Shown piece after piece: positions 1 through 64,000 of a stretch of 64,000 nucleotides of DNA. Under the pieces are notes generated by a model that was given only the letters and a program-made list of their open reading frames with translations, was not told the origin of the DNA and made no database searches. Numbering within the stretch: the first letter of the stretch is position 1; each line of letters opens with the position of its first letter. Source of the stretch: Cyanobacteria bacterium auto_48_18 (GTDB lineage: Bacteria; Cyanobacteriota; Vampirovibrionia; Obscuribacterales; Obscuribacteraceae); the NCBI GenBank assembly GCA_036170915.1, contig JAVHQC010000029.1, forward strand, positions 64,001 to 128,000, read 5' to 3'. The translations under genes were made by a program, and so were the position numbers.

Positions 1-1091
1 TTGATAATTACGCCGCGCATTATTCATTGCGCGAAAATATCAATTTTAATTATCGCGTAGAAAAAGTGAGCCCCGAAGGCAACGGTTGGCGGCTTGTATT
101 CGCCAATGGTGAAAACCGCTTTTACGGCGGAGTGGTAATTTGCAACGGGCACCACTGGTCACGGCGCTGGCCGCACTATGACGGAAAATTTAGCGGCGAG
201 ATCATTCACTCAAAAGATTACAAAGATCCAGAACAATTAAGAGACAAAAAAGTTCTCGTCATCGGTGGTGGCAATTCAGCTTGTGACATTGCTGCTGAAG
301 CGGCACGGGTAGCTAAAAGCGCTCACTTGAGCTTGCGCCGCGGTTACTGGTTTTTACCAAAAACAGTCTTTGGCAAACCCACTGCAGAGCTTCTCACCAC
401 TGCCATGCCTGTGTGGATGCAACGCATTTACATTGCCATACTTTTAAAAATTGTACTGGGTGATTATCGCCAATACGGGCTGGCCAAGCCAGACCACAAG
501 ATTTTCGAGAAGCACCCGACAATCAACACTGAGTTATTGCACTATCTAAAGCACGGCAAAATTACACCACATTCAGATATAAAACAGTTTGATGGTAATA
601 GTGTTGAGTTTATCGACGGCAGTAAAGAAAATTTTGACCTGATTGTTTGCGGTACCGGATTCAACGTCTCCATACCCTTCTTAGAGCCAGGGCTGGTGAC
701 CATTGACGGCGCTGTAGTCAAGGCACAGTGGGGTATGGTGGCACCGCGGCATAAACAACTTTATCTTTATGGCTGGGGGCAAGTGCGTTATGGTTTCGGA
801 CCGCTGCTCACACCAGCATCTGAACTTTTAGCAAAACTGATATTGCTGCAAAGGCGCCTGCGTAATCCACTTGGTGAAATTCTCGCAAGAATCAGGCAAC
901 CGCTGCCGCAAAGCCATTTGATTGATCCGATGCAGGCACTAAGACAAATCAAGCTTGCCGATGCCACGCTCTGGTTGCTACCTTTCGTAGACAAATATTT
1001 GATGAGCAAGCCAGCGCTCAAGACAGAAGCGAACAACCAGAAACCCAATCGCATTCAGTTAGAATCAGAGCCGGCACCAGGTAATGATTGA
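1..1091 (+). CDS. Flavin-containing monooxygenase (FMO-like), 5'-truncated by window edge
   Basis: FMO fingerprint FSGEIIHSKDYK, NADPH motif VIGGGNSACD, CNGHH and CGTGF motifs; frame is open back to the window start and the N-terminal FAD motif is absent. Confidence 0.9.
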   Translation, partial: DNYAAHYSLRENINFNYRVEKVSPEGNGWRLVFANGENRFYGGVVICNGHHWSRRWPHYDGKFSGEIIHSKDYKDPEQLRDKKVLVIGGGNSACDIAAEAARVAKSAHLSLRRGYWFLPKTVFGKPTAELLTTAMPVWMQRIYIAILLKIVLGDYRQYGLAKPDHKIFEKHPTINTELLHYLKHGKITPHSDIKQFDGNSVEFIDGSKENFDLIVCGTGFNVSIPFLEPGLVTIDGAVVKAQWGMVAPRHKQLYLYGWGQVRYGFGPLLTPASELLAKLILLQRRLRNPLGEILARIRQPLPQSHLIDPMQALRQIKLADATLWLLPFVDKYLMSKPALKTEANNQKPNRIQLESEPAPGND

Positions 1092-1930
1092 TCAATTTGA
1101 ACCAGACGACGCTCTGCTTCACGAGTGATAAAACGCCAAAATTTTTGCGGTAAAAATCTTTTGAATCGCCAGAGGAAACGCGCCTCGTCTGGCAGCACCA
1201 CATATAGTGCGCCACTGGCCATGGCATCGAGAGTGGCCCTGGCGACGTAATCAGGTTCTAGCTGTGAACGCTTGACCAATTCTTGGGCACGTAAATTATA
1301 AAGCTCCGGCCCCAGGCTGCAAACTCCGATATTAGTGCGCACGTACGAGGGCATCAGAACGGTGACCAACAAATTATGCGCTTGCAATTCGCCCCTGAGA
1401 GTTTCACTAAGCGAAAGCACGGCGGCTTTAGAAGCATTGTAGGCGCTCATATTAGGAGCGCTGGCAAAAGCAGCCGCACTGGCAATGTTCAAAATATGAC
1501 CCGACTTTTGAGCCTTCATTACCGGCACGAAACAATGACAGCCGTACACGGTGCCCATCAAATTAATGTCAATTACTTTCTTAAACGTATCTACAGAAAT
1601 TTCGTCAATGCCACCGCCGCAGCCAATACCAGCACTGTTGATGGCTACATCGATGCCATCATACTTTTTGCAAAAATTCTGCACAGCATTTCTAAACTTC
1701 TTACTATCGCTGACGTCAAATGTATAAACAGTAGCTTCAACACCAGCGGTGCCAATAGCTTCAGCAGCGGCCAATAAACTGCCTTCGTCAATGTCGGCCA
1801 GGCCCAGCTTCCACCCGTCGCTGGCGAGAAGCCTGGCAAAGGCCAAACCCAGGCCACTGGCGGCACCAGTTATGAATGCACGCTTAGCAGGATACCGCCG
1901 GCTAAAATATTGCAAGTTCGAATCAGGCAA
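1055..1930 (-). CDS. Short-chain dehydrogenase/reductase (SDR)
   Basis: TGAASGLG, NSAG and catalytic YNASK motifs. Confidence 0.93.
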   Translation of the reverse strand: MPDSNLQYFSRRYPAKRAFITGAASGLGLAFARLLASDGWKLGLADIDEGSLLAAAEAIGTAGVEATVYTFDVSDSKKFRNAVQNFCKKYDGIDVAINSAGIGCGGGIDEISVDTFKKVIDINLMGTVYGCHCFVPVMKAQKSGHILNIASAAAFASAPNMSAYNASKAAVLSLSETLRGELQAHNLLVTVLMPSYVRTNIGVCSLGPELYNLRAQELVKRSQLEPDYVARATLDAMASGALYVVLPDEARFLWRFKRFLPQKFWRFITREAERRLVQIDQSLPGAGSDSN

Positions 1931-3257
1931 GGCTCTTTTCCATATCTTCTAAACTAACACCTTTGGTTTCGGGGAAAATAAACCAGACTAAGAAAAACTG
2001 CACCACCATCATCAGTGCAAAAAAGGCAAAGGGGTATCCACCCGACGATTTAGCCAGAACAGGAAAGAGGGCTGAAATCAAAGCGTTCATAATCCAGTGT
2101 GAAGAACTGCCCAGCGCCTGGCCCTTAGCACGCACAGGTGTGGGAAAAATTTCGCTCAGATATACCCATATAACAGCACCCTGTGAAAAAGAAAAGAAGG
2201 CAATGTATGCCACCAGCAGCCAAATCAAAAGCGACTGGTGCTGCCCCATGAAAAATATTGCCGCTACGCCTGCCAGGCAGAGCGCACACCCGACGGAGCC
2301 CACTAGCAGCAAAGTGCGCCGACCCAGACGGTCAATCACAGCCATTGCAACTAACACAGCTAACAGGTTGGTGAAGCCGATCATCACTGCCTGGAGGTCA
2401 CTAGACATTTTACCGAAACCAGCTTTCTCGAAAATATCATTGAGATAATAAAGAATGGCATTGATGCCCGAGAGCTGATTAAAGGCACCAATAGTAATGG
2501 CAAGAAAAATCGGCAACTTATATTTTTTCTGAAATAGAGGCTCATTAGGAAGCGCATGCTCAGCCTTTATGCTGGCAACAATATCTTGCAGTTCCTGCTC
2601 ATAGTCGGCCACTCCAGTCTTTTGCAAAACGCCACGCGCCTCATCAATCTGGTTACGCCTGGCCAACCAGCGTGGGCTTCTGGGAATAGAAAAAAGCATG
2701 ATCAAAAACAAAATGGCAGGAACGGCTGAGACGCCTAACTTCCATCGCCATTCAGCTTCACCTAAGGGCAATGTGCCCAGCAAATAGTTGGAGAAATATG
2801 CCAGTAAAATGCCGACCACTACATTGATTTGAAAAAGTCCAACGAGCCGTCCGCGCCATTTTGCTGGTGCCAATTCGGCAATATAAACCGGGCCTAAAAC
2901 CGACGAACAACCAATACCAAGACCACCAATGAAACGAAAAACAATGAGCGAATACCAGTCCCAGGCGAAGGCACAACCAAGGGCCGATACCACATATAAA
3001 AAGGCCGCTACCCGCAGTGTTTCTCTGGCACCATATTTTTCGCCGGGCACTCCCGACATCATGGCCGCCACCACGGTGCCCCAGAGGGCAGCAGAAACAG
3101 TGAAACCAAGGGCGGTGGCAGTAAGTTGATATTCAGCAGTTAGTGCGCTTGTAGCACCGGCAATTACAGCCGTATCAAAGCCAAAAAGGAGACCACCAAG
3201 AGCGCCTACCAGACTACTTTTGAATAAATAGAGGTATGGTTTAAGCTCCACTGGCAT
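1923..3257 (-). CDS. Sugar porter family MFS transporter (XylE/GalP-like)
   Basis: GGLLFGFDTAVI, PRSPRWL, NQLSGINAILYY, DRLGRR and PETKG signatures. Confidence 0.95.
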   Translation of the reverse strand: MPVELKPYLYLFKSSLVGALGGLLFGFDTAVIAGATSALTAEYQLTATALGFTVSAALWGTVVAAMMSGVPGEKYGARETLRVAAFLYVVSALGCAFAWDWYSLIVFRFIGGLGIGCSSVLGPVYIAELAPAKWRGRLVGLFQINVVVGILLAYFSNYLLGTLPLGEAEWRWKLGVSAVPAILFLIMLFSIPRSPRWLARRNQIDEARGVLQKTGVADYEQELQDIVASIKAEHALPNEPLFQKKYKLPIFLAITIGAFNQLSGINAILYYLNDIFEKAGFGKMSSDLQAVMIGFTNLLAVLVAMAVIDRLGRRTLLLVGSVGCALCLAGVAAIFFMGQHQSLLIWLLVAYIAFFSFSQGAVIWVYLSEIFPTPVRAKGQALGSSSHWIMNALISALFPVLAKSSGGYPFAFFALMMVVQFFLVWFIFPETKGVSLEDMEKSLA

Positions 3258-3266
3258 CCCTAAATT

Positions 3267-4286
3267 TTATTTTGCAGCAGCGCGGTATGCCTTTAACCAA
3301 ACGTCTATTTTGTAATCGTCGGTGTCAAGAAACTTGCCAGGCGTCCCGCCTGCTCCCCATGGTGGCTGGGTGCCATCATGTTTGTTATAAGCCCAGGCTG
3401 TCATACCGGCTGCCTCTGTCGGTTTAAGCTTACCACTAGCCAGGGCCGAGCCTACCATAGCAGTAAAGTAGCCACTGCGCACATCACCAGGGTTCTTGTC
3501 AGGATCATCAAGGTAGCGCGTGGCTTTGTCGGCAATAAATTTGCCGCTGTTATAGGCCACAAGCAACACTTCACGGTGATGGTGCGTGATTGTATTATTG
3601 GCATCAACATCGGTGACATTGCTATTGAAACCCTCGCCGCCCTTGCCGGCAATCAAGCGGTGATAGGTACGCTCAAGAGCGGAGCCGGCAGGGTTAACCC
3701 CGCCTCCTGCCAAACTGCGACCAAGATCTTGCTTAAAACCGAGAGCATGCTCAGAAAAAACCAGACCAACATAGTCGCGATAAAGCTCACCTGGCGTAGG
3801 TTGAAAAATGTTCCAGCTGTCTGGTTTACGACCGTTGGCCTCAGCCAGTCGCGCGGCATTTTTTAGATTATTGGTCATGTAATCAGCAGGAGTTGTCTTG
3901 CCATCTGCCAGATTATTCAATTCGCGCATAGTAAAGCGGTACATCTCTTTTTGATCGCTGCTCATATGCTCGATTTGCCATTTTTGCGCATCATCTAAAG
4001 GCTTTGCGCCTGTGCGCTTGGCAAGTTTGTCGAAATCAGCAAATAAGGCCTTATCTTCAGGAGTGGTAGCAAACTTAGCCTCAAGAGCTGCATAGCCAGA
4101 CTCTAAGGCCTGGCCGACCTCTAATGTAGGAAAGCCATTGGCCTTTAAAGTCAGAGCTGCAGCTTCATTTTCTTTTGGCAACTGCTGCTTGACGTCATTT
4201 TTTGAAGCGAGCACGTTGTCACTAAAATCAGCGGCCGTGCCGCCAGACTGTTTCTCAGTTGCTGCTTCTTTGATTAAATCTGCCAT
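3267..4286 (-). CDS. Hypothetical protein
   Basis: Long ORF co-oriented with the downstream operon; ATG 4286 chosen (track start 4313); no family recognised. Confidence 0.75.
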   Translation of the reverse strand: MADLIKEAATEKQSGGTAADFSDNVLASKNDVKQQLPKENEAAALTLKANGFPTLEVGQALESGYAALEAKFATTPEDKALFADFDKLAKRTGAKPLDDAQKWQIEHMSSDQKEMYRFTMRELNNLADGKTTPADYMTNNLKNAARLAEANGRKPDSWNIFQPTPGELYRDYVGLVFSEHALGFKQDLGRSLAGGGVNPAGSALERTYHRLIAGKGGEGFNSNVTDVDANNTITHHHREVLLVAYNSGKFIADKATRYLDDPDKNPGDVRSGYFTAMVGSALASGKLKPTEAAGMTAWAYNKHDGTQPPWGAGGTPGKFLDTDDYKIDVWLKAYRAAAK

Positions 4287-4415
4287 CGAGAATTCCATTT
4301 GGTAAAGGTTCAAGCTGTGAAAGCTTTATACCCAACACTTTGGCACTTTTAAATCAGTCGCCCGTCCTTAGCCGAGTTGATACATTAAGGCAGAACAAAT
4401 TGAGGTTGACGAAAA

Positions 4416-5243
4416 ATGGCACAACAGCAGCAACGCGGCTTTTCTCTAAGTCCACGCCTTTTAATTGCTTTAGCTATTGCGGCCTTTTCGCTTATCACCT
4501 ATTTCAGCAAAAGTGTCTATAACCCGGTGACAGAGCAAAAGCAACGCGTTGACATGACGCCGCGGCAAGAAATTGCCCTGGGCCTGCAGGCGGCTCCGCA
4601 AATGGCCCGCCAGCACGGCGGAGAGTCTGACGATCCGGAGGGTCGAGCCGCAGTTGAGCAGGTTGGCAACGACCTGATCACTAAAACTGATGCCGGTAAA
4701 TCGCCTTACAAATTTGATTTTCACCTGCTGGCCGACGACAAAACTGTTAACGCCTTTGCCCTGCCCGGCGGACAAATTTTTCTGACCGAGGGTCTCTACA
4801 AATTGCTGAGCACCAAAGGTGAATTGGCTGGAGTGCTTGCACATGAAGTCGGCCACGTAGTCGCTCGCCACTCAGCCCAGCAAGTAGCAAAACAACAATT
4901 GACTCAGGGTTTGACTGGTGCAGCGGTGATTGCCGCTTACGATCCCAATGATCGCAACAGCAGTACCGCCACCATGGCCATGCTCATTGGCCAGGTAGTT
5001 TCTATGAAATTTGGGCGCGGCGACGAACTAGAATCCGACCGCCTTGGCGTGCGCTTCACGTCGCAAGCTGGTTATGACCCAAGGGCTATGCTCAAAGTGA
5101 TGGTGATTTTGGGCAAGGCGGCCAAAACACGCACTCCTGAATTTTTCAGCACGCACCCTAATCCTGAAAATAGAATCAAAAAAATCGAAGCCGAAATTGT
5201 GGAAAAATTTCCTCAGGGTGTGCCGGCCGGTTTAATTCAATAG
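4416..5243 (+). CDS. M48 family zinc metallopeptidase
   Basis: NAFALPGG, HEVGH, ELESD and STHP motifs; N-terminal TM segment. Confidence 0.93.
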   Translation: MAQQQQRGFSLSPRLLIALAIAAFSLITYFSKSVYNPVTEQKQRVDMTPRQEIALGLQAAPQMARQHGGESDDPEGRAAVEQVGNDLITKTDAGKSPYKFDFHLLADDKTVNAFALPGGQIFLTEGLYKLLSTKGELAGVLAHEVGHVVARHSAQQVAKQQLTQGLTGAAVIAAYDPNDRNSSTATMAMLIGQVVSMKFGRGDELESDRLGVRFTSQAGYDPRAMLKVMVILGKAAKTRTPEFFSTHPNPENRIKKIEAEIVEKFPQGVPAGLIQ

Positions 5244-6401
5244 CTATTTTAGTGCCTTCGCTCTGGTGACGGCATCAAGCAAAGCGTTCTTCAAACCGAC
5301 TTCTAATAGTTGCGAAAAACGCATACTGTTGACGATGTCTTCCTTAGCACCGCGAGCGACTAGAGTATTATCCAGGCGATCGATTAATTCGTCGCCCTCA
5401 GGCGCCTGGCCAACAGTGAGAAATGAAATAATCATTTCGTCATTGTCTTTCAATACCGCCGTCGCTCTGGCAATCAGCTTATCAAGCGAGCCGCCCTGAT
5501 TGGGCAAGCCATCGGTCAGCACCACTATTAATACCGGTTTTTTACGGTGATCAGGATCTTTCAAATGCGCATCGATAACTGCCGACAGCGGTGAATAAAT
5601 ATCGGTCTCGCCACTAGGCACCACATTGTTGAAAATTTCTTCAATGTCTTTGTGAGTAGCAAACTTTTTTATGACAAAGGTATCGTTGAAGGGAACAATG
5701 GTGAGGCCGCCGGTGAGGCGATTGCCAACAAAGTTGGAGAAGTCACTTATTTGACTGCGGCACCACCCCCAGCGAGAAGTATCGAATGGGCCAATTCCCA
5801 GGCCACCATTCATTGAGCCCGAATGATCAATCAGCAAGATCACTTCATAAGGCGCCAGGGCTTTGAAAAACTTCTGGCTGTCGGGCGTTTGAATTTGATT
5901 TTGATTTTGATTTTGTGAGGCTTGAGCGGTAAGTTTGGTCGAGGGGCTGCTGCTTTTACTAATTGGAGGTTGCATCTGGCGATTGAGCAATTCGTCCATC
6001 TGCGCTCTTACCGCTTTCATGCGAATCTCAAGCTTTACTTGATAGCGCGCCCCCTTGCGATCAAAGGTCATAGTCAAAATGTCGCCATCGGCGCTAACAG
6101 TCAAAATGCGATCACCTTCTAAAAAACCGGCATGAGCAGCAGGTGTAGCCATACCAACTTTAGTGACTACACCGGGCAGTTTGCTATTATCGAGAGAAAG
6201 TCCGGCCGCCTGACACATCAGGGTGAGCTCGCTCACCTGGCCACGCAGACGAAGGGTGGAAGGCAAGGGTGCACTACCAGCAGTGCTAGAATTTTTTGCG
6301 CATGCAGCTGACTGTGCATAAACACCAAGACTGAATGAACACAACAACGGAAGGATTAACCGTGGCAAAAATATTCTAGCTATCAAGTTTGAGGCATTCA
6401 T
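5244..6401 (-). CDS. Exported PDZ + von Willebrand factor A domain protein
   Basis: Signal-like N-terminus; PDZ-like TPAAHAGFLEGDRILTV; MIDAS DHSGS and later TDG. Confidence 0.8.
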   Translation of the reverse strand: MNASNLIARIFLPRLILPLLCSFSLGVYAQSAACAKNSSTAGSAPLPSTLRLRGQVSELTLMCQAAGLSLDNSKLPGVVTKVGMATPAAHAGFLEGDRILTVSADGDILTMTFDRKGARYQVKLEIRMKAVRAQMDELLNRQMQPPISKSSSPSTKLTAQASQNQNQNQIQTPDSQKFFKALAPYEVILLIDHSGSMNGGLGIGPFDTSRWGWCRSQISDFSNFVGNRLTGGLTIVPFNDTFVIKKFATHKDIEEIFNNVVPSGETDIYSPLSAVIDAHLKDPDHRKKPVLIVVLTDGLPNQGGSLDKLIARATAVLKDNDEMIISFLTVGQAPEGDELIDRLDNTLVARGAKEDIVNSMRFSQLLEVGLKNALLDAVTRAKALK

Positions 6402-6428
6402 TATTGACGACTATCCCAACTATCCCAA

Positions 6429-7220
6429 TTATCTCTGTTTGCCTGTGGTGCTGTCGCTGAGTCGTTTAGTGACGGCCATTAATGCTGCGGGCAAAGACTG
6501 AGTTTGCGTTGACGCACCGCTAATGTTGTCGTGAACCCCGCCAAAATTTTCATAGTTGCGCACATACATATTTGTGCCAACGGGAACTACTCGATTATTT
6601 CCTACGCGCGATGTCATCTGACCTTTTAAACTTTCACGCGAAGCAATAACATCCATCATTCGCTTAGTGTAATGGACCTGCAGCCCGTTGCATGATTTCT
6701 CGGCGTCTTTAATCAGGTTGGTAGTTTTGACTTCGTATGCGTCATTCAAAGACTGAACCATAAAGTCATAATCGCGATTTTCACGTTTCACGCCTCGCTG
6801 ATCAAAATAATATTTAGGCACTGCTGCAATATCATGACGCAGTTGTGTCGAATAAAACTCGATTTGGTTGCGGACCAGGTCAATTTTATTGCGCACTGCA
6901 ACGGTATATTCTTCTTGCGCGCGACCGATCATTTGTGCGCACTGGCGATCCATGGGTGCCGAAGCAGTTGAACTTGCTTGAGCTGCTTTGGCATAGCTTT
7001 CAACTAGCTCAGCGCGACTTTTGTTTTCATTGTCTACCTCAGTTTCTAAAGCTCGTAACCGACCTCGTGCTAAAGCCTGTGGGCTTTCAATGTACATGCC
7101 TTGAGGGGCCGCAAATGCCGGTAAGTTTGCCGATGAGATTATCGAGAAGATCGCCGTCGATAGACTGGCAGAGAGCATTGTCAGAAAGGTGATTGTAGAA
7201 ATGGTAAAACGCTTAGGCAT
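6429..7220 (-). CDS. Hypothetical exported helical protein (paralogous C-terminus with next gene)
   Basis: Signal-like N-terminus; shares the LKGQM...VRNYxNFGG motif with 7287..8270. Confidence 0.75.
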   Translation of the reverse strand: MPKRFTISTITFLTMLSASLSTAIFSIISSANLPAFAAPQGMYIESPQALARGRLRALETEVDNENKSRAELVESYAKAAQASSTASAPMDRQCAQMIGRAQEEYTVAVRNKIDLVRNQIEFYSTQLRHDIAAVPKYYFDQRGVKRENRDYDFMVQSLNDAYEVKTTNLIKDAEKSCNGLQVHYTKRMMDVIASRESLKGQMTSRVGNNRVVPVGTNMYVRNYENFGGVHDNISGASTQTQSLPAALMAVTKRLSDSTTGKQR

Positions 7221-7286
7221 TGAGAAAACTACTCGTTCGGTTACTGGTCACTTACTCTTGCCAGGAATTAGGAGAGAGAGATGTAA

Positions 7287-8270
7287 TTACCTGCCCGGTC
7301 GCACGGCGCCTTTAGACCCAGACGAAGGAGCAGTTGGTTTGAGCACACCAGCCCTGGCGCGCAAACCAGGTGAGGGTGCCTCAACCGCTTTCACCTGTTC
7401 GCGATCTGACTCGAGTCCACCAAAGTTCATATAGTTGCGCACTGTCATGGTGGTGTTACTAGGCACTACCTGTGATGCTCCGACCTTCGCGCCCATTTGC
7501 CCTTTTAAATTGGCGTGGGCACTATTAAACGATTCAAGCCGCTTGACATAAGCTTCTTCCAGCGGTTTCGCGTCCGCGGCAAAATCGATTTCCAAAATCT
7601 TGATTTTATACAAAGCCTTGCGTCGCAGCTCCGTCTCAGAACCGGGTTTGGCCGCAATGTCTTCTTCTAGCTGGCGTTTAATTAGCTGTTTAGCTTGCTC
7701 CAATTCTTTGTTTTTCTCAGCAACTTTGCGCTTATGATCAGCAATAAGCTCGTTGCGCAAAGTTTCAGCTTGTTGATCGAGCTGTTTAGTGGCACCAGGC
7801 ATCGCCGCTTTTCCCGCAAGGGTTTGATCTGCTATTGAGCTTGCCTTGCCCGTGCCCGTGCCCACGCCCATATTAGGATTGCGGTTCAAGGCCTGAATCG
7901 CTTGAATACAAAAATTACTCAGCTCCTGGTCGCTGGTATATTTTAAGGCTAAATTATATTCAGCACGGGCCAGCTCTAACTGGCCAGACTTCGCTAAACA
8001 ATTAGCATAATAATAGTGAGCCAGAGCATTGCCCTTTTGACCAGACAAAATCGTTTGAAACATGGTCTGAGCTTCACCATAGCGCTCTTTCTTGTAAAGC
8101 GAGATCGCGGCATCAAAGTCAGAGGCAGGTAGTGTTTTTTTTACAGGCGGCAGATTCCAAAGCTTATCTTCTGGAGGCAACGCACCACCAGCAGTACTGC
8201 CAAAGACAAACAAAAACGGCAACACCAGAGCACAGATACACAACTTTCGGTTAAACAGCATTGCTTTCAT
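7287..8270 (-). CDS. Exported TPR + coiled-coil protein
   Basis: Signal peptide; TPR-like AHYYYANCLAKSGQLELARAEYNLAL. Confidence 0.8.
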   Translation of the reverse strand: MKAMLFNRKLCICALVLPFLFVFGSTAGGALPPEDKLWNLPPVKKTLPASDFDAAISLYKKERYGEAQTMFQTILSGQKGNALAHYYYANCLAKSGQLELARAEYNLALKYTSDQELSNFCIQAIQALNRNPNMGVGTGTGKASSIADQTLAGKAAMPGATKQLDQQAETLRNELIADHKRKVAEKNKELEQAKQLIKRQLEEDIAAKPGSETELRRKALYKIKILEIDFAADAKPLEEAYVKRLESFNSAHANLKGQMGAKVGASQVVPSNTTMTVRNYMNFGGLESDREQVKAVEAPSPGLRARAGVLKPTAPSSGSKGAVRPGR

Positions 8271-8499
8271 AATCAGCTATTGAAAATCACCTATATATAT
8301 CTGTTCCCTGGTGGGCTATTAACTATGCAGCAAGAAGCCCGCGAACCGGTCAGGTACCTGATAGCAAAAGCTTGCCATACATAAAGATGGCCAACGTGTC
8401 ACAGTCTCCAGACATTTCTTGAATCATAGCCATACTGGCACTCTTCAGCCCGCCGTCTGCTATGCTTGTCTGGACTTTATTGAAACTTACTAGCAGGCA

Positions 8500-10866
8500 T
8501 TGCCAGTGTCTCAAATGCTAAAACGGTCGATGACTAGCTCCCGCTTGGGTGACTTGCTTGTGCAGGCCGGCATTTTGACGCAAGCTCAACTGGCTGATGC
8601 TGCTCGCAGCGCCAAAAACAAGCGCATTCAAATCGGCCAGGCACTGGTGATGAATGGACTGATTTCGCCACGCGACCTTCAATCGGTGTTAGAAGCACAA
8701 TCGATGCTGCGTGATAAATCAGTAGAGTCTGCCGAAGCATTGCGCTGCCTGAAAATCGCTTACAAGCTTGGCGCATCTTTCAAGGATATTCTTTCAGAAT
8801 ATGTTTCACCAAAACGCAGTCAAACCAGCAAGCTTGGCGAGCTGTTAGTTGAGTCAGGCCTGGTTAGTTATGAAGTATTGGCCAAAGCGGTAGAGCAGAG
8901 CTATAGCACAGGCCTCCCCCTGGGTCGCATGCTGGTTTTACACGAAACTATCTCGAACGATTTGCTAACACTGGCACTAGATTTACAAGTGCGTGTGCGC
9001 GACGAAATGATGACAAGACAGGAAGCTCTTACAGCCATTCGCACCGCAGCAGGCCTGGCACCAATTGCACCAGGTGCAACCATAGAAACGGTCAAACCAG
9101 AAAAAGAAGCGCCGCGCAAAAAGGGCCTTCGTTTAGGCGAACTCATGGTCATGGCTGGAGTGCTTACCGAAACTGATGTAATGAATGCTCTCGAGTGGGG
9201 TCTGGTTAATCATCAAACTATCGGCAAAGTACTGATCAGCCAAAATCTGGTATCACAAGAACTTTTAGATGCTGCTCTGGCCATTCAAAAAATGGCCGAC
9301 CAGGAAAACTTTGAGCCCACCAAAGCCAGCGAGTGTCTCACTCGCATTCATGCCAGCGGCATTTCTCTCGACGAAGCGCTGGCTGAAATGAGGGCAGAGA
9401 AAACGGCGCAAGACACCACCGTCACTTACGAAAAACTCTTGATGCTGGCTCGCGTCATCAGTGAAGACGAACTGGAAACCGCATTTGATCTCAGCACAAA
9501 AAGCGCTACTGTGATTGGCAAATTTTTGGTACTGACCGGTCACATGGATGTCACTACCCTGCAGTCAACACTGCGTTGTTATCAGCTATTCTCGCGCGGT
9601 CTGCTCAGCCAGGACGACGCCGTGGTGACCCTCGATTATTCATTGCATCAAAGTTCTGAAGGACCAATGAAGTTTGATGATGCTTTGAAAGAATTGGGCT
9701 GGAATAAAGACCGCGGCCTGAGACTGAAAGGAGAACGCGCCGGAGTTGCTGATCTAAACGACCCCGCCGAAGCCGAGGCAAAAACTGCCGAAGATGCTGA
9801 CAATTCCAGAAGTACTGACTCGACTGATGAGCCTACCCAGGCGTTAGAAACTGGGTCAGCCGCAAACCCTGGTGTCACAAGTGTCTTATCGCCCAGCGAT
9901 TCAATGTCTGCTAACGATTTTGCCGCTAACTTCACTGACATTTTAGCCAAAAATATTGATTCAATTGCCGCACAAATTGCCACCGAAAAACCAATCGAAC
10001 CGCTTAACTTGGATGACGGCAAAGTTACAGTAATTCCTGCTGATATAGAACCGCTACTTGAAGATCCGGCCAGCATACCTGAGATGCCCGCCGATCAATT
10101 AGTATCTGATGTTGGTCTATCAGGTGTAGACGATGACGAAGCATCCGATTCTGATCAAGCTCAAACAAATGCTGACGCTAGTAAACCTAAAAAGCATGTT
10201 CAAACAATACAACCAGAAGATGCAAGAGCAACTCGCCTGGCTACTTTGATGAAAGGTCACAAACAAGGTGAGCGAGACATACTGGCCGGTTTCGATCCTT
10301 CCAGCGATCCGCCTGACGCTTTGCACAGAGTTTTCGAAAGGCTGGCCGCCAGTTACTTTACCCGCGGTAATTACCCACAAGCTCAAGTGATCTACGAAAG
10401 AATTCTTGTGCACCGATTGAACCAGTTAGGCCCAGGTAACACAGTGCTGGTAGCCGATTTGAACAATCTAGCTGGAGTGTTGGTGGCGCAAGAAAAATAC
10501 AATCAGGCTGAGCCTTTTATGCGCCGTGCCGTCACCATTCTTGAGTCAGTGAAAACGTCCGATCCACTGAAGGTTGCCGAAGCGCTTTCATTGCTTGCTA
10601 CTATTTATACACGTCAAGAAAAATTGGTTGAGAGCGAGCCACTTATTAAGCGTGCTCTGGTCATCAGAAAACAACATTTGCTGCCAGAACATCCAGATGT
10701 GGCACAGACGCTTTCAGACTATGCCAAACTTTTGCGCAAACTTAAACGCGACGACGAAGCCGAGCAAATGTATAAAGAAGCGCTGCATATTCTTTCTAAA
10801 ATTGAAGAAGCCGCAGAAGAAGACATGACAGAGTCAGGCAGTCACGAATTAGACTCTGAAAATTAG
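8500..10866 (+). CDS. Multi-MshEN-like repeat protein with C-terminal TPRs
   Basis: RLGDLLVQAGIL, KLGELLVESGLV and RLGELMVMAGVL motifs; kinesin-light-chain-type TPRs (LNNLAGVL, HPDVAQTLSDYA). Confidence 0.82.
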   Translation: MPVSQMLKRSMTSSRLGDLLVQAGILTQAQLADAARSAKNKRIQIGQALVMNGLISPRDLQSVLEAQSMLRDKSVESAEALRCLKIAYKLGASFKDILSEYVSPKRSQTSKLGELLVESGLVSYEVLAKAVEQSYSTGLPLGRMLVLHETISNDLLTLALDLQVRVRDEMMTRQEALTAIRTAAGLAPIAPGATIETVKPEKEAPRKKGLRLGELMVMAGVLTETDVMNALEWGLVNHQTIGKVLISQNLVSQELLDAALAIQKMADQENFEPTKASECLTRIHASGISLDEALAEMRAEKTAQDTTVTYEKLLMLARVISEDELETAFDLSTKSATVIGKFLVLTGHMDVTTLQSTLRCYQLFSRGLLSQDDAVVTLDYSLHQSSEGPMKFDDALKELGWNKDRGLRLKGERAGVADLNDPAEAEAKTAEDADNSRSTDSTDEPTQALETGSAANPGVTSVLSPSDSMSANDFAANFTDILAKNIDSIAAQIATEKPIEPLNLDDGKVTVIPADIEPLLEDPASIPEMPADQLVSDVGLSGVDDDEASDSDQAQTNADASKPKKHVQTIQPEDARATRLATLMKGHKQGERDILAGFDPSSDPPDALHRVFERLAASYFTRGNYPQAQVIYERILVHRLNQLGPGNTVLVADLNNLAGVLVAQEKYNQAEPFMRRAVTILESVKTSDPLKVAEALSLLATIYTRQEKLVESEPLIKRALVIRKQHLLPEHPDVAQTLSDYAKLLRKLKRDDEAEQMYKEALHILSKIEEAAEEDMTESGSHELDSEN

Positions 10867-10931
10867 TCTCTGAAAACTCGACCATGAAAATTCGACTGGC
10901 CCGGGAGATCGCTTTTTCGCCCCTTACGATT

Positions 10932-10979
10932 TTTTACAACTCATAAGTTGTAGCGCTATACAACTTATCGGTTGTAAAA
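10932..10979. repeat. Nested inverted repeat between convergent genes (possible bidirectional terminator or tandem binding site)
   Basis: 21-nt arms ttttacaactcataagttgta / tacaacttatcggttgtaaaa with 2 mismatches. Confidence 0.7.
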
Positions 10980-11028
10980 TTTCTTAGGCATTGAAAAACA
11001 AATCACCCGACCAAGCCAAAACACAAAA

Positions 11029-12081
11029 CTAATGCACAGCAGTAGCACCAGCCGACACAGCCATTAAATCTTCCACGCGCACAATAGTTTCTTCAATATC
11101 TTCAACAGTTAAACCAAAGTGGGTCACCGCTCTAATGCCGAGCTGACCTTCCACCGCCACGAGCACACCAACATCTCTCAATCTTCTTGCCAGTTCGGCC
11201 CGAGACAAATCATTGCGGTCACTTTCGAAAAACACCATATTGGTGCGATGTTGAGCGGGGGCCACTTTGATGCCTGGTATTTGAGCTAAACCATCAGCTA
11301 ATTGATTGGCCAGGGCGTGATCAAGATCCAGCCTTTCCACCATATTATCTAGAGCCCACAAGCATCCGGCAGCCAGTACACCAGCCTGACGCATGCCACC
11401 ACCAAGAGCTTTGCGAACACGCTTTGCTTTAGTAATAAACTCACGATTGCCGCAAATGATTGATCCAACAGGTGCGGCTAATCCTTTAGAAAAGCAAATC
11501 TGCACCGAATCAACGTGAGTGGTAAATTCTTCAATGCTGGCCAGAAGCACCCGGCTGGCATTGAACAACCTGGCACCATCAAGGTGAACCGCTAGACCAT
11601 TTTGTAGAGCCAGCTCTTTGACCATGCGCATGTAAGCGGGCATCAAAGGTTGACCGTTAAAAGTATTTTCTAGAGCAATTAGTTTTGTTTGTGTGCGGTG
11701 CGGATCATCATCGTTAATGCACAAATTGATTTGCTCGAGCGGTAAGGTGCCGTCAGATTCGTTGGCAATTGTGCGCAAGCTGACGCCTCCAAAAGCCGAG
11801 GCACCAGCTTGCTCCCAGATGGCAATGTGCGAGCGAGATCCTAAAATTACTTCATCGCCTCTCTGGCAATGGCTGAGTACCGCCGTGAGGTTGCCCATGG
11901 TGCCGCTGGCAACAAATAGGGCAGCGTCTTTACCGGTCAGCTGAGCGCACCTTTCTTGCAACAAATTGACTGTGGGGTCTTCGCCATAAACATCGTCGCC
12001 TAGCTCAGCCTTATACATGGCATCGCGCATGGCTTGCGGCGGTAGTGTAACTGTGTCGCTACGCAGGTCGATTTTGTTCAT
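11029..12081 (-). CDS. ltaE: Low-specificity L-threonine aldolase
   Basis: DLRSDTVT, GDDVYGED, SGTMGN, HLDGARLFNA, SKGL (PLP Lys) and GGGMRQAG. Confidence 0.95.
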   Translation of the reverse strand: MNKIDLRSDTVTLPPQAMRDAMYKAELGDDVYGEDPTVNLLQERCAQLTGKDAALFVASGTMGNLTAVLSHCQRGDEVILGSRSHIAIWEQAGASAFGGVSLRTIANESDGTLPLEQINLCINDDDPHRTQTKLIALENTFNGQPLMPAYMRMVKELALQNGLAVHLDGARLFNASRVLLASIEEFTTHVDSVQICFSKGLAAPVGSIICGNREFITKAKRVRKALGGGMRQAGVLAAGCLWALDNMVERLDLDHALANQLADGLAQIPGIKVAPAQHRTNMVFFESDRNDLSRAELARRLRDVGVLVAVEGQLGIRAVTHFGLTVEDIEETIVRVEDLMAVSAGATAVH

Positions 12082-12097
12082 GATTCACTCTTTAGAC

Positions 12098-13483
12098 TCA
12101 AACTTTAACGCCGAAGAAATGTCTGTGCAGCTGAATTACAGCGTTATCGGCATCTTCGTTGAGAACAAGAAAACTCAAATTGATTTCAGATGCACCACCT
12201 GAAATTACCAAAATGTTTATGTCTTTCATAGCCGAGAATACTTCACCGGCGATACCACTGCTACCGCGAAACTGCCGACCAACTACAGTGACAATAGCAG
12301 TGTTGTTCATCACTTTGATCTCGCCCCATTCGGCAAGATCTTCTTTGATGGCGGTGAGATTTTCGGTTGAGTCGATGGTGATTGACAGTGACACTTCAGA
12401 AGTGGCAATTAGATCGATTGATGTCTTGTGCCGATCGAAAACACTGAAGACTTTGGCAAGAAAACCGTGAGCCATAAGCATGCGCGGTGAGCTGATGAAT
12501 AATGCCGTGATATTTTTCTTCGATGCAATGGCGCAGATGCGCTGAGAGAGCGGCACATTGTCTGCTTCAAGCTCTTGCAGATTAGCCTGAATAAGCGTGC
12601 CTGAGCTATCAGGTCGCATCGTATTGAGCACTTTAACAGGAATATTTTTCTCCACCGCTGGCTTGATGGTCAACGGATGCAAAACTTTGGCTCCGAAATA
12701 AGCAAGTTCAGCTGCTTCCTGAAAAGTAACTTGCGAAATTACTTGAGCTTCAGGCACGATGCGCGGATCGCAAGTCATCATGCCGTCTACGTCGGTCCAA
12801 ATTTCAATGCGGCTGGCGTTAGCGGCTACGCCTAAAATAGATGCGGAATAATCTGAACCACCGCGACCCAGAGTAGTGGTGATGCCGTCTAAGGTTGAGC
12901 CGATGAAACCTTGAGTGATAACGGTGAAGCCCGCTTCAGTGGCTGTACCGATCACTGACTGGGCGCGCTTCTCAACTTCTGCCCAGAGCGGATTGCTCTT
13001 GCCGAAGTTATCGTCAGTAATTAGAACCTGACGCGCGTCTACCCATTTTACTTTCGAACCGCGACTGCTCGCATACTCGGCCAGTACGCGCGAAGAAAGC
13101 AATTCGCCGATTGATGACACCACATCTAGTGAACGCTTTGAGAGTTCGCCCAAATAGTTGATGCCGCGCAAAACTGATTCAAGCTCTGCCAGGTGCGGGT
13201 TCAGATCGTCAAGCAAGGCCTGGGCACGGTCAGCTTCGAGCAACCCTTTAACGGCATCAATATGCTTTTGCCTGATCATTTCAATCTGGGCTAGAGCACC
13301 ATCAAGGTTGCGAAGTACAGCCTGATTGGCGGCATCAATCAGAGCGTTGGTGACGCCTGACATTGCTGATACCACCACCAGTGGCGGTCCGTCTGCACTA
13401 TTGGCTTTCGAAATCAATGCGTACACTTGCTCAAAGCGCTCTTTCGAGCCCACTGAAGTGCCGCCAAATTTCATCACTATCAT
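12098..13483 (-). CDS. lysC: Aspartate kinase
   Basis: KFGGTSV, VVSAMSGVT, TTLGRGGSDYSA, FGAKVLHP and C-terminal ACT domains. Confidence 0.96.
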   Translation of the reverse strand: MIVMKFGGTSVGSKERFEQVYALISKANSADGPPLVVVSAMSGVTNALIDAANQAVLRNLDGALAQIEMIRQKHIDAVKGLLEADRAQALLDDLNPHLAELESVLRGINYLGELSKRSLDVVSSIGELLSSRVLAEYASSRGSKVKWVDARQVLITDDNFGKSNPLWAEVEKRAQSVIGTATEAGFTVITQGFIGSTLDGITTTLGRGGSDYSASILGVAANASRIEIWTDVDGMMTCDPRIVPEAQVISQVTFQEAAELAYFGAKVLHPLTIKPAVEKNIPVKVLNTMRPDSSGTLIQANLQELEADNVPLSQRICAIASKKNITALFISSPRMLMAHGFLAKVFSVFDRHKTSIDLIATSEVSLSITIDSTENLTAIKEDLAEWGEIKVMNNTAIVTVVGRQFRGSSGIAGEVFSAMKDINILVISGGASEINLSFLVLNEDADNAVIQLHRHFFGVKV

Positions 13484-13526
13484 TGAAGGAGACCTAATCT
13501 AACCTGTAGAGCGTTCTGTCTGGATA

Positions 13527-14843
13527 TTAACGTCTCCAGACGTCAGCGCCGAGATCACGTAGTCTTTCTTCGAGCTTGTCATAACCACGGTCAAGGTGGC
13601 TCAAACCAGTCACTTCAGTTACTCCATCAGCACCGAGACCGGCAATGATAAGAGCGGCTGCTGCGCGCAGGTCGCTTGATTTGACTTCAGCGCCCATCAG
13701 CTTAGGCACGCCTTTGACGATGGCCGAATTAGCTTTTAACTGAATGTCTGCACCCATTCTGCGCAACTCGCCCACTTGCATGAAGCGGTTTTCGTACATG
13801 GTTTCAGTCATTATAGAAGTGCCTTCAGCCACTGCCAGCACAGACATCAGTGGTGCCTGCAAGTCAGTGGGGAAGCCAGGATAAGGAACTGTGGTGACGT
13901 CAATTGCTTTCAGTCTACCCTCAACCTTGATCTTAATTGTGTCTGGTGCGTAAATGGAACACTCAGCGCCCATCTCATGAATTTTGCTGATCACTGCATA
14001 AATGTGATGAGCATTAGCACCATTGATGATGATTTCACCACCAGCAGCCATACAGGCATAGAGGAAAGTACCGACTTCCAGTCTGTCTGGAATGGTATCA
14101 ACTACGGCACCATGCATTTCTTCTTGCGGTACGCCATCAATAACGATTTGATAGGTGCCGGCACCAGTAATCTTGCCGCCCATGGCATTGATACAATCAG
14201 CCAGGTTAACAATTTCAGGGTCTTGAGCAGCATTCTCGATAATGGTCTGACCTTCAGCCAGAGCCGCTGCCATCATAATATTTTCAGTAGCACCATTACT
14301 TGGTCTGTCCAGGTAGATGCGCGCACCAGTCAATTTTGTCGCTGAAGCGTAAACATAACCATGGTCGATGCCAACTTCGGCTCCGAGTAATTTCAAGCCT
14401 TTTTCGTGCAAATCAATGCGGCGTTCGCCGATGGCACATCCGCCAGGCAACGAAACTTTTGCTTCGCGGCAACGAGCCAGAAGTGGCCCCAGCACAACAA
14501 ATGATGCTCTCAACTGACTGACGAGCTCGTATGGAGCTTCAATTTCGGTCAGGTTGGTGGCATCGATACTAACTTCGTTATTGCTAATTTCAACCACGGC
14601 GCCGAGGTGACGGAGCACATCAGCCATCATGTGCACATCGGTGAGGTTTGGCACGTTTCTTAAGACGGTAACGTCTTTAGCAAGAAGCGCTGCTGCCATC
14701 ATTTTCAGAACGGCATTCTTAGCGCCGAATATTCTGGTTTCGCCACGAAGCGGTTTGCCGCCGCGAATAATGATGCGCTCTTCGGCTTCTTGAGGGCCCT
14801 GTTTTGCTGGAGGATCGAGTCTGGTTATTTGTGGTGGTGTCAT
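13527..14843 (-). CDS. murA: UDP-N-acetylglucosamine 1-carboxyvinyltransferase
   Basis: GAKNA, LRAS, LPGGCAIG (catalytic Cys), PGFPTD, DLRA and LDRGY; alternative start at 14918. Confidence 0.97.
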   Translation of the reverse strand: MTPPQITRLDPPAKQGPQEAEERIIIRGGKPLRGETRIFGAKNAVLKMMAAALLAKDVTVLRNVPNLTDVHMMADVLRHLGAVVEISNNEVSIDATNLTEIEAPYELVSQLRASFVVLGPLLARCREAKVSLPGGCAIGERRIDLHEKGLKLLGAEVGIDHGYVYASATKLTGARIYLDRPSNGATENIMMAAALAEGQTIIENAAQDPEIVNLADCINAMGGKITGAGTYQIVIDGVPQEEMHGAVVDTIPDRLEVGTFLYACMAAGGEIIINGANAHHIYAVISKIHEMGAECSIYAPDTIKIKVEGRLKAIDVTTVPYPGFPTDLQAPLMSVLAVAEGTSIMTETMYENRFMQVGELRRMGADIQLKANSAIVKGVPKLMGAEVKSSDLRAAAALIIAGLGADGVTEVTGLSHLDRGYDKLEERLRDLGADVWRR

Positions 14844-15174
14844 GTTCCCTGCCGCTTTAATGATAGGGGAGCTTGATACGGCCCTCAAGGGCAGGCAGTC
14901 ACTCACGCATGGCTCCATTTAGCGAAGTGACTGGTTCGGTGGCAAACTACTGCTGTTGGGTAGAATAATTCGTTCACCAAGAGGCTTATTTTCCGCCTCT
15001 GTAGATACTCTACAACGGTCAGGTAAATACAATGTTAAGCGAATTCCACAAACCTTTTTGCGTTCTGTTACGTTTTAGCCGCATGCAGTGCTGGTCTTGC
15101 TCTAGAGGATTGAAAACAGTTATAAAGTAGGATGTTAAAGTGCGGTAAACTCTAGCTGCCAAGGGGAATTTTTC

Positions 15175-15555
15175 ATGTCATTTCGTCGCATTTTCGCAGT
15201 GGTGCTGAGCTTTTTCTCAATGGCGGTTTTTCTCGACGGCTGCGTCATGTCTGAAGAAATGAAGCGTATCGAGCAGGTTAAACAATCGCAAGATCGCAGA
15301 GCTGAAGCCGGCTCTACCAATTTGAACGGCGAGCAATTATTTTTCCGCAGCTGCAATACCTGTCATCCCAGTGGCAGAGCCAATATGGGGCCGAGCCTGG
15401 AATCGCTCTCTGAGCACTTTCCCGACGATGCAAAACTGAAAGCATATATTCGCAAAGGTTCGGGCATGATGCCGCCTCAGCCAAAAGATGTAATCAACGA
15501 TCAAGAGCTGGACAATCTAGTTGATTACTTACGCCATCTCACTTTCGATAAATAG
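15175..15555 (+). CDS. Monoheme c-type cytochrome, probable lipoprotein
   Basis: CNTCH heme motif, distal MMPP, lipobox-like FLDGC. Confidence 0.88.
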   Translation: MSFRRIFAVVLSFFSMAVFLDGCVMSEEMKRIEQVKQSQDRRAEAGSTNLNGEQLFFRSCNTCHPSGRANMGPSLESLSEHFPDDAKLKAYIRKGSGMMPPQPKDVINDQELDNLVDYLRHLTFDK

Positions 15556-15564
15556 ACAAGCAGA

Positions 15565-16170
15565 CTATTGCACTATTAGCATCTCTAAAAGCCAGATTAC
15601 TACTGCTAAGAAGAGCAGCAGCATGACGATACGCGAAAGCAATGCCGGGCTGGAAAGAATAATTGGCTGAATAGGCAAATACTTGATGAACACTTTAGCG
15701 ATGCGGTCGCGATCTGACAGGTAAATCGAAGTGATAATCAAGGGCCAGAGCCGCTTTTCACCCATGACCGGATGGTAGAGCACCAAAATTAGCTCAGGCG
15801 AAAGATATACTTTCGATACCTGTTGCCAGTTAACAGTTTTACGTTGTGGCCAGTACGGCCCGCGATATTTGATTCCGTGACGACTGAGCTGCAAACTTGA
15901 AGGCGTCAAATAGGGCCTGAGCCCAACCATAATCGACAAAGCCGCAATACCTAGGAAAAAACCCTCGATATTGATCAATAGTTTCCAGTCTTTGGCCAGG
16001 AGCAGCGGCGTCCAGCAATATTTGGCCAGACCGAGATAAGCAGAGGCAAGCACGAGACACATGAGCATTTCGCTCGGTTCTTTTTGTTCGACGAAGTTGT
16101 CTTGAGCCTCTCCTTCAGTGTCGGAAATGCCAATATCTGCGTAAGGATCATCTTCATCGGGCTGTGCCAT
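15565..16170 (-). CDS. Hypothetical membrane protein
   Basis: Three hydrophobic segments; acidic N-terminus. Confidence 0.7.
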   Translation of the reverse strand: MAQPDEDDPYADIGISDTEGEAQDNFVEQKEPSEMLMCLVLASAYLGLAKYCWTPLLLAKDWKLLINIEGFFLGIAALSIMVGLRPYLTPSSLQLSRHGIKYRGPYWPQRKTVNWQQVSKVYLSPELILVLYHPVMGEKRLWPLIITSIYLSDRDRIAKVFIKYLPIQPIILSSPALLSRIVMLLLFLAVVIWLLEMLIVQ

Positions 16171-16253
16171 AGAGCCTAGAGTAGCTTAATTTGGAAGCCA
16201 GTTACAAGTGGTAAAACCCGGTAAATTCAGGTGTTTTTACCGAGAGGTCAAAA

Positions 16254-17954
16254 TCAGCCGAACAGTTCTTTGCTGGCGATACCAGCACGCAAATTTACCT
16301 CGTCTTTAATTGCCTCTGGCGCCGTATTTAAATCTCCAATCCAGTCGAGATCCGCCACCGCTTTATAAAAGTCTGAGTCAAAGGCACGAGTGCGCACCAC
16401 AACCGGCATGGGCACTGCATAACCCAGCACTAGCGCTTGTTGTTTCGGGTCCATCTGGGCCAGCACAGTACGCAAAGTACTTGACCCTGATACTCCAGTG
16501 AATACAGCATCGATATCTTTTTCATCGTTGAGCAATGCGGTGACCCTGGTGCCGATTTGACTGAGCACTTCCGGGTCGATTCCTGATGGTCTTTGATCGA
16601 CAATCAAAAGAGTGACGAAATACTTGCGCATTTCTCTGGCGATAATACCAAATATGGTTTGCTTAGCCACCGCCGGCGAGAGAAATTTATGCGCTTCCTC
16701 TATCACTATCATTAGTTTGCGTGGGGGCGGAACTCGCTCAGGATCACAGACATAAAGCTCTGACTGGCGCACGTACTCGGCGTGAATGCGTCTGGTAATA
16801 ATGTTGGTGGCAAGCATGTACGAAAGCAAATTATTTTGCCGGCCAAATTCGAGCACCACATGTTTGCCGGCGGCGATTTGATCAAGAATCTCTTCTATAT
16901 AGTTATGACCAACTCGTGGTTTCAAATACGGTGTCTTTTGCACCACAGTGTTGAGCCTGCGCTGCAGTGTTTTTAGAGAAGTTGGATGCCCCTTAAAGTT
17001 CTGGCAAAATTCTTCAATTTCGTCACCAGACATATCGAGCAGTGCTGAAATCCAATCAGCCCCGTTCTTCTCTTTGAAAATGTAAGCATTTTCCAGTGAT
17101 GCTTCCGTTAAATTGAGCTCGTTTTTAAGTAAATCGAGATCTTCAATTTCAATCTGGTTATAACCAATGTTGAGTTCGCGTGCATCAGGAATGCCGCGTG
17201 CTCGCGAAGACTCTTTATCAAGCGAAAACACCACCACCTGTGAGCCAAAAAGCTGTTTCAAGCCCTTCACTCTTGGCGCTGATTTACTCTCAGACATAGC
17301 CTGCCAACCGTACTCATTGTGCATATCGAAAACCAGCACCGATGCCAGATCTTTTTTGATAATGCCGCTCAAAAATATGCGTGTCAAAAACGATTTGCCC
17401 GTGCCCGATTTGCCAAAAATGCCGTTAGAGCGTTCGATGAACCGATTGAGGTCCACGCATACCGGAGTTTCCATGTTCAGCGGTCGGCCGATATTAAAGT
17501 GAGTGTTGTGCGGATCGCTTTCGTCTTCTTCACCGAACACCAGAGCAAAGTCAGCCGAGTCAGCTTCATAGACTGGAGAAAAATGTGAGGGAATAGTCTT
17601 CACCGGCCGCAACTCACGGCCGTCGCCCTCGTTATCACCTTTAATCTTGCCTGTGCCCTGCTCGAGCATTAACATCGGTTGCAATTTAACTGTGCCGAAG
17701 GTGGTCATGCCAGAGAGTACCGACATGAGAAAAGGGTCGGTGCGAGGCGGGTTGAGCAAAATACTTTGATTGGCCGCTGACAGCGTGACGTCAGTGAGCA
17801 TGCTGAAAAAGCGCGAATTAGCGCCTTCCACCACAACAAAGCGGCCCACGCGCAAATCTTCTACACTTTGAGCGGTATCAAGCCTCATTTCCAGACCGGC
17901 TGAAAGCGAGCCCTGGATAATGATGCCCAGATAGTTTGGCTTCGATTCAGGCAT
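16254..17954 (-). CDS. HerA-like (DUF87) ATPase with N-terminal HAS-barrel
   Basis: Walker A GKSGTGKS, FDMHNEY, Walker B IEEAH, AREMRKY and DQRPS. Confidence 0.9.
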   Translation of the reverse strand: MPESKPNYLGIIIQGSLSAGLEMRLDTAQSVEDLRVGRFVVVEGANSRFFSMLTDVTLSAANQSILLNPPRTDPFLMSVLSGMTTFGTVKLQPMLMLEQGTGKIKGDNEGDGRELRPVKTIPSHFSPVYEADSADFALVFGEEDESDPHNTHFNIGRPLNMETPVCVDLNRFIERSNGIFGKSGTGKSFLTRIFLSGIIKKDLASVLVFDMHNEYGWQAMSESKSAPRVKGLKQLFGSQVVVFSLDKESSRARGIPDARELNIGYNQIEIEDLDLLKNELNLTEASLENAYIFKEKNGADWISALLDMSGDEIEEFCQNFKGHPTSLKTLQRRLNTVVQKTPYLKPRVGHNYIEEILDQIAAGKHVVLEFGRQNNLLSYMLATNIITRRIHAEYVRQSELYVCDPERVPPPRKLMIVIEEAHKFLSPAVAKQTIFGIIAREMRKYFVTLLIVDQRPSGIDPEVLSQIGTRVTALLNDEKDIDAVFTGVSGSSTLRTVLAQMDPKQQALVLGYAVPMPVVVRTRAFDSDFYKAVADLDWIGDLNTAPEAIKDEVNLRAGIASKELFG

Positions 17955-17963
17955 TTCTATGGG

Positions 17964-18236
17964 CTAGGCTTTAGAGTCAAAGCCAATCGCCGAAGCAAAT
18001 ACATTGATGGCGCTGATGCGATCCTCGCCTACATACTCTTCTCGTCTGACAATGTCGCTTTCGTCAGCGCCGCGATATTCAGTGAGCGTGTAGACAATCG
18101 GCTCGTGCAGGCTCTTTTCTAAGCGATAGAGGTTACCGTTCACACCGTCAGCGCCAATCAGCCCCCAGACACCGTCAAGTGCTTTGACAATATCTTCCAT
18201 AGTGTGTGGCCACTGAGCCCGTTTAACTATCATCAT
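17964..18236 (-). CDS. Small hypothetical protein
   Basis: 90-aa ORF ending 9 nt before the HerA-like start, GGAG upstream. Confidence 0.7.
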   Translation of the reverse strand: MMIVKRAQWPHTMEDIVKALDGVWGLIGADGVNGNLYRLEKSLHEPIVYTLTEYRGADESDIVRREEYVGEDRISAINVFASAIGFDSKA

Positions 18237-18355
18237 CTTTCTCCATCCGACCCTTAGCGATTCACAAACAGAACTAACGAGAAACCTGGACGACCATCAT
18301 ATATCAATGATATGACCGGTACGGTTTATCGTGGAAGCGCTTAAGAAAAAAAATT

Positions 18356-18437
18356 TGTCCGGAAAGGGACTTGAACCCTCAAGGCTTGCACCACACGCAC
18401 CTCAAGCGTGCGCGTCTACCAATTCCGCCATCCGGAC
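18356..18437 (-). tRNA. tRNA-Leu(GAG), CCA not encoded
   Basis: Minus strand GTCCGGATGGCGGAATTGGTAGACGCGCACGCTTGAGGTGCGTG...GGTTCAAGTCCCTTTCCGGACA: acceptor stem GTCCGGA/TCCGGAC, anticodon GAG, long variable arm, T-loop GTTCAAG. Confidence 0.96.
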
Positions 18438-18842
18438 ATTCCTCTGCAACTGCTCACCGTCCAGATTGCTCTGGAGAACTTTTAAACCAATAGCCAAATT
18501 GAGGTATCGGCGGCCACTGGTCGAAAAATAAGGTGAATTTTTCAGTTTAGGATACTTGAGCCCTGAGGCCCAAGGTTCACTAGTTCATCATGCGCAAGCG
18601 GTCACTGTCAATACTGCGGAACTTTCGCCGATCACTTTGCGTCCCCTGCATTTAGGCCTGTTGAACCCGTCCAGCTGCCGCAGCATAGGGTTTGAACAAT
18701 GGTTAACAGAAGTAAAACTAACGAGAAGCCAGTAACAGTCAGGGTTTTCACTAGAGAATTTATCTGTGGCATACATAAAATAGCTCAAACTGGGCATACA
18801 GAAAATAATTCGCGAAAAGTCCAAAACCGGGAATTTCACTTA

Positions 18843-19358
18843 ATGATTGAAATGTTTGTATATGGAATCGCCTTCGACGGCCGCACGGGACAACCAATTG
18901 TTGTACTCAACGATTCGACCAAAAGGCGAGCTCTACCCATATGGATTGGACCTTTCGAAGCTTCGGCTATTGACAAGGCTCTGAATAATCACAAACCTGA
19001 ACGGCCCATGACCCATGACCTGCTGCTCAACACAATTACTACATTGGGTTACAAGGTCGACCGCATTGAAATCAACGAACTGGCCTCAAGCACCTATTTC
19101 GCCACTATTTTGATCAAAGTTAACGACCCCAGCCAGAAGCTCAACGAAACCAAGCCTCTAGACGCCCGGCCGTCTGACGCCATTGCCATCGCCTTGCGGG
19201 CCAAAGTGCCGATTTTTGTCTCGGCTCAGGTGGTGGCTGACGGCACCATTGCGGCAGATCACCAAAAAGACGAAGAAGAAGCCAAACAATTCAAATCGTT
19301 CATCGACGGCTTAAAGGCTTCTGATTTTCACAAACCAGGCGGCGGCCTGTCGGAGTAA
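18843..19358 (+). CDS. Bifunctional nuclease family protein (DUF151)
   Basis: LPIWIGPFEA, RPMTHDL and DARPSDAIAIALR; start moved to ATG 18843. Confidence 0.93.
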   Translation: MIEMFVYGIAFDGRTGQPIVVLNDSTKRRALPIWIGPFEASAIDKALNNHKPERPMTHDLLLNTITTLGYKVDRIEINELASSTYFATILIKVNDPSQKLNETKPLDARPSDAIAIALRAKVPIFVSAQVVADGTIAADHQKDEEEAKQFKSFIDGLKASDFHKPGGGLSE

Positions 19359-19362
19359 TTTT

Positions 19363-19881
19363 CTACTGCGGCTGAGCCTTGCGCTTATTGTAAGTGACTG
19401 ATTTTTCGCTGACAATCAGCCAGCGGCCCGTTTTGTCTTGCTGTAGAAACCAGGTTACCTTAACACCAGCATGACCGCTGGATCCGTGAAAAATTACCTC
19501 TACTGCCGGTGCGCCCGCCAGCTCCGTTTTTTTAAATTTAGGATGGCCGAAGCTTTCCTCATTCTTTAAAGCACTTAGATGCTCGTCTTTAAAAGCTGCG
19601 GCTATCTCTTTGGCCAGGCCATCACGATCAAGTTTTTGCCAGCGAACGTCGCCGCGTTCGCGCTCAACACCTGCCTCAATGTTGGCGGCCGGGGCGTAGA
19701 GTTCAATTAGTTTGGCGTCACCGGCGAGATCAAGCTTCTTATACTGTTCAAACACTTGCCGCGCTTCGGCGAATTCTTCAGCCTTTGATTCTGCATTAGA
19801 AGGAGAAATCGCACCACCAGCAATGCACAGCAGCAGGCTTGAAAGGCCAGCAAGAATACTTGCGCTTGATTTATCTTTCAT
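19363..19881 (-). CDS. Hypothetical exported protein (possibly NTF2/SnoaL-like)
   Basis: Signal peptide; C-terminal GRWLIVSE strand. Confidence 0.65.
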   Translation of the reverse strand: MKDKSSASILAGLSSLLLCIAGGAISPSNAESKAEEFAEARQVFEQYKKLDLAGDAKLIELYAPAANIEAGVERERGDVRWQKLDRDGLAKEIAAAFKDEHLSALKNEESFGHPKFKKTELAGAPAVEVIFHGSSGHAGVKVTWFLQQDKTGRWLIVSEKSVTYNKRKAQPQ

Positions 19882-19883
19882 CT

Positions 19884-20234
19884 TTAGCCTTTTCTTTTAA
19901 GAGCAGCACTGAGAGCGGTTTCCAGCGTGGCAATTTTGGCCTCCAGCTGTTTTTCTTTGTCAGATTGAATCTCCACAGCAAGTTTGGCATCTTGAGTTTG
20001 CCACTGCAATTGCTTAGCTTCAGATTTCAATTCTTTCGATCGAATTTTCCAGATGCAAAAAACAGTGACGGCACCCAGGGCAAAAAACTTGAGCACAATT
20101 AAGGCTAAAGGTATTTGCAATGCCGCACCAGCAATGGCGTAGGCAACCGTGGTAGAGGTAGTGGTGGCCATAAAGAAAAGTGTGAATAAAACTGAGAGTG
20201 CTGCCACAGCTATGAACAGATATTTGGGAAGCAT
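19884..20234 (-). CDS. Hypothetical membrane protein with coiled-coil tail
   Basis: Two hydrophobic segments then charged heptads; operonic with neighbours. Confidence 0.65.
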   Translation of the reverse strand: MLPKYLFIAVAALSVLFTLFFMATTTSTTVAYAIAGAALQIPLALIVLKFFALGAVTVFCIWKIRSKELKSEAKQLQWQTQDAKLAVEIQSDKEKQLEAKIATLETALSAALKRKG

Positions 20235-20247
20235 AATTCGGAAGACC

Positions 20248-21291
20248 CTATTTTAGTTTGGCCAGTAAACGCTCAAAATCTTGAGGCAGCTCAGCTTGAA
20301 ATTCTAACAGCAAACCCGAGACCGGGTGGCGCAAAGTCAAACGGGCGGCATGAAGGGCTTGCCCTACTAAACCCAGCTTGTGCCGGGCTTCAAGACTGCC
20401 CGAGCTTTTCTTATTGTAAACAACGTCACCTACCACCGGTAAATTAAGGCTGGCCATATGCACTCTAATCTGGTGAGTGCGCCCGGTTTCAAGCTGGCAT
20501 TCCACCAGACAATACTTAGTAAAAAATTTCATTATTTGATAATGGGTTCGAGCAGACCGGCCCCGTTCACCGGCTTTGACAATAGTCATTTCTTTGCGCT
20601 TCACCGGATGCCTGCCAATAGGTGCGTCAATGCTGCCGCTTTCTACCGCCGAAACCCCCTCTAGAAGTGCGAGATAAACCCTTTTGGCTTCTTTATTTTG
20701 CAATTGCTGAGACAGCCCCTGATGAGCGACATCGGTCTTTGCCACCATAATTAAGCCACTGGTATCTTTATCGAGCCGGTGCACAATTCCCGGACGAATT
20801 ACTCCACCAATTGAAGACAGCCTGCCCTGGCAGTGATACAGCACGGCATTGACCAGAGTGCCGCTGCTTACTCCAGCTCCAGGGTGAGTCACCATTCCCG
20901 CGGGTTTATTAATGACCAGCAAATGTTCGTCTTCAAAAACAATATGCAGGGGAATATTCTCAGGCTGCGCCGCCAGCACCTCTGGTGGTGGCACTGTCAC
21001 GATCACCTTATCGCCATCTTTTAATTTCAAACTGGCTCTGGCACTGACGCCGTTCACTGTCACCTGACCGTCATCAATTAATTTTTGCACGCGAGCGCGA
21101 CTGAACTCGGTCTGCCCGGTCAAATATTGATCCAGTCGATTACGATCATATTGCGACGCACTATAAGTTAGTTCTATTAGTTCTAACTCTTGCTCGTGCT
21201 CTTGCTCGTGCTCTTGCTCTTGCTCTTGCTCTAGTTCTTGTCCTAGTTCTTGCTCTTCGTCGTCATCTCTAGGACGCATTTTTTCTTCCAT
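20248..21291 (-). CDS. rluD: RluA-family pseudouridine synthase with S4 domain (RluD-like)
   Basis: RLDQYL S4 domain, NKPAGMVTHP, HRLDKDTSG, TGRTHQIRVH and QALHA. Confidence 0.93.
   Translation of the reverse strand: MEEKMRPRDDDEEQELGQELEQEQEQEHEQEHEQELELIELTYSASQYDRNRLDQYLTGQTEFSRARVQKLIDDGQVTVNGVSARASLKLKDGDKVIVTVPPPEVLAAQPENIPLHIVFEDEHLLVINKPAGMVTHPGAGVSSGTLVNAVLYHCQGRLSSIGGVIRPGIVHRLDKDTSGLIMVAKTDVAHQGLSQQLQNKEAKRVYLALLEGVSAVESGSIDAPIGRHPVKRKEMTIVKAGERGRSARTHYQIMKFFTKYCLVECQLETGRTHQIRVHMASLNLPVVGDVVYNKKSSGSLEARHKLGLVGQALHAARLTLRHPVSGLLLEFQAELPQDFERLLAKLK
21188..21262. repeat. Low-complexity 6/12-nt coding repeat (EQEHEQELE tract)
   Basis: tcttgctcgtgc / tcttgc units in the rluD 5' end. 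Confidence 0.7.
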
Positions 21292-21766
21292 CTAAAAACA
21301 AAAACTGAATAATAATCAGCACCACACCTGTGTCAATTAAGGCGTCTGCCACATTGAAAATAGGAAAGGAGAAAAAAGAAAATTCAAGAAAATCAGTCAC
21401 CTTGCCTTGCACAAAGCGCTCATATAAATTTCCACAAGAGGCGCCTATAATCAGGCCCGCGCCAAGGCGTTCAAGTATGGCAGGCCGCTCGGCTCTATAA
21501 ACTCTCATCAGCCCCCAGACCAAAAAGCCGGCAGTATACAGGCAGGCGATGGCAGTCATCAAAGGTGCATGACCACGCCCCAATGAAAAGGCAGCACCAG
21601 TATTCATAGTCAAATTGAACTGCAATAGACCAGGCAGAAATGGCACCATCTGCCCCTGGGTCAAATGATCAAGAGCCCAGATTTTAGAAAGTCGATCAAG
21701 GACAAACGCGATTGTACCTGCACCAGCCATTATGGCTAGTTCATTTTTTGATTTCAGCCGAATCAT
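21269..21766 (-). CDS. lspA: Signal peptidase II
   Basis: DRLSK, NTGAAFSL, GNLYER, VTDF and FNVAD. Confidence 0.93.
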   Translation of the reverse strand: MIRLKSKNELAIMAGAGTIAFVLDRLSKIWALDHLTQGQMVPFLPGLLQFNLTMNTGAAFSLGRGHAPLMTAIACLYTAGFLVWGLMRVYRAERPAILERLGAGLIIGASCGNLYERFVQGKVTDFLEFSFFSFPIFNVADALIDTGVVLIIIQFLFLDGRKNAS

Positions 21767-22859
21767 CTTTAACTTCGGCTCCGGACTTATCAGCGTTTTT
21801 CTCCGCCGACTGATCAGATTTGTCTGATTTGTCTAGCTTGTCAGACTTATCTGACTTGTCTAGTTTGTCAGATTTATCAAGTTTATCGGCTTTGTCGGTG
21901 ACTTTAAGCTCTGCTTTTACATCACTGTCAGCCACTTGCACTTCATCTTTTACATGTGAATGCTCAGGAATGACATTCATTCTGCGTGTGAGAAAAGAGA
22001 CGCCCATAACTGATGTGCGCATAGGGTTTGTCAAAATTACTGTGGCGGTGAGCAGCTCGTTGCGATTTTCAGCGTTAGCGCCCATGACGCGCTCCAGCAC
22101 CGGTTGTTCAAGGGGGCGAGGGCTATCAGTGGGAGTTGGTTGCGGATAACGCAGTGGTTGGCTGGTGATGGAACCTACAGCAAAAAGACCTGGAGGCAAA
22201 TTAACTTCGAGACGCGCCGAATATTGTTTGCCCGCTTTTACCTGCTCTGGGGCGGTGAATACAGCGTTCAATTGTTTGGCCAGGCCAAAGGCGACTTTGA
22301 CTTTTTCATAGTCGATACGATCGCCCACAATTTTCCAGCTGGTACCGAAACGTTTTAAATAAGTCTGACTTTCAGAAAGAGATTGCAGTTCACCTTTGCT
22401 GCCCATGCCCACACCAGGCATGTTTTTCTCAGTGGTGCCTGAGGCCATGTCACGCGATTCTACCGTGGCATTGTTCCCTTCAATTCTTATCTGTTTAGTC
22501 TTCGAAACAGACTTGGCGTCAGGATAAGTCTTCCAAAATTCTTGGGTTAATTTCAATACTGCTTTTTTATCAAGGCCATCATTGTTGATGTAATCATCAG
22601 CATAGTTGGCCATAACGCCTTCGAGATTATGCGCATTCCATAAGGTCTCGATGTTGGCGAAGGTGGCTTCGATTTCTTTGCGTTCGCGCTCGTGCTCTTT
22701 GTCGTCACCATCAATACTGAACTCTGGCGTAGCAAGCGTAATTGCCGGAGAAGTTTCAAGGGCTAAGGCCGGCGAAAAAGCACTGGAAGAAAAAATCAGG
22801 GTACCAAGCAAAGCGGTACTTGCGAGAAGCGAAACAGGAAAGCGCGCAGTTGGTTTCAT
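21741..22859 (-). CDS. Exported NTF2-like domain protein with DKS/DKL-repeat tail
   Basis: Signal peptide; WNAHNLEGVMANYADDYINNDG NTF2-like start; tripeptide repeat tail; alternative start at 22898. Confidence 0.75.
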   Translation of the reverse strand: MKPTARFPVSLLASTALLGTLIFSSSAFSPALALETSPAITLATPEFSIDGDDKEHERERKEIEATFANIETLWNAHNLEGVMANYADDYINNDGLDKKAVLKLTQEFWKTYPDAKSVSKTKQIRIEGNNATVESRDMASGTTEKNMPGVGMGSKGELQSLSESQTYLKRFGTSWKIVGDRIDYEKVKVAFGLAKQLNAVFTAPEQVKAGKQYSARLEVNLPPGLFAVGSITSQPLRYPQPTPTDSPRPLEQPVLERVMGANAENRNELLTATVILTNPMRTSVMGVSFLTRRMNVIPEHSHVKDEVQVADSDVKAELKVTDKADKLDKSDKLDKSDKSDKLDKSDKSDQSAEKNADKSGAEVKDDSAEIKK

Positions 22860-23004
22860 ATGTGGTATCACTGATGACCTGAATGGGGCACAAAACACAA
22901 ATTTCTGATGATTTCACCAGAGCTTCGAACAATATTATATCCGTATGTTCTCTTTAGAACCGCTCAGCTTGTGCAATACTGAGACAAAACTTGCATTTAT
23001 GGTC

Positions 23005-23038
23005 AAAGAGAAGGAGACCGGCTGGCCCCCTTCTCTTT
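23005..23038 (-). terminator. Hairpin downstream of mdh
   Basis: aaagagaagg...ccttctcttt inverted repeat 20 nt after the mdh stop. Confidence 0.6.
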
Positions 23039-23058
23039 AGATTAGTTCTTCAAATTAA

Positions 23059-23997
23059 TTAAACGGCAACCAGCAGCTGATTCATCAGGTCGATATTTTC
23101 TTTAATCGACTTAGCAGAGGCGTTGAGCGCGTCTTGCTCTTCTTTGTTCAACTTCAGGTCTACGATTTTCTTCACGCCTTCTTTGCCCAGCACGCATGGC
23201 AGGCCAATGTAGACATCTTTCAAACCATAAGCGCCGTCAGCTTGGACGCAGCATGGCAACAAACGATTCTGATCTTTCAAAATCGACTCTACCATTTGCA
23301 CTACAGAGCGGCCTGGAGCGTAATAAGCGCTGCCGGTCTTGAGCAAATTGACAATCTCTGCTCCGCCATTTTGAGTGCGTTTGGTCATTTCGTCTATTTT
23401 GGCCTGGGGCAAGAATTCAGATATTGGAATGCCATTAACGGTGGCAAAGCGGGTCAGTGGCACCATCAAATCGCCGTGCCCACCAAGAACCATGGCCCGT
23501 ACATCTTGCACTGAGAAACCGGTTTCCATGGCGATGAAAGCCTGGAAGCGAGCCGAGTCAAGTACTCCGGCCATGCCGATAACACGTGAAGCAGGCAATT
23601 TTGTGGTTTTCCAGGTGAGGTAAGTCATCACGTCAAGCGGATTGGAAACTGTGATGAAAATGGCATCTGGTGAGTGTTTAATTGCTTCTTTAGCAACACC
23701 TTGAACGATATTGGCATTGATTTTGAGCAGTTCATCGCGCGACATTCCAGGTTTTCTGGCAATACCGGCGGTAATTACAACGATGTCAGAACCTTTAGTA
23801 GCGGCATAATCATTCGAACCGACCACTTCGCAATCATGACCGGTGATTGGTGCTGCTTGCATCATGTCGAGAGCTTTACCCTGGGGCATGCCTTCTACAA
23901 CATCTACCAGGCACACATCTGCAATATCTCTATCTGCCAGATACTGGGCCACGGTGGCTCCCACAAATCCGGCTCCTACAACTGTAACTTTGCTCAC
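23059..23997 (-). CDS. mdh: Malate dehydrogenase (LDH-like)
   Basis: VVGAGFVG, ARKPGMSRDEL, NPLD, LDSARF and GGHGD; GTG 23997 lies 8 nt after GGAGG (ATG 24003 is the alternative). Confidence 0.96.
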   Translation of the reverse strand: MSKVTVVGAGFVGATVAQYLADRDIADVCLVDVVEGMPQGKALDMMQAAPITGHDCEVVGSNDYAATKGSDIVVITAGIARKPGMSRDELLKINANIVQGVAKEAIKHSPDAIFITVSNPLDVMTYLTWKTTKLPASRVIGMAGVLDSARFQAFIAMETGFSVQDVRAMVLGGHGDLMVPLTRFATVNGIPISEFLPQAKIDEMTKRTQNGGAEIVNLLKTGSAYYAPGRSVVQMVESILKDQNRLLPCCVQADGAYGLKDVYIGLPCVLGKEGVKKIVDLKLNKEEQDALNASAKSIKENIDLMNQLLVAV

Positions 23998-24247
23998 GAG
24001 CATGTCCTCCGACCACAAACAAAAGGTACGACCAGAGACTGAGGTTAACACGGCCTTTGCCAATTTCCGGCCTAGCTTAAGCTAGGCTTCATAAGTAGGT
24101 AGAATTGTGCAAGCAAAACGCGAGGTAATCACGCGCATAAGCTGTTAGTCCTTGGTAGTGACTAGTGAAATCACGGTGCATATTTTTTGCGACTCTAAAC
24201 TAGAATGTAATTATGGTTGTTCTACTGACTACAGGCAAAAAGGCCCA

Positions 24248-25039
24248 ATGCGGAAATACACGAGAGTTGCCAAGGAAAGCAAAGGCTTAATTGCCAGACC
24301 TTTCCACTTGCCCTGCTTGGCAATGGCGGCCGCTTTCACACTTACCATCGCACCTGCTCTTCTGCCGCTTTCGCTATCTGCCGGAGCCCGGGTGGCTGCA
24401 GCCGCAGAGGTAGACGACAAAGCGGCCAGCAAATTTACCGGCAAGGCAGAAATTAAGGCAGAACCAGTATTCAAGCCCGATGTGCCCAAGCTTGACTCAC
24501 TCGAACAAGCCGCAGCTAATTCCACCCTTAAAGGCACTATCGAGCACCGGTCGGCCAAAATTGCCCCGCCCCCACGCAAACCGAAAAAACTCAGCGCCAC
24601 TGCCGCAAAACCCGCGGAGAATCCACTTAACGGCATGTTGCGGGCCCAAAAAGACAAAGAACGGGCAATCAAACTTAAAGCCCAAAATCAAGCTTTTGAC
24701 CTCAAAGAAGAATTCACCATTCCGCAGTCTATTGGCATTATTGGTGTCAAATTCTTCAAACCCATCGACGGGCCGGCCGTGATAAACACAGTTTTCAGCG
24801 GCACCCCCGCGGCTAAAGCCGGCATGCAAGTGAACGATATGATTGTGGCGGTTGATGGAGTGCCCACCCGCAATCTAAGCAAAGATCAGTGTTATGACCT
24901 GATTGTGGGTTCCCCAGATACACCAATTACAGTTTCGGTGATGCGCCGCACCAATTTTGGCGTTAAGCAAATGGTGCGTATGGACTTCAATGACATTCCC
25001 GACCCTATGGTGCGCCGCGATTATCTCAACAGCCTCTAA
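24248..25039 (+). CDS. Exported/anchored PDZ domain protein
   Basis: GIIGV, TPAAKAGMQVNDMIVAVDG; hydrophobic N-terminal segment. Confidence 0.8.
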   Translation: MRKYTRVAKESKGLIARPFHLPCLAMAAAFTLTIAPALLPLSLSAGARVAAAAEVDDKAASKFTGKAEIKAEPVFKPDVPKLDSLEQAAANSTLKGTIEHRSAKIAPPPRKPKKLSATAAKPAENPLNGMLRAQKDKERAIKLKAQNQAFDLKEEFTIPQSIGIIGVKFFKPIDGPAVINTVFSGTPAAKAGMQVNDMIVAVDGVPTRNLSKDQCYDLIVGSPDTPITVSVMRRTNFGVKQMVRMDFNDIPDPMVRRDYLNSL

Positions 25040-25096
25040 GTCTTGGCAACAACCAGCTCTTCATAAAGAAGTGGGTCAAATGCTAAACTTGAGCCA

Positions 25097-25969
25097 ATGA
25101 AATTATGTTTTGATGCCACCAAATTTGGTTGCGGATTAGATGGAGCTATAGAGCTGGCGAGCGCCAAAGGCATCAAAGCCGTGGAGTTTTCCTTTGCTCC
25201 ATTTGCACCGGCCAAGGCCAATAAGAAAGCAGATGACAAGGAGAAAAAGTTCTTTCAGGCAGCCTGCCAGGCTGCTTTAGAAAAAGACGTCGAATTCGCC
25301 TGTCTCAATCTAGATTATTGCCTTGACGCCGGTGATAAAAAATCAGTCAAAGAATTTTTGCCCATGATTGAAAAACTGGCTGATGTAGCAGGCAATCTGG
25401 GCTGCAAGAAAGTATCATTTTTTATCAAGCCACATAGCGACGACAATTGGACAGAACCATTTGCCCAGCTTTATCCAGCATTGCAAACCAGCCTTGCTGC
25501 CTTCAATGTGACACCACTTTTACGCTTATCGACACCTACTGAATACCGCGGCGTCAGTTTAAAAAAATGGCGAGCCATGGATCCACAAGAATGGCGCACA
25601 CTTATTTCTTCCTGCCCTGGCCTCGGTCTAATCTATTCACCTGCCGATTGTCTCTGGCAGGGCATTGAATATCTAGCCAATCTGTCTGCTTTTGCCAGCG
25701 CCATTGATCATGTGGTGGCACACGATGTAGAAATTAATCGCACCATTCTTGCCGACAGCGGTACTTTCGGACCCTTGTGGTGGAACTATCGCCTGGCCGG
25801 AAAAGGGCATGTAGATTGGCGTCAGGTCATTGAAGCTTTAAAACTGTATGGCTACATGGGCAGTTTTTCAATGCAATTTGACGATGAATTTTTAGCCGAT
25901 GACGAACTGTCTCTCGACCAGGCGCTCGACGAATCGAAACGCCACTTTGCCCGTCTTTTGCGAGGTTAA
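25097..25969 (+). CDS. Sugar phosphate isomerase/epimerase-like TIM-barrel protein
   Basis: HVVAHD and RLAGKGHVDW...GYMG pattern of the xylose-isomerase-like/AP endonuclease 2 fold. Confidence 0.8.
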   Translation: MKLCFDATKFGCGLDGAIELASAKGIKAVEFSFAPFAPAKANKKADDKEKKFFQAACQAALEKDVEFACLNLDYCLDAGDKKSVKEFLPMIEKLADVAGNLGCKKVSFFIKPHSDDNWTEPFAQLYPALQTSLAAFNVTPLLRLSTPTEYRGVSLKKWRAMDPQEWRTLISSCPGLGLIYSPADCLWQGIEYLANLSAFASAIDHVVAHDVEINRTILADSGTFGPLWWNYRLAGKGHVDWRQVIEALKLYGYMGSFSMQFDDEFLADDELSLDQALDESKRHFARLLRG

Positions 25970-25971
25970 CT

Positions 25972-28887
25972 ATGCCGAAGACGAGCACATCTGAAACTAA
26001 GCCAGATTCAGGGCTAGAGCCAGACTCAGGTACCGAGATACCGCGAGAGCTTCTACTTTATTTGCACACTCACTGGGATAGAGAGTGGTACTGGAGCTTT
26101 GGTGCTTATCGCACTCAACTGATTCAAGTGGTGCTCTCAATCATTGAAAAATTAGAAAGCGGCGAACTTGCCAATTTCATGCTCGACGGCCAGACCTGTC
26201 TGCTGGAAGATCTGGAAGAAATGGTGCCCGGGCTTAACTTGTCTGCTCGCATCACTGCTCTGGTGCAACATAACAAACTTTCCATCGGTCCCTGGTATGT
26301 GCTGGCCGATCAGCTGCTGGTTGGCGGCGAGAGCCTGGTGCGCAATTTAGATTTCGGCATTAAGGCAAGCAATGCCGTGGGCAGAGCAGCCATGGTGGGC
26401 TATTGCCCAGATACTTTTGGTCACAGCGCCGACCTGCCCCGCATTCTCAAAGGCTTTGGCATAGACAATGCGGTGGTCTGGCGCGGCGTGCCACCACTGA
26501 CAAACGGACCGCTCTTTCTCTGGCAGAGTGCCGATGGTTCAGAAGTGCTCGCCCATCAACTAGCGCGCGGATACTATCAAACAGCCTTTCACGAAGACGT
26601 AAGCAGCAAACAACTGACTGATTATTTGCTCAGTTTTGTGGCTGATGAAACCCTCACGTATTCGCCAGAAATGAGAGCGGCTCTGGTTCCTGTAGGTGGT
26701 GATCACCTGCGGCCGCCATCCAATTACAAGACACAATTACAAGGCGCACTCTCCAGCAGCGAGAAAAAACTTACTGCCACCACTGTTAGCCTTGAACAAT
26801 TTTTTGAAAAAGCCAAAAGAGATTTTGCAGCAGATTTAAGCCCGCTGCAATTGGTGCAGGGAGAACTGCGCGACAATGCCGCGGCCTTTGCCTGTGAACG
26901 AGCGTACATGCTCGCAGGTGTGCTTTCAACCAGGCTGTATCTTAAGCGCGAAAACCGCCTGCTCGAGCATGCTTTGCTGAAAAAAATTGAACCGCTGCGT
27001 GCCATGACCGCCCTTGCCGGCATTATTGAATATCCGCAGTACGAGCTTGATTTCAGCTGGAAATTACTATTGAAAAATCATCCTCACGACAGCATCTGCG
27101 GTTGCAGCATTGATGAAGTGCACGATGAAATGCAGGCCCGCAGCAAAAGCTTAAACGGTCAGCTGGCGGTTCTTTATCGCCAGGCTCAAGAAGCTTTAGT
27201 TAGAACACTGGCACCAGATTTAAAAACCGCACGTCTTGGTCTAAATGCCATGACCGTCATGGACCCTGCTGAAAAGCCAAATACTCTGGTCACTGTTAAC
27301 ACCAGCGGCAATAAGGTCTCAATGCCTGTGGCCGTTCGTTTAGCTTTACTAGATGATGAACATTATTCTGGTGAAATAGCAGTTCCCGACGGCTTGCAAG
27401 TAGTGCACAAAGAAAAAGCCACGGAAGCCTTTTTAGAGTTATCTGGTGTGCCATTATTTAAAAATATCGAACTGATCGATGCATTTGTTTATGCAGAAAA
27501 CATGGCGCCGTTTTCAATCACACATTTAAAGACGGCCAGCTCGATTTTTGACGGTAAGTCAAAAGCCGCCTGCAAAATTAAAGACTACAGCAATGGCTTT
27601 GACGGCCTGGCTCTATGCAACCAATTCTTCACAGTTTATATAGATAAAAAAGGGCAACTGCTTGTTAAAGAGAGCAGAGTAGAAGCCGAATCTGAAGCAG
27701 ATGCGAAACCAGAAGCAAAAGCAGAAACAAAACCAGAAGCAACTCTGCACAAACTGGGTCATCGTCTCATTGACACCGGTGATGGTGGCGACACATACAA
27801 TTATGACCCTATTGCCCTGGACAAACCAGTGGAAGCCAAAGTAGTGTCAGTCTCGTCCGGGCTAGCTGGCCCGCTAGTAGCTTCCATTTTTGTAGAGTAC
27901 GAAATCGATTTACCTCAGGGCTTAAAGCAAGACAAAAACCCAGGACAGCAGAGGCGCAAAGGTGAAGCAGAAAGCACGCCAGCTCTGATTAACCTGAAGC
28001 GCAGCAACAAAACAATAAAGCATAAAATTGTCACTGAAATTACACTTAAAGCAAATGTTCCAATAGTCTATTTTGATACGCGATGGAAAAATAAAGCCAG
28101 CGATCACAGATTGGAAATTGTTTTTTCTACACCACAGAAACTGACAAAGACATTTAGCGAAAATCATTACAGCGTGATTGAAAGAGCTGTGGCTCGAAAA
28201 GTTGATCTCAACCCGGTTTACTCCACAGAAGCCTTTGTACCTCTTGGTCACGAGGGCACGCTCAACCGCTACCCTTGCCAGCGGTTTTTTGTGGCGCACG
28301 ATTATTGCTTCCTCAATAGCGGTTTGCCTGAATATGGTGCCGCCGGCAGCGACGTTTCCATTACTCTGCTCCGGGCCGTAAGTTATCTCTCGCGCAATCG
28401 ATTGCGCACTCGCGGCGGCGGCGCCGGACCAAACATCGCCACACCTGGCGCCAATAGCATTGGTAAAAACCACGTGTCATACGGCTGGGCGCCACTACAG
28501 CAAGATCATCACTCTGGCGGCAATTTTGCCGAAGCCTACAGCCTGGCAGAAATTTACGAAGAGCCCCTCACTGCTTTTCTAGTGCCGGCAGCAGCCAAAA
28601 CCGAGACTATGCCCAAGACCACCATGCTGGGTAAAAGCTTCTTTGCTCTCGATAACGATGCCATAAAAATTATGGCTTCATTTATAGATGAAGCGGGCAA
28701 AATGACTCTGAGGCTGCTAAACGTGTCTGGCTGGGAACAGTCTGCTAAATTGGAAGGGGCGGAGCGCATCAGTTTGCATCAACTTGACGGCAGCCCAGCC
28801 AGCGAAACAAACGCATCTTTGACACTCATATTTAAACCGTGGCAATTGCTTACCGTCAAAATCATGGAACCGGCTAGAAAATCATGA
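25972..28887 (+). CDS. GH38 alpha-mannosidase
   Basis: HTHWDREWY, FMLDGQT, PDTFGH, HPHDSICGCS, DGGDTYNY and TLLRAV. Confidence 0.93.
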   Translation: MPKTSTSETKPDSGLEPDSGTEIPRELLLYLHTHWDREWYWSFGAYRTQLIQVVLSIIEKLESGELANFMLDGQTCLLEDLEEMVPGLNLSARITALVQHNKLSIGPWYVLADQLLVGGESLVRNLDFGIKASNAVGRAAMVGYCPDTFGHSADLPRILKGFGIDNAVVWRGVPPLTNGPLFLWQSADGSEVLAHQLARGYYQTAFHEDVSSKQLTDYLLSFVADETLTYSPEMRAALVPVGGDHLRPPSNYKTQLQGALSSSEKKLTATTVSLEQFFEKAKRDFAADLSPLQLVQGELRDNAAAFACERAYMLAGVLSTRLYLKRENRLLEHALLKKIEPLRAMTALAGIIEYPQYELDFSWKLLLKNHPHDSICGCSIDEVHDEMQARSKSLNGQLAVLYRQAQEALVRTLAPDLKTARLGLNAMTVMDPAEKPNTLVTVNTSGNKVSMPVAVRLALLDDEHYSGEIAVPDGLQVVHKEKATEAFLELSGVPLFKNIELIDAFVYAENMAPFSITHLKTASSIFDGKSKAACKIKDYSNGFDGLALCNQFFTVYIDKKGQLLVKESRVEAESEADAKPEAKAETKPEATLHKLGHRLIDTGDGGDTYNYDPIALDKPVEAKVVSVSSGLAGPLVASIFVEYEIDLPQGLKQDKNPGQQRRKGEAESTPALINLKRSNKTIKHKIVTEITLKANVPIVYFDTRWKNKASDHRLEIVFSTPQKLTKTFSENHYSVIERAVARKVDLNPVYSTEAFVPLGHEGTLNRYPCQRFFVAHDYCFLNSGLPEYGAAGSDVSITLLRAVSYLSRNRLRTRGGGAGPNIATPGANSIGKNHVSYGWAPLQQDHHSGGNFAEAYSLAEIYEEPLTAFLVPAAAKTETMPKTTMLGKSFFALDNDAIKIMASFIDEAGKMTLRLLNVSGWEQSAKLEGAERISLHQLDGSPASETNASLTLIFKPWQLLTVKIMEPARKS

Positions 28888-29804
28888 TCTACAAAAAACA
28901 AATCGTTGCCAGTCTAGCCTTGCTTCTGCTCGCGGCGCAAAATGTGCAGGCCGCGGGAGGCGGCGCTTACCCTGATTCCAATTTGCCTGAAGAAGGTCAA
29001 AAAGCACTACAACGCGCCGTCAGCGCCATGAAGGCAAAAAACTATTCAAAGGCTCAAGAAGCCGTGCAATCAGCCGCCGCCTCAGCCACAGACGCTCAAG
29101 GATGTTTGTTCATTATCAAAACGTTGAGCGGTTTTGGTGGCATGGCCAATAAAATGAAACGTCCGGCAGTAGAGCGCGCGATGTCTCTGGCCACCACCAA
29201 TGAAGAAATAATGGCTGTGGCTAAACATGCCAGAGAAGCAGAAATGTATGACTTAGCCAAGCACACCACTGATAAGCTAGTTTCTTCGTCAAACTCTTTT
29301 ACCGATTTGATGGCTGTTGCCCACCAGGCCCACGCCGCAGCCAATGCTGATTCTGTGCATCTGGCTTTGAAAAAAGCTTACAGTACAATCAACAACGAAC
29401 CAGACGCTCTCGATTTTATTCGCCAGGCTCACGGTTTAGGCATTGATCATCTCTCGCAAAAAGCGGCAAAAGATTTGATTGAAGATCAAACCACGGCAGT
29501 AGAGTTAGTCGCTTTAGCCAATAAGCTCGAAACTATAGCTTTGCCCCACCTTGTGCGCGAAGCTCTTGAGGCGGCTTTAGACAAGGCGAAAACAGTAAGT
29601 GACTACGTGGCCATTTTTGAAGCGGCCAAGCATTTTGAATATGCCGATATTGTCAAAGTAGCAACCTATCGTGGTCGCAAACTGACAATCATAAACAAGA
29701 TTAAAAACCAGGCCGAGAATACTCCTGAAGCACTGGCCGATCAAAGACGCAAAACCAGAGATGAAGTCAATCGCGCCACTCTGGCCAAACCCAGCGGCTT
29801 CTAA
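28884..29804 (+). CDS. Exported alpha-helical repeat protein
   Basis: Signal peptide; ~33-aa helical periodicity; ATGA overlap with the GH38 gene. Confidence 0.75.
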   Translation: MIYKKQIVASLALLLLAAQNVQAAGGGAYPDSNLPEEGQKALQRAVSAMKAKNYSKAQEAVQSAAASATDAQGCLFIIKTLSGFGGMANKMKRPAVERAMSLATTNEEIMAVAKHAREAEMYDLAKHTTDKLVSSSNSFTDLMAVAHQAHAAANADSVHLALKKAYSTINNEPDALDFIRQAHGLGIDHLSQKAAKDLIEDQTTAVELVALANKLETIALPHLVREALEAALDKAKTVSDYVAIFEAAKHFEYADIVKVATYRGRKLTIINKIKNQAENTPEALADQRRKTRDEVNRATLAKPSGF

Positions 29805-31375
29805 TGGCGAATGCAATTTCAGAAAATCACTCGCCGCCGGAGAGTAAAGCAGCGCTATTTTTGCCTAATGTAGGCGACCTGCTTTTTGTGGGAGTGTGTC
29901 AGCTACTACTTTTTATGCGGCCCACTTTTATTTTTAGTGACGGGTCCACGGGTTGGCACCTGGCCACCGGATTTAAAATATTAAGTGACCATGCCATTCC
30001 TCATCAAGATTTTTTGTCTTACACATTTGCCGGTAAAGAATGGGTAGCCTACGAATGGCTATCTGATTTGTTCATGGCCAGCCTGGTGCATTTGGGTGGT
30101 TTGAATCTTCTGGCTGTGATGGTGACCATTTCTGTTGCCTCGCTCACCCTTGCCCTGTATCAGAAAGTAAGAGAAGGAGGCAGTAATTTTCTACTTGCCC
30201 TCTTTTTCTCCACCGTAGGTTTACTCACCGCCGCCATTCACTGGCTTACGCGACCACACATATTTACTTTCTGGGGAGTTTATCTTTTCACCACCAGACT
30301 TGAGGCTTTCTATAGCGGCAAGCGCAGCTTTAAATGGCTTGCAGCCTGGCTTTTGCCTTACATGGTACTCTGGGTCAATTGTCATCCGGCATTTTTGCTT
30401 GCCTTTGCCATCACCGGACTTTATCTACTAATTGTTTTATTGCGCGGCATCACTGCCGATAATCAATCTCTGCGCCAGGGCAAATTAAAGCAAGCCGGGC
30501 AGCTGGCACTACTGCTGGTGCTTTTGCTACTGGTCAGCCTGGCGAATCCTTATGGCTTGACCTTATATCACTATATTGGCGAATACCTGCACGGTACGAG
30601 CATTCTGGCCCAAACCGACGAGTTTAAACCGCCAAATTTCCTCCTTAATTTTCATGCTTATTGCCTGGCGATATTAATGGCATGTACCGCAGTTGGTTTG
30701 TGTTTTGGCAGAAAGAAACTAAGCTTGCCGGCCCTGGCTTTGACCGTAGTTTTTGCTTATCTGGCACTATCGGCGGTGCGTCACATGCCCCTTTTTGTCA
30801 TAGTCGTTTTGCCTGTATTAGGAATTTTATATAGCGGCTTCCAGTTTAATGCCGCTAAAACACCAGCTCTTCTTAAATCGTTTGTCGCAGGCGCGCAAGG
30901 CTTTGACGCAGAAGAAAAAAAATCAAATATGCATCTTTTGCCATGGCTTTATTCCATCATCATTATCATCATGGCTCTGGCGACACCGCAGCAGGGGCCG
31001 GAAGCCATGCTCAAAGCCGGTTTTGACGACAAACTGGCACCAAGCAACACTCTTGATTATATTGCCGCTCATAAAATGCCCGCAGTGGGTGGGTTTAATT
31101 TCGACAACTGGGGTGGTCTGATTCGCTACAAACTTGGCATGCCTGTTTATATCGATGACCGCGCTGACTTTTATGGCGAAAAATTTTATAGTGAATATGG
31201 CATCATTTGCGAAACCAGACCCGGCTGGCATCAACTTCTTGAACTGCGTAAAATCAGCTGGGTACTTTTTCCAAAAGATTCATTGCTGATTAAACAATTG
31301 AAAGAGCGCAAAGATTGGAGCACTGCCTGTGAAGATGGTGCAGCCACATTGATGGTTAAAATCACTAAAAACTAA
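29804..31375 (+). CDS. Polytopic membrane protein, possibly GT-C-like glycosyltransferase
   Basis: Many TM segments; first loop DGSTGWHL...DFLSYT...EWLS; C-terminal YIDDRADFYG domain. Confidence 0.65.
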   Translation: MANAISENHSPPESKAALFLPNVGDLLFVGVCQLLLFMRPTFIFSDGSTGWHLATGFKILSDHAIPHQDFLSYTFAGKEWVAYEWLSDLFMASLVHLGGLNLLAVMVTISVASLTLALYQKVREGGSNFLLALFFSTVGLLTAAIHWLTRPHIFTFWGVYLFTTRLEAFYSGKRSFKWLAAWLLPYMVLWVNCHPAFLLAFAITGLYLLIVLLRGITADNQSLRQGKLKQAGQLALLLVLLLLVSLANPYGLTLYHYIGEYLHGTSILAQTDEFKPPNFLLNFHAYCLAILMACTAVGLCFGRKKLSLPALALTVVFAYLALSAVRHMPLFVIVVLPVLGILYSGFQFNAAKTPALLKSFVAGAQGFDAEEKKSNMHLLPWLYSIIIIIMALATPQQGPEAMLKAGFDDKLAPSNTLDYIAAHKMPAVGGFNFDNWGGLIRYKLGMPVYIDDRADFYGEKFYSEYGIICETRPGWHQLLELRKISWVLFPKDSLLIKQLKERKDWSTACEDGAATLMVKITKN

Positions 31376-31404
31376 AATTAGATTTGCATTGCACTGGAGG
31401 ATAA

Positions 31405-32016
31405 ATGTCACGTCGAGTAGTTTTATATGTGGCCAGCAGTCTTGACGGCTTTATCGCCCGTGAAGATGGTGCGGTAGACTGGCTCTTTGACCCGTATGCC
31501 CATGGCTATGAATTTTTCTATGAAGATATCGATACGGTGATCATGGGTCGCAAAACTTACGATCAAGCCAAAACATTTGAAGACGCGCCATATTCGTCAA
31601 AACGCGCCATTGTCTTTTCGCGCATGGCCACATTGTCACCTTACGAAGGGCTGGAATACACAACTCGCCCGCCTGAAGTGGTGGTCAAAGAATTGAAAGA
31701 AGAAGAGGGTGGCATGATCTGGCTGGTGGGTGGTCGCGAAATTAGCGAACTGCTGATTGCCAACCAACTGGTAGACGAATTAATAGTCTCAGTGCATCCC
31801 AAAATTTTGGTTAAAGGCATTCCGCTGGTGTCTTCCATGGAGGCACAATGCGACCTTAAATTAGTTACTTATGAGGTCTTCAAAAGCGGTCTGGTTCAAC
31901 TACGCTATGAGATTTTGAAAGAAGATAAAAAGGTGGAAGCCACACAGGCAAAGGCAGAAGCAAAGGCTGAGCCAAAAACTAAAACTCGAGCAAAGGCCAA
32001 AAAGAAAGCCGCTTGA
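31405..32016 (+). CDS. Dihydrofolate reductase/RibD C-terminal family protein
   Basis: ASSLDGFIA, MGRKTY, WLVGG and LVDEL...P...GIPL. Confidence 0.92.
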   Translation: MSRRVVLYVASSLDGFIAREDGAVDWLFDPYAHGYEFFYEDIDTVIMGRKTYDQAKTFEDAPYSSKRAIVFSRMATLSPYEGLEYTTRPPEVVVKELKEEEGGMIWLVGGREISELLIANQLVDELIVSVHPKILVKGIPLVSSMEAQCDLKLVTYEVFKSGLVQLRYEILKEDKKVEATQAKAEAKAEPKTKTRAKAKKKAA

Positions 32017-32089
32017 GCAGATGATTCTTGATGCTGCAGGGGAATAATCGTAGAGGCGTTAGGGTTTGGGGCGCTTAGAAGGCTGATCA

Positions 32090-32905
32090 ATGTCTATGGA
32101 TGAAAAGTTAGTAGTGGCCTTTTTTTGTACCGCTCTGCCCGTTTTAGCTCTGGGCAGCTGGGCTGTGGCTTACAAATTTGCAGGTAAGAATGCCCCCAGT
32201 GTCATTCACGACCTGCGCGAATTATTTACTGAATCACTACCTTTTCTAAAAACGCAGTGGCTTTTTCTGGCTATCTGCACTGTGGGCAGCGGAGTTTCAG
32301 CCTGTCAACTGTCTCAAACATTTGACCTCGCTCCTGCCTATTACATGGTCTCAGCGGTAACTCAAGGCATTGTGCCAGTTTTGAAACTGTTTTATGTGGC
32401 TTACCTGGCAGCGCCACGTAATGCGGCGTTGATAGCCACTATTGGCATTAAAACCATGATTTTTTATCTGATTGGCGAATACATTCAAACCACGGCTATT
32501 GCATTAGGTATTGCGCTTCTGGTCTTTCCCGGCCTGTACATCATGGCCAGAACCAGCTTGTTCTTGCCCATTTATGCGGTAGAAGGGCATCGCCCGCTGC
32601 ACGCTCTAGAGCGTAGCTGGGCTATTACTAAAGGCAAATATTGGCCGGTCTGCCTTTACCTTGGACCAACTTTTGTCATAGTGCTTCTGGGACACTGTCT
32701 GCCTTCTATGGGCATTATGTTGCAGCACCACACCGCCGCTCGCCCACTCATAGCGGCGGTCAGTGCTGTAAGCGGTATGACCTCAACGCTTTTAGACATA
32801 ATGCTGGCCGGGCTGATGTACAAGCTTTATCTGCGTTTTTCCGAGCCTGCAGCCGAGTCTCCAGCTGGACCGGCCGCTGGACCTGTAGCTGAACCGAAGC
32901 CTTAG
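32090..32905 (+). CDS. Hypothetical membrane protein
   Basis: Multiple TM segments; LLVFPGLY...ALERSWAITKG pattern. Confidence 0.75.
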   Translation: MSMDEKLVVAFFCTALPVLALGSWAVAYKFAGKNAPSVIHDLRELFTESLPFLKTQWLFLAICTVGSGVSACQLSQTFDLAPAYYMVSAVTQGIVPVLKLFYVAYLAAPRNAALIATIGIKTMIFYLIGEYIQTTAIALGIALLVFPGLYIMARTSLFLPIYAVEGHRPLHALERSWAITKGKYWPVCLYLGPTFVIVLLGHCLPSMGIMLQHHTAARPLIAAVSAVSGMTSTLLDIMLAGLMYKLYLRFSEPAAESPAGPAAGPVAEPKP

Positions 32906-32976
32906 CCCATAAATTGCCACAAATTTCTCCTATGCTGAGGCTGTCTAAGACTGTCTTAGCGCAGCGGAGGAAACAC

Positions 32977-33192
32977 ATGGCTAGGGCTCACAAAGATGGC
33001 AGCACTGATGGTATGGCAATTGTCGGCTTCGATAAATGTGCCGGCCTGGTTATGAAAGACAAGAACAACGAATTATTTGATGCGCCGGTCAATTTCAAAA
33101 ATGGCATTCTTGAATTTACCAGACCACTGATTATTCCAAAAGCGGCAGTCGGTGACTACGACCCGTTTCTAAATAGCGGTAAGTGGTCCTAA
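32977..33192 (+). CDS. Small hypothetical protein
   Basis: GGAGG 6 nt upstream of ATG 32977; 71 aa. Confidence 0.6.
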   Translation: MARAHKDGSTDGMAIVGFDKCAGLVMKDKNNELFDAPVNFKNGILEFTRPLIIPKAAVGDYDPFLNSGKWS

Positions 33193-34248
33193 GAGCAAGA
33201 GCAGAAATACTTTGGCCTTAAGAGCTCGAGTATCGTCACCAGATACGGTGACAGCAAATGTTTCGGGTGTCGCCTGGGCAACAGAAAATTCGGCCGGCTC
33301 TTTAAAGTCGCTGAGCTCACGGCGCAGCATATCAGGAGCGTTTTTCTCAGAGCTATGAACGGTAGCTTTGAGCCCGCCGCTGCTATCCACTACCTCTACC
33401 ACTGTTGTAGCGCTGGCCGCAAGCTCTTGCAGCTGCAGCATAAATTTATCGCTGCTGTCTTTTGGCACAATACTAGTATCGAGAACCTGCCAGATTTGTG
33501 CACTACCTCTGATACCACGCAAAAGTGTCTTAAGTCGCTCAGGTATAAAGCTCAAATCATTTTCACCAGCATTAGCTTCGTCGGCTCCGGCAGCCGCCGC
33601 CGCCTTAAAACGTATACGCTTAGAAGCATGGTGGTCTTTTGCTTGAGTAGTAATCAGCACGTGGCTCGCGTCTAAGCCAAGTACATGCCACATCTTGCCA
33701 TCACTGCGCCAGCTATTTTCGCCACCAATTTCAGAATGAGAATTGGCATGTTCAATTCTGCTGAGCTCGCGTAAAAGACTATTATTGGGCTTTTCAAAAG
33801 TGAGAATACAATTCTTGCCCAGTCCAGCCTGGTCAACTTCAATATCAAAAACAGTCTGCACAATTTTGTTCTTCTGCAAAATAGAATAGACCGCCGGTGG
33901 TGCGTCCATAACTGGTAGAAGGTAAGGCATGACCATAGCGGAAGGAGCAGCACCAAGGGGAGACTCACCAGCTGTGGCACGGTCGGCGGGCAGTGTAACA
34001 GCCACGTCAGCAGCAGCAAGGCAAGCCGCTTTGTTGAGATTAAGCCAGCTCAAAACCCGCACTTGTTCATCGCGCAAATTAAGCTTAGTAGAGGACATTT
34101 CGATTTCAGGCGCTACAGGTACAACTTTAGGCTTTTTGGCATCAGCTGCCGCGGATAACAAAGTGATTGAAATAGAGATCGACCAGGCCACCACCACTGC
34201 AAAAGTTGTGGACTTCCTGCTGTAATTTCTTGCGTCTGCCAAAAACAA
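33169..34248 (-). CDS. Hypothetical exported protein
   Basis: Long ORF with signal-like N-terminus. Confidence 0.7.
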   Translation of the reverse strand: MFLADARNYSRKSTTFAVVVAWSISISITLLSAAADAKKPKVVPVAPEIEMSSTKLNLRDEQVRVLSWLNLNKAACLAAADVAVTLPADRATAGESPLGAAPSAMVMPYLLPVMDAPPAVYSILQKNKIVQTVFDIEVDQAGLGKNCILTFEKPNNSLLRELSRIEHANSHSEIGGENSWRSDGKMWHVLGLDASHVLITTQAKDHHASKRIRFKAAAAAGADEANAGENDLSFIPERLKTLLRGIRGSAQIWQVLDTSIVPKDSSDKFMLQLQELAASATTVVEVVDSSGGLKATVHSSEKNAPDMLRRELSDFKEPAEFSVAQATPETFAVTVSGDDTRALKAKVFLLLLLGPLTAI

Positions 34249-34254
34249 ATTGCT

Positions 34255-34797
34255 CTACCTTGAGGCTTCGAAATTTAAGTTAAAGGGTTCCATTTTCGAA
34301 CTGTCGTGATTGGTCAAAGCCACTTCATCACCAACGGTTTCGAAAGAAAAATCATCTACCCATGCCTGGCCAGAGCCGGTCAACATCAAACCGAAATCAA
34401 TAAATGTTGATGATTCCGGCACTTCCACCACTATGTTGTACTGGGTCCAATCAGTGACGTCGAGTATAGGCCGGTCTTCCATGTTGTCGAAGCAATTGGG
34501 TTTAGTGCTGGTGCTGGTCCAGTCGCCGGCAATGCGCAACCACAACTGCACTTTGCCGCCAGCGCAATTGCTCTTGACCCAGGCCGACATACGTAGCCTT
34601 TTACCTAAATATGGCGCGGGTGAAAAGCCCTGGCTGAGATATGCCAGAGGCCGAGGTTTATCCACCACCGAGCGCAGATAAACGCAGCGGGTGCCACTGT
34701 GTTTTACTTTCTCGTCAATCCCTGCTTCGTAATCGTCACCGTTAGCTGAGCTAAAAGTCCATCCGGGAGGCAGTTGTATCTTCTTAACTTTTTTCAT
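34255..34797 (-). CDS. Hypothetical protein, carbohydrate-binding-like beta-sandwich
   Basis: GKRLRMSAWVK, LWLRI, FDNMEDRPI, DWTQY and GSGQAWVDDF pattern. Confidence 0.72.
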   Translation of the reverse strand: MKKVKKIQLPPGWTFSSANGDDYEAGIDEKVKHSGTRCVYLRSVVDKPRPLAYLSQGFSPAPYLGKRLRMSAWVKSNCAGGKVQLWLRIAGDWTSTSTKPNCFDNMEDRPILDVTDWTQYNIVVEVPESSTFIDFGLMLTGSGQAWVDDFSFETVGDEVALTNHDSSKMEPFNLNFEASR

Positions 34798-34888
34798 CGA
34801 ACATCCGTGAATACTCAGCTAATATCAAACCACAATGTAGCTCCTGTGAAACCTTGTCAGGAGCGTATTAATAAGTTGATTTTGGCAA

Positions 34889-36070
34889 TTAATCAGCGCC
34901 GCTGTCGGTGCTATTGACAGCTTGTTTGGGCTCTTCGTTGTCTTCATGGCCAAAAGCAATGGCGAAAGCCTTTTTGGCAATTTGATAAACCGGCGGTTTA
35001 CGCAAATTGGAAAGGGCGATCACGGCACATTTTGACTGAGGCAAAAGAATGACGGTGGAAGCGACGCCAGGTGTGCCGCCGTTCATTGCCAGCTTAAGTT
35101 GACCGTTTAAACTGGCCGGGTTGGCAGAATTCCACCCGAAGGCCCATGGACAAGGCAGACCTGTGCTTAGAGGGGGCCGCTCAGCCCACAGTCTGTAATA
35201 AGAGATAACTGACAAAATTTTCCCATTAAGCATGCCCAGTACATATTTGATCATGTCGTTCTGAGTGCTGGCGAGCATTCCGGCTGAGTACGCCACTGCC
35301 GGATTTTTATACTCAACTACACGCAGTTCTCCTGAACCATCACCATAACCCTGAGCCACACGACCAGTGTCGCGCAATAAAAAAGTTGTGGCGGTACTGC
35401 TCATATTGAGCGGCCCGAGAATGGTCTCGCGCACCACGTCTAGATAGTCGCGTCCAGTCACTTTGGCGATCACTGAGCCAAGAAGACGGTAGCTAAAATT
35501 GGAATAGTGAAACTCGGCTCCGGGTTGCGATTGCAGAGGCGTATTGACGAGAATGGGCAATTGGTCTCTCCAAAGTGTTTCTTTTGAGAGCACCGTCGGC
35601 ACACCTGCTGTCATAGAAGCAAGCTGCCGAATGGTGAGGTTCTGGTAAGGTGGAGTGAGGTCAGAAAGATACTTGGCCAGCGGGTCATCGAGGTTAATCA
35701 AGCCTTTCTCTACCAGCGAAAGCAAAGTAATGGCAGTGAAGGTTTTAGTCATGGAAGCTAAACCAAATACGGTATCACCATCAACAGGGCGACGACTTTG
35801 TAAATCGGCATAGCCGTAACACTTTTGAAATACGACTTGATTGTTGTAAATCACAGCCAGAGCGTATCCCGGCACATTTAGTTCTGTCACTTGCGCAGCC
35901 GCCATCTGGTCAACAGCTTCCAACTTAGCTTTTAAAGCATCACTGATATAAGGACCAGGTATGGTATCAATTACAATCGGCGAGGCAGGCTCGCCTGGTA
36001 TCACTTTTGCCTGAACAGCCGAAGTATTGAGAATCGCAAGAAGTACAGCCAAAACCAGTTTACTTTTCAT
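34889..36070 (-). CDS. Serine hydrolase, beta-lactamase class C-like
   Basis: SMTK (SxxK), FHYSNFSY (YxN) and signal peptide. Confidence 0.9.
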   Translation of the reverse strand: MKSKLVLAVLLAILNTSAVQAKVIPGEPASPIVIDTIPGPYISDALKAKLEAVDQMAAAQVTELNVPGYALAVIYNNQVVFQKCYGYADLQSRRPVDGDTVFGLASMTKTFTAITLLSLVEKGLINLDDPLAKYLSDLTPPYQNLTIRQLASMTAGVPTVLSKETLWRDQLPILVNTPLQSQPGAEFHYSNFSYRLLGSVIAKVTGRDYLDVVRETILGPLNMSSTATTFLLRDTGRVAQGYGDGSGELRVVEYKNPAVAYSAGMLASTQNDMIKYVLGMLNGKILSVISYYRLWAERPPLSTGLPCPWAFGWNSANPASLNGQLKLAMNGGTPGVASTVILLPQSKCAVIALSNLRKPPVYQIAKKAFAIAFGHEDNEEPKQAVNSTDSGAD

Positions 36071-36866
36071 GCTTCTGCTCCAAATCTTGCCTTACCTGGG
36101 GCGGCTCTTTAAACCAGTTGGTGTCAAAACTAAAGCCAAAACCAGCTTCTTTGGCACCAAGTTCTGCGCGATATGGATTTTGACAAATATAAATAACACA
36201 CACATTCATTGAGAGAAAAATTGCCACGAAGGCGGTCATGATCGTTTGTGCGAGCAGACTTTCCAGGCAGAAGAAATAAGTGAAAAGCACAATCAAAACA
36301 CCTCCGGCCACCAGTACCGACCAGAGCACGGGGGAGGGATTACTTTTAGCTGATACCATGCGAAAACGTCTGGCCGCAGAGAGTTCTTCAATATTACTGA
36401 TCATCGTTGAATAGCAAGCCGACTCTTTTCCATCGGCAGGATTATAGTGTGTCACTTCATGCCATATTTTTTGATAAGAAGGAATGGTGCCCTCTTTGAT
36501 TTTTCCTTCTTCAATAGCCGACCAGTCTTGATCGACGGCAATCACCGAATATTCGTAGACTGCCTGACAAATATTGTGACGGGTCGGGTCTTTAAAGGTT
36601 TTGGCCAGATGATAAATATTAGAGAGCATATTTGCTTCAGTTATTGCCATTTGCTTGGCAGTATCAACCTTGGCTTGCGAGCTGACCACAATTAAGCCAA
36701 CGACAATGGCATACAGCGTACCGACGATGGCCAGCATCACGCCACCAACCTCGTGACAAGCTTTGCGCGACTCGCTCGAAATGCGCTTACGCACCATGAA
36801 CATACCGCCCACGGCAAGCACAGCACTGCCACCAATAATATAGATGCCATCAACAATTGAATTCAT
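36060..36866 (-). CDS. DUF4239/bestrophin-like membrane protein
   Basis: VGTLYAIVVGL, EANML, ARRFR...PVLW...NPY pattern. Confidence 0.75.
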   Translation of the reverse strand: MNSIVDGIYIIGGSAVLAVGGMFMVRKRISSESRKACHEVGGVMLAIVGTLYAIVVGLIVVSSQAKVDTAKQMAITEANMLSNIYHLAKTFKDPTRHNICQAVYEYSVIAVDQDWSAIEEGKIKEGTIPSYQKIWHEVTHYNPADGKESACYSTMISNIEELSAARRFRMVSAKSNPSPVLWSVLVAGGVLIVLFTYFFCLESLLAQTIMTAFVAIFLSMNVCVIYICQNPYRAELGAKEAGFGFSFDTNWFKEPPQVRQDLEQKHEK

Positions 36867-36963
36867 CGGCTTATTTTAGCGACTTTTCGTCAATGCTATA
36901 TTGAAGAATCTTTGTGATAATGAAAACAGAAGTAAATAACGCGCTGAGGCAACTGTGTGAACG

Positions 36964-37215
36964 ATGAGCGATGAACTCAGTATCGAAGGAGAAGTCGAAC
37001 AGTTCGATTTGAATAATGCAGAAAAGATGCTTGTCTTGGCCGCACTTCAACGCATGATGGTTAGAGGAAGGTACAGAAAAGTTGAAGGGGCCAAGCTTGT
37101 TGACTTTCAAAAACTGGTAGCGAAATTTAGTAACCAGGATCTGGTTCGCGTGGGCCGGAAGCATGTTCTGCTTGAAAAAGAGAAGCCAAAGACGCGACCC
37201 CCTGAGCAGTGGTAG
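36964..37215 (+). CDS. Small hypothetical protein
   Basis: 83-aa ORF filling the gap between two minus-strand genes. Confidence 0.55.
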   Translation: MSDELSIEGEVEQFDLNNAEKMLVLAALQRMMVRGRYRKVEGAKLVDFQKLVAKFSNQDLVRVGRKHVLLEKEKPKTRPPEQW

Positions 37216-37251
37216 CTAGCGTCAAAGGCTTATTTAAAGCAAGCGATATTG

Positions 37252-38805
37252 TCAATGCATCATTCTCAAAGGCAAACGATAACGCACCGCTTCAGTAATA
37301 TGCTCTTGTGAGATATTCTCACAATCACCCAGGTCAGCAATTGTGCGCGCCAGGCGCAAAATGCGATCGTAAGCTCGTGCCGAAAGACTATATTGAGCCA
37401 CTGCCCGAGCTAAAAGTTCTTTTGTTCTCGAATCAATCTGACAAAATCTATTCAAATCTCGCTGCCCTAAGGTGCCATTAAAATGAAAACCGCCCACCGC
37501 GGTGCGTGATTTATTGCGCAATCTTTGTCGGTCTACAGCCAGTTCAACTCTGCGCCTTATGGATGCCGAACTTTCTTCATTAATACTGCCGGTTAGTTCG
37601 TTTATAGAGAGGCGAGAGACTTCAACTTGCAAATCGATGCGGTCTAAAAACGGACCAGACAACCTGCTCCAATATCGCTCAGCTTGCGTCGAGGTGCAAT
37701 AGCAGTGTTTGACTGGGTCGCCTCGGAAACCACATGGACAGGGGTTACAGGCTGCCACCAGCGTGAAAGATGCAGGATAGGTAAGTGTCTGACCAGCGCG
37801 GGAAATCATTACTGTGCGAGTCTCTAACGGTTGCCTTAAATTTTCTAGATGGCCGCGGGGAAATTCGGTCAATTCGTCTAAAAAAAGTACTCCCAGGTGG
37901 CTGAGTGAAATTTCGCCAGGCTTAGGATGAGCGCCGCCACCAACAAGACCTACAGCTGAAGCCGTGTGGTGCGGGCTACGAAAAGGCCTCTCCGCCACAA
38001 TTTTTTCTTTGTGTTTGAGCAGACCAGCCACACTCCAGAGTTTCGTCAACTCAATGGCTTCGTCAAATTCAAGGGGCGGCATAATGCTTGGTAAGCGCTC
38101 TGCTAGCATAGATTTACCAGAGCCTGGCGAGCCGACCATCATAATGTTGTGTTTACCGGCCGCTGCAATCTCTAAGCCGCGTTTAGTGGCGCCCTGCCCT
38201 TTAACATCGCGAAAATCTTTATGATGAACAACGCCAGATGCGGCACGAGCAAACTGAGCGCGACTGGCGCCACCATAAGTAGTGCCGTTCTCTAAATTTT
38301 CGGCTATCTTAAATACTTGCATTAAGTGCGAAACCGGATAAACTTTTAACCCTTCAACCAGTGCGGCCTCTTCCGCATTGCCTTCAGGTACGACTATGCC
38401 TTTAGCGCCGGCCTTACGTGCGGCTACTGCAATAGGCAGCACACCTGAGACCGGCCTTACAGATCCGCTAAGAGACAACTCACCTACAAACCAGAAGTCA
38501 GCGATATTATCAAAAGGCATCAGGCCAGTGGCGGCCAAAATACCTGTGGCAATGGGCAAATCGTATGCTGGGCCTTCTTTGCGAATGTCGCATGGTGCCA
38601 GATTAACTACCCATTTCTTGCCAGGCGGTATAAAGAATGAGCAGGCCTTAATGGCCGCCTTTACCCGCTCTTGCGCTTCTTTGACTGACGCGTCCGGTAA
38701 GCCAACCACGCTGATTGTGCCGAGCCCCTGACAGCAGTCGACCTCAACTTCAATTGGATGTGCGTCAACACCCTGTACCGCACCAGAGAAAACACGTGCA
38801 AACAT
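37252..38805 (-). CDS. comM: YifB/ComM Mg-chelatase-like AAA+ ATPase
   Basis: VGLPDASVKEA, VNLAP, GELSLSG, GSPGSGKS, PFRSPHH, FLDE and NPCPCG; GAGAGG upstream of ATG 38805. Confidence 0.93.
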   Translation of the reverse strand: MFARVFSGAVQGVDAHPIEVEVDCCQGLGTISVVGLPDASVKEAQERVKAAIKACSFFIPPGKKWVVNLAPCDIRKEGPAYDLPIATGILAATGLMPFDNIADFWFVGELSLSGSVRPVSGVLPIAVAARKAGAKGIVVPEGNAEEAALVEGLKVYPVSHLMQVFKIAENLENGTTYGGASRAQFARAASGVVHHKDFRDVKGQGATKRGLEIAAAGKHNIMMVGSPGSGKSMLAERLPSIMPPLEFDEAIELTKLWSVAGLLKHKEKIVAERPFRSPHHTASAVGLVGGGAHPKPGEISLSHLGVLFLDELTEFPRGHLENLRQPLETRTVMISRAGQTLTYPASFTLVAACNPCPCGFRGDPVKHCYCTSTQAERYWSRLSGPFLDRIDLQVEVSRLSINELTGSINEESSASIRRRVELAVDRQRLRNKSRTAVGGFHFNGTLGQRDLNRFCQIDSRTKELLARAVAQYSLSARAYDRILRLARTIADLGDCENISQEHITEAVRYRLPLRMMH

Positions 38806-38905
38806 AAAATACCTCTCGTTACTTGAACCGCTCAAAAATTGCCCCTATTAGTAGCAACGGAATTTGAGGCAAGAAAGTTCAATTTTTCGGCAAGATTTTA
38901 TGCAA

Positions 38906-39709
38906 TTATTTTTTTGTCTGGTTTTTCGGCGAGCTCTTCGATGCTGAGTTTTCAATTTTTGTCAGCACAGCTCGGGCTTCTACGTTATCAGGATGCTTAT
39001 CAAGAATTTTGTTCAATTCAGCACTAGCCTCAGCACGTTGTCCTTTAGTATTTAAAGCCGACGCCAAACCAATGCGTGCATCATAATTTTCAGGTTCGAT
39101 TTCAAGGGCCTGGCTTTCTTCTTTAATCTGACCGTCAATATCACCAGAAAGTCCTAAAACCAGAGCCAATTTATGGTGATTCTTATCGTTGTGAGCATCG
39201 TACTTGCAAGCATTGCGATAAGCTTCGATGGCAGTCGGTAAATTACCAAGACCCAGAGCCGCTTCTGCCAGAGCACAATAGGCACGCGGCTCGGTTGAAT
39301 CAAGAGCGATGGCAGCCTTTGCTTCATTGAAGGCAGGCTCAAACATAGATTTTTTTGCCATCGCTTCAGAGAGCACATAGTGGGCAATGGCGTTCTTAGG
39401 ATCCACTTCTATAGCGGTTTTAAGAGTGGTAATGGCCTCGTCATATTTTCCCAGTTCGTTTTCAATCACTCCCAGATTATTCAAAGCAGTGGGACTTTTT
39501 GGTTCACTCAAAAGGGCTTCACGATATTCGTGCTCGGCTTTTTCATACTCACTCATCTTAAAATACTCATTGCCGCGAATGAGAAAAGATGAGGCTGTGG
39601 GCCGAATGTGCTGACAGCCTGGCAAAGAGATGAGAGCAAAAAGCAAAATTAAAGCAGCGGCATTTTTTTGTGCCCCACTTCTTTTTTTACTGCTTTTGGT
39701 CTCACTCAT
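38906..39709 (-). CDS. TPR repeat protein, probable lipoprotein
   Basis: LPGC lipobox-like; repeated TPRs (ALNNLGV, AHYVL). Confidence 0.85.
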   Translation of the reverse strand: MSETKSSKKRSGAQKNAAALILLFALISLPGCQHIRPTASSFLIRGNEYFKMSEYEKAEHEYREALLSEPKSPTALNNLGVIENELGKYDEAITTLKTAIEVDPKNAIAHYVLSEAMAKKSMFEPAFNEAKAAIALDSTEPRAYCALAEAALGLGNLPTAIEAYRNACKYDAHNDKNHHKLALVLGLSGDIDGQIKEESQALEIEPENYDARIGLASALNTKGQRAEASAELNKILDKHPDNVEARAVLTKIENSASKSSPKNQTKK

Positions 39710-39713
39710 ATTT

Positions 39714-41519
39714 TTACCGGAGAGTGTTGGCCACTTTTGCTTTAGGCGGCTCGTTCAAAACCGCCAGCTCTTTCAATTGCTCAGGTGAAGCCAATGACGG
39801 TGCTCCAGTCATAGGGCAAGCACCCGACTGTGTTTTTGGAAAAGCAATAACGTCACGAATTGATTTGCATCCGCAAAGCAACATGATCATGCGATCAAGA
39901 CCAAGAGCAATGCCACCATGGGGAGGGGCACCAGATTCAAGCGCTTCCAACAAGAAACCAAACTTTTCGCTGGCTGTTTCACTATCAAGTCCGATAGCGG
40001 CAAAGGCTCTGGACTGCAGTTCCTGGCTGTGTATACGAATAGACCCACCACCAATTTCGCAACCGTTATAAACGATATCGTAAGCTCGCGCTCTCGCTTT
40101 TTCTGGTGCACTTTCGAGGTTATCGAGATCTTCAAGGCGAGGAGAAGTAAACGGATGGTGCACAGCCATCAAGCGACCCTGTTCTTCATCATATTCGAAC
40201 AAAGGAAAATCAACGACCCAGAGCAAGCTGTGAATATTGGTGTCAATTAAATTAAGTTCTTCAGCCAGTTTCAAGCGGAAACGTCCCATGACGTTGGCGA
40301 CCGCTTTAGGAGCATCGGCCATCATCAAAACCAGATCACCGGCCTTGGCTGAGCAAAGTTCTTTGATCTTTTCAATTTCTTCTGCCGACAAATGTTTGTC
40401 CAAACCAGAAGATCTGTTGGAGTCTTTACCAAAGGCAATCCAGGCCAGACCTTTGCCGCCCACAGATTTTGTATATTCATTCCACAAATCTAATTGTTTG
40501 CGCGATGAGCTTTCAGCGCGACCTTCAAGCACAATGGCTTTCAGTTCACCACCGGCTTCCGCCACTTGCTTGAAGACTTTGAACTGGCAGTTTTTTGCCA
40601 CTTCGGTAAGATCTTTGAAAGCCAGATCAAAACGCAAATCGGGTTTGTCACTGCCATAGAGACCCATGGCATCGCTATAGCTTAAACGCTGGAAGGGTGG
40701 CTGAATGTCAATTCCTGCACATTTAAAAGCTTCAACCAGCAAGCCTTCAGTCACTCGCATGACTTCATCTTCATCGACAAAAGAAAATTCCATGTCGATT
40801 TGAGTAAATTCTGGTTGGCGGTCAGCGCGCAGATCTTCATCGCGGAAGCAGCGAGCAACTTGATAATATCTGTCAACGCCGCTAATCATCAGTGTTTGCT
40901 TAAACAATTGGGGAGATTGCGGCAGTGCGTACCAGTTGCCGGGATTCAAGCGACTGGGCACCAAAAAGTCACGAGCCCCTTCAGGAGTGGCTTTGCAAAG
41001 AATTGGAGTTTCGACTTCGATAAAGCCTTCATGATCAAGATATTTGCGAATGGCCTGGCTGACACGGTGGCGCATCACCAGATTGGAGTTCATTTCAGGG
41101 CGACGCAAATCTAGATAGCGATATTTCAAACGCAAAGCTTCATCGACCTTATCACCTTGATCTAGTTGAAAAGGCAGGGGCCGACAGGTGTTCAGAAGTT
41201 CGAACTGGTCAGGATAGATTTCAATCGCTCCGCTGCCGCTTTCAGATTTGGCTGTGCCTTCAGGTCGCTTTGCAACTTTTCCTTTGATTGCTATGACAAA
41301 TTCATTTTTCAGATCAACGAACTGATCGTGTATCGCTTTATTTTTATTCGGGTCTGCGATGAGCTGCACTTTGCCTGTGGAATCGCGCAGTTCAACGAAG
41401 ATTATTCCACCCAGATCACGCACCACATTGACCCAACCGGCCAGGCAGACATCTTGCCCTGCCAGGTCGGCGTTCAATTGCGCGCACTTGTGATCTCGCT
41501 TTAGTACCGAGCTAGCCAC
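39714..41519 (-). CDS. aspS: Aspartate--tRNA ligase
   Basis: RDLGG, RLKYRYLDLR, ALPQSPQLFKQ, CFRDEDLRADRQPEF and PPHGGIALGLDR. Confidence 0.98.
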   Translation of the reverse strand: MASSVLKRDHKCAQLNADLAGQDVCLAGWVNVVRDLGGIIFVELRDSTGKVQLIADPNKNKAIHDQFVDLKNEFVIAIKGKVAKRPEGTAKSESGSGAIEIYPDQFELLNTCRPLPFQLDQGDKVDEALRLKYRYLDLRRPEMNSNLVMRHRVSQAIRKYLDHEGFIEVETPILCKATPEGARDFLVPSRLNPGNWYALPQSPQLFKQTLMISGVDRYYQVARCFRDEDLRADRQPEFTQIDMEFSFVDEDEVMRVTEGLLVEAFKCAGIDIQPPFQRLSYSDAMGLYGSDKPDLRFDLAFKDLTEVAKNCQFKVFKQVAEAGGELKAIVLEGRAESSSRKQLDLWNEYTKSVGGKGLAWIAFGKDSNRSSGLDKHLSAEEIEKIKELCSAKAGDLVLMMADAPKAVANVMGRFRLKLAEELNLIDTNIHSLLWVVDFPLFEYDEEQGRLMAVHHPFTSPRLEDLDNLESAPEKARARAYDIVYNGCEIGGGSIRIHSQELQSRAFAAIGLDSETASEKFGFLLEALESGAPPHGGIALGLDRMIMLLCGCKSIRDVIAFPKTQSGACPMTGAPSLASPEQLKELAVLNEPPKAKVANTLR

Positions 41520-41736
41520 GATGAATCCCCCTGAACACCAATCTCTTTGAGACGTAACCGAACCGAATTAAGACGAAAAGCTCATTGTATCGGACTTTTG
41601 ACCGGTTAATGCGCAGATACGCCCTGCCTGTTACGAATCGGAAGAGTAGTCAAAATTGCAGAACGTTCTATACTAAAAGTAGTTTGTTAGATGTTTTTCT
41701 TTTTTCAATCCTGCTTTTAGTAAAGAGTCAAATTCA

Positions 41737-42282
41737 ATGAGTTTTCTATCTGAGCCAATTGTTCGCATTATCCTGGGTCTTTTGGTAATTGCTGTCGGCA
41801 TTTCCTTTATATGGAAAGGTTGGCTGGCCAGCGTACTTGGCCGCTTTACTTATTGGTCCGGCTTTTTGCCATTCACCATAATTTCGCCGTGGTTGGTGCA
41901 CCTTCCCCAGGGCAAACGCTCTTTGATTAAGACCAAAGAAGGCATGTTGGCTCACATGGTCATGGGTCCTTCCTTCTTCTTATGCGCTGTATTGTGCATT
42001 TGCGCCGGCGCTGACCTGGTGGGCTGGCCAGGCACGTACTATCTCAATCTGGTCATAAATGGCGGAGACACTTCCAAACCCACGTCCATTTCATTCAATG
42101 AACGTAATGGTAAATACGATTTTCCGCTGTTAAAAAGAGCCAGTGCCAAGTTCTACCACCAGGTCTTCGAGCATCGCGTTGACGAAACTCATGACTTGTT
42201 AGGTCGCAAAATCGACCAGATGCTTCCTGAGCAGACTACGACTATTGATGGCGCCAGAATTCAGAAGTCGCAAGGCAAGTAG
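41737..42282 (+). CDS. Hypothetical membrane protein
   Basis: Hydrophobic segments; followed by a terminator. Confidence 0.7.
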   Translation: MSFLSEPIVRIILGLLVIAVGISFIWKGWLASVLGRFTYWSGFLPFTIISPWLVHLPQGKRSLIKTKEGMLAHMVMGPSFFLCAVLCICAGADLVGWPGTYYLNLVINGGDTSKPTSISFNERNGKYDFPLLKRASAKFYHQVFEHRVDETHDLLGRKIDQMLPEQTTTIDGARIQKSQGK

Positions 42283-42303
42283 ATTCAATCTGTATTTAGT
42301 CTT

Positions 42304-42330
42304 AAAAAGCCCGGTTAGCCGGGCTTTTTT
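42304..42330 (+). terminator. Rho-independent terminator
   Basis: aaaaagcccgg-ttag-ccgggcttttt. Confidence 0.85.
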
Positions 42331-42506
42331 CTTACAATTTTGTTGAGACGGCCGCCGCTCGAGCCAACCTTACGCTCTATTTAGTTAAGTAGTGTCGCAG
42401 GAAGCCCACCAACGCTTGAAGACGCTGCGATGCAATGCTAGGATGTGCCTTCGGATATCTTTTGTATAACTAGTTATTTCGCAGAAAAGAATTGGGGTGA
42501 ATTCGT

Positions 42507-42680
42507 TTGTCAGAGGTCAGAGTAGCCGAGGGCGAGAGCATTGAAGGCGCATTGAAGCGCTTCAAGAAGAAGATCCAGAAAGCTGGAATCTTGTCGGAAA
42601 TCAAACGCCGCGAGCGTTATGAGAAGCCCAGCGTGAAAAGAAAGCGCAAAGCTGAAGCAGCTAGAAAGCGCCGCTCCTAG
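42507..42680 (+). CDS. rpsU: 30S ribosomal protein S21 (not in ORF track)
   Basis: TTG start after [64 protein letters not shown]. Confidence 0.97.
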
Positions 42681-42703
42681 TAATTCACCGTTCAAAAAGC
42701 CAT

Positions 42704-42736
42704 AAAGCCCCGCCTTCATTAGAATGCGGGGCTTTT
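42704..42736 (+). terminator. Rho-independent terminator after rpsU
   Basis: aaagccccgc...gcggggctttt. Confidence 0.8.
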
Positions 42737-42777
42737 GCCTGTTTTATATCGTGGCTCGATTTGTTGTGAATTGATCA

Positions 42778-42795
42778 TCAACCGTTAACGGTTGA
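42778..42795. promoter_or_regulatory. Perfect 18-bp palindrome, candidate operator
   Basis: tcaaccgttaacggttga in an intergenic region. Confidence 0.45.
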
Positions 42796-43026
42796 GTGAT
42801 CTTTCAAGTGCTCAAGCCGCAATTCGAAAAAAACAGCTATTGCCAAAAACCGTTACCCTGTAAAGGTTTTCAGCATTTCCCCGCCGCTCAGCAATCGATT
42901 TAACCGCTTGACTTCCCACCTCTGCCGATGAAGTTAAATCAGCCCGGGCATAAAAATTGAAGCAAGGTAATTAGTTACCGGCAAAACAAATGGCAGAGCA
43001 AACTTAAACAGTTGGGAGAGTTGGAC

Positions 43027-43281
43027 ATGGGAAGCAGCAAAGATGACAAGCCTAAAGAGCTCGTTTCAGTAAGCACTGACGCTCTCAAAGACCAGCTTAA
43101 TCGAGCCTATCAGGGCAGGCGCGGTCAGAGTAAACTCAATGCTGACGGGCTCAATCCAGGCCTTTTTGATTACCTCTGGGATCTCAAAGAAAAGGCCTTA
43201 ATGGAACGCCGCTCCTCCGTAGAGGTACCTGGCAATTGGCTGGAAGAACTGCAAGACGACGCTCCTCGCCGTTCCTCCTAG
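43027..43281 (+). CDS. Small hypothetical protein
   Basis: GGGAG upstream of ATG 43027. Confidence 0.6.
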   Translation: MGSSKDDKPKELVSVSTDALKDQLNRAYQGRRGQSKLNADGLNPGLFDYLWDLKEKALMERRSSVEVPGNWLEELQDDAPRRSS

Positions 43282-43898
43282 TATTTTTAAGTCTATTAGG
43301 TAGCGCTCAGGCGAACGCCCAAATTCTGCATCAGGCTGTGCCTGGATCTGCGCGAGAAATGAAGCAGCGACTGCTCGTTCGCGACCTGGTTTTGCTTCAA
43401 GGCATTGTCGCTCGAGCCAATCAAAAGCTCGCCGGTCACGTTGTTGTAATAGCCGACCGCCTGTCTCAAATACTTACTTACGAACAGTCCTTGAGCGGAA
43501 GCGACCTCAACCAAGATGAGCTTCTGTGCAGGCGGCTTGAGGCCTCAGCAGGGCCAAATCCGTTTGACCAGGAAGAGCAGCTCAAAGCCGAAATCAACCG
43601 CGTGCGCTCGGTTTTACAGGCTGATAGCGCTTCAAAGCGAGCAGGTCCGCTCACCGCCGGCGAAAAACCGACGCCTACTCCTGGGCGCATCTTCTTTCGC
43701 CGCTCGACCTTTATTAATCCGTCAGAACCTTGGCGTACCATCGATACACTGCCGCCGGAAGACCAGGCGCGCTGGCCAGGCACAATCAATATATTGATTG
43801 ACAGCTCCGGCGCTTATGTAGTATTTGCAACAAGCCTGGAAATGAGCACACTGAGAAGCAAGGACCAAATTGTCTTCAAACGCGGTCAGCTCAAATAA
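43236..43898 (+). CDS. Hypothetical exported protein
   Basis: Signal-like N-terminus (AQANA). Confidence 0.6.
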   Translation: MAGRTARRRSSPFLLVFLSLLGSAQANAQILHQAVPGSAREMKQRLLVRDLVLLQGIVARANQKLAGHVVVIADRLSQILTYEQSLSGSDLNQDELLCRRLEASAGPNPFDQEEQLKAEINRVRSVLQADSASKRAGPLTAGEKPTPTPGRIFFRRSTFINPSEPWRTIDTLPPEDQARWPGTINILIDSSGAYVVFATSLEMSTLRSKDQIVFKRGQLK

Positions 43899-44036
43899 AA
43901 ACGTCGCAGTTAAAAACTCAACCTGAATTAAGTTCGGTGCAGCACCCAGGGAGAAACTAGGTTTATCCCCAGGTGATAAAGTGGCGCTATTCGCTAGCCT
44001 TATAACAGCAAAACAAATTTCTGCTGGAGAAAGAAT

Positions 44037-46706
44037 ATGCAATCAAATCATCTCACAAGGCTACTTGTGGGCGGGACGACTCTTGCCCTTCTGAATGCCG
44101 CACTATCCATATCAGTATTGGCGTCACCAGCTTCAGCCAGGCAACTCGTAGCTGTCAGCGGTAAAAAAGCTGAGCGCACCAGTGAGCAAACACAAAAACA
44201 AAAGCAAAAAGAAAATGCAGGTACGCTTCTGGCCATGAGCAGTAGCGGCAAACCGCTGGGCCATTGCCCCCTTAAGCATACTGATGTGCAGACTGAAATC
44301 TCTGGCTACATCGCTCGAGTAACAGTAAAGCAAGTATTTCAAAACCCTTTTAAAGACAAAATCGAAGCCAATTACACTTTCCCGCTTTCAGACAACGGCG
44401 CCGTTGATGAAATGCTAATGAAGGTAGGAAGCCGAGTCATCAAAGGCCAAATCAAAAAGCGTGAAGAAGCCAGACAAATATATGAACAAGCTAAAGCTAA
44501 CGGCTATGTGGCTTCACTACTCGATCAGGAACGCACAAATATTTTCACCCAATCAGTAGCAAATATTGAACCGGGTAAAGAAATTGAAATCACAATCAAA
44601 TATATAGAAACCTTGCCCTATGAAGCAGGCAAATTCTCATTCACATTCCCGACAGTGGTAGGGCAACGCTTTATACCCGGAGAGCCTGTAGGCAAGAGCG
44701 GCAACGGCTCAGCCAACGATACCAACCAGGTGCCTGACGCATCCCTGATTACACCAAATGTAGTGGCAGAAGGTCAGCGTGCCGGCCATGACATTTCGAT
44801 AAACGTGCATCTTGATGCCGGCATGCCGGTGTCGCAAATCTCATCTAAGCTGCACGAAGTTCAAGTGCATGATCGAGGTAGCGGCAAAGCAGATATCAGC
44901 CTGGCAGACCGCTCGACTATTCCCAATAAAGACTTTGTGCTCTCATGGAATGTGGCCGAAGATAAAATCAAAAGCGGCTATGTAGCTTATCGCGACCCCT
45001 CAGCAAAAGACGGAGCGGGATATTTTACGGTGATGTTGATTCCACCCAAAAGAGTAACACCCGACAAAATCGCGCCAAAAGAAATGATCTTCGTCATTGA
45101 TTGTTCTGGCTCACAAAGCGGCGCTCCATTAGACAAATGCAAACAAACCATGCGTTACATTCTCAATCATATGAATGCCAACGACACATTCCAGATCATT
45201 GCTTTCAACAGCACTCAGCAAACATTTGCCGCCAAACCACAACCGGTCAGCGAAGAAATGAAAAGCAAGGCCCGTCAGTTCATCGATGCACTTCAAGCTA
45301 ATGGTGGCACCTGGATGGCCCCAGCAGTGGAAAAAGCCTGCGCTATTCCAGCTGATGCTAACCGCCTTCGCATCGTCACTTTCATGACCGACGGCTATGT
45401 GGGCAACGACTACGAAGTGATGGGTATGGTGAAAAAGCTGCGCGGAAAATCACGCTGGTTTTCATTTGGCACCGGCAATAGTGTCAATCACACCTTAATT
45501 GATGGTATCGCCCACGAAGGCGGCGGAGAGGCCGAGTATGTATTCTTAAACAGCTCAGCTGATGAAGCCGGCAAGAAATTCTATGACCGTATCTCTAGCC
45601 CTGTGCTCACCGATGTGCAGTTACAGGTAAACGGCACCACCACTAAAGAAGTCTATCCCAAAGAAGTTGCTGACGTCTGGGCCGAAAAACCACTCTACTT
45701 CAAAGGAAAATATTTAAAAGGCGGGCCTGGCACAATTGTCTTAAAAGGATTTGCAGCAGGCAAACCTTACGAACAACAATTGAAAGTGCAATTTCCTGAA
45801 TCTGACACCAAAAATCGCGGTATTGCCTCCATGTGGGCGAGAGCGAAAGTGGACAGACTGATGTCTGAAGACTGGTTTGGAGCACAGTCAGGACAAGCCA
45901 ACAAAGAAATCAAAGACGAAATTACGAACGTCGCCCTCGAACATCACATCATGAGCCAATACACCTCTTTTGTCGCTGTGGACGAATCGGCAGTAACCAA
46001 AGGGCAATCAAGTAAAACAGTCAATGTAGAAGTGGAAATGCCCGATGGTGTCAGTCGAGAAGGAGTGTTCGGCAATAATAAAGGTTTCGCCACTGGCATG
46101 ATGCAATCGCGAATGAACAATTTCAATTTGGCAGTGCGCCGCAGTGCCCCTCAAGGGTCATTCGCCTCAGTGAACACCCGTGGCTTCGGTGGTGGTGCTG
46201 GCAGTGGTGGTAGTGTCGCTGGTGGATCACCAGTAGCGATGAGGCAAAAACTCAGTTACGCAAGTAGCCAGCCCATGCCTGCACCTGCACCAAATGCGAT
46301 GCCAGTGCCCCAGTCAGAAGCCAAAGCAGCTTCAAGTGCGCATGGCCGAGAAGAACTGGCTGACAGACAGCGCCCTGACCGCATTTCTGCTGATAAAAAA
46401 CTAGAGGAAAAAGCCGACAGAGAAAGCGACAAAGCGAAAGAAAAAGATGTGAGCAAACTATCAGCCTCACTTACCGCTAAAGTCAACCAAGAGAGCGCCA
46501 ATCACAAAAATCCGCGCCTACTGATAGAACTGACTTTGAAAAACATCAGCGCCGAAATCGAAAAAGCCTTAAAAGCACTTGGCGTAGAAATCATTTCAAA
46601 AAAAGACGGCAAAACGGTCAAGGCCTATGTCAAACTCGACAAACTGCAGGCCTTAGCCAAACTAGATTTCGTTTTGCAAATCGACCTTGCTTCGGACCGC
46701 AAGTAG
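44037..46706 (+). CDS. Exported VIT + vWA domain protein
   Basis: VIT pattern (VKQVFQNP, YTFPL, NIFTQSVANI); MIDAS DCSGS, TDG; YTSFVAVD. Confidence 0.9.
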   Translation: MQSNHLTRLLVGGTTLALLNAALSISVLASPASARQLVAVSGKKAERTSEQTQKQKQKENAGTLLAMSSSGKPLGHCPLKHTDVQTEISGYIARVTVKQVFQNPFKDKIEANYTFPLSDNGAVDEMLMKVGSRVIKGQIKKREEARQIYEQAKANGYVASLLDQERTNIFTQSVANIEPGKEIEITIKYIETLPYEAGKFSFTFPTVVGQRFIPGEPVGKSGNGSANDTNQVPDASLITPNVVAEGQRAGHDISINVHLDAGMPVSQISSKLHEVQVHDRGSGKADISLADRSTIPNKDFVLSWNVAEDKIKSGYVAYRDPSAKDGAGYFTVMLIPPKRVTPDKIAPKEMIFVIDCSGSQSGAPLDKCKQTMRYILNHMNANDTFQIIAFNSTQQTFAAKPQPVSEEMKSKARQFIDALQANGGTWMAPAVEKACAIPADANRLRIVTFMTDGYVGNDYEVMGMVKKLRGKSRWFSFGTGNSVNHTLIDGIAHEGGGEAEYVFLNSSADEAGKKFYDRISSPVLTDVQLQVNGTTTKEVYPKEVADVWAEKPLYFKGKYLKGGPGTIVLKGFAAGKPYEQQLKVQFPESDTKNRGIASMWARAKVDRLMSEDWFGAQSGQANKEIKDEITNVALEHHIMSQYTSFVAVDESAVTKGQSSKTVNVEVEMPDGVSREGVFGNNKGFATGMMQSRMNNFNLAVRRSAPQGSFASVNTRGFGGGAGSGGSVAGGSPVAMRQKLSYASSQPMPAPAPNAMPVPQSEAKAASSAHGREELADRQRPDRISADKKLEEKADRESDKAKEKDVSKLSASLTAKVNQESANHKNPRLLIELTLKNISAEIEKALKALGVEIISKKDGKTVKAYVKLDKLQALAKLDFVLQIDLASDRK

Positions 46707-46726
46707 ATTTGTATACGGAAAAACGA

Positions 46727-46760
46727 GAAGGTCGCCTGCGAGGGCGGCCTTTTCTTTTTC
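46727..46760 (+). terminator. Rho-independent terminator
   Basis: gaaggtcgcc...ggcggccttttcttttt. Confidence 0.7.
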
Positions 46761-46840
46761 TTCACCTGACGGCAGAAATATCAGGTGATTAGGCTATGCT
46801 TGGGGGGCCAAGAAAGTGTGCACCAGGAATCTTCATTTGC

Positions 46841-48109
46841 ATGAGCGACGATCAATCACCTTACGCCGTACTTCAGATACCAGATTACAGGCTTTTGCTG
46901 ATCAGCCGGCTGATGGTAACAGTGGCGGTGCAGGTGCAAGGCATCGCCGTGGGTTGGCAAATTTATGCAATAACCAATAACGCACTATTTCTTGGCCTGG
47001 CGGGCCTGGCCGAAGCTCTACCGGCAATTGGCGTGGCACTTTATGCCGGGCACATCGCCGATATCGTCGACCGTCGCAAAATAGTACTTTTCTCAGTAGC
47101 TACTTTAGTTGCCAGCATGGCTATCATCACCGCTTGCTCGTTCAGCAGTGCGAACAATTCCACTTTGCTCACCTGTCTATTTGTTGTCATCGCCCTCTCT
47201 GGTGTTGCTCGTGGATTCTATGGCCCGGCCATCTTCGGCATCGTTTCAGACATCGTGCCCCGGCCGCTGCTCGGTAATGCAGCGGCATGGAACAGCACAG
47301 CCTGGCAAGCCTCAGCTGTGGCCGGCCCCATTCTCGGTGGCATACTTTACTCGCATGTGCATGCAGCCAACACTTATTTATTTTCCACATTATTACTGGT
47401 GGCTGCATTTATCAGTTTTTGCCAGGTCAAGTCGCGCACTGTGCTGATTAAAAGTAAATACGAAAGCGTCTTTGACAATATAAAAGAAGGTCTTGTCTTT
47501 GTCTTCTCTAACCAGATTGTTTTAGGAGCAATGGCTTTAGACCTTTTCGCCGTGCTCTTTGGCGGTGCCGTGGCATTGTTGCCAATTTTTGCTAAAGAAG
47601 TTTTTCACTGCGGGCCGGAAGTTTTGGGCGTGTTGCGAGCGGCCCCATCAATCGGTTCGGTGATTACGGCCGTGATACTCACACACAAACCAATTACTCA
47701 CAATTCAGGCAAAATCTTTATGGCGTCTGCCGCAGGATTCGGACTGTGTATGATTGCCTTTGGCCTTTCCACCAATCTTTATCTTTCGGTAGCGCTCCTG
47801 GCCGTAAGCGGCGCCCTTGACGGCATAAGCGTTTGGGTGAGAAGCACAATTTTCCAACTAGTCACTCCCAATGAAATGAAAGGACGAGTCTCGGCGGTGA
47901 ACAATATGTTCATCGGCTCTTCCAACGAAATTGGTGAATTCGAATCTGGAGTAACGGCTAAGTATATGGGCCTTGTACCCTCTGTTGTTTTCGGCGGAAT
48001 TATGACACTGCTGGTAGTGGCCGTCACCAGCGTGCGCGCTCCTAAATTGCGCCGGCTGCATGTGCATGACCTGTACAAAGAACAGAGCGTTAGAATGGCT
48101 CCGCATTAA
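46841..48109 (+). CDS. MFS transporter (EntS/H+ antiporter-like)
   Basis: GHIADIVDRRK, LDLFAVLFGGA and GRVSAVN...SNEIGEFESG. Confidence 0.9.
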   Translation: MSDDQSPYAVLQIPDYRLLLISRLMVTVAVQVQGIAVGWQIYAITNNALFLGLAGLAEALPAIGVALYAGHIADIVDRRKIVLFSVATLVASMAIITACSFSSANNSTLLTCLFVVIALSGVARGFYGPAIFGIVSDIVPRPLLGNAAAWNSTAWQASAVAGPILGGILYSHVHAANTYLFSTLLLVAAFISFCQVKSRTVLIKSKYESVFDNIKEGLVFVFSNQIVLGAMALDLFAVLFGGAVALLPIFAKEVFHCGPEVLGVLRAAPSIGSVITAVILTHKPITHNSGKIFMASAAGFGLCMIAFGLSTNLYLSVALLAVSGALDGISVWVRSTIFQLVTPNEMKGRVSAVNNMFIGSSNEIGEFESGVTAKYMGLVPSVVFGGIMTLLVVAVTSVRAPKLRRLHVHDLYKEQSVRMAPH

Positions 48110-49424
48110 GTTTTTTGATTTCGCTGGCGCGCATGAAGTAGTAAACAAGGGCGGCACAAATCCATGCTTCCACTGAACAAATGCCTACACACCATGACTC
48201 TAAACCTGGTATCACTCCAGAGGTGGCAATGCCGACAAAAATGCCTAAATGGGCGGCAATTATGGCTGGCCATCTGACCACTGCCAACTTGTCCATGGGC
48301 ACCACTTGGGTGCTATCACCGGCCAATTTGAATTGTCTTTTTATGACAAACTCTTCAATAATCATGATTACAGTCATGGTGGGAATAATGACGCAATTGA
48401 GCGATGCAATAGACTGCAGCGACTGACTGGACCCAGCCTGGGCCAGCCAGGCGGCAAAGGCAGACGAGATTCCGGCCAGGCAAACCACAGCCAACTTGTG
48501 AGGAATTTTCTTCAAATTTTCAATGGCATTGATCATGCCATACATGTTCGAATCATTTGCCGCACAATAGCTGGCAATCAAAACCAGGGCAGCGAAAATT
48601 GCCACTCCACCAAAAGAGTAGACATTCATAAAATTGGTAGCCTCAATATAATCGCTGATGCCGGACAACCTTGCAACCATCCAACCAGTGGTGGGAAAAA
48701 CAACTTCGCCCACCAGCAAAGCAATAAATAGTGAGGCCGTCAGGTGCTTCTTGTTGGGTTTGCTGTAACGCCAGTAATCAGCCTCATTACCCCAGACAGC
48801 AAAACCAATGACGAAACTAGAACAAATGGTCAGGGCAGAGGTGAATGAGATTGATGAAGGAGCAGACCAGACTTGTGGCGAAACTGACGGCACCACTTTA
48901 AAAAAAGTGTAGCCTACCCATAGCACCAAAAGCGGTGCAGCAAAATACCGGGCAAAGTTGGCCACGCCCTTGAAACCGAAAAAATTATTGACGGCCATAG
49001 CCATAGATAACAAAGCCGAGAACATGGGTACAGGCAGCATCACGTGAAAGAGACCTTTCAATGCGTCAGCCAATAACACCGCATCGAGCGCGTACCAGGC
49101 CGACATTAACCAGATGGCGTGAAATGACACCAGCCATGTGCCGTAACGGCCGAAGACCTGACGCGTCAAGAGTGTATAGGTAAGGCCGCTGCGCACTCCT
49201 AACCAGGCTGCCGGCACCGAATAAATTAGTAAGAGCAAACAACTAAGCAGCGAACATATCACCACTTGAAATAATGTTAGACCTTGTTTGTACCACTGAA
49301 AACCAATAAGAACTGTGGGAAAACCGGTGACCATGGATATCCACAAAAGCGTCATAGTGAGCGGCCCTCGCCTCTCACCAAGCGGCACCGACTGATGGGT
49401 ATAGCCGCTGCTTACATCGCTCAA
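48090..49424 (-). CDS. NCS1 family (cytosine permease-like) transporter
   Basis: VPLGERR, GLTYTLLTRQVFG and ADYWRY; about 12 TM segments. Confidence 0.82.
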   Translation of the reverse strand: MSDVSSGYTHQSVPLGERRGPLTMTLLWISMVTGFPTVLIGFQWYKQGLTLFQVVICSLLSCLLLLIYSVPAAWLGVRSGLTYTLLTRQVFGRYGTWLVSFHAIWLMSAWYALDAVLLADALKGLFHVMLPVPMFSALLSMAMAVNNFFGFKGVANFARYFAAPLLVLWVGYTFFKVVPSVSPQVWSAPSSISFTSALTICSSFVIGFAVWGNEADYWRYSKPNKKHLTASLFIALLVGEVVFPTTGWMVARLSGISDYIEATNFMNVYSFGGVAIFAALVLIASYCAANDSNMYGMINAIENLKKIPHKLAVVCLAGISSAFAAWLAQAGSSQSLQSIASLNCVIIPTMTVIMIIEEFVIKRQFKLAGDSTQVVPMDKLAVVRWPAIIAAHLGIFVGIATSGVIPGLESWCVGICSVEAWICAALVYYFMRASEIKKLNAEPF

Positions 49425-49425
49425 C

Positions 49426-50145
49426 TTATTTCCTCAACATCAAAGACTGCAAAAGCATTTTTGCTTCAGGCCATTCGTGTTCCAGCATTCGATACCAGGC
49501 AGTGTCGCGATTGCGGCCCTTAACGATAAAATGACTTTCTTGTATACCTTCAAATTTAAATCCCATGCGTAAGGCCGCTTTTCTTGAGCGTTCATTTAAA
49601 GCATCACACTTCCACTCGATTCTTCTGTAGCCAAGCGAAAATGCATGGTCAAGCAAAAGATAAGTGGCTTCAAGATTGGCATTGGTGCCTTGCACAACTG
49701 GGCTGTACCAGATGTTTCCCAGTTCAATTTTCAAATGAGCAGGAAAATTATTCATATAGTTAACCACGCCTACTTGCCGGTTTGACGCTTTATCAAAGAC
49801 ACAAAAACATAAACCATTGTCGGCTTGAACCTGAGCAAATAAAAAAGCAGCTAGTTTGCAGCTGGTGGGGAAAGGCCCGGCCGACATGTATTTCCAGATT
49901 AACTGATCAGGGTCATAAGCCGGTACAGCTTTGCCGTCGCCCGTGGCAACAATAGGATCACCGTTAGAAAGGGAAAACAAAGTGGCGTTATCTCGCTGCA
50001 AATCAATGGGCTCGAGCCTGACAATTTCTCCGTCTAGAGTGATTGCAGTTGGTTTAGTAGGTAAATCGACTATGCGCGCCAGAGTTTCAGTGGCCAGTTG
50101 ATCGCCAATCTTTGTCTCATTTTCTGGGTTAGTTTCAAACAGCAT
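49426..50145 (-). CDS. GNAT N-acetyltransferase (RimJ/RimL-like)
   Basis: IELGNIWY, LGYRRIEWKCDALNERS and KGRNRDTAWY. Confidence 0.92.
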   Translation of the reverse strand: MLFETNPENETKIGDQLATETLARIVDLPTKPTAITLDGEIVRLEPIDLQRDNATLFSLSNGDPIVATGDGKAVPAYDPDQLIWKYMSAGPFPTSCKLAAFLFAQVQADNGLCFCVFDKASNRQVGVVNYMNNFPAHLKIELGNIWYSPVVQGTNANLEATYLLLDHAFSLGYRRIEWKCDALNERSRKAALRMGFKFEGIQESHFIVKGRNRDTAWYRMLEHEWPEAKMLLQSLMLRK

Positions 50146-50347
50146 TTTTCATATTCGCTCTGTGACGCTTGAAACTATAGCAATTAAGCGGTGCAGCGAA
50201 GTCACGAGTACGCCACAATTTGAAATTAGATTCAATAGGCGAAGCAAGAAATCTACCATTGGTGCAAAATTCTGCCACGGTAATGATAGATACATGTGAC
50301 TATATTGGACGGTCGGACATTTACCACTAACTTTACGGCAGGTCACC

Positions 50348-51001
50348 ATGAGAAGTAATCACTTCAATCAGGGTTTCTTTTTCACGTGTTTACTTTTCTG
50401 CGCAGTTTTGCTGCAGCTTCTCTCGCCACCCTCTGCCCAGGGGCAACAACGCCGACTGCCGCCCTGCCGCTTAGATAGTTTCGTCCATCAGGCCGGCAGC
50501 GCCGCCGAAGCGATATATGGCGACGAAGGCATTAGAACCCCTCCACCATTTTTCGGATTTGGCCAGCAGAATCGCATTGCCAGTGGTTTCTTCGGCACTA
50601 GAGACCAGGGCCTGACCACCGGCCACGGCAGCCACATGCCCAGCGCCTGGGGAGCAGACGAGTTTGTCAGCCCGCCGGGGGAATGGTGTGATAGTGGCCC
50701 CAACAATGGCCGCAATGTTTACTCAGGCGCAACCGACAACACTTATGATGTCAGCGAACAATTACTCAGCCTCGAGACTGGTATTGAAGCGATGCGAAAA
50801 AGAATCGCTGCATTTAACGACAATATTTCTACCCTGCATTCCATACTTGCTAGCTTGAGCCCCGCAGACAAAGCCGGTCAACAAGCAATCGCCAACGAAG
50901 TAAACAGACTCGTGACCGAACGCAATCAGATGCTACTAAACCTACACACTGCTCAGCAAGAAGCAGCCAACAATTTTGGAAAAAGGACTGGCGGTTCGTA
51001 A
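50348..51001 (+). CDS. Hypothetical exported protein
   Basis: Signal peptide; Gly/Pro-rich middle and C-terminal coiled coil. Confidence 0.7.
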   Translation: MRSNHFNQGFFFTCLLFCAVLLQLLSPPSAQGQQRRLPPCRLDSFVHQAGSAAEAIYGDEGIRTPPPFFGFGQQNRIASGFFGTRDQGLTTGHGSHMPSAWGADEFVSPPGEWCDSGPNNGRNVYSGATDNTYDVSEQLLSLETGIEAMRKRIAAFNDNISTLHSILASLSPADKAGQQAIANEVNRLVTERNQMLLNLHTAQQEAANNFGKRTGGS

Positions 51002-51771
51002 CATGCTCGCATTCGATATGCCAATTTGCGAAACCGAAGTGAGACGTCAAAAACTGATGTCATAAATTCGAATTTTGTAGGCTGAAAATTTTCACACGTC
51101 TTCAATTCCGTCTACACACTTTCTGTAATTGCTACTGTGTCTTGCTGGTATGAGTTCCGGTGCTACTGTTACCAGCTGCGGTTTCTATCCTCAATTCGCC
51201 AGCCCATGAAATAGTCATGTCGATAGCTAAAGCGCGAATGTGATTTGAATCAAGTGCCGGTCGACTGACTATTTGATAAAGTTGTCGGTGTTGGAGCGAA
51301 ATGGCTCGACCATATCTTTGTTAGAAATACTGGTCGGAAAATTTTTACCCAATTTGGTCCGTTTAGAATTGCCATTGCTTAGTCTCTAATTCCTATCTGA
51401 CTTCTATTTCGAGCATAGCAAACTCACATATTTGATAGAACCAAAAGTGGTGCGCGTAGTATTTCGATTTTACGATCAAGTCCGGAAAACGATGAGCCGA
51501 CAGTTATACAGACAGTAGAATTAAGAGATTTCTAATGTCCGTTGCTGAGCCGTTACGAAGCGTTCCAGCGAGGGCAAAATTTTAGATATGGCCCCTTGCT
51601 GCTGTCACTTGCGAATTATTTTCAAGTCTCTAGTAAAACGCCTCAGGTAACCCGGTAGATCATTCGCAGGTATTCGAGGTCACACAGGCGCGGGCCCAAA
51701 AACTTATTGACTAACTTTTAGCTATTCGGTACTACGGTCTTTCTGAGTCGCAGTGCTGATTGAGGAGCACA

Positions 51772-53166
51772 GTGAGTGATTATCGTCGGCAACTTTTAAG
51801 TTGCTTTGGACAAACACGTATTTTGAGATTGGGGCCACCAAAGTGGCTTACGCTGCTTTGGTCATTGATTTTTTGTGGAGTGTTTGCGCTACCGGCCATG
51901 GCAACCACGGCACCAACGATCACGCCAGGCACAGGCGTTTACTCTACTGTGCGTCCTACGGCTACGATTACTGGAGATCCAGGAGCAGTCATACATTTCA
52001 CCACGAACGGAACCAGCCCGTCCGCTCTGAGCCCCATTTATACCGCTGCTATCCCACTGTCCGACAAGAATGTCATTAAGGCGATGGCCAGCTTGTCTGG
52101 CGTGGACAGCGCTATCACAACTGCTTATATCTTGAACGACCCTTCAAGTCTTCCCGTTCCGCGATCGGGATTGCAGCTGTGGTTACAGGGTGATTTAGGC
52201 CCTATAGTATCAGGCACAAATGTTACGCAGTGGAGCGATCTCTCTGGCGCCACTAACAATGCAACTCAGGGCACCATGGCTAATCAGCCGACTCTTCTGA
52301 CAAATGCCTTGCATGGATCAAGTGCTGTCAACTTCAATGGCACAAGTTCATATCTTACCCTGACGTCAGGGCTAAATGATCTGAGTGCTGGCACTTCACT
52401 TTACGCGGTGATTAGTCCGAACACGCCGACCGGAGCCAAGACACTCTACACAAGTGGGGCGGCCGGTGTCACTGATATGGTGAGCGTGCAGACCAATGGC
52501 ACCACTGCAACGGCTAACTTTAACAACGGGGCGACTGCAAGCAACATTGCTTCCGCCGCTGCAGCACTGGCGACTTTAAAGTACCAGGAGCTTGGTGTCG
52601 TCCACAACGGCGCTGCCTCTGCAACTATGGACGTCAATGCAGCTCCTGTGAAGACAGGAGCCGTGCAGAATTTGAACACGGTAAGTCGCACGGTCAACAG
52701 AATCGGCACCAGTAGTGCTTTAAGCGGTTATTGGGGAGGGAAGCTGGCCGAACTACTCGTTTATTCAAGAGCTCTTTCTGCTTCTGAGCACGCCAACGTC
52801 ACCGCATATTTGGCATCGAAGTATCAATTGAATTTCAACGCTACAACCCCGGCCCCGACTATAGCACCGGCAACCAGCACCTTGCTAGAACCAGGGCAAG
52901 TGGCCATATCAGCCAATCCGTCGGCCGAAGTGCGGGTGACGCGTGATGGCACGAACCCTACCATCAGCTCACCTTTGTACACCGGCCCGTTTACTGCATT
53001 TCACACTCAAACAATCAAAGCGATTGCAGTATATGCCACCGGCACCAGTGCCATATCGACATCCACATTGACTCTGAATTCGACAAAATATCCGGCACCA
53101 AACGCTTCGGATGCTCGGGAACTCAAAATCAACCTACAACTTCCAACAACAGGCATTGCACCATGA
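51772..53166 (+). CDS. Exported LamG/ConA-like protein flanked by two Fn3-associated (CHB_HEX_C-like) domains
   Basis: HFTTNGTSPS..SPIYT and TRDGTNPT..SPLYT repeats around GLQLWL...QWSDLSG...NQP...FNG...ELLVYSRALS; GAGGAG before GTG 51772; ATGA overlap with next gene. Confidence 0.8.
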   Translation: MSDYRRQLLSCFGQTRILRLGPPKWLTLLWSLIFCGVFALPAMATTAPTITPGTGVYSTVRPTATITGDPGAVIHFTTNGTSPSALSPIYTAAIPLSDKNVIKAMASLSGVDSAITTAYILNDPSSLPVPRSGLQLWLQGDLGPIVSGTNVTQWSDLSGATNNATQGTMANQPTLLTNALHGSSAVNFNGTSSYLTLTSGLNDLSAGTSLYAVISPNTPTGAKTLYTSGAAGVTDMVSVQTNGTTATANFNNGATASNIASAAAALATLKYQELGVVHNGAASATMDVNAAPVKTGAVQNLNTVSRTVNRIGTSSALSGYWGGKLAELLVYSRALSASEHANVTAYLASKYQLNFNATTPAPTIAPATSTLLEPGQVAISANPSAEVRVTRDGTNPTISSPLYTGPFTAFHTQTIKAIAVYATGTSAISTSTLTLNSTKYPAPNASDARELKINLQLPTTGIAP

Positions 53167-54791
53167 AGGACCTAATGCAAAGAGTAAATGCAAAGCTCAA
53201 AATGTCGCAGTTGAAGCCCGTGCCCGGAACAAACAGGCTAGCGTGCGTATGCCTGGCGGCCGTGTTTTTGCTCAGTCAGTTTACCCCAGCATTGGCGCTA
53301 GCACCAGTTACAGAACCACCTGTGGTACCACCACCACAATTAGTGGCACCGCAGCCGAAAAATGGCGTCAAAACTGGCCCACGTTCTGTAACTCAATTCA
53401 TCGCAAAAAGTGTTCTGAGTGCTAACCCAAGCGATCTTGAAATTGCCACAACACGAATCTTTTCCGAACCGCTCACTCCGGTCGGTAGCGAATTGGTAAG
53501 CGGTGAGAATCAGGCTATCGCAAGTCTTGTTCAGTCGTTAAAAGTTAAAGCCGCCCCAGAAGATGTATCAGCGCTGACGAATTTCATTTCGGCATTTCCT
53601 ACTTCTCGCTGGACACCTAGCATTGAGAGCAACCTGGCTGAGCTGTACTCGCGCACAGGCTACCTCACGCGTGCCATTGCCGGTTGGAAGGCTGTTTGGG
53701 AAAGAACAAAAACTGAAAAAGGCACCGCTCAAATAGCAGTCGCAAATCATGCCATGGCAAATCTTCTCACCACGTATGCGCGGTTGGGAATGAAAGAGGA
53801 ATTGAAAAGTCGCTTTGCCGAAATCGAAGGACGACCATTTTTTGGCAGTGATGAGACCAAGATTAATGGTGCCCACATTGGCTACTTGGACATGCTCGGA
53901 AATGAGCAGCACGCCTTCAAATGCGGCCCATACGCGATTAATACCCTTTTCAATTTAGAGAAAAACACAAAAACTCGCCACCCAATTATTGAGAAGGCTG
54001 CATCAACTGCCAAAGGCACCAATCTGCTTCAAGTGAAACAATGGGCCGATCAAGTAGGGCTGAAAATGCAGGCAGTGAAGCGCACTGCGGGCGGTGCCAT
54101 AGTGGTGCCATCAATTATGCACTGGAAATTGCAGCACTTTGCGGCCATCGTTGCCGAGAAAAACGGCAAGTATCTTCTAAAAGATCCAACATTCGATAAT
54201 GACGGAAGCATCTGGGTTTCGTCGGCGGCGTTAGATGAAGAAAGCGACGGTTACTTTTTAATTCCTACTGCAAAAGCATTACCTGCTGGTTGGCAGTTAG
54301 TCACCGATGAAGAGGCGAAGTCTGTTTGGGGTAAAGGCGGATCGCACGAGGCCGATCATAATGAGAAAGGGTGCAATGCGCCGTCTTCTGGGGCACAGAG
54401 TTGTGAGAAACCCTGTGGTATGGCGGTAGCGTCTGCTTACAGTATGCAAGCCACCTTAACTATTGCAGATAAGCCGCTTTTCTATCAGCCTCCAGTCGGG
54501 CCTGCCATCGATCAGGTTGTCACCTACGACCACCTCCAAACTAACCAACCAAGCACTTTCACATTCACGAATCTTGGGCAGAACTGGAACTTCAACTGGC
54601 TCTCTTACCTGACTGTTGACCCAATCACTTCAGTTGCCACTCTGCGCAAAATGGGTGGTGGTTCAGAGATTTATGCTCCAGACATTGTTACTGGCCTCTA
54701 CTCACCCTCTTTGATGTCACAAGCCAAACTTGTGTACATCAGCCCCGGCGTGTACCAGAGGCAAATGCCAGACGGTTCAATGCAAGTCTAA
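53163..54791 (+). CDS. N-terminal part of frameshifted RHS protein: signal region, helical domain, C39-like cysteine peptidase, start of RHS/YD region
   Basis: KCGP (Cys), WKLQHF (His) and KDP (Asp); NLGQNWNFNW RHS N-terminal pattern; ends at TAA 54789-54791 in mid-repeat. Confidence 0.82.
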   Translation: MKDLMQRVNAKLKMSQLKPVPGTNRLACVCLAAVFLLSQFTPALALAPVTEPPVVPPPQLVAPQPKNGVKTGPRSVTQFIAKSVLSANPSDLEIATTRIFSEPLTPVGSELVSGENQAIASLVQSLKVKAAPEDVSALTNFISAFPTSRWTPSIESNLAELYSRTGYLTRAIAGWKAVWERTKTEKGTAQIAVANHAMANLLTTYARLGMKEELKSRFAEIEGRPFFGSDETKINGAHIGYLDMLGNEQHAFKCGPYAINTLFNLEKNTKTRHPIIEKAASTAKGTNLLQVKQWADQVGLKMQAVKRTAGGAIVVPSIMHWKLQHFAAIVAEKNGKYLLKDPTFDNDGSIWVSSAALDEESDGYFLIPTAKALPAGWQLVTDEEAKSVWGKGGSHEADHNEKGCNAPSSGAQSCEKPCGMAVASAYSMQATLTIADKPLFYQPPVGPAIDQVVTYDHLQTNQPSTFTFTNLGQNWNFNWLSYLTVDPITSVATLRKMGGGSEIYAPDIVTGLYSPSLMSQAKLVYISPGVYQRQMPDGSMQV

Positions 54792-54826
54792 ACCAGTCAG
54801 ATGCCAGTTCGCCGCCACGTATTTTC

Positions 54827-57800
54827 ATGACCCAAGTAATTGACAAAGCGGGTAATGCTGCGCTTGTTCAGTACGACTCCAACTTCAGGCTGACCAGTCT
54901 CACTGACTCGATCGGCCAGGTTTCGACTGTAAATTACGTTTCTAATACTTTGGGAAATGTCGGCTTCTACAAAATTAGTTCCATCGTCGACCCTTTTGCA
55001 AGATCATGCTCGTTCACCTGGGATTCAACAACAACTTTACTTTTAAGCATCACCGACGTAGTTGGCTTAAAATCCCAGTTTACGTACGACCCATCTTCAT
55101 CGTTTATCACGTCGATGACCACGCCGTATGGCACTTCAAGTTTCTATAAATATGTGCCCACCTATGCCGGTCCATATCCTGCACAAGGTCTGAAAATAAC
55201 ATATCCTGACGGTACTTCTGATGTTTTAGAAAGTTTTCTCTCAGTCGAACAAATTACCTACTTCTGGGACCGACACGCTAACCAACTTTATCCCGCAGAT
55301 CCCGCTAATCAAATTTACACTCACTGCGAGCAGATGAAATGGCTGCTTGATTTCAGTACTTCACTGATGAAGCCGGTTTATCAGTATGCTATCCATCCAT
55401 TAGAAAGTGCCAGCCCTATCTATTACCGCTCTCAAGGCCAGGGTGCCAGCTCCAATTTCATCGGCACCACCAACAAGATTACTGAGGCAAAGCGCAACAT
55501 TGGTAACGCCATCACAATTGCAACAGTGGGTGGCACGGTTGTTACCGGCGACCAATTCTACCTGGGGGCCGACGGACAGGCTCAGATTTATTATTCTGTG
55601 CAGGCAGGCGACACTCTTACTTCTATTACGAGCAATCTGATTGCGCAAGTAAATTCCAACCCTGGCATGCAGGGTGTGGGCGTTACTGCTGTGCAAATTT
55701 CCCCAACATCGTTCAGTTTGCATACAGATAGCCCCCTTGTGGCGCAGTACAGATATGCGCCTTTTGGGGGCGTTGTTCTCACTATCGCTATGCGATCTCA
55801 ATCGGAGCAAACGGCCAATGTCACCATTGGCGGTACCATGACTGTCGGCGATACCGTCAACTTAGATATCGCCCTACCGTATCCCAATAATTTCTCTCAA
55901 CGCGTCACTCACACGGTCGTCGGTGGAGACACGCCTACCACTGTCGCCGCTTCAATGGCAGCAAAAATAAATGCTGACCCGCTTTTTGCTCAGTATCCCT
56001 ATGTCGGCACGTCTAGCGGGCCCGTTTTAAAGGTTTCGTCTTTTAGCGGAAAAGTCGTCGACTATGGCAGCTTCATTGGTGGATCGGGCAGCGAGTCAAT
56101 CGTTGTCTCTGATATTCGCAATGGCACCATTCAGCTTTCTACAAATAAATATAACCCCTTAGGAAAAATGACTGAGTCTGTGGACCCGGTCAATCGCAAG
56201 TTTTCCTATGTTTATGATTCAAACAACATCGATTTGCTTCAAGTAAAAGAAACGCAGAACGCTAATAATTTTCAGATGGAAGCTTGGACTTGGAATGCAA
56301 AGCACATGCCGCTCACCCACACTGATGGCTCCGGCCGTGTCAAAACTTACGTCTACAATTCGCTCCAGCAGCCCATCTCTGTCACTGATGCCAATTCGAA
56401 CGTCACGACGATGACGTATACTGGCACGTCTTCCGCCACCATTGGCGGCACTGTCACCGCCGGCAATGTGCTCACAATTACTGTATTTGACACTGGACTG
56501 GCTGGAGGTCAGAAGGCAGTAAATTACACGGTTATCGCCGGGAACACACTAACGACCATTGCCACCGGATTAAGAAATGCCATCAATGCAGACTCAAGCT
56601 TGCAGGCAATAGGAGTTACCGCCACATCAGCTGCGGCCGTGATTACATTGAAATCAAATTCGGTAAACGTGACTACCTACGCTCAATCTGTGAGCGGCGG
56701 TGCGACTGCAACTATTGCTTTGGGAGCAAACAGATTTGGCTATCTGACCAAAATAGATGGCCCACTTGCTGGCAGCCAAGACGTCACCACAATTTCTTAC
56801 GACGGATTCGGCAGAGTGTTCTCCGTTTCGAATTCCACAGGCTATACCAAAACTTTCAGCTATGACAATATGAATCGCCGTATCAGAACAACTCATCCCG
56901 ATAACACTTTTGAACAAACTGTCTGGAGTCGTCTTGACCCGGTGATGACAAAAGACAGAATTGGCAGATGGTCTCAAACTGCTTTTGACTCCATGGATCA
57001 AGTTGCTTTCGATATCGACTCGCTGGGCCGTAAAACTCAATATACCTGGTGCTCTTGCGGGTCAATCTTAACTTTGACCGACCCCGCGAACAACACAACC
57101 AGTTGGGGCCATGACCTTCAAGGCAGAACTACTTCCAAGACCTATGCCAACTCGACAGCAATAAATTATGCATACGAACCTTACGGCAGCAATTTGCGCT
57201 CGAGAACTGACGCCTTGAACCAAATTACAAATTATCTCTATTACCCGGATGATAAAATTTTCCAGACCAGTTACAAAAATGCTGTCAATCCAACTGCGTC
57301 GACGACAACTGCGTGGGACTCAAATTACGATCGGGTCAAAAGTATTCAGAAAAATGACTGGGGTACGATTGCTTACACTTATAATCCATATATTTTGCCG
57401 CTTGGCACTCCCACTACTGGCGGTGGCATGCTGCAGGTCGTACACAATGACAGGATGGCAAATTCAGACATAAGCTTCGTTTATGATAATTTGGGCCGAA
57501 CTACCAACCGCTCAATTAATGGCGCCGCAAATTCAAATTCTTGGACCTTCGATGCCATGAGCAGAGTAACTGGCGAGACTAATGCGTTAGGCAGCTTCGC
57601 CTATGCTTATGTAGACAATACTGCGGGTTCTTCTAAAGGCAGTACGCGCTTAGCGTCCGTTACTTATCCAAACAGTCAAGTGACTAAATACAGCTGGTAT
57701 CCAGCAATTGGGGATGAGCGCCTGCAACAAATTGCCAATTTAAAAACCAGCAGCGGTCCAACCATTTCTCAATTTAGCCATGTTTATAATCCAGCTGGAG

Positions 57801-60553
57801 AAATGACCCAATGGAACCAGCTGCAAGACAATAAGAGCGTCAATTACAGGCTGGGCTATGATCAGGCCGGCCAACTTACAGGCTCGCAAGCAAGCCCTGG
57901 CCAACCTTCAGCGAGTTATATCGGTCAAAATTATTTTGCCTATGATGTTGCCGCTAATCGCACCGCTGTGCAGCAAAATAGCGTCAATAGAGTTAGATTT
58001 GGAGGCACGGTCACCACTGGCAATGCTTTAACGATAACTGTCAAAGATTCGGCGTTAACAGGCGGACAAAAAGCCCTAGTTTATACGGTCGTTGGCGGAG
58101 ACACCTTATCGACGATCGCGACTAAATTTGCTGCGCTCATTACCGCCGATACAGATATGCAGGCACTCGGTGTCAATGCTTCGGCCAATGGGCCGATGAT
58201 GAGCATCAAATCTGCATCGCCAAATATCACTACATACTCTCAATCCACCAGCGGCGGTGCCACCACTACCATTGCTTTAGGCGTCACCGGCAATTTTGTT
58301 GAAAATGCGGTAATTGGTGGCACCAAGACCACAGGAAATATAATCACAATAACGGTGAGTGATGCTGCTTTAGCGGGCGGACAAACAGCCATTAATTACA
58401 CCGTTTTAGCCAGCGACAACCTGACCACGATGGCTACAGGCCTTAAAAACGCGATAAATGCAAATGCTGGCCTCACTGCAGCCGGAGTAACTGCGACTTC
58501 GGCCGGAACTGCGATTACAGTTAAATCAACATCTGCCAACGCAACCACTTACTCTCAATCAACAAGTGCTGGCGCCACTGCCACAATTTCGCTTTCGATC
58601 AATCAAAACGGTCCGCAGACAATCGCACTATCGGGGACAAAGACCACCGGCGATACCATTACAATTACGGTTTATGATGCAGGTCTCGCTGGCGGTTTGA
58701 AAGCAGTGACCTACACCGTGCTCGCCGGCGACACATTGACCAGCATTGCGACAGGGTTGGCGGCTGCGCTGACAGCAGATTCAGCTCTGCAAGGAATTGG
58801 AGTCAGTGCCACAGCAGCAGCGACCGTGGTCACGCTACAGTCCAACTCGATAAATCAAACTATGCTTCGCGAAACCACAAGCGCAACTGCTACCGAACTT
58901 ATCTCAATAAATATTCCAGCCAATGGTGTTCAAACCGCTGTTATCGGGGGAACAAAGACCACCGGTGACGTGGTAACTATCACCACATATGATGCTGCTC
59001 TCGGTGGGGGTACGCAGGCCGTAAATTACACAGTCTTGTCTGGCGATACTCTAACTTCTATTGCTACTGGGCTCGCTGCCGCAATTACAGCGAATGCAAG
59101 TTTGTCTGAAATTGGCGTCTCTGCGACCTCTTCTTCGACCGTAGTCAACGTAAAATCAACTTCGATTAACAACACGACTTATGCAAAATCGACCAGCGGT
59201 GGTGCCACTGAAACAATTACGCTTGCCCGAGTAATGACTGTTGGCCAATATGGATACAATAATGTTAACGAGCTAACTAGCATTACGGCTGGCGGCGCCA
59301 CAAGATTTCAAGGAACTACAAACAAGCCATTAAAATCAGCGACGGTAAATAGTCAGCCAGCGACCCTCAACTGGACGGAAAGTTTCACTGGCAATGCCGT
59401 GTTAAGCAATGGCGCAAATAATGTGCCGGTTAGTGCTACAGATGGTGCAAACAATGTCAAAACACACAATTATCAAATTCCAATTGCAGGGCCGGGAGGC
59501 TCGACCCTAACGTTTGATGCCAATGGCAATATGACGAATCATGGAGCAAATTTGTATGCTTGGGATGTTGAGAACCGGTTGATTAAAATTACATATCCAG
59601 GAACCGGAAATTATAGTCAATTTCTCTATGATGCTACGGGAGTTGTTGGCCAGGTTACTGAAACTATTGCAAGTAGTCTCAGCAGCACGAAGCAATTTAT
59701 TCGCTGCAATTCGACAATCTGTGAAGAGCGCAGCGCAACTAGCACTTTGACAAAGCATTTTTTTGAAAGCGGGCAAACTTTAAGCGGCGCAGTTTATTTT
59801 TACACTTTGGACCATACTGGCTCTGTAAGGGCGATGACAGACAACTCTGCCGCAGTGCAGGCTCAATATGATTATGGTCTGTACGGCCAAGCGACCAAAA
59901 TTTCCGGTGCCCTTGATGCAGATTTTCAGTATGCCAGATACTACTCACATCAGCCAAGCCAGCTTAGCCTTACGCTTTACCGAGCTTACAACCCCGCTCT
60001 TGCGCGGTGGATCAATCGCGACCCCATACGTGAGCTGGCGAATATCAATCTCTACTGTTATGTCCATAACAGGCCCCTTAATTACGTTGATCCCCTGGGA
60101 TTAGGTGAATTTCAATATGTGGGATCAGGAACATTTAATAGTAAGGCAAAGGGCATAATCGATAAACTGAAAAAGTGTCCAGCCATGAAACCAGTCTTTA
60201 AGAACATCGCCGACGGACCATTGAACGTTATGGTTGGTCCCGCAGAGCCGGGCTATATGCCAAATACGGAACTTGACCCGGCATCAGGTCTTGTTATAAA
60301 CCTTGATTTTTACGTTGACGTAACAGGTCATGCAGGCTCCATAATTGCCGGACCTGATATTCAAGCAGCTCATGAGTTAGGCCATGCTGAGGATATTGAA
60401 CGCAATAGGAACTCAAGGGCTGATGACAAGAAAAACAGAGCTAGGTGTGAAAAACATTGTGTCGAATTAGAAGATGCAGTTCGAGCATGGACGGGAGCGC
60501 CCGGCGAGCCACGAAGAAGTTACTCAAATGCGCAAGGAATGACTTATCCATGA
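54827..60553 (+). CDS. C-terminal part of RHS/YD-repeat polymorphic toxin with HExxH metalloprotease tip
   Basis: YD repeats, RHS core (DHTGSVR, RAYNP..ARWINRDP, NLYCY, PLNYVDPLGL), then HELGH; frame is open upstream of the ATG to at least 54791. Confidence 0.92.
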   Translation: MTQVIDKAGNAALVQYDSNFRLTSLTDSIGQVSTVNYVSNTLGNVGFYKISSIVDPFARSCSFTWDSTTTLLLSITDVVGLKSQFTYDPSSSFITSMTTPYGTSSFYKYVPTYAGPYPAQGLKITYPDGTSDVLESFLSVEQITYFWDRHANQLYPADPANQIYTHCEQMKWLLDFSTSLMKPVYQYAIHPLESASPIYYRSQGQGASSNFIGTTNKITEAKRNIGNAITIATVGGTVVTGDQFYLGADGQAQIYYSVQAGDTLTSITSNLIAQVNSNPGMQGVGVTAVQISPTSFSLHTDSPLVAQYRYAPFGGVVLTIAMRSQSEQTANVTIGGTMTVGDTVNLDIALPYPNNFSQRVTHTVVGGDTPTTVAASMAAKINADPLFAQYPYVGTSSGPVLKVSSFSGKVVDYGSFIGGSGSESIVVSDIRNGTIQLSTNKYNPLGKMTESVDPVNRKFSYVYDSNNIDLLQVKETQNANNFQMEAWTWNAKHMPLTHTDGSGRVKTYVYNSLQQPISVTDANSNVTTMTYTGTSSATIGGTVTAGNVLTITVFDTGLAGGQKAVNYTVIAGNTLTTIATGLRNAINADSSLQAIGVTATSAAAVITLKSNSVNVTTYAQSVSGGATATIALGANRFGYLTKIDGPLAGSQDVTTISYDGFGRVFSVSNSTGYTKTFSYDNMNRRIRTTHPDNTFEQTVWSRLDPVMTKDRIGRWSQTAFDSMDQVAFDIDSLGRKTQYTWCSCGSILTLTDPANNTTSWGHDLQGRTTSKTYANSTAINYAYEPYGSNLRSRTDALNQITNYLYYPDDKIFQTSYKNAVNPTASTTTAWDSNYDRVKSIQKNDWGTIAYTYNPYILPLGTPTTGGGMLQVVHNDRMANSDISFVYDNLGRTTNRSINGAANSNSWTFDAMSRVTGETNALGSFAYAYVDNTAGSSKGSTRLASVTYPNSQVTKYSWYPAIGDERLQQIANLKTSSGPTISQFSHVYNPAGEMTQWNQLQDNKSVNYRLGYDQAGQLTGSQASPGQPSASYIGQNYFAYDVAANRTAVQQNSVNRVRFGGTVTTGNALTITVKDSALTGGQKALVYTVVGGDTLSTIATKFAALITADTDMQALGVNASANGPMMSIKSASPNITTYSQSTSGGATTTIALGVTGNFVENAVIGGTKTTGNIITITVSDAALAGGQTAINYTVLASDNLTTMATGLKNAINANAGLTAAGVTATSAGTAITVKSTSANATTYSQSTSAGATATISLSINQNGPQTIALSGTKTTGDTITITVYDAGLAGGLKAVTYTVLAGDTLTSIATGLAAALTADSALQGIGVSATAAATVVTLQSNSINQTMLRETTSATATELISINIPANGVQTAVIGGTKTTGDVVTITTYDAALGGGTQAVNYTVLSGDTLTSIATGLAAAITANASLSEIGVSATSSSTVVNVKSTSINNTTYAKSTSGGATETITLARVMTVGQYGYNNVNELTSITAGGATRFQGTTNKPLKSATVNSQPATLNWTESFTGNAVLSNGANNVPVSATDGANNVKTHNYQIPIAGPGGSTLTFDANGNMTNHGANLYAWDVENRLIKITYPGTGNYSQFLYDATGVVGQVTETIASSLSSTKQFIRCNSTICEERSATSTLTKHFFESGQTLSGAVYFYTLDHTGSVRAMTDNSAAVQAQYDYGLYGQATKISGALDADFQYARYYSHQPSQLSLTLYRAYNPALARWINRDPIRELANINLYCYVHNRPLNYVDPLGLGEFQYVGSGTFNSKAKGIIDKLKKCPAMKPVFKNIADGPLNVMVGPAEPGYMPNTELDPASGLVINLDFYVDVTGHAGSIIAGPDIQAAHELGHAEDIERNRNSRADDKKNRARCEKHCVELEDAVRAWTGAPGEPRRSYSNAQGMTYP
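57990..59230 (+). repeat. Four tandem ~105-aa protein repeats inside the RHS gene (three more at ~55515-56110 and ~56432-56725)
   Basis: GGTxTTG..ITIT..D..L.GG..A..YTV..GDTL..IA...A.AI.A......GV.AT unit; boundaries approximate. Confidence 0.85.
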
Positions 60554-61542
60554 AGTTACGCGTCTACTTTTTGATACTTCTAATTATGATTAGTTTGCAA
60601 AAATTCAATGCAATCTCTAAACCAATGTCGGGACAATTGAAGTTGCAGTATGGGGATTTACGGCCGTTTCTTATCGGTATCAGTCCACTCAATTATTTCG
60701 CAAGAGACAAAGAAACAATGCCCGCGGTAGCCAAATTAGCAAAAAAAATGGGCTATACCAATGTTAGTTTTTGTGGCGTTTTTCTTACGGCTGATCCCAA
60801 TTCAATCTTCATTCTACTCTCAGATGATTTGCATAAAGTTTCTAACGAACGATCGCTCTTACTGTTTTCAATTAACCGGAAATCTGGCAGCTCAAAATAT
60901 GTGCGCTCATTTACGTACAGACTGATACGCACCGTAGCTTTTGCTAATGAACTAAGTAGATTTGATCGGTTTTCTTTTCAAAAGAGTATGAATTACTCCT
61001 CTTCCAAAAAAAACAACTTATTAATCTCTGAGTCCATATTGGATTCTGCACTTCGCAGCAATCGCGAATTTAACGATGTGATGCGCTTCAAAGGCTGCAT
61101 ACCATACAAAGATGGACGAATGATATATTATCTAGAAACTGCTTTCCTATATGCTAAGCCGGTGGCTAAGAGACGTCTGTACGTTTCGGATAAGAGCAAT
61201 AAATCTATTGAATTTTGTTGTGAGTTCGATGAATCAATGAATATTGATGTCATGAATTCGGTTCTAAATTCCAATACCCTTGAGCAACTCCCAAAGCATA
61301 GTTTTCTCGAGTTGATTAAAGCACCAAAATGTCGCCTTTCTGACATTGACCCTAGACTAGTAGGCGGGGCTGCTGTATATGCGGAAATACGATTAAAGTT
61401 TCCATGTAGCGATCCTGACGTTCGAGGTTGGAAGCATGGACCACTATTGATAACTCTTTATTCTCTTAAGTCCTATGATCGCTGTGCTTTTTTTATGACA
61501 AACAAAGGACGAACAAAGCTCGAAGCTGTGTGGCTTAGATAG
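60550..61542 (+). CDS. Hypothetical exported protein, candidate immunity protein
   Basis: ATG 60550 overlaps the RHS stop (ATGA); N-terminal MKLRVYFLILLIMISL; visibly AT-rich. Confidence 0.7.
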   Translation: MKLRVYFLILLIMISLQKFNAISKPMSGQLKLQYGDLRPFLIGISPLNYFARDKETMPAVAKLAKKMGYTNVSFCGVFLTADPNSIFILLSDDLHKVSNERSLLLFSINRKSGSSKYVRSFTYRLIRTVAFANELSRFDRFSFQKSMNYSSSKKNNLLISESILDSALRSNREFNDVMRFKGCIPYKDGRMIYYLETAFLYAKPVAKRRLYVSDKSNKSIEFCCEFDESMNIDVMNSVLNSNTLEQLPKHSFLELIKAPKCRLSDIDPRLVGGAAVYAEIRLKFPCSDPDVRGWKHGPLLITLYSLKSYDRCAFFMTNKGRTKLEAVWLR

Positions 61543-61756
61543 CTGACAAAGCGCAACTGATTCACATGGCGATTCTTGGGACGTAGATAATCTAGGAGTT
61601 ATGTTGGCCGTCAGCGGCGCATGTCAACTAAGTGGATTTAGAAGATCGATGAAAGCTCCACTCATTACTGTGTAAATCCATGCCGTCGAGCTGCGCTGAT
61701 AATAAGCAAGTAATAACCACTATTGAGAAGCGTAGCAAAGACAAATCTTAGTCCTT

Positions 61757-64000
61757 TCATTTCGAGATAATTGTGCTCGCGGCAATGCGCTCGGCATTTT
61801 CTTTCAGCCACCGTTGTGCACCTTCCGCATTTGAAAATTCACCCTCGCGCTGTGCTTCGCGAGCCGCTTCAAGCACGGTTTTAAATTGTGGACCAGGCTT
61901 CATATTGATAGCCAACAACATATTGCCATTAACAATCGGCTTCTCACCCAGCTTGCCTGATTGCTTTAAGTCTTCGAGTTTTTGCAAGAGAAAATCGCGG
62001 CGAGATTTATCAGAGTCTGGTTTTTTTGTGCCCGTCGCATCAGCGTGCTGAATTTCAATTAGATCCATGATGTCAGGCCGCTCTAAAAGAGCAGTGAGCT
62101 TACCTGGTCGTAAGCTTTGCACTTCATGCATAATCATATGCAGACGCACTAGCTCGGTTACGCGTTGTTCTTGATTGCTCGACATTTTTAAACGCCTGGC
62201 GATGTCGTGAGTTAATTCAGCACCTTTGGCGTCGTGGCCATGATTGCTGATGCCGCCATCAGGCCAGATTTTTTGCGTGGCCGGTTTACCCACATCGTGC
62301 AGGAGGCCGCCCATCATGCGTTCAAAATCACCACCGGTAAGATTCTTCAATACATATTTAGTGTGGGTCCAGACTGTTCCTTCCGGATGATGCACCGGAT
62401 CTTGCCTGCCCTTGGGCCCTCTTAGTTTATAAACTTCAGGCAGTACTTGTTTCATCAAACCAGAGTCCATCATAATTTGCATACCGCGCACCGGATTTGA
62501 TGACAGCAAGATGCCTTTGATCTCGTCCCGAATACGTTCATTTGATACGGCATGAATGCCTATGGAATTGGCTTTGATAGCAGCCAGGGTAGCCGGATCA
62601 ACTGTGAAGCCTTCGTATTTAGAAGCAAAGCGCGGCACACGCATCATGCGCAATTTGTCTTCGCTAAAGCGCAAATTAGGGTCACCCACCGCGCGAATAG
62701 TCTTGCCGGCAAGGTCGTGTTGACCACCGTAAAAGTCATAAATAGTTCCGCTAATTGGATCTTGAAACATAGCGTTAATTGTCAAATCTCGCCTGGCAGC
62801 ATCGGCCGACAGTGAAGTAACAAACTGCACTCCGTCTGGCCGGCGACCATCACTGTAAGTGCTTTCAGAGCGCAAAGTGGCGATTTCAAACTCTCGGCCG
62901 TTCACCACTACATTGATCACGCCAAAGGCTTTTCCTACCGGTATTACTTTGTAGCCCTGATCGATGAAAAGTTTTTCTACTTGATCAGGAGTGGCCGACG
63001 TGGCGATATCGTAATCTTTAGGAGTTTTGCGCATTAGCAAGTCACGCACAGCACCACCAGCGAAGACACCAATATGTTGTTTGTCTTGCAGTGTTTGCAC
63101 CAGGTGCGCACCGAGCTCGCGTTGATAGGCAGACTCAGCTTCAGCACTCAAGTCTGACTTAACTTCACCTTCTTCTAAATGTTCATTTTTCGGCTGTCCT
63201 TTTGCAGCAGGAGCAATGCCGTGATCATGATCGCCATGGAAATCTACTGCTGGTCTGAACTTGCCATTGCTGGCTTCAAAAAGAGAAAATTCCTGTTTCC
63301 AGTGTTGCTCATAAGTGAGTTGACCCACTTTCAAATTTGGTATCAGAGCCGCAAGCGATGCTACTTGCACTTCAGAAGGTTGAGAAACTTTTGTTTTGCC
63401 CAGCTCTGAATTTATTTTTGCCTCCGTGAAACGGGCATCGATCTCTTGAGTCAGTCTGGTTTCTCTAAACAATTGCCAGGCTTCAGTACTCTTACCATCT
63501 TGCAAAAGTTTGGCACTAGCCTGAAAATTCTGCTCTTGTGCGCCGTTACTTTTTTGACTTAAGTGTTTTAATTCATGACCTAGCTTTGCGGCATCAGCTC
63601 CCGCTTCCAGCTCCACTCGTTTTGTGCCGAGAGCCAGCGATTGAGGAGCATCACTCTGAATGCGTGCCCACGGATTTTCATTGACAATATTTTTAAATGT
63701 TGGCGAGGTAGCGGCGTCGCCGGCAAATTCAGTCTGCACCAGCCTATCAACTGGCACGCCGCGTCCTGTAGCCAGATTAAAATGATCGGCTGCCCGGGCC
63801 ATGGCTTTTTGACCCACAGGCAGAGCGTGACTCATTACTATTCCACCTGCAGCGGCCTTGACGAGAGTTTCGCCGTCGGCCAGTTTGCCTTCGGCAATGG
63901 CAGTCGACGTGAGAGTCTGCACGCCGCCACCAATTGCGCCTGTGGCTGTGCGGGTGAGGATGCGACCAACTAGGCCACTTTTAGCGGCCAGCATATTTCC
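61757..64000 (-). CDS. Large protein (5'-truncated) with C-terminal class II CCA-adding tRNA nucleotidyltransferase + HD domain
   Basis: GGAVRD..DYDIAT, EIATLR, RRDLTINAM, EDKLRMMR, HHPEG and LLHDVGKP; more than 290 aa of extra N-terminal sequence; frame open at the window edge. Confidence 0.9.
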   Translation of the reverse strand, partial: GNMLAAKSGLVGRILTRTATGAIGGGVQTLTSTAIAEGKLADGETLVKAAAGGIVMSHALPVGQKAMARAADHFNLATGRGVPVDRLVQTEFAGDAATSPTFKNIVNENPWARIQSDAPQSLALGTKRVELEAGADAAKLGHELKHLSQKSNGAQEQNFQASAKLLQDGKSTEAWQLFRETRLTQEIDARFTEAKINSELGKTKVSQPSEVQVASLAALIPNLKVGQLTYEQHWKQEFSLFEASNGKFRPAVDFHGDHDHGIAPAAKGQPKNEHLEEGEVKSDLSAEAESAYQRELGAHLVQTLQDKQHIGVFAGGAVRDLLMRKTPKDYDIATSATPDQVEKLFIDQGYKVIPVGKAFGVINVVVNGREFEIATLRSESTYSDGRRPDGVQFVTSLSADAARRDLTINAMFQDPISGTIYDFYGGQHDLAGKTIRAVGDPNLRFSEDKLRMMRVPRFASKYEGFTVDPATLAAIKANSIGIHAVSNERIRDEIKGILLSSNPVRGMQIMMDSGLMKQVLPEVYKLRGPKGRQDPVHHPEGTVWTHTKYVLKNLTGGDFERMMGGLLHDVGKPATQKIWPDGGISNHGHDAKGAELTHDIARRLKMSSNQEQRVTELVRLHMIMHEVQSLRPGKLTALLERPDIMDLIEIQHADATGTKKPDSDKSRRDFLLQKLEDLKQSGKLGEKPIVNGNMLLAINMKPGPQFKTVLEAAREAQREGEFSNAEGAQRWLKENAERIAASTIISK

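Follow-up and report, generated by a model that had tools for sequence, protein, structure and literature searches.

How an Rhs-type toxin that has no injector reaches its target and leaves its shell is open in the literature, and both questions are raised by a three-gene locus of Cyanobacteria bacterium auto_48_18 (Obscuribacterales). The locus lies in a stretch of 64,000 nucleotides of contig JAVHQC010000029.1 (hereafter the window), and its features are given in table 1. We hold, with slightly better than even confidence, that it represents a conserved operon of partner, toxin and immunity genes and that a frameshift has broken this copy. In intact relatives, the toxin would likely be exported by Sec and a secretin, would likely trim itself with a C39 peptidase and would likely be aimed or anchored by an Fn3/LamG partner. 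The model builds on the conserved gene order, the signal-like N-termini, the intact catalytic triad and the variable tips and downstream genes of the family.

Table 1. Features of the partner-toxin-immunity locus, in positions of the window
Feature	Position	Strand	Remarks
Partner gene	51772..53166	+	464 aa; GTG start after AGGAG; Pfam domains; model pLDDT 90
Partner C-terminal tail	53074..53163	+	Residues 435-464; candidate docking segment
RHS gene, first reading frame	53163..54791	+	542 aa, from signal-like stretch to early shell; in order: signal-like stretch, TPR-like domain, C39 peptidase, leader-like motif, linker, shell start
TPR-like helical domain	53505..53900	+	Residues ~115-246; model helices 46-177; CpoB profile 2.4e-5; YbgF TPR Z 10.6
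C39 cysteine peptidase	53910..54272	+	C254-H325-D341; Pfam 8.4e-12
Double-glycine-leader-like motif	54291..54338	+	W-x-x-V-x-x-x-E-A-x-x-V-W-G-K-G; residues 377-392; predicted cis cleavage site
Hypervariable Cys/Gly/Pro-rich linker before shell	54339..54416	+	Mean identity 0.217; pLDDT <50
Frameshift region	54785..54792	+	Stop codon 54789-54791; three-frame translation; same in run X1 contig
RHS gene, second reading frame	54827..60553	+	1908 aa; YD shell with inserts, Ig-like segment, core, tip
Seven inserted repeats of ~100 aa	55529..59245	+	At about 55529, 55829, 56444, 58001, 58316, 58631, 58946
RHS core	59873..60103	+	Bipartite R..DP-x-DPLGL aspartyl autoprotease motif; TIGR03696 5.3e-17
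C-terminal tip	60104..60553	+	149 aa; HELGH; HExxH zincin-like candidate toxin
AT-rich orphan gene 3	60550..61542	+	330 aa; signal-like start; candidate exported immunity protein

The first-pass annotation described three co-oriented genes joined by ATGA overlaps at 53163-53166 and 60550-60553, signal-peptide-like N-termini in all three products and a single RHS protein of ~2460 aa. Both overlaps are real, and the signal-like starts correspond to hydrophobic N-terminal stretches, with a hydropathy over 12 residues of 2.3 in gene 1, 3.1 in the RHS N-part and 3.0 in gene 3. The single protein has to be given up: the frame that opens at 53163 stops at 54789-54791, and the remainder forms an ORF of 1908 aa in another frame. 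Because the first frame closes shortly after the shell has begun and the second lacks a hydrophobic leader, the toxin is likely not exported in its own genome. The window copy, being broken, is a pointer to the family and not its best example. We judge it quite unlikely that the break reflects faulty assembly or programmed frameshifting and that the gene is functional. In favour of this, the break is single, two near-invariant positions of the N-part deviate, and the C39 triad and the RHS core are intact. Against it, the contig of run X1, the sole run that contains the stretch, agrees with the assembly at depth 13 with 0 differences and 0 gaps, although X1 may be the assembly's source, so that this agreement is not independent. 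At the site, neither a homopolymer nor an X-XXY-YYZ slippery heptamer is visible by eye, and among 44 complete relative loci, of which 35 have an intact RHS gene, nine are split too, at scattered positions and none where the window breaks. That the gene is split by design at the second frame's Met was rejected: of the continuous relatives, 49 have M and 29 have L at this residue, and in L118, the sole relative that starts there, a remnant of the deleted part is still present. Among the 52 loci with an adjacent partner homolog, the gap between gene 1 and the RHS gene is mostly 1-73 nt, and the -4 overlap is confined to the window and L065.

The RHS N-part is carried by 41 of the 104 family genomes (about four in ten, with up to 4-5 copies each) and would mark a main candidate weapon of Obscuribacterales. 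A partner gene precedes 64 of 68 N-part loci and, in the other direction, 64 of 68 partner ends are followed by a C39-RHS N-part (alignment A2 having been built from 53 of the loci that it itself recovered); in a second family the linkage is 3/3. The predicted linkage of a LamG-type partner to C39-RHS genes thus appears from both sides. Homologs without LamG occur in Ralstonia and rhizobia, and cultured non-pathogenic carriers include Rhizobium etli, whose protein AJC83316.1 is an intact relative, and Methylosinus. Phages gave no match, nor did a sample of 400 other genomes of the phylum. The Ralstonia homolog (32% over the N-part) differs from the window locus in having neither a LamG/Fn3 partner nor inserts, and it adjoins a gsp cluster. 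Since the Proteobacterial homologs are without the LamG partner, this protein is not needed for the architecture.

The helical domain and the C39 domain noticed at the start of the RHS protein were both recovered by profile and structure matches. The C39 fold matches ComA, LahT and PCAT1 (Z 12.2-12.8), StbD-CT (Z 11.1) and PeiR (Z 10.0), and its Cys-His-Asp triad is present in 55/55 and 120/120 sequences. The oxyanion Gln, expected six residues before the Cys, is replaced by Pro in 112/120 and by Glu in the window; the LahT structure suggests that a His is able to fill the oxyanion role (PMC6363468). The C39 domain is not fused to an ABC transporter. The motif behind the peptidase is modelled as a high-confidence helix followed by a drop into disorder, with the -12/-7/-4 spacing of LahT. 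Among 120 sequences, leader-type residues stand at -12 (V/I/L/A in 119), -8 (E in 108), -4 (V/I in 120) and -2 (G in 120), and G390 and G392 are both present in 120/120. At -7 the residue is A (85) or G (31) and not Leu, and at -1 it is K (105) or R (14) and not Gly, Ala or Ser; judged by its sequence, the motif resembles a double-glycine leader but is not canonical. The leader-like pattern, which was composed after the alignment had been viewed, lies at the expected place in 108/119 sequences against 0.5% of shuffles. The leader-like segment is better conserved than the protease (0.586 against 0.485), and the motif persists in L120 and L121 despite extra sequence between it and the C39 domain. 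In three of four C39-less paralogs, the shell begins soon after the signal-like stretch.

The conserved helix leads into the G-x-G, a candidate point of self-cleavage ahead of the shell. At G390-K391-G392, and there most probably behind K391, the C39 domain would cut its own chain and remove the TPR-C39 prodomain, much as T6SS Rhs proteins undergo autocleavage at their N-terminal side. Alternatively, in the same secreted toxin, C39 could act in trans on the partner or on the target envelope (peptidoglycan cross-links, S-layer or surface proteins), and the helix-G-x-G would stay uncleaved as an autoinhibitory or structural segment. The likeness of the fold to the pseudomurein endoisopeptidase PeiR and to the C39 toxin StbD-CT, which cleaves other proteins at Gly-Gly, fits such a role, and so does the fact that at -7 and -1 the motif departs from what LahT prefers. 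Nevertheless, a target-directed protease is expected to vary, whereas this domain and its motif are constant from Obscuribacterales to Ralstonia and rhizobia, and the motif sits exactly at the boundary of prodomain and shell, ahead of the disordered linker. Action in trans is unlikely in our view, and self-cleavage is the reading that we prefer.

The partner protein had been read as Fn3assoc-LamG-Fn3assoc, and Pfam agrees, placing two Fn3_assoc domains and one Laminin_G_3 in its 464 aa. The proposal that a LamG partner is conserved with C39-RHS genes held for the partner but not for LamG, whose copy number ranges from 0 to 5+ and which is absent from the shortest partners (153-157 aa). What stays constant is the last Fn3-type domain with a free tail of 30 residues. 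The tail is kept across 53 aligned partners, whose lengths run from 153 to >1600 aa; in the monomer model it is unpaired and has no secondary structure, and pLDDT drops to 67 and 54. The tail and the last Fn3 domain may bind the RHS protein, and the variable LamG array would bind surface glycans. That the partner is instead a co-transcribed adhesin or export chaperone, unbound to the toxin, with the tail as a sorting signal, seems decidedly improbable. It is true that the partner is missing from 4/68 loci and from Proteobacteria. However, the tail is rare off C39-RHS loci: only 4/68 tail genes are not followed by a C39-RHS N-part, two of them at contig ends, one before an RHS gene whose N-part is deleted and one alone, and it is therefore no general sorting tag in these genomes.

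The body of the toxin has YD/RHS repeats and an RHS core ending in PxxxxDPxGL, the criterion for Rhs polymorphic toxins, and the DPxG[L/W]-type site anticipated at the end of the core is present as DPLGL. With this motif intact in the window, the core aspartyl protease would free the tip within the shell, as is established for Rhs proteins. The seven domains reported as inserted in the YD shell were recovered as seven repeats, which match residues 102-168 of PDB 9CB9 (E 5.7e-6; 73/100 positions covered) and, weakly and in 5/7 repeats, PHROG 165; by sequence they resemble the insertion domain of phage tail sheaths. LysM was rejected as the main identity of the inserts, its Pfam and PDB matches spanning ~28 residues only. 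The Ig-like segment of the earlier description has a counterpart in Glucodextran_B, but the match is weak (E 1.4e-4) and below the cut-off. DUF6531 gave no match at these loci in five genomes, and a kinship of the stretch behind the linker with this family is thus unsupported.

The tip carries the HExxH signature as first described, and it matches Peptidase_M91 and PipA/M85 clusters of the ESM Atlas at 0.96; it has no Pfam match and no stand-alone homolog. The only other HExxH tip is that of L082, which aligns with it over just 14 residues. Gene 3 was correctly seen as an AT-rich orphan: its GC is 0.388 against 0.476, the sequence search returned only the gene itself and the atlas gave no match. 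Tips and downstream genes vary across the family, as had been predicted, with 108 clusters among 175 tips and 34 clusters among 42 downstream genes. The downstream genes have lower GC in 58/64 cases, and the related-tip pairs L057/L067 and L052/L080 each have a downstream gene in common too. Sixteen loci carry extra core+tip cassettes, 24 in all. A constant body that bears hypervariable tips, together with orphan cassettes, is the hallmark of Rhs polymorphic toxins, and these loci have it. Six of 74 tips have a Pfam match, including Ntox37, Ntox44 and DUF4329; the other 68 have none, so that for most tips a toxic action is an assumption. A teneurin-like surface adhesin or a device for kin recognition, with tips that are signals and not weapons, would suit the many adhesion-type domains, the many Cys-rich or low-complexity tips that match no known enzyme and the social roles of Rhs/YD proteins. 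Against it stand the known toxin families in tips, the orphan cassettes and the low-GC downstream genes matched to the tips, and we rate it as very improbable. With the toxin as the preferred reading, the tip would poison a neighbouring cell and the downstream gene would protect kin.

Regarding delivery, the first-pass annotation proposed a non-T6SS system and reported no PAAR, VgrG, WXG100 or TcB gene in the window; as to the T6SS, the wider survey agrees. A T6SS sheath was found in none of the 104 family genomes, including 38 near-complete ones, PAAR occurs in three of the 104 and at none of these loci, and the window's own genome (86% complete) gave no match to PAAR, T6SS sheath, VgrG-OB or SpvB. 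Delivery by a contractile system, which the sheath-like inserts had suggested, was rejected because Phage_sheath_1 (phage/eCIS sheath) was likewise found in none of the 104 genomes. Partner and toxin would cross the inner membrane via Sec and the outer membrane via a T2SS-like secretin; the own genome has three secretins and six GspF/PilC matches, all of which may belong to type IV or Tad pili, and linkage to gsp genes is confined to the Ralstonia homolog. Of the proposed roles in predation or competition, nothing favours predation over ordinary competition.

Among known systems, the families RRhs F II of Ralstonia and XRhs F VIII of Xanthomonas are non-T6SS Rhs proteins, gspG-linked and with a predicted T2SS exit (bioRxiv 10.1101/2025.05.08.652813). 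Our Ralstonia homolog is probably RRhs F II because it adjoins a gsp cluster. The main text of that paper mentions neither C39 nor a signal peptide, and its supplements may label the domain. The toxin architecture occurs partner-less in Proteobacteria, where a link of the Ralstonia family to the T2SS had already been reported. From sequence comparison, we regard the locus as a new variant of Sec/T2SS-type polymorphic Rhs toxins. The T6SS-delivered Photorhabdus Rhs1 (PMC8636562) is described with a like YD shell, C-terminal aspartyl autocleavage, an encaged variable toxin, a second cut ahead of the shell and downstream immunity; the Obscuribacterales loci differ in having a signal-like start and no PAAR, VgrG or Eag, and their front cut would come from a separate cysteine protease domain. 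With the AMS/PCAT C39 domains LahT150, ComA and PCAT1 (PMC6363468), the window peptidase shares the fold, the triad and a helix with hydrophobics at -12, -7 and -4 before Gly at -2. It differs from them in having no ABC transporter and no oxyanion Gln and in the Lys/Arg at -1, and it would work outside the cytoplasm and in cis.

Neisseria MafA/MafB (PMC3482391) is also a Sec-type polymorphic toxin with a co-encoded secreted partner proposed as anchor, but MafA is an invariant lipoprotein whereas the window partner is modular, and neither MAFB-N nor MafA has a Pfam/NCBIfam match here. The 'inactive transglutaminase'-RHS toxins of the same paper likewise place a papain-fold domain between signal peptide and RHS repeats, but their domains have lost the triad that the C39 of this family keeps; the paper counts Tox-PL-C39 among the toxin domains and does not give it a role in N-terminal processing. 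Secreted Rhs/YD toxins that have immunity genes but no injector are also represented by Bcn-A of Xanthomonas perforans (PMC7259588) and by the teneurin-like proteins of bacteria (PMC13018210), for which models or structures show an FN-plug/propeller at the front. Bcn-A is a different Rhs that depends on the T2SS and acts only once it has been secreted; for the teneurin-like proteins, no mention of C39 was found.

The family supplies a named enzyme, a candidate cut site at residue level and a candidate docking tail, and with them a candidate mechanism for the T2SS-linked Ralstonia Rhs family. A broader reading, tentative and in our view doubtful, would unite these loci across phyla as an injector-free Rhs class in which C39 reads an internal bacteriocin-type leader to open or mature the barrel, with shells decorated by domains from phage tail sheaths. 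In Obscuribacterales, interchangeable lectin arrays would be plugged in by the tail, and warhead (tip) and targeting module (LamG array) would vary independently in a two-part weapon. A P0114 metagenome scan returned seven short loci, covering shell regions only.

By architecture, the system belongs to the Rhs polymorphic toxins. Its three genes lie where the first-pass annotation had placed them and overlap by ATGA at 53163 and at 60550. In gene 1, the partner, a LamG domain is flanked by two Fn3_assoc domains, and C39, RHS repeats and RHS core were all detected in gene 2, with seven inserts of ~100 aa in its YD-repeat shell, all as annotated. However, gene 2 is not a single ~2460-aa frame: a stop at 54789-54791 ends it after 542 codons and the rest, a 1908-aa ORF, is in another frame and lacks a hydrophobic leader. 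Gene set and domains stand, and the single frame does not. The gene 2 stretch showed no difference in one contig of the single run containing it, which may be the assembly's source, and we read the window copy as a recent pseudogene. Apart from the RHS core of this copy, the 86%-complete genome has none. Of the 56 C39-type loci that were fetched, 35 run unbroken into the tip, nine are split at scattered positions, 11 are truncated at a contig end and one is without most of its N-terminal part (N-part). Gene 3 had no domain match in Pfam/NCBIfam-type scans, and its leader-like start would fit action outside the cytoplasm.

Coordinates of the operon, its neighbours and features of related loci
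Location	Strand	Feature	Remark
window:51772..53166	+	Gene 1, Fn3_assoc-LamG partner	464 aa
window:53163..54791, 54827..60553	+	Gene 2, RHS	two frames
window:60550..61542	+	Gene 3, candidate immunity	330 aa
window:50348-51001		Secreted-looking protein, 217 aa	770 nt upstream of operon; one paralog on contig C36 (49% over residues 37-155); no match among fetched related loci
window:61757-64000	-	CCA/poly(A) polymerase-HD protein	long N-terminal extension; runs off window
window:44037-46706		VIT-VWA protein	secreted, 889 aa
window:16254-17954		HerA-like ATPase	neighbours otherwise housekeeping
window:25972-28887		GH38 alpha-mannosidase	neighbours otherwise housekeeping
window:34889-36070		Beta-lactamase-family protein	neighbours otherwise housekeeping
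L086:10804-11238		ClpX zinc-finger protein	immunity position
L103/L108, about 480-8450		C39-RHS gene divergent from gsp-type (T2SS) cluster	Ralstonia; gspG nearest gene
L104:8540-8824, L105:8490-8831, L107:8516-8839		Secreted YD-repeat protein, 94-113 aa	alphaproteobacterial; precedes C39-RHS gene
L104:5530-8503, L107:5047-8117		Three paralogous secreted hypothetical proteins, ~330 aa	beside rhizobial loci; one scanned, no NCBIfam match

The named relatives of the system are Obscuribacterales. An N-part profile matched 41 of the 104 Obscuribacteraceae genomes, all three of the order's second family and none of 400 others sampled from the phylum. It also matched 117 plasmid records at ~28-36% identity, from Ralstonia (108), Rhizobium (5), Nitrosospira, Methylosinus, Hartmannibacter and Neorhizobium (one each). 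Sixty of the 85 matches listed were fetched as loci, each with ~5 kb of upstream and 15 kb of downstream flank. Genomes G073 (contigs C4, C2, C9 and C1) and G059 (C7) additionally have a distinct set of long genes of the DUF6531 type, which probably represent a second Rhs class.

The proposed linkage of the partner gene to C39-RHS genes recurs across the family. A profile of the last 106 residues of the partner recovered 68 tail-bearing gene ends, of which 64 are directly followed by a C39-RHS N-part; two others are at contig ends, one precedes an N-part-deleted RHS gene and one stands alone. As 53 of these loci had gone into the profile, the informative result is the scarcity of other finds. 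Conversely, a tail-bearing end precedes 64 of 68 N-part loci, a count leaving out seven front-of-shell-only matches, five sub-hits of counted loci and three weak C39-only hits. The ATGA overlap of genes 1 and 2 is not conserved in relatives. Partners range from 153 to more than 2000 aa, and LamG is not a constant module: three scanned partners of 153-157 aa have one Fn3 and no LamG, while others have up to five. Mean identity is higher in the last Fn3 (0.49) and the 30-residue tail (0.52) than in the first Fn3 (0.39) and LamG (0.40). The tail makes no pairing in the model of the monomer (pLDDT 90) and, being free, fits a candidate docking segment.

The partner's position is taken by the gsp cluster in Ralstonia homologs and by a small YD-repeat gene in three of the four alphaproteobacterial homologs read. 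These YD-repeat proteins have a Trp/Gly-rich C-terminal tail with a Cys, and are possibly a second kind of partner. Paralogs without C39 (L095-L098, 1312-1598 aa) have upstream genes with Cys at the second-last position, and TPR-rich genes follow three of them.

In the model of RHS residues 70-540, a TPR-like domain precedes a C39 domain whose nearest matches are ComA, LahT and PCAT1 (Z 12.2-12.8); a confident segment to G390 comes next, followed by disorder. The C39 Cys-His-Asp triad is unchanged in 55/55 locus proteins and 120/120 database proteins (overlapping sets), and the five homologs read from proteobacteria have it too. The post-C39 segment, V-x-x-x-E-A-x-x-V-W-G-K-G, matches the -12, -7, -4 spacing of the LahT recognition helix (PMC6363468), and both glycines of G-K-G are present in 120/120 database proteins. 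This leader-like pattern, written after the alignment was seen, stands at the expected place in 108 of 119 proteins against 0.5% of shuffles, with 20 occurrences elsewhere in 256,000 residues. The segment is better conserved (identity 0.586) than the protease (0.485), and the linker after it is at 0.217. Against this reading, the segment has Ala/Gly at -7 and Lys/Arg at -1, and the C39 domain has no oxyanion Gln. The exact predicted bond is uncertain because StbD-CT cleaves between two glycines. In the T6SS protein Rhs1 the shell is cut on both sides and toxicity requires both cuts (PMC8636562); we infer that the C39 cut would be the counterpart of its front-of-shell cut.

Inserts number 2-10 in full-length Obscuribacterales-type relatives, and most of the distant proteins (1600-1840 aa) have none. 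The insert profile aligns with 73 positions of a tail-sheath protein (E 5.7e-6), with weak PHROG support. Tips vary as anticipated (108 clusters among 175; Pfam match in 6 of 74), and 24 extra core+tip cassettes are spread over 16 loci. Downstream genes are likewise diverse, with lower GC in 58 of 64. The immunity position holds Clp_N-domain proteins at four loci (L045, L064, L074, L091).

The non-T6SS claim agrees with the family genomes: T6SS and phage-type sheaths were each found in 0/104, and PAAR in 3/104, unlinked to these loci. The window's own genome contains secretins and GspF/PilC, and Sec plus secretin is the simplest predicted export route. The mode of working would resemble that of the Sec/T2SS group of Rhs toxins. 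The Ralstonia Rhs-gspG linkage is already in print (bioRxiv 2025.05.08.652813).

The C39 domain already appears by name in database annotations, and a giant-gene preprint mentions that other proteins have C39 domains close to signal peptides. Papain-fold domains occupy the same position in Zhang 2012 (PMC3482391), but those are inactive, whereas the C39 triad here is invariant; the same paper describes MafA/MafB as a partner pair. In the open-access literature we found no account of Rhs proteins that have an active C39 at the N-terminus together with an internal leader, of the Fn3/LamG partner or of an Obscuribacterales Rhs family. The original interpretation is partly supported, in linkage, tip variation and the absence of a T6SS sheath, but not in an intact gene 2 in the window. 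We lean slightly towards a Sec/secretin-exported Rhs toxin that C39 would self-trim at G-x-G and that the Fn3/LamG partner would aim or anchor. Rather doubtful is a cross-phylum, injector-free Rhs class in which C39 and internal leader mature the barrel, with tail-docked lectin arrays in Obscuribacterales and sheath-derived shell domains. If true, the tip (warhead) and LamG array (targeting module) of the Obscuribacterales Rhs weapon would vary independently.

Follow-up and report, generated by a model that had tools for sequence, protein, structure and literature searches.

Near the end of the window (the whole stretch of 64,000 nucleotides analysed here, from contig JAVHQC010000029.1 of the Obscuribacterales bacterium auto_48_18), the ORF list contains a minus-strand ORF at 61757..64000, which encodes 747 aa and is open at the window edge. 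An earlier note, made from the window alone, had read this ORF as a CCA-adding enzyme fused to the C-terminus of a toxin-like carrier. The fusion is real, and the full ORF (G000:C29:125757-128582), retrieved with an extra 582 nt beyond the window, encodes a fusion protein of 941 aa (P0001) that consists, from N- to C-terminus, of a helical bundle, a zincin-like HExxH...E domain, a disordered linker, and an intact CCA/HD enzyme (Table 1; the first two are referred to as the N-module, and the last as the payload). Its true start is probably M3, because M3 is invariant among the orthologues in alignment A1. In the leader upstream of the gene, no Rfam match was found at E<=1, and promoter-like and terminator-like sites upstream of the gene are no more frequent than expected by chance.

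Table 1. Parts of the fusion gene, with positions in the window unless a contig is given.
Feature	Position	Strand	Residues and basis
Payload: predicted complete class II CCA-type tRNA nucleotidyltransferase with HD domain	61757..63148	-	Residues 479-941 and stop; Pfam, NCBIfam, PDB alignment, motifs
Linker	63149..63244	-	Residues 447-478, disordered; pLDDT <50; alignment A1 columns about 640-700
Zincin-like domain of the N-module	63245..63727	-	Residues 286-446; domain model and motif conservation
Gly/Ala-rich helical bundle, part inside the window	63728..64000	-	Residues 195-285; model pLDDT about 85-92 (residues 100-285)
N-module, residues 1-194	C29:128001-128582	-	Beyond the window

The same architecture recurs in independent assemblies, which argues against an assembly artefact: it is present in 18 other database proteins, and named public MAGs, one of them a 6.69-Mb chromosome, have it at 13 independent loci. 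In the reads, the junction is spanned only in the probable source run, by one contig at a depth of 13; two soil runs yielded pieces of 151-271 nt.

In the C-terminal part of the protein, Pfam recognises a PolyA_pol head at residues 507-630 (62693-63064; 126 bits versus a cut-off of 23), followed by PolyA_pol_RNAbd at residues 658-717 (62432-62611) and HD at residues 757-849 (62036-62314). In class II enzymes, motifs A (GGxVRD...DxD), B (RRD), and D (EDxxR) are catalytic, and a flexible loop is required for A addition. The payload has motif A as GGAVRD (63041-63058) and DYD (63008-63016), the flexible loop RSESTYSDGRRPD at 62834-62872, motif B as RRD (62786-62794), motif D as EDKLR (62648-62662), and the HD-domain motif LHDVGK at 62285-62302. 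The motifs that the earlier note had listed lie where it placed them, including, in the N-module, HELKH at 63563-63577, exactly as written there, and QEIDAR at 63431-63448. Further, the head is colinear with solved CCA-adding enzymes (6ibp_A, E 1.9e-44; 1miv_A, E 2e-38). The payload scores below every NCBIfam equivalog cut-off, with PRK13299 as the best match (234.5 versus 290 bits) and TIGR02692 at 226.4 versus 438.8 bits. On these grounds, the payload is predicted to be a class II nucleotidyltransferase of the CCA type, complete and followed by an HD domain. It has the head motifs, flexible loop, and HD domain in common with the solved class II CCA-adding/HD enzymes (6ibp, 1miv; E. coli Cca type), but differs from them in sitting behind a foreign 478-residue N-terminal region, in being cysteine-free and under all equivalog cut-offs, and in belonging to an order-specific accessory clade that exists beside a separate CC/A pair.

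That pair is evident in the same genome, which contains three PolyA_pol genes according to Pfam, the fusion being one. The second encodes an 876-aa DHH-CBS enzyme that matches the NCBIfam A-adding model from end to end (563 bits), and the third a 495-aa HD-type enzyme with a shortened flexible loop (loop-deleted CC-type). The trio is present in 13 of the 15 genomes of the genus. As the earlier note had proposed, the fusion is not the housekeeping enzyme, since two other tRNA nucleotidyltransferases are present; on sequence, it is classed as a third, accessory CCA-type enzyme. This accessory clade is specific to the order and was found in 48 of 107 Obscuribacterales genomes, as a single match in 45 of these 48, and either fused or free. 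The fused CCA domains form one clade. The free forms begin at the catalytic head, and no module gene was found in their flanks of ~1.5 kb, so the accessory enzyme appears to work as an ordinary cytoplasmic protein as well. Between the same protein pairs, identity is about 85% for the CCA domain versus about 60-64% for the module, which indicates that the enzyme is under selection.

The N-module, some 450 residues long, heads a whole family of proteins, with 262 cluster representatives at E<=1e-3. It is N-terminal in all 171 proteins examined (its start lies at a median of residue 15 and a maximum of residue 145), and no domain was found upstream of it in any of them. We found it in 85 of the 107 Obscuribacterales genomes, with 1-15 copies each, and it was absent from all 400 other genomes sampled from the phylum. 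A search for paralogues that share the N-terminus but differ in their C-termini, as the earlier note would predict for a carrier, returned many, including two in the same genome, of which one has a patatin domain and the other a C-terminus that may be GNAT-like (a tentative lead). The C-termini of the 106 complete members sort into 26 classes, so that the module heads at least 26 unrelated C-termini; the classes mostly follow the branching of the module tree (9 changes versus a minimum of 4). Among the C-termini of 90 representatives searched with Pfam, 11 are of the CCA type, 4 are dCTP-deaminase-like, 3 are GlgX-like, 3 have HD only, 2 have HEAT (both under the Pfam cut-off), and GH15, M20, DUF2252, PRTase-CE, LRR, and TPR are represented once each, while 61 have no Pfam family. 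For the C-termini of four proteins without a family, a PDB sequence search gave nothing below E 0.003, and 32 representatives of unknown classes had only weak GlnD/HD-like matches in NCBIfam (6 of the 32).

The N-module has no reliable match in the collections searched. Residues 1-490 of the fusion have no Pfam match at E<=1; the N-module has no match in NCBIfam or in PHROGs at E<=0.1, and none in a PDB sequence profile search at E<=1. In the ESM Atlas, the module scores best (0.87) with hypothetical proteins of phages and with LPD "polyvalent" proteins; this falls short of the reliable range and found no backing in a scan of viral contigs, where none of 83 pattern matches was a relative. Foldseek found no PDB match for the whole module at E<=1e-3. 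The core of the N-module is the helical bundle (residues about 20-285). The best fold match of the bundle is Tim22 (6lo8_A; 117 residues, rmsd 6.4, Z 7.5), and small complex I subunits and ECF S-components come next; for helical bundles, Z values under 8 count as noise, and all of these matches are in that range. The helices described in the earlier note as Gly/Ala-rich and hydrophobic are indeed Gly/Ala-rich (Ala and Gly make up 39% of residues 100-260), but lack a clear transmembrane character: their hydrophobicity is moderate, with a top 19-residue Kyte-Doolittle mean of 1.24, under the usual transmembrane threshold. No signal peptide was found in the fusion protein.

The second part of the N-module was modelled with a pLDDT of 91.4 and a pTM of 0.87. 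In the model, it consists of three short strands, an HExxH helix, and a long helix bearing E380 (helices 331-345 and 365-393), with H336, E337, and H340 in the first helix and E380, within QEIDAR, as the candidate downstream Glu ligand of a gluzincin-like metallopeptidase. The HExxH motif, which the earlier note had pointed out, is conserved together with this Glu in 101 of 128 family members, and E380 is kept in 126 of 129. No Pfam or NCBIfam peptidase model matched this domain, and Foldseek found no PDB match at E<=1e-3 (best E 0.36). Its closest folds are BlaR1 (8exp_A; Z 5.6, rmsd 4.7 over 133 residues) and PprI (Z 4.8), both in the noise range, and many HExxH proteins are among its structural neighbours, all at Z<=5.6 and likewise in the noise range. 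Overall, the N-module is an undescribed, Obscuribacterales-specific family that combines a Gly/Ala-rich helical bundle with a zincin-like domain.

The fusion protein has no cysteine in its 941 aa, and such a purge serves as a sequence signature by which fused payloads can be told from free cytoplasmic homologues. Cysteine is absent from 25 of 27 fused CCA domains, but from none of 136 free homologues (median 4). The fused GlgX payloads contain 0-3 cysteines, versus 13 and 10 in the two free GlgX homologues of the genome under study, and the module family has a median cysteine content of 0.13%, versus 1.00% in 1293 ORFs of 400 aa or more from that genome. Exceptions, which are not cysteine-poor, are class c3, some of the long class, the members with LRR and PRTase-CE, and the patatin protein of the genome under study. 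As the fused CCA domains are one clade, their cysteine loss may be a single inherited event. The purge of fused payloads favours export or translocation, and cysteine exclusion has been described as an adaptation of exported proteins (PMC2823432). The delivered effector suggested in the earlier note is what we would also infer, and the cysteine purge strengthens this reading.

Our preferred reading, to which we assign a probability of roughly one half, is that an accessory CCA/HD enzyme is carried on an Obscuribacterales-specific N-module, which likely exports or translocates the enzyme and likely frees it by cutting the linker. The helical bundle would be the carrier or translocation part, and the cysteine purge would be due to an oxidising compartment through which the protein passes or to its translocation in an unfolded state. 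The zincin-like domain may be an active, self-releasing peptidase, and its predicted release site is the linker, which is rich in His and Asp (with HGDHDHG at 63218-63238), varies in length and sequence among orthologues (alignment A1), and would be cleaved there. In a recipient cell, be it prey, competitor, or host, the enzyme would then add CCA to tRNA 3' ends, repair them, or extend them too far. Points against this reading are that the accessory enzyme also occurs free, that the loci have a conserved, housekeeping-like synteny, that no signal peptide or known trafficking domain was found, and that CCA-adding and glycogen-debranching enzymes are not obviously harmful. We put forward more tentatively a broader version, in which the family would be a new delivery device whose cysteine-free helical carrier and zincin release peptidase move ordinary cytoplasmic enzymes (CCA-adding/repair, glycogen-debranching, and dCTP-deaminase-like enzymes, peptidases, and dozens of unknown domains) into other cells; a housekeeping tRNA 3'-end enzyme would thereby have become an injected effector that rewrites or marks the tRNA pool of the recipient, and these "dark" relatives of cyanobacteria, with their large genomes, would live by attacking or manipulating their neighbours.

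As for the route, the searches gave no sign of a T6SS, eCIS, T3SS, or T7SS: the T6SS sheath TssC and a phage-type sheath were found in none of the 107 genomes of the order, and neither FHIPEP nor WXG100 was found in the genome under study (86% complete). VirD4-like genes are present in 103 of the 107 genomes, and in the genome under study a VirD4-like ORF adjoins a VirB4-like AAA_10 ORF on contig C33; the VirB4 model PF03135 has no match in this genome and matches in only 3 of the 107. The VirD4/VirB4-like genes show no co-location or co-variation with the module; being near-universal in the order, VirD4-like genes do not track it. Known T4SS signals are C-terminal, whereas the constant part of the module family is N-terminal. 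A T4SS is nonetheless a possible export route: one report proposes T4SS delivery of hydrolytic enzymes for Vampirovibrio chlorellavorus, a member of the same class (PMC4451040), and these proposed effectors resemble the fused payloads in being enzymes that would enter another cell. In contrast to the Vampirovibrio effectors, the module was found in Obscuribacterales only, and in none of the 400 other genomes sampled from the phylum.

Instead of leaving the cell, the protein may stay inside as a tether or pro-enzyme, with the module keeping diverse enzymes inactive or attached to the membrane of the producer; phage attack, toxin damage, starvation, or a similar signal would trigger their release by the peptidase, and the CCA/HD enzyme would then repair the tRNA 3' ends of its producer. 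We regard this as unlikely, although it survives best among the alternatives. It would suit an accessory enzyme that is free or fused with one per genome, loci that are syntenic, vertically inherited, and without immunity genes, and the best (weak) fold matches of the module, which are membrane helical bundles and BlaR1. Anti-phage systems use dCTP-deaminase-like, HD, PRTase-CE, patatin, and nucleotidyltransferase domains as self-acting effectors, and these are payload types of the family. Further, CCA-adding enzymes have a tRNA repair role in biological conflicts (PMC7824862), and there are toxins that cleave the tRNA acceptor end (PMC9071432). However, intracellular tethering leaves the cysteine purge relative to free cytoplasmic homologues unexplained, the hydropathy of the helices is under the transmembrane level, and the GlgX, GH15, M20, LRR, and TPR payloads fit poorly with defence; PADLOC finds nothing in the N-module (E<=0.1), its weak Cas10 HD match lying inside the payload only.

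It is improbable that the zincin-like peptidase is itself the business end, with the C-terminal domains serving only to aim it at, or to sense, tRNA, glycogen, or nucleotides. The constant part of a family is often its catalytic part, and HExxH plus Glu is conserved in 101 of 128 members, as noted above. However, HExxH plus Glu is lost in 27 of the 128, and 22 of the 171 module members consist of the helical part without the zincin part and still carry payloads; moreover, no catalytic motif of the CCA enzyme is missing, and its conservation exceeds that of the module.

Lower still is the probability we give to a classic interbacterial polymorphic toxin, i.e., a secreted carrier with a toxic tRNA-modifying nucleotidyltransferase and a cognate immunity protein, to which the earlier note had leaned. 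With polymorphic toxin systems, reportedly described by Zhang et al. in 2012, the module family shares the logic of a constant N-terminus, a peptidase-like HExxH domain before the payload, variable C-terminal enzymes (the 26 classes above), and many copies per genome; the cysteine purge and the RHS toxin gene nearby would also fit. However, no known trafficking or pre-toxin domain (PAAR, RHS, LXG, TPS, PT-TG and similar) was found in residues 1-490 (Pfam E<=1, NCBIfam E<=0.1), no T6SS was found in the order, and the payloads of the family are mostly metabolic or without known family rather than known toxins, behind an N-module that is itself undescribed. The fusion gene is monocistronic and is flanked by one divergent and one convergent neighbour; no candidate immunity gene adjoins it, and the subfamilies have no conserved same-strand neighbour in common that might encode an immunity protein or chaperone. 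Each module subfamily instead has its own conserved, housekeeping-like synteny. The CCA C-terminus is constant at 12 syntenic loci and in 13 of the 15 genomes of the genus, and no C-terminal replacement between strains, i.e., no cassette swapping, was found at the locus. The RHS block, on which the earlier note had the fusion converge, is absent from the 12 orthologous loci and is thus an insertion specific to this genome. Of the interpretation given in that note, the fusion, its non-housekeeping character, the variable C-termini, and the HExxH motif have held, while membership of the polymorphic toxins, the RHS link, and the transmembrane helices have not. Finally, it is very improbable, and largely refuted, that the fusion is an assembly artefact or the cell's housekeeping CCA enzyme, extended at its N-terminus in this lineage: all catalytic motifs are intact, which speaks for the latter, but separate A-adding and CC-type enzymes are present, the accessory clade is found in fewer than half of the genomes of the order (48/107), and the fusion recurs in many independent assemblies and is spanned by a contig.

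Returning to export and release, parts of the proposed mechanism have likenesses in known carrier proteins. In the PE/PPE proteins of mycobacteria, a lineage-restricted, multi-copy, Ala/Gly-rich helical N-terminal domain acts as an export handle and heads varied C-termini that include enzymes. The module family has the same arrangement; however, no sequence or fold match between PE/PPE proteins and the module was found, nor a WXG100 gene in the genome under study, and the module adds a zincin-like domain. MARTX and large clostridial toxins combine a helical, membrane-interacting carrier with a built-in cysteine protease that frees enzyme domains, and cysteine-poor autotransporter passengers exemplify the avoidance of cysteine in proteins that cross membranes unfolded. 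The proposed carrier, the putative built-in protease, and the cysteine avoidance of the module family resemble these, but the module has HExxH instead of a cysteine protease, its domain order is different, and no homology was detected. MenT toxins, which the earlier note had named, add nucleotides at tRNA 3' ends, as the CCA payload is predicted to do; in contrast to the payload, a full CCA/HD enzyme without a partner gene, they are small, are paired with an antitoxin, and have a fold from an unrelated family.

To our knowledge, no complete CCA-adding/repair enzyme had been seen before as a payload on a carrier-type protein, and a literature search for such a payload found nothing. Obscuribacterales are widespread, uncultured, non-photosynthetic relatives of cyanobacteria whose lifestyle is little known. 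Their module family is real, undescribed, and effector-like, with delivery as its proposed function, and its 262 representatives, with up to 15 genes per genome and mostly C-termini of no assigned function, make it a well-delimited family for testing. If the protein stays inside the cell, the module would represent a new way of tethering and releasing enzymes. If export is true, diderm bacteria would have a new route of secretion or translocation, and the payload would be a new class of tRNA-directed effector; if the module family as a whole is exported or passed to other cells, it would constitute a new kind of effector set.

Read past the window edge (the window spans G000:C29:64001-128000), the long ORF reaches C29:128582 and encodes a 941-aa fusion protein (P0001) with PolyA_pol, RNA-binding and HD domains in its C-terminal half. 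Its true start is probably M3, because the orthologues begin at this third residue, which is invariant in their alignment. The earlier note had described a complete class II tRNA nucleotidyltransferase here, and all the motifs it quoted were found in place; the head is colinear with solved CCA-adding enzymes, flexible loop included (6ibp, E 1.9e-44; 1miv, E 2e-38). Residues 1-490 had no Pfam match even at E<=1. Of the Gly/Ala-rich hydrophobic helices described upstream, the composition stood (39% Ala+Gly in residues 100-260) and the hydrophobicity did not reach transmembrane grade (maximum 19-residue mean 1.24).

Coordinates of the fusion gene, its neighbours, the parts of its product and related genes of the same genome
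Feature	Position	Strand	Remark
Fusion ORF, cut by window end	window 61757..64000	minus	747 aa visible in window
Permease gene	window 48090-49424		syntenic set member
GNAT gene	window 49426-50145		syntenic set member
Four-ORF block	window 51760-61542	plus	between permease/GNAT and fusion gene
468-aa LamG/CHB_HEX protein	within 51760-61542	plus	
542-aa protein	within 51760-61542	plus	C39-like peptidase domain
1908-aa RHS protein	within 51760-61542	plus	LysM-like repeats, C-terminal AAHELGHAE motif
361-aa ORF	within 51760-61542	plus	no family; in 38-43% GC stretch
Long helix	P0001 20-76		AlphaFold model; then poorly conserved loop
Helical bundle	P0001 107-271		AlphaFold model; then three short strands
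HExxH-bearing helix	P0001 331-345		AlphaFold model
Long helix bearing E380	P0001 365-393		AlphaFold model
Disordered segment	P0001 447-478		AlphaFold model
PolyA_pol head	P0001 507-630		Pfam
PolyA_pol RNA-binding region	P0001 658-717		Pfam
HD domain	P0001 757-849		Pfam
876-aa DHH-CBS-CBS-nucleotidyltransferase	C29:291671-294301 (L004 718-3348)	minus	A-adding type
495-aa HD-type enzyme	C6:215399-216886 (L005 1405-2892)	plus	motifs A, B, D present
690-aa paralogue	C32:41698-43770 (L007 670-2742)	minus	full module, 34% identity
605-aa paralogue	C22:442461-444278 (L036 1462-3279)	minus	patatin-like phospholipase domain, 45 bits
VirB4-like AAA_10 ORF (947 aa) and VirD4-like ORF (1026 aa)	G000:C33:191291-195416		about 2 kb apart

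The fusion is real and old. The same architecture occurs in 18 other database proteins (36-88% identity in the N-terminal half), and 13 loci fetched from named public MAGs, one of them a 6.69-Mb chromosome, carry ORFs of 917-985 aa in which the module precedes the CCA domain. At the read level, a single contig from the probable source run crosses the junction at depth 13; other sequencing runs gave only short pieces there. In 12 of the 13 loci, one side carries a divergent phosphodiesterase, a TPR protein, an AmmeMemoRadiSam protein and KdsC, and the other usually a PLP-decarboxylase-GNAT-permease-DUF3592 set. In the genome studied here, two genes of these loci, the PLP-decarboxylase and one small convergent gene, are absent; in their place stands the four-ORF block, which looks like a recent insertion. 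Because the block occupies the place of these two genes, the adjacency to RHS is a local insertion outside the system, and the convergence on the RHS locus that the earlier note had proposed is not supported. In one related genome, two fused CCA-type genes lie in tandem (G453:C99:51382-56709), their open frames 1299 and 1262 aa long. On a 69254-nt contig of one assembly, a frameshift within the CCA domain seemingly splits the fusion into P0003 (649 aa) and P0174 (296 aa), by either sequencing error or pseudogene formation.

The fusion is an additional enzyme, one of three PolyA_pol genes in its genome. The 876-aa enzyme matches the NCBI A-adding model end to end (563 bits, by far the top match, yet below the curated cut-off). 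The 495-aa enzyme has a shortened loop between the strand and motif B, the mark of CC-adding enzymes, and is probably one of them; together, the two enzymes give the split CC/A arrangement known from cyanobacteria. All three genes occur together in 13 of 15 genomes of the genus; the fusion is missing from the other two, which are 83% and 77% complete.

A tree was built from 74 CCA domains, with the CC-type enzyme of this genome as its root. In it the 16 fused domains, plus two short database fragments, form one clade (SH-aLRT 96), nested in a group (SH-aLRT 100) with two clades of free enzymes of 445-464 aa and 496-540 aa, the latter including Candidatus Obscuribacter proteins that carry the name CCA tRNA nucleotidyltransferase. 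This accessory group is present in 48 of the 107 genomes of the order (a single match in 45 of the 48), with open frames of at least 900 aa in 23 cases, 747-809 aa in four and at most 601 aa in 24. Three free examples begin at the catalytic head and have no module gene in the flanks covered. From this tree and these free forms it follows that the module acquired an accessory CCA enzyme, previously free, in a single capture. Within the same protein pairs, identity is about 85% in the CCA domain and about 60-64% in the module.

Residues 1-490, used as the query of an exhaustive HMMER search, brought out a module family of 262 cluster representatives at E<=1e-3, 78 of them at E<=1e-30. The module starts near the N-terminus in all 171 proteins examined (median residue 15, maximum 145), and 142 of these continue for 200 to more than 1000 residues beyond it. 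Among 28 loci in a species-level genome collection, 20 are labelled Obscuribacter, Obscuribacterales, Obscuribacteraceae or Melainabacteria, three carry some Cyanobacteria label, four only "bacterium", and one is a Flavobacterium-labelled MAG with Obscuribacter synteny, probably mis-binned. A profile of the module alone matched 85 of the 107 genomes of the order (1-15 copies each) and none of 400 genomes sampled from the rest of the phylum; the viral contigs searched yielded no relative. As judged from these sequence searches, the module that makes up the N-terminal half is new and restricted to the order.

Paralogues with the same N-terminus and different C-termini, which the earlier note had suggested seeking, were found: two in the same genome, and many C-terminal classes in the family. 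The cysteine-free C-terminus (about 260 aa) of the C32 paralogue had no Pfam or NCBIfam match and was placed with GNAT acetyltransferases by ESM Atlas (score 0.95); its GNAT-like nature is a lead only. The C22 protein matches the helical part of the module weakly (E 3.7e-6), ahead of the patatin domain, and has five cysteines, unlike most family members. Pfam searches of 90 module representatives (E<=1e-4) assigned 11 C-termini to the CCA type, four to dCTP-deaminase-like proteins (DCD), three each to GlgX-type isoamylase and HD only, two to HEAT (both under the Pfam cut-off), and one each to GH15, M20 peptidase, DUF2252, PRTase-CE, LRR and TPR; 61 had no family, and P0021 is an additional GlgX-type member. 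Strict clustering of 106 members with a complete module gave 26 C-terminal classes, including 19 singletons, the biggest being a HEAT/HD-like class of 1000-2000 aa (31 members) and CCA (29 members). The five main payload classes require nine changes on the module tree (minimum 4, shuffled mean 36.6); payloads therefore mostly track module descent, with a few swaps.

The AlphaFold model made with the family alignment was confident (pLDDT 80.5, pTM 0.70), and residues 270-450 modelled alone reached pLDDT 91.4 and pTM 0.87. A full module was present in 120 of the 171 proteins; 22, including DCD, M20, LRR and TPR types, have the helical part alone with the payload directly after, so the bundle is the core that stays constant, to which a zincin-like domain is often added. 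HExxH and E380 are both kept in 101 of the 128 members that span these columns; E380, counted by itself, is kept in 126 of 129. Structure searches with both domains gave no significant match. The bundle came closest to small helical proteins of membranes, led by Tim22 (Z 7.5), with complex I subunits and ECF S-components next, and the lists for the second domain were rich in HExxH proteins, all at noise level (BlaR1, Z 5.6, PprI, lugdulysin, lethal factor, M1 peptidases, minigluzincins and ArdC). The second domain is thus predicted to be zincin-like by motif and topology, as distinct from a fold match. The linker of CCA-type members (columns about 640-700 of the orthologue alignment) is His/Asp-rich, with HGDHDHG at window 63218-63238 and longer HDHD runs in orthologues, and may serve in metal binding or pH sensing. 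The leader that precedes the start codon, about 70 nt long (L002 3584-3710, outside the window), is conserved among orthologues (same region of L009-L018) with the pattern TTCCCCATTGTG.GCCTGG...AGGG.ATG; it had no Rfam match and could form pairing that covers the ribosome-binding site.

P0001 contains no cysteine in 941 residues. Of 27 fused CCA domains, 25 have none and two have one, whereas none of 136 free homologues lacks cysteine (median 4, range 1-7; 1-7 each in the 51 members of the two closest free clades), and the other two nucleotidyltransferases of the genome have 9 and 7. Motif A reads GGAVRD in P0001 versus GGCVRD in the free forms inspected. Fused GlgX payloads (about 716 aa) have 0, 1, 1 and 3 cysteines, and the two free GlgX homologues of the genome 13 and 10. 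Members of the DCD, M20, GH15, DUF2252 and TPR types, like the C32 paralogue, have one cysteine at most in their 645-1017 residues. The purge is not universal: cysteines are kept in class c3, in some of the long class, in the LRR and PRTase-CE members and in the patatin protein of this genome. Across the 171 family members the median is 0.13% (none in 68), and across the genome's 1293 ORFs of at least 400 aa it is 1.00% (none in 4.9%). Because the fused CCA domains form one clade, their cysteine loss may be a single event, maintained since. Proteins that cross membranes unfolded exclude cysteine. In exported proteins, its exclusion is described as an adaptation to oxidising surroundings (PMC2823432).

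As for a route, T6SS and phage-type sheaths were each found in 0 of the 107 genomes of the order, no FHIPEP or WXG100 was found in the genome itself (86% complete), and the common VirB4 model had almost no matches. VirD4-like genes of a weak-scoring type occur in 103 of the 107. With its VirB4-like and VirD4-like ORFs, the genome is predicted to have a type IV-like machine available, which is distinct from showing that module proteins are transported by it. For Vampirovibrio, of the same class, T4SS delivery of hydrolytic enzymes has been proposed (PMC4451040). Searches of the literature outside subscription journals, on Obscuribacter effectors, on Melainabacteria/Obscuribacterales secretion and on CCA-adding enzymes in polymorphic toxins, turned up no account of the module or of a payload that is a CCA enzyme.

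In the mechanism judged most likely, at a probability of about 0.5, the enzyme is exported or handed over across a membrane and released by the peptidase of the module itself. Its support comes from the pattern of the family, from where the HExxH domain lies, from the cysteine purge and from how strongly the enzyme is conserved. Its main rival, an intracellular tether or pro-enzyme supplying tRNA 3'-end repair on demand, is a doubtful but real contender: it accords with the free-or-fused alternation of the accessory CCA enzyme, the conserved synteny and the missing immunity genes, but the cysteine purge, for which a cytoplasmic tether gives no reason, does not fit. A classic interbacterial polymorphic toxin is quite unlikely, and a plain housekeeping enzyme or artefact is nearly excluded. 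The safe statement is that the fusion is a third, accessory CCA/HD enzyme on a module of carrier type, which is new, specific to the lineage and placed ahead of a large, varied set of C-termini. Under export and release, the module would take the enzyme out of the cell or over a membrane, and its zincin-like peptidase would cut the disordered linker and free the payload. Phage CCA-adding enzymes are presented as tRNA repair tools in conflicts (PMC7824862). In a recipient, an exported payload might mend tRNA 3' ends, complete them or extend them too far.
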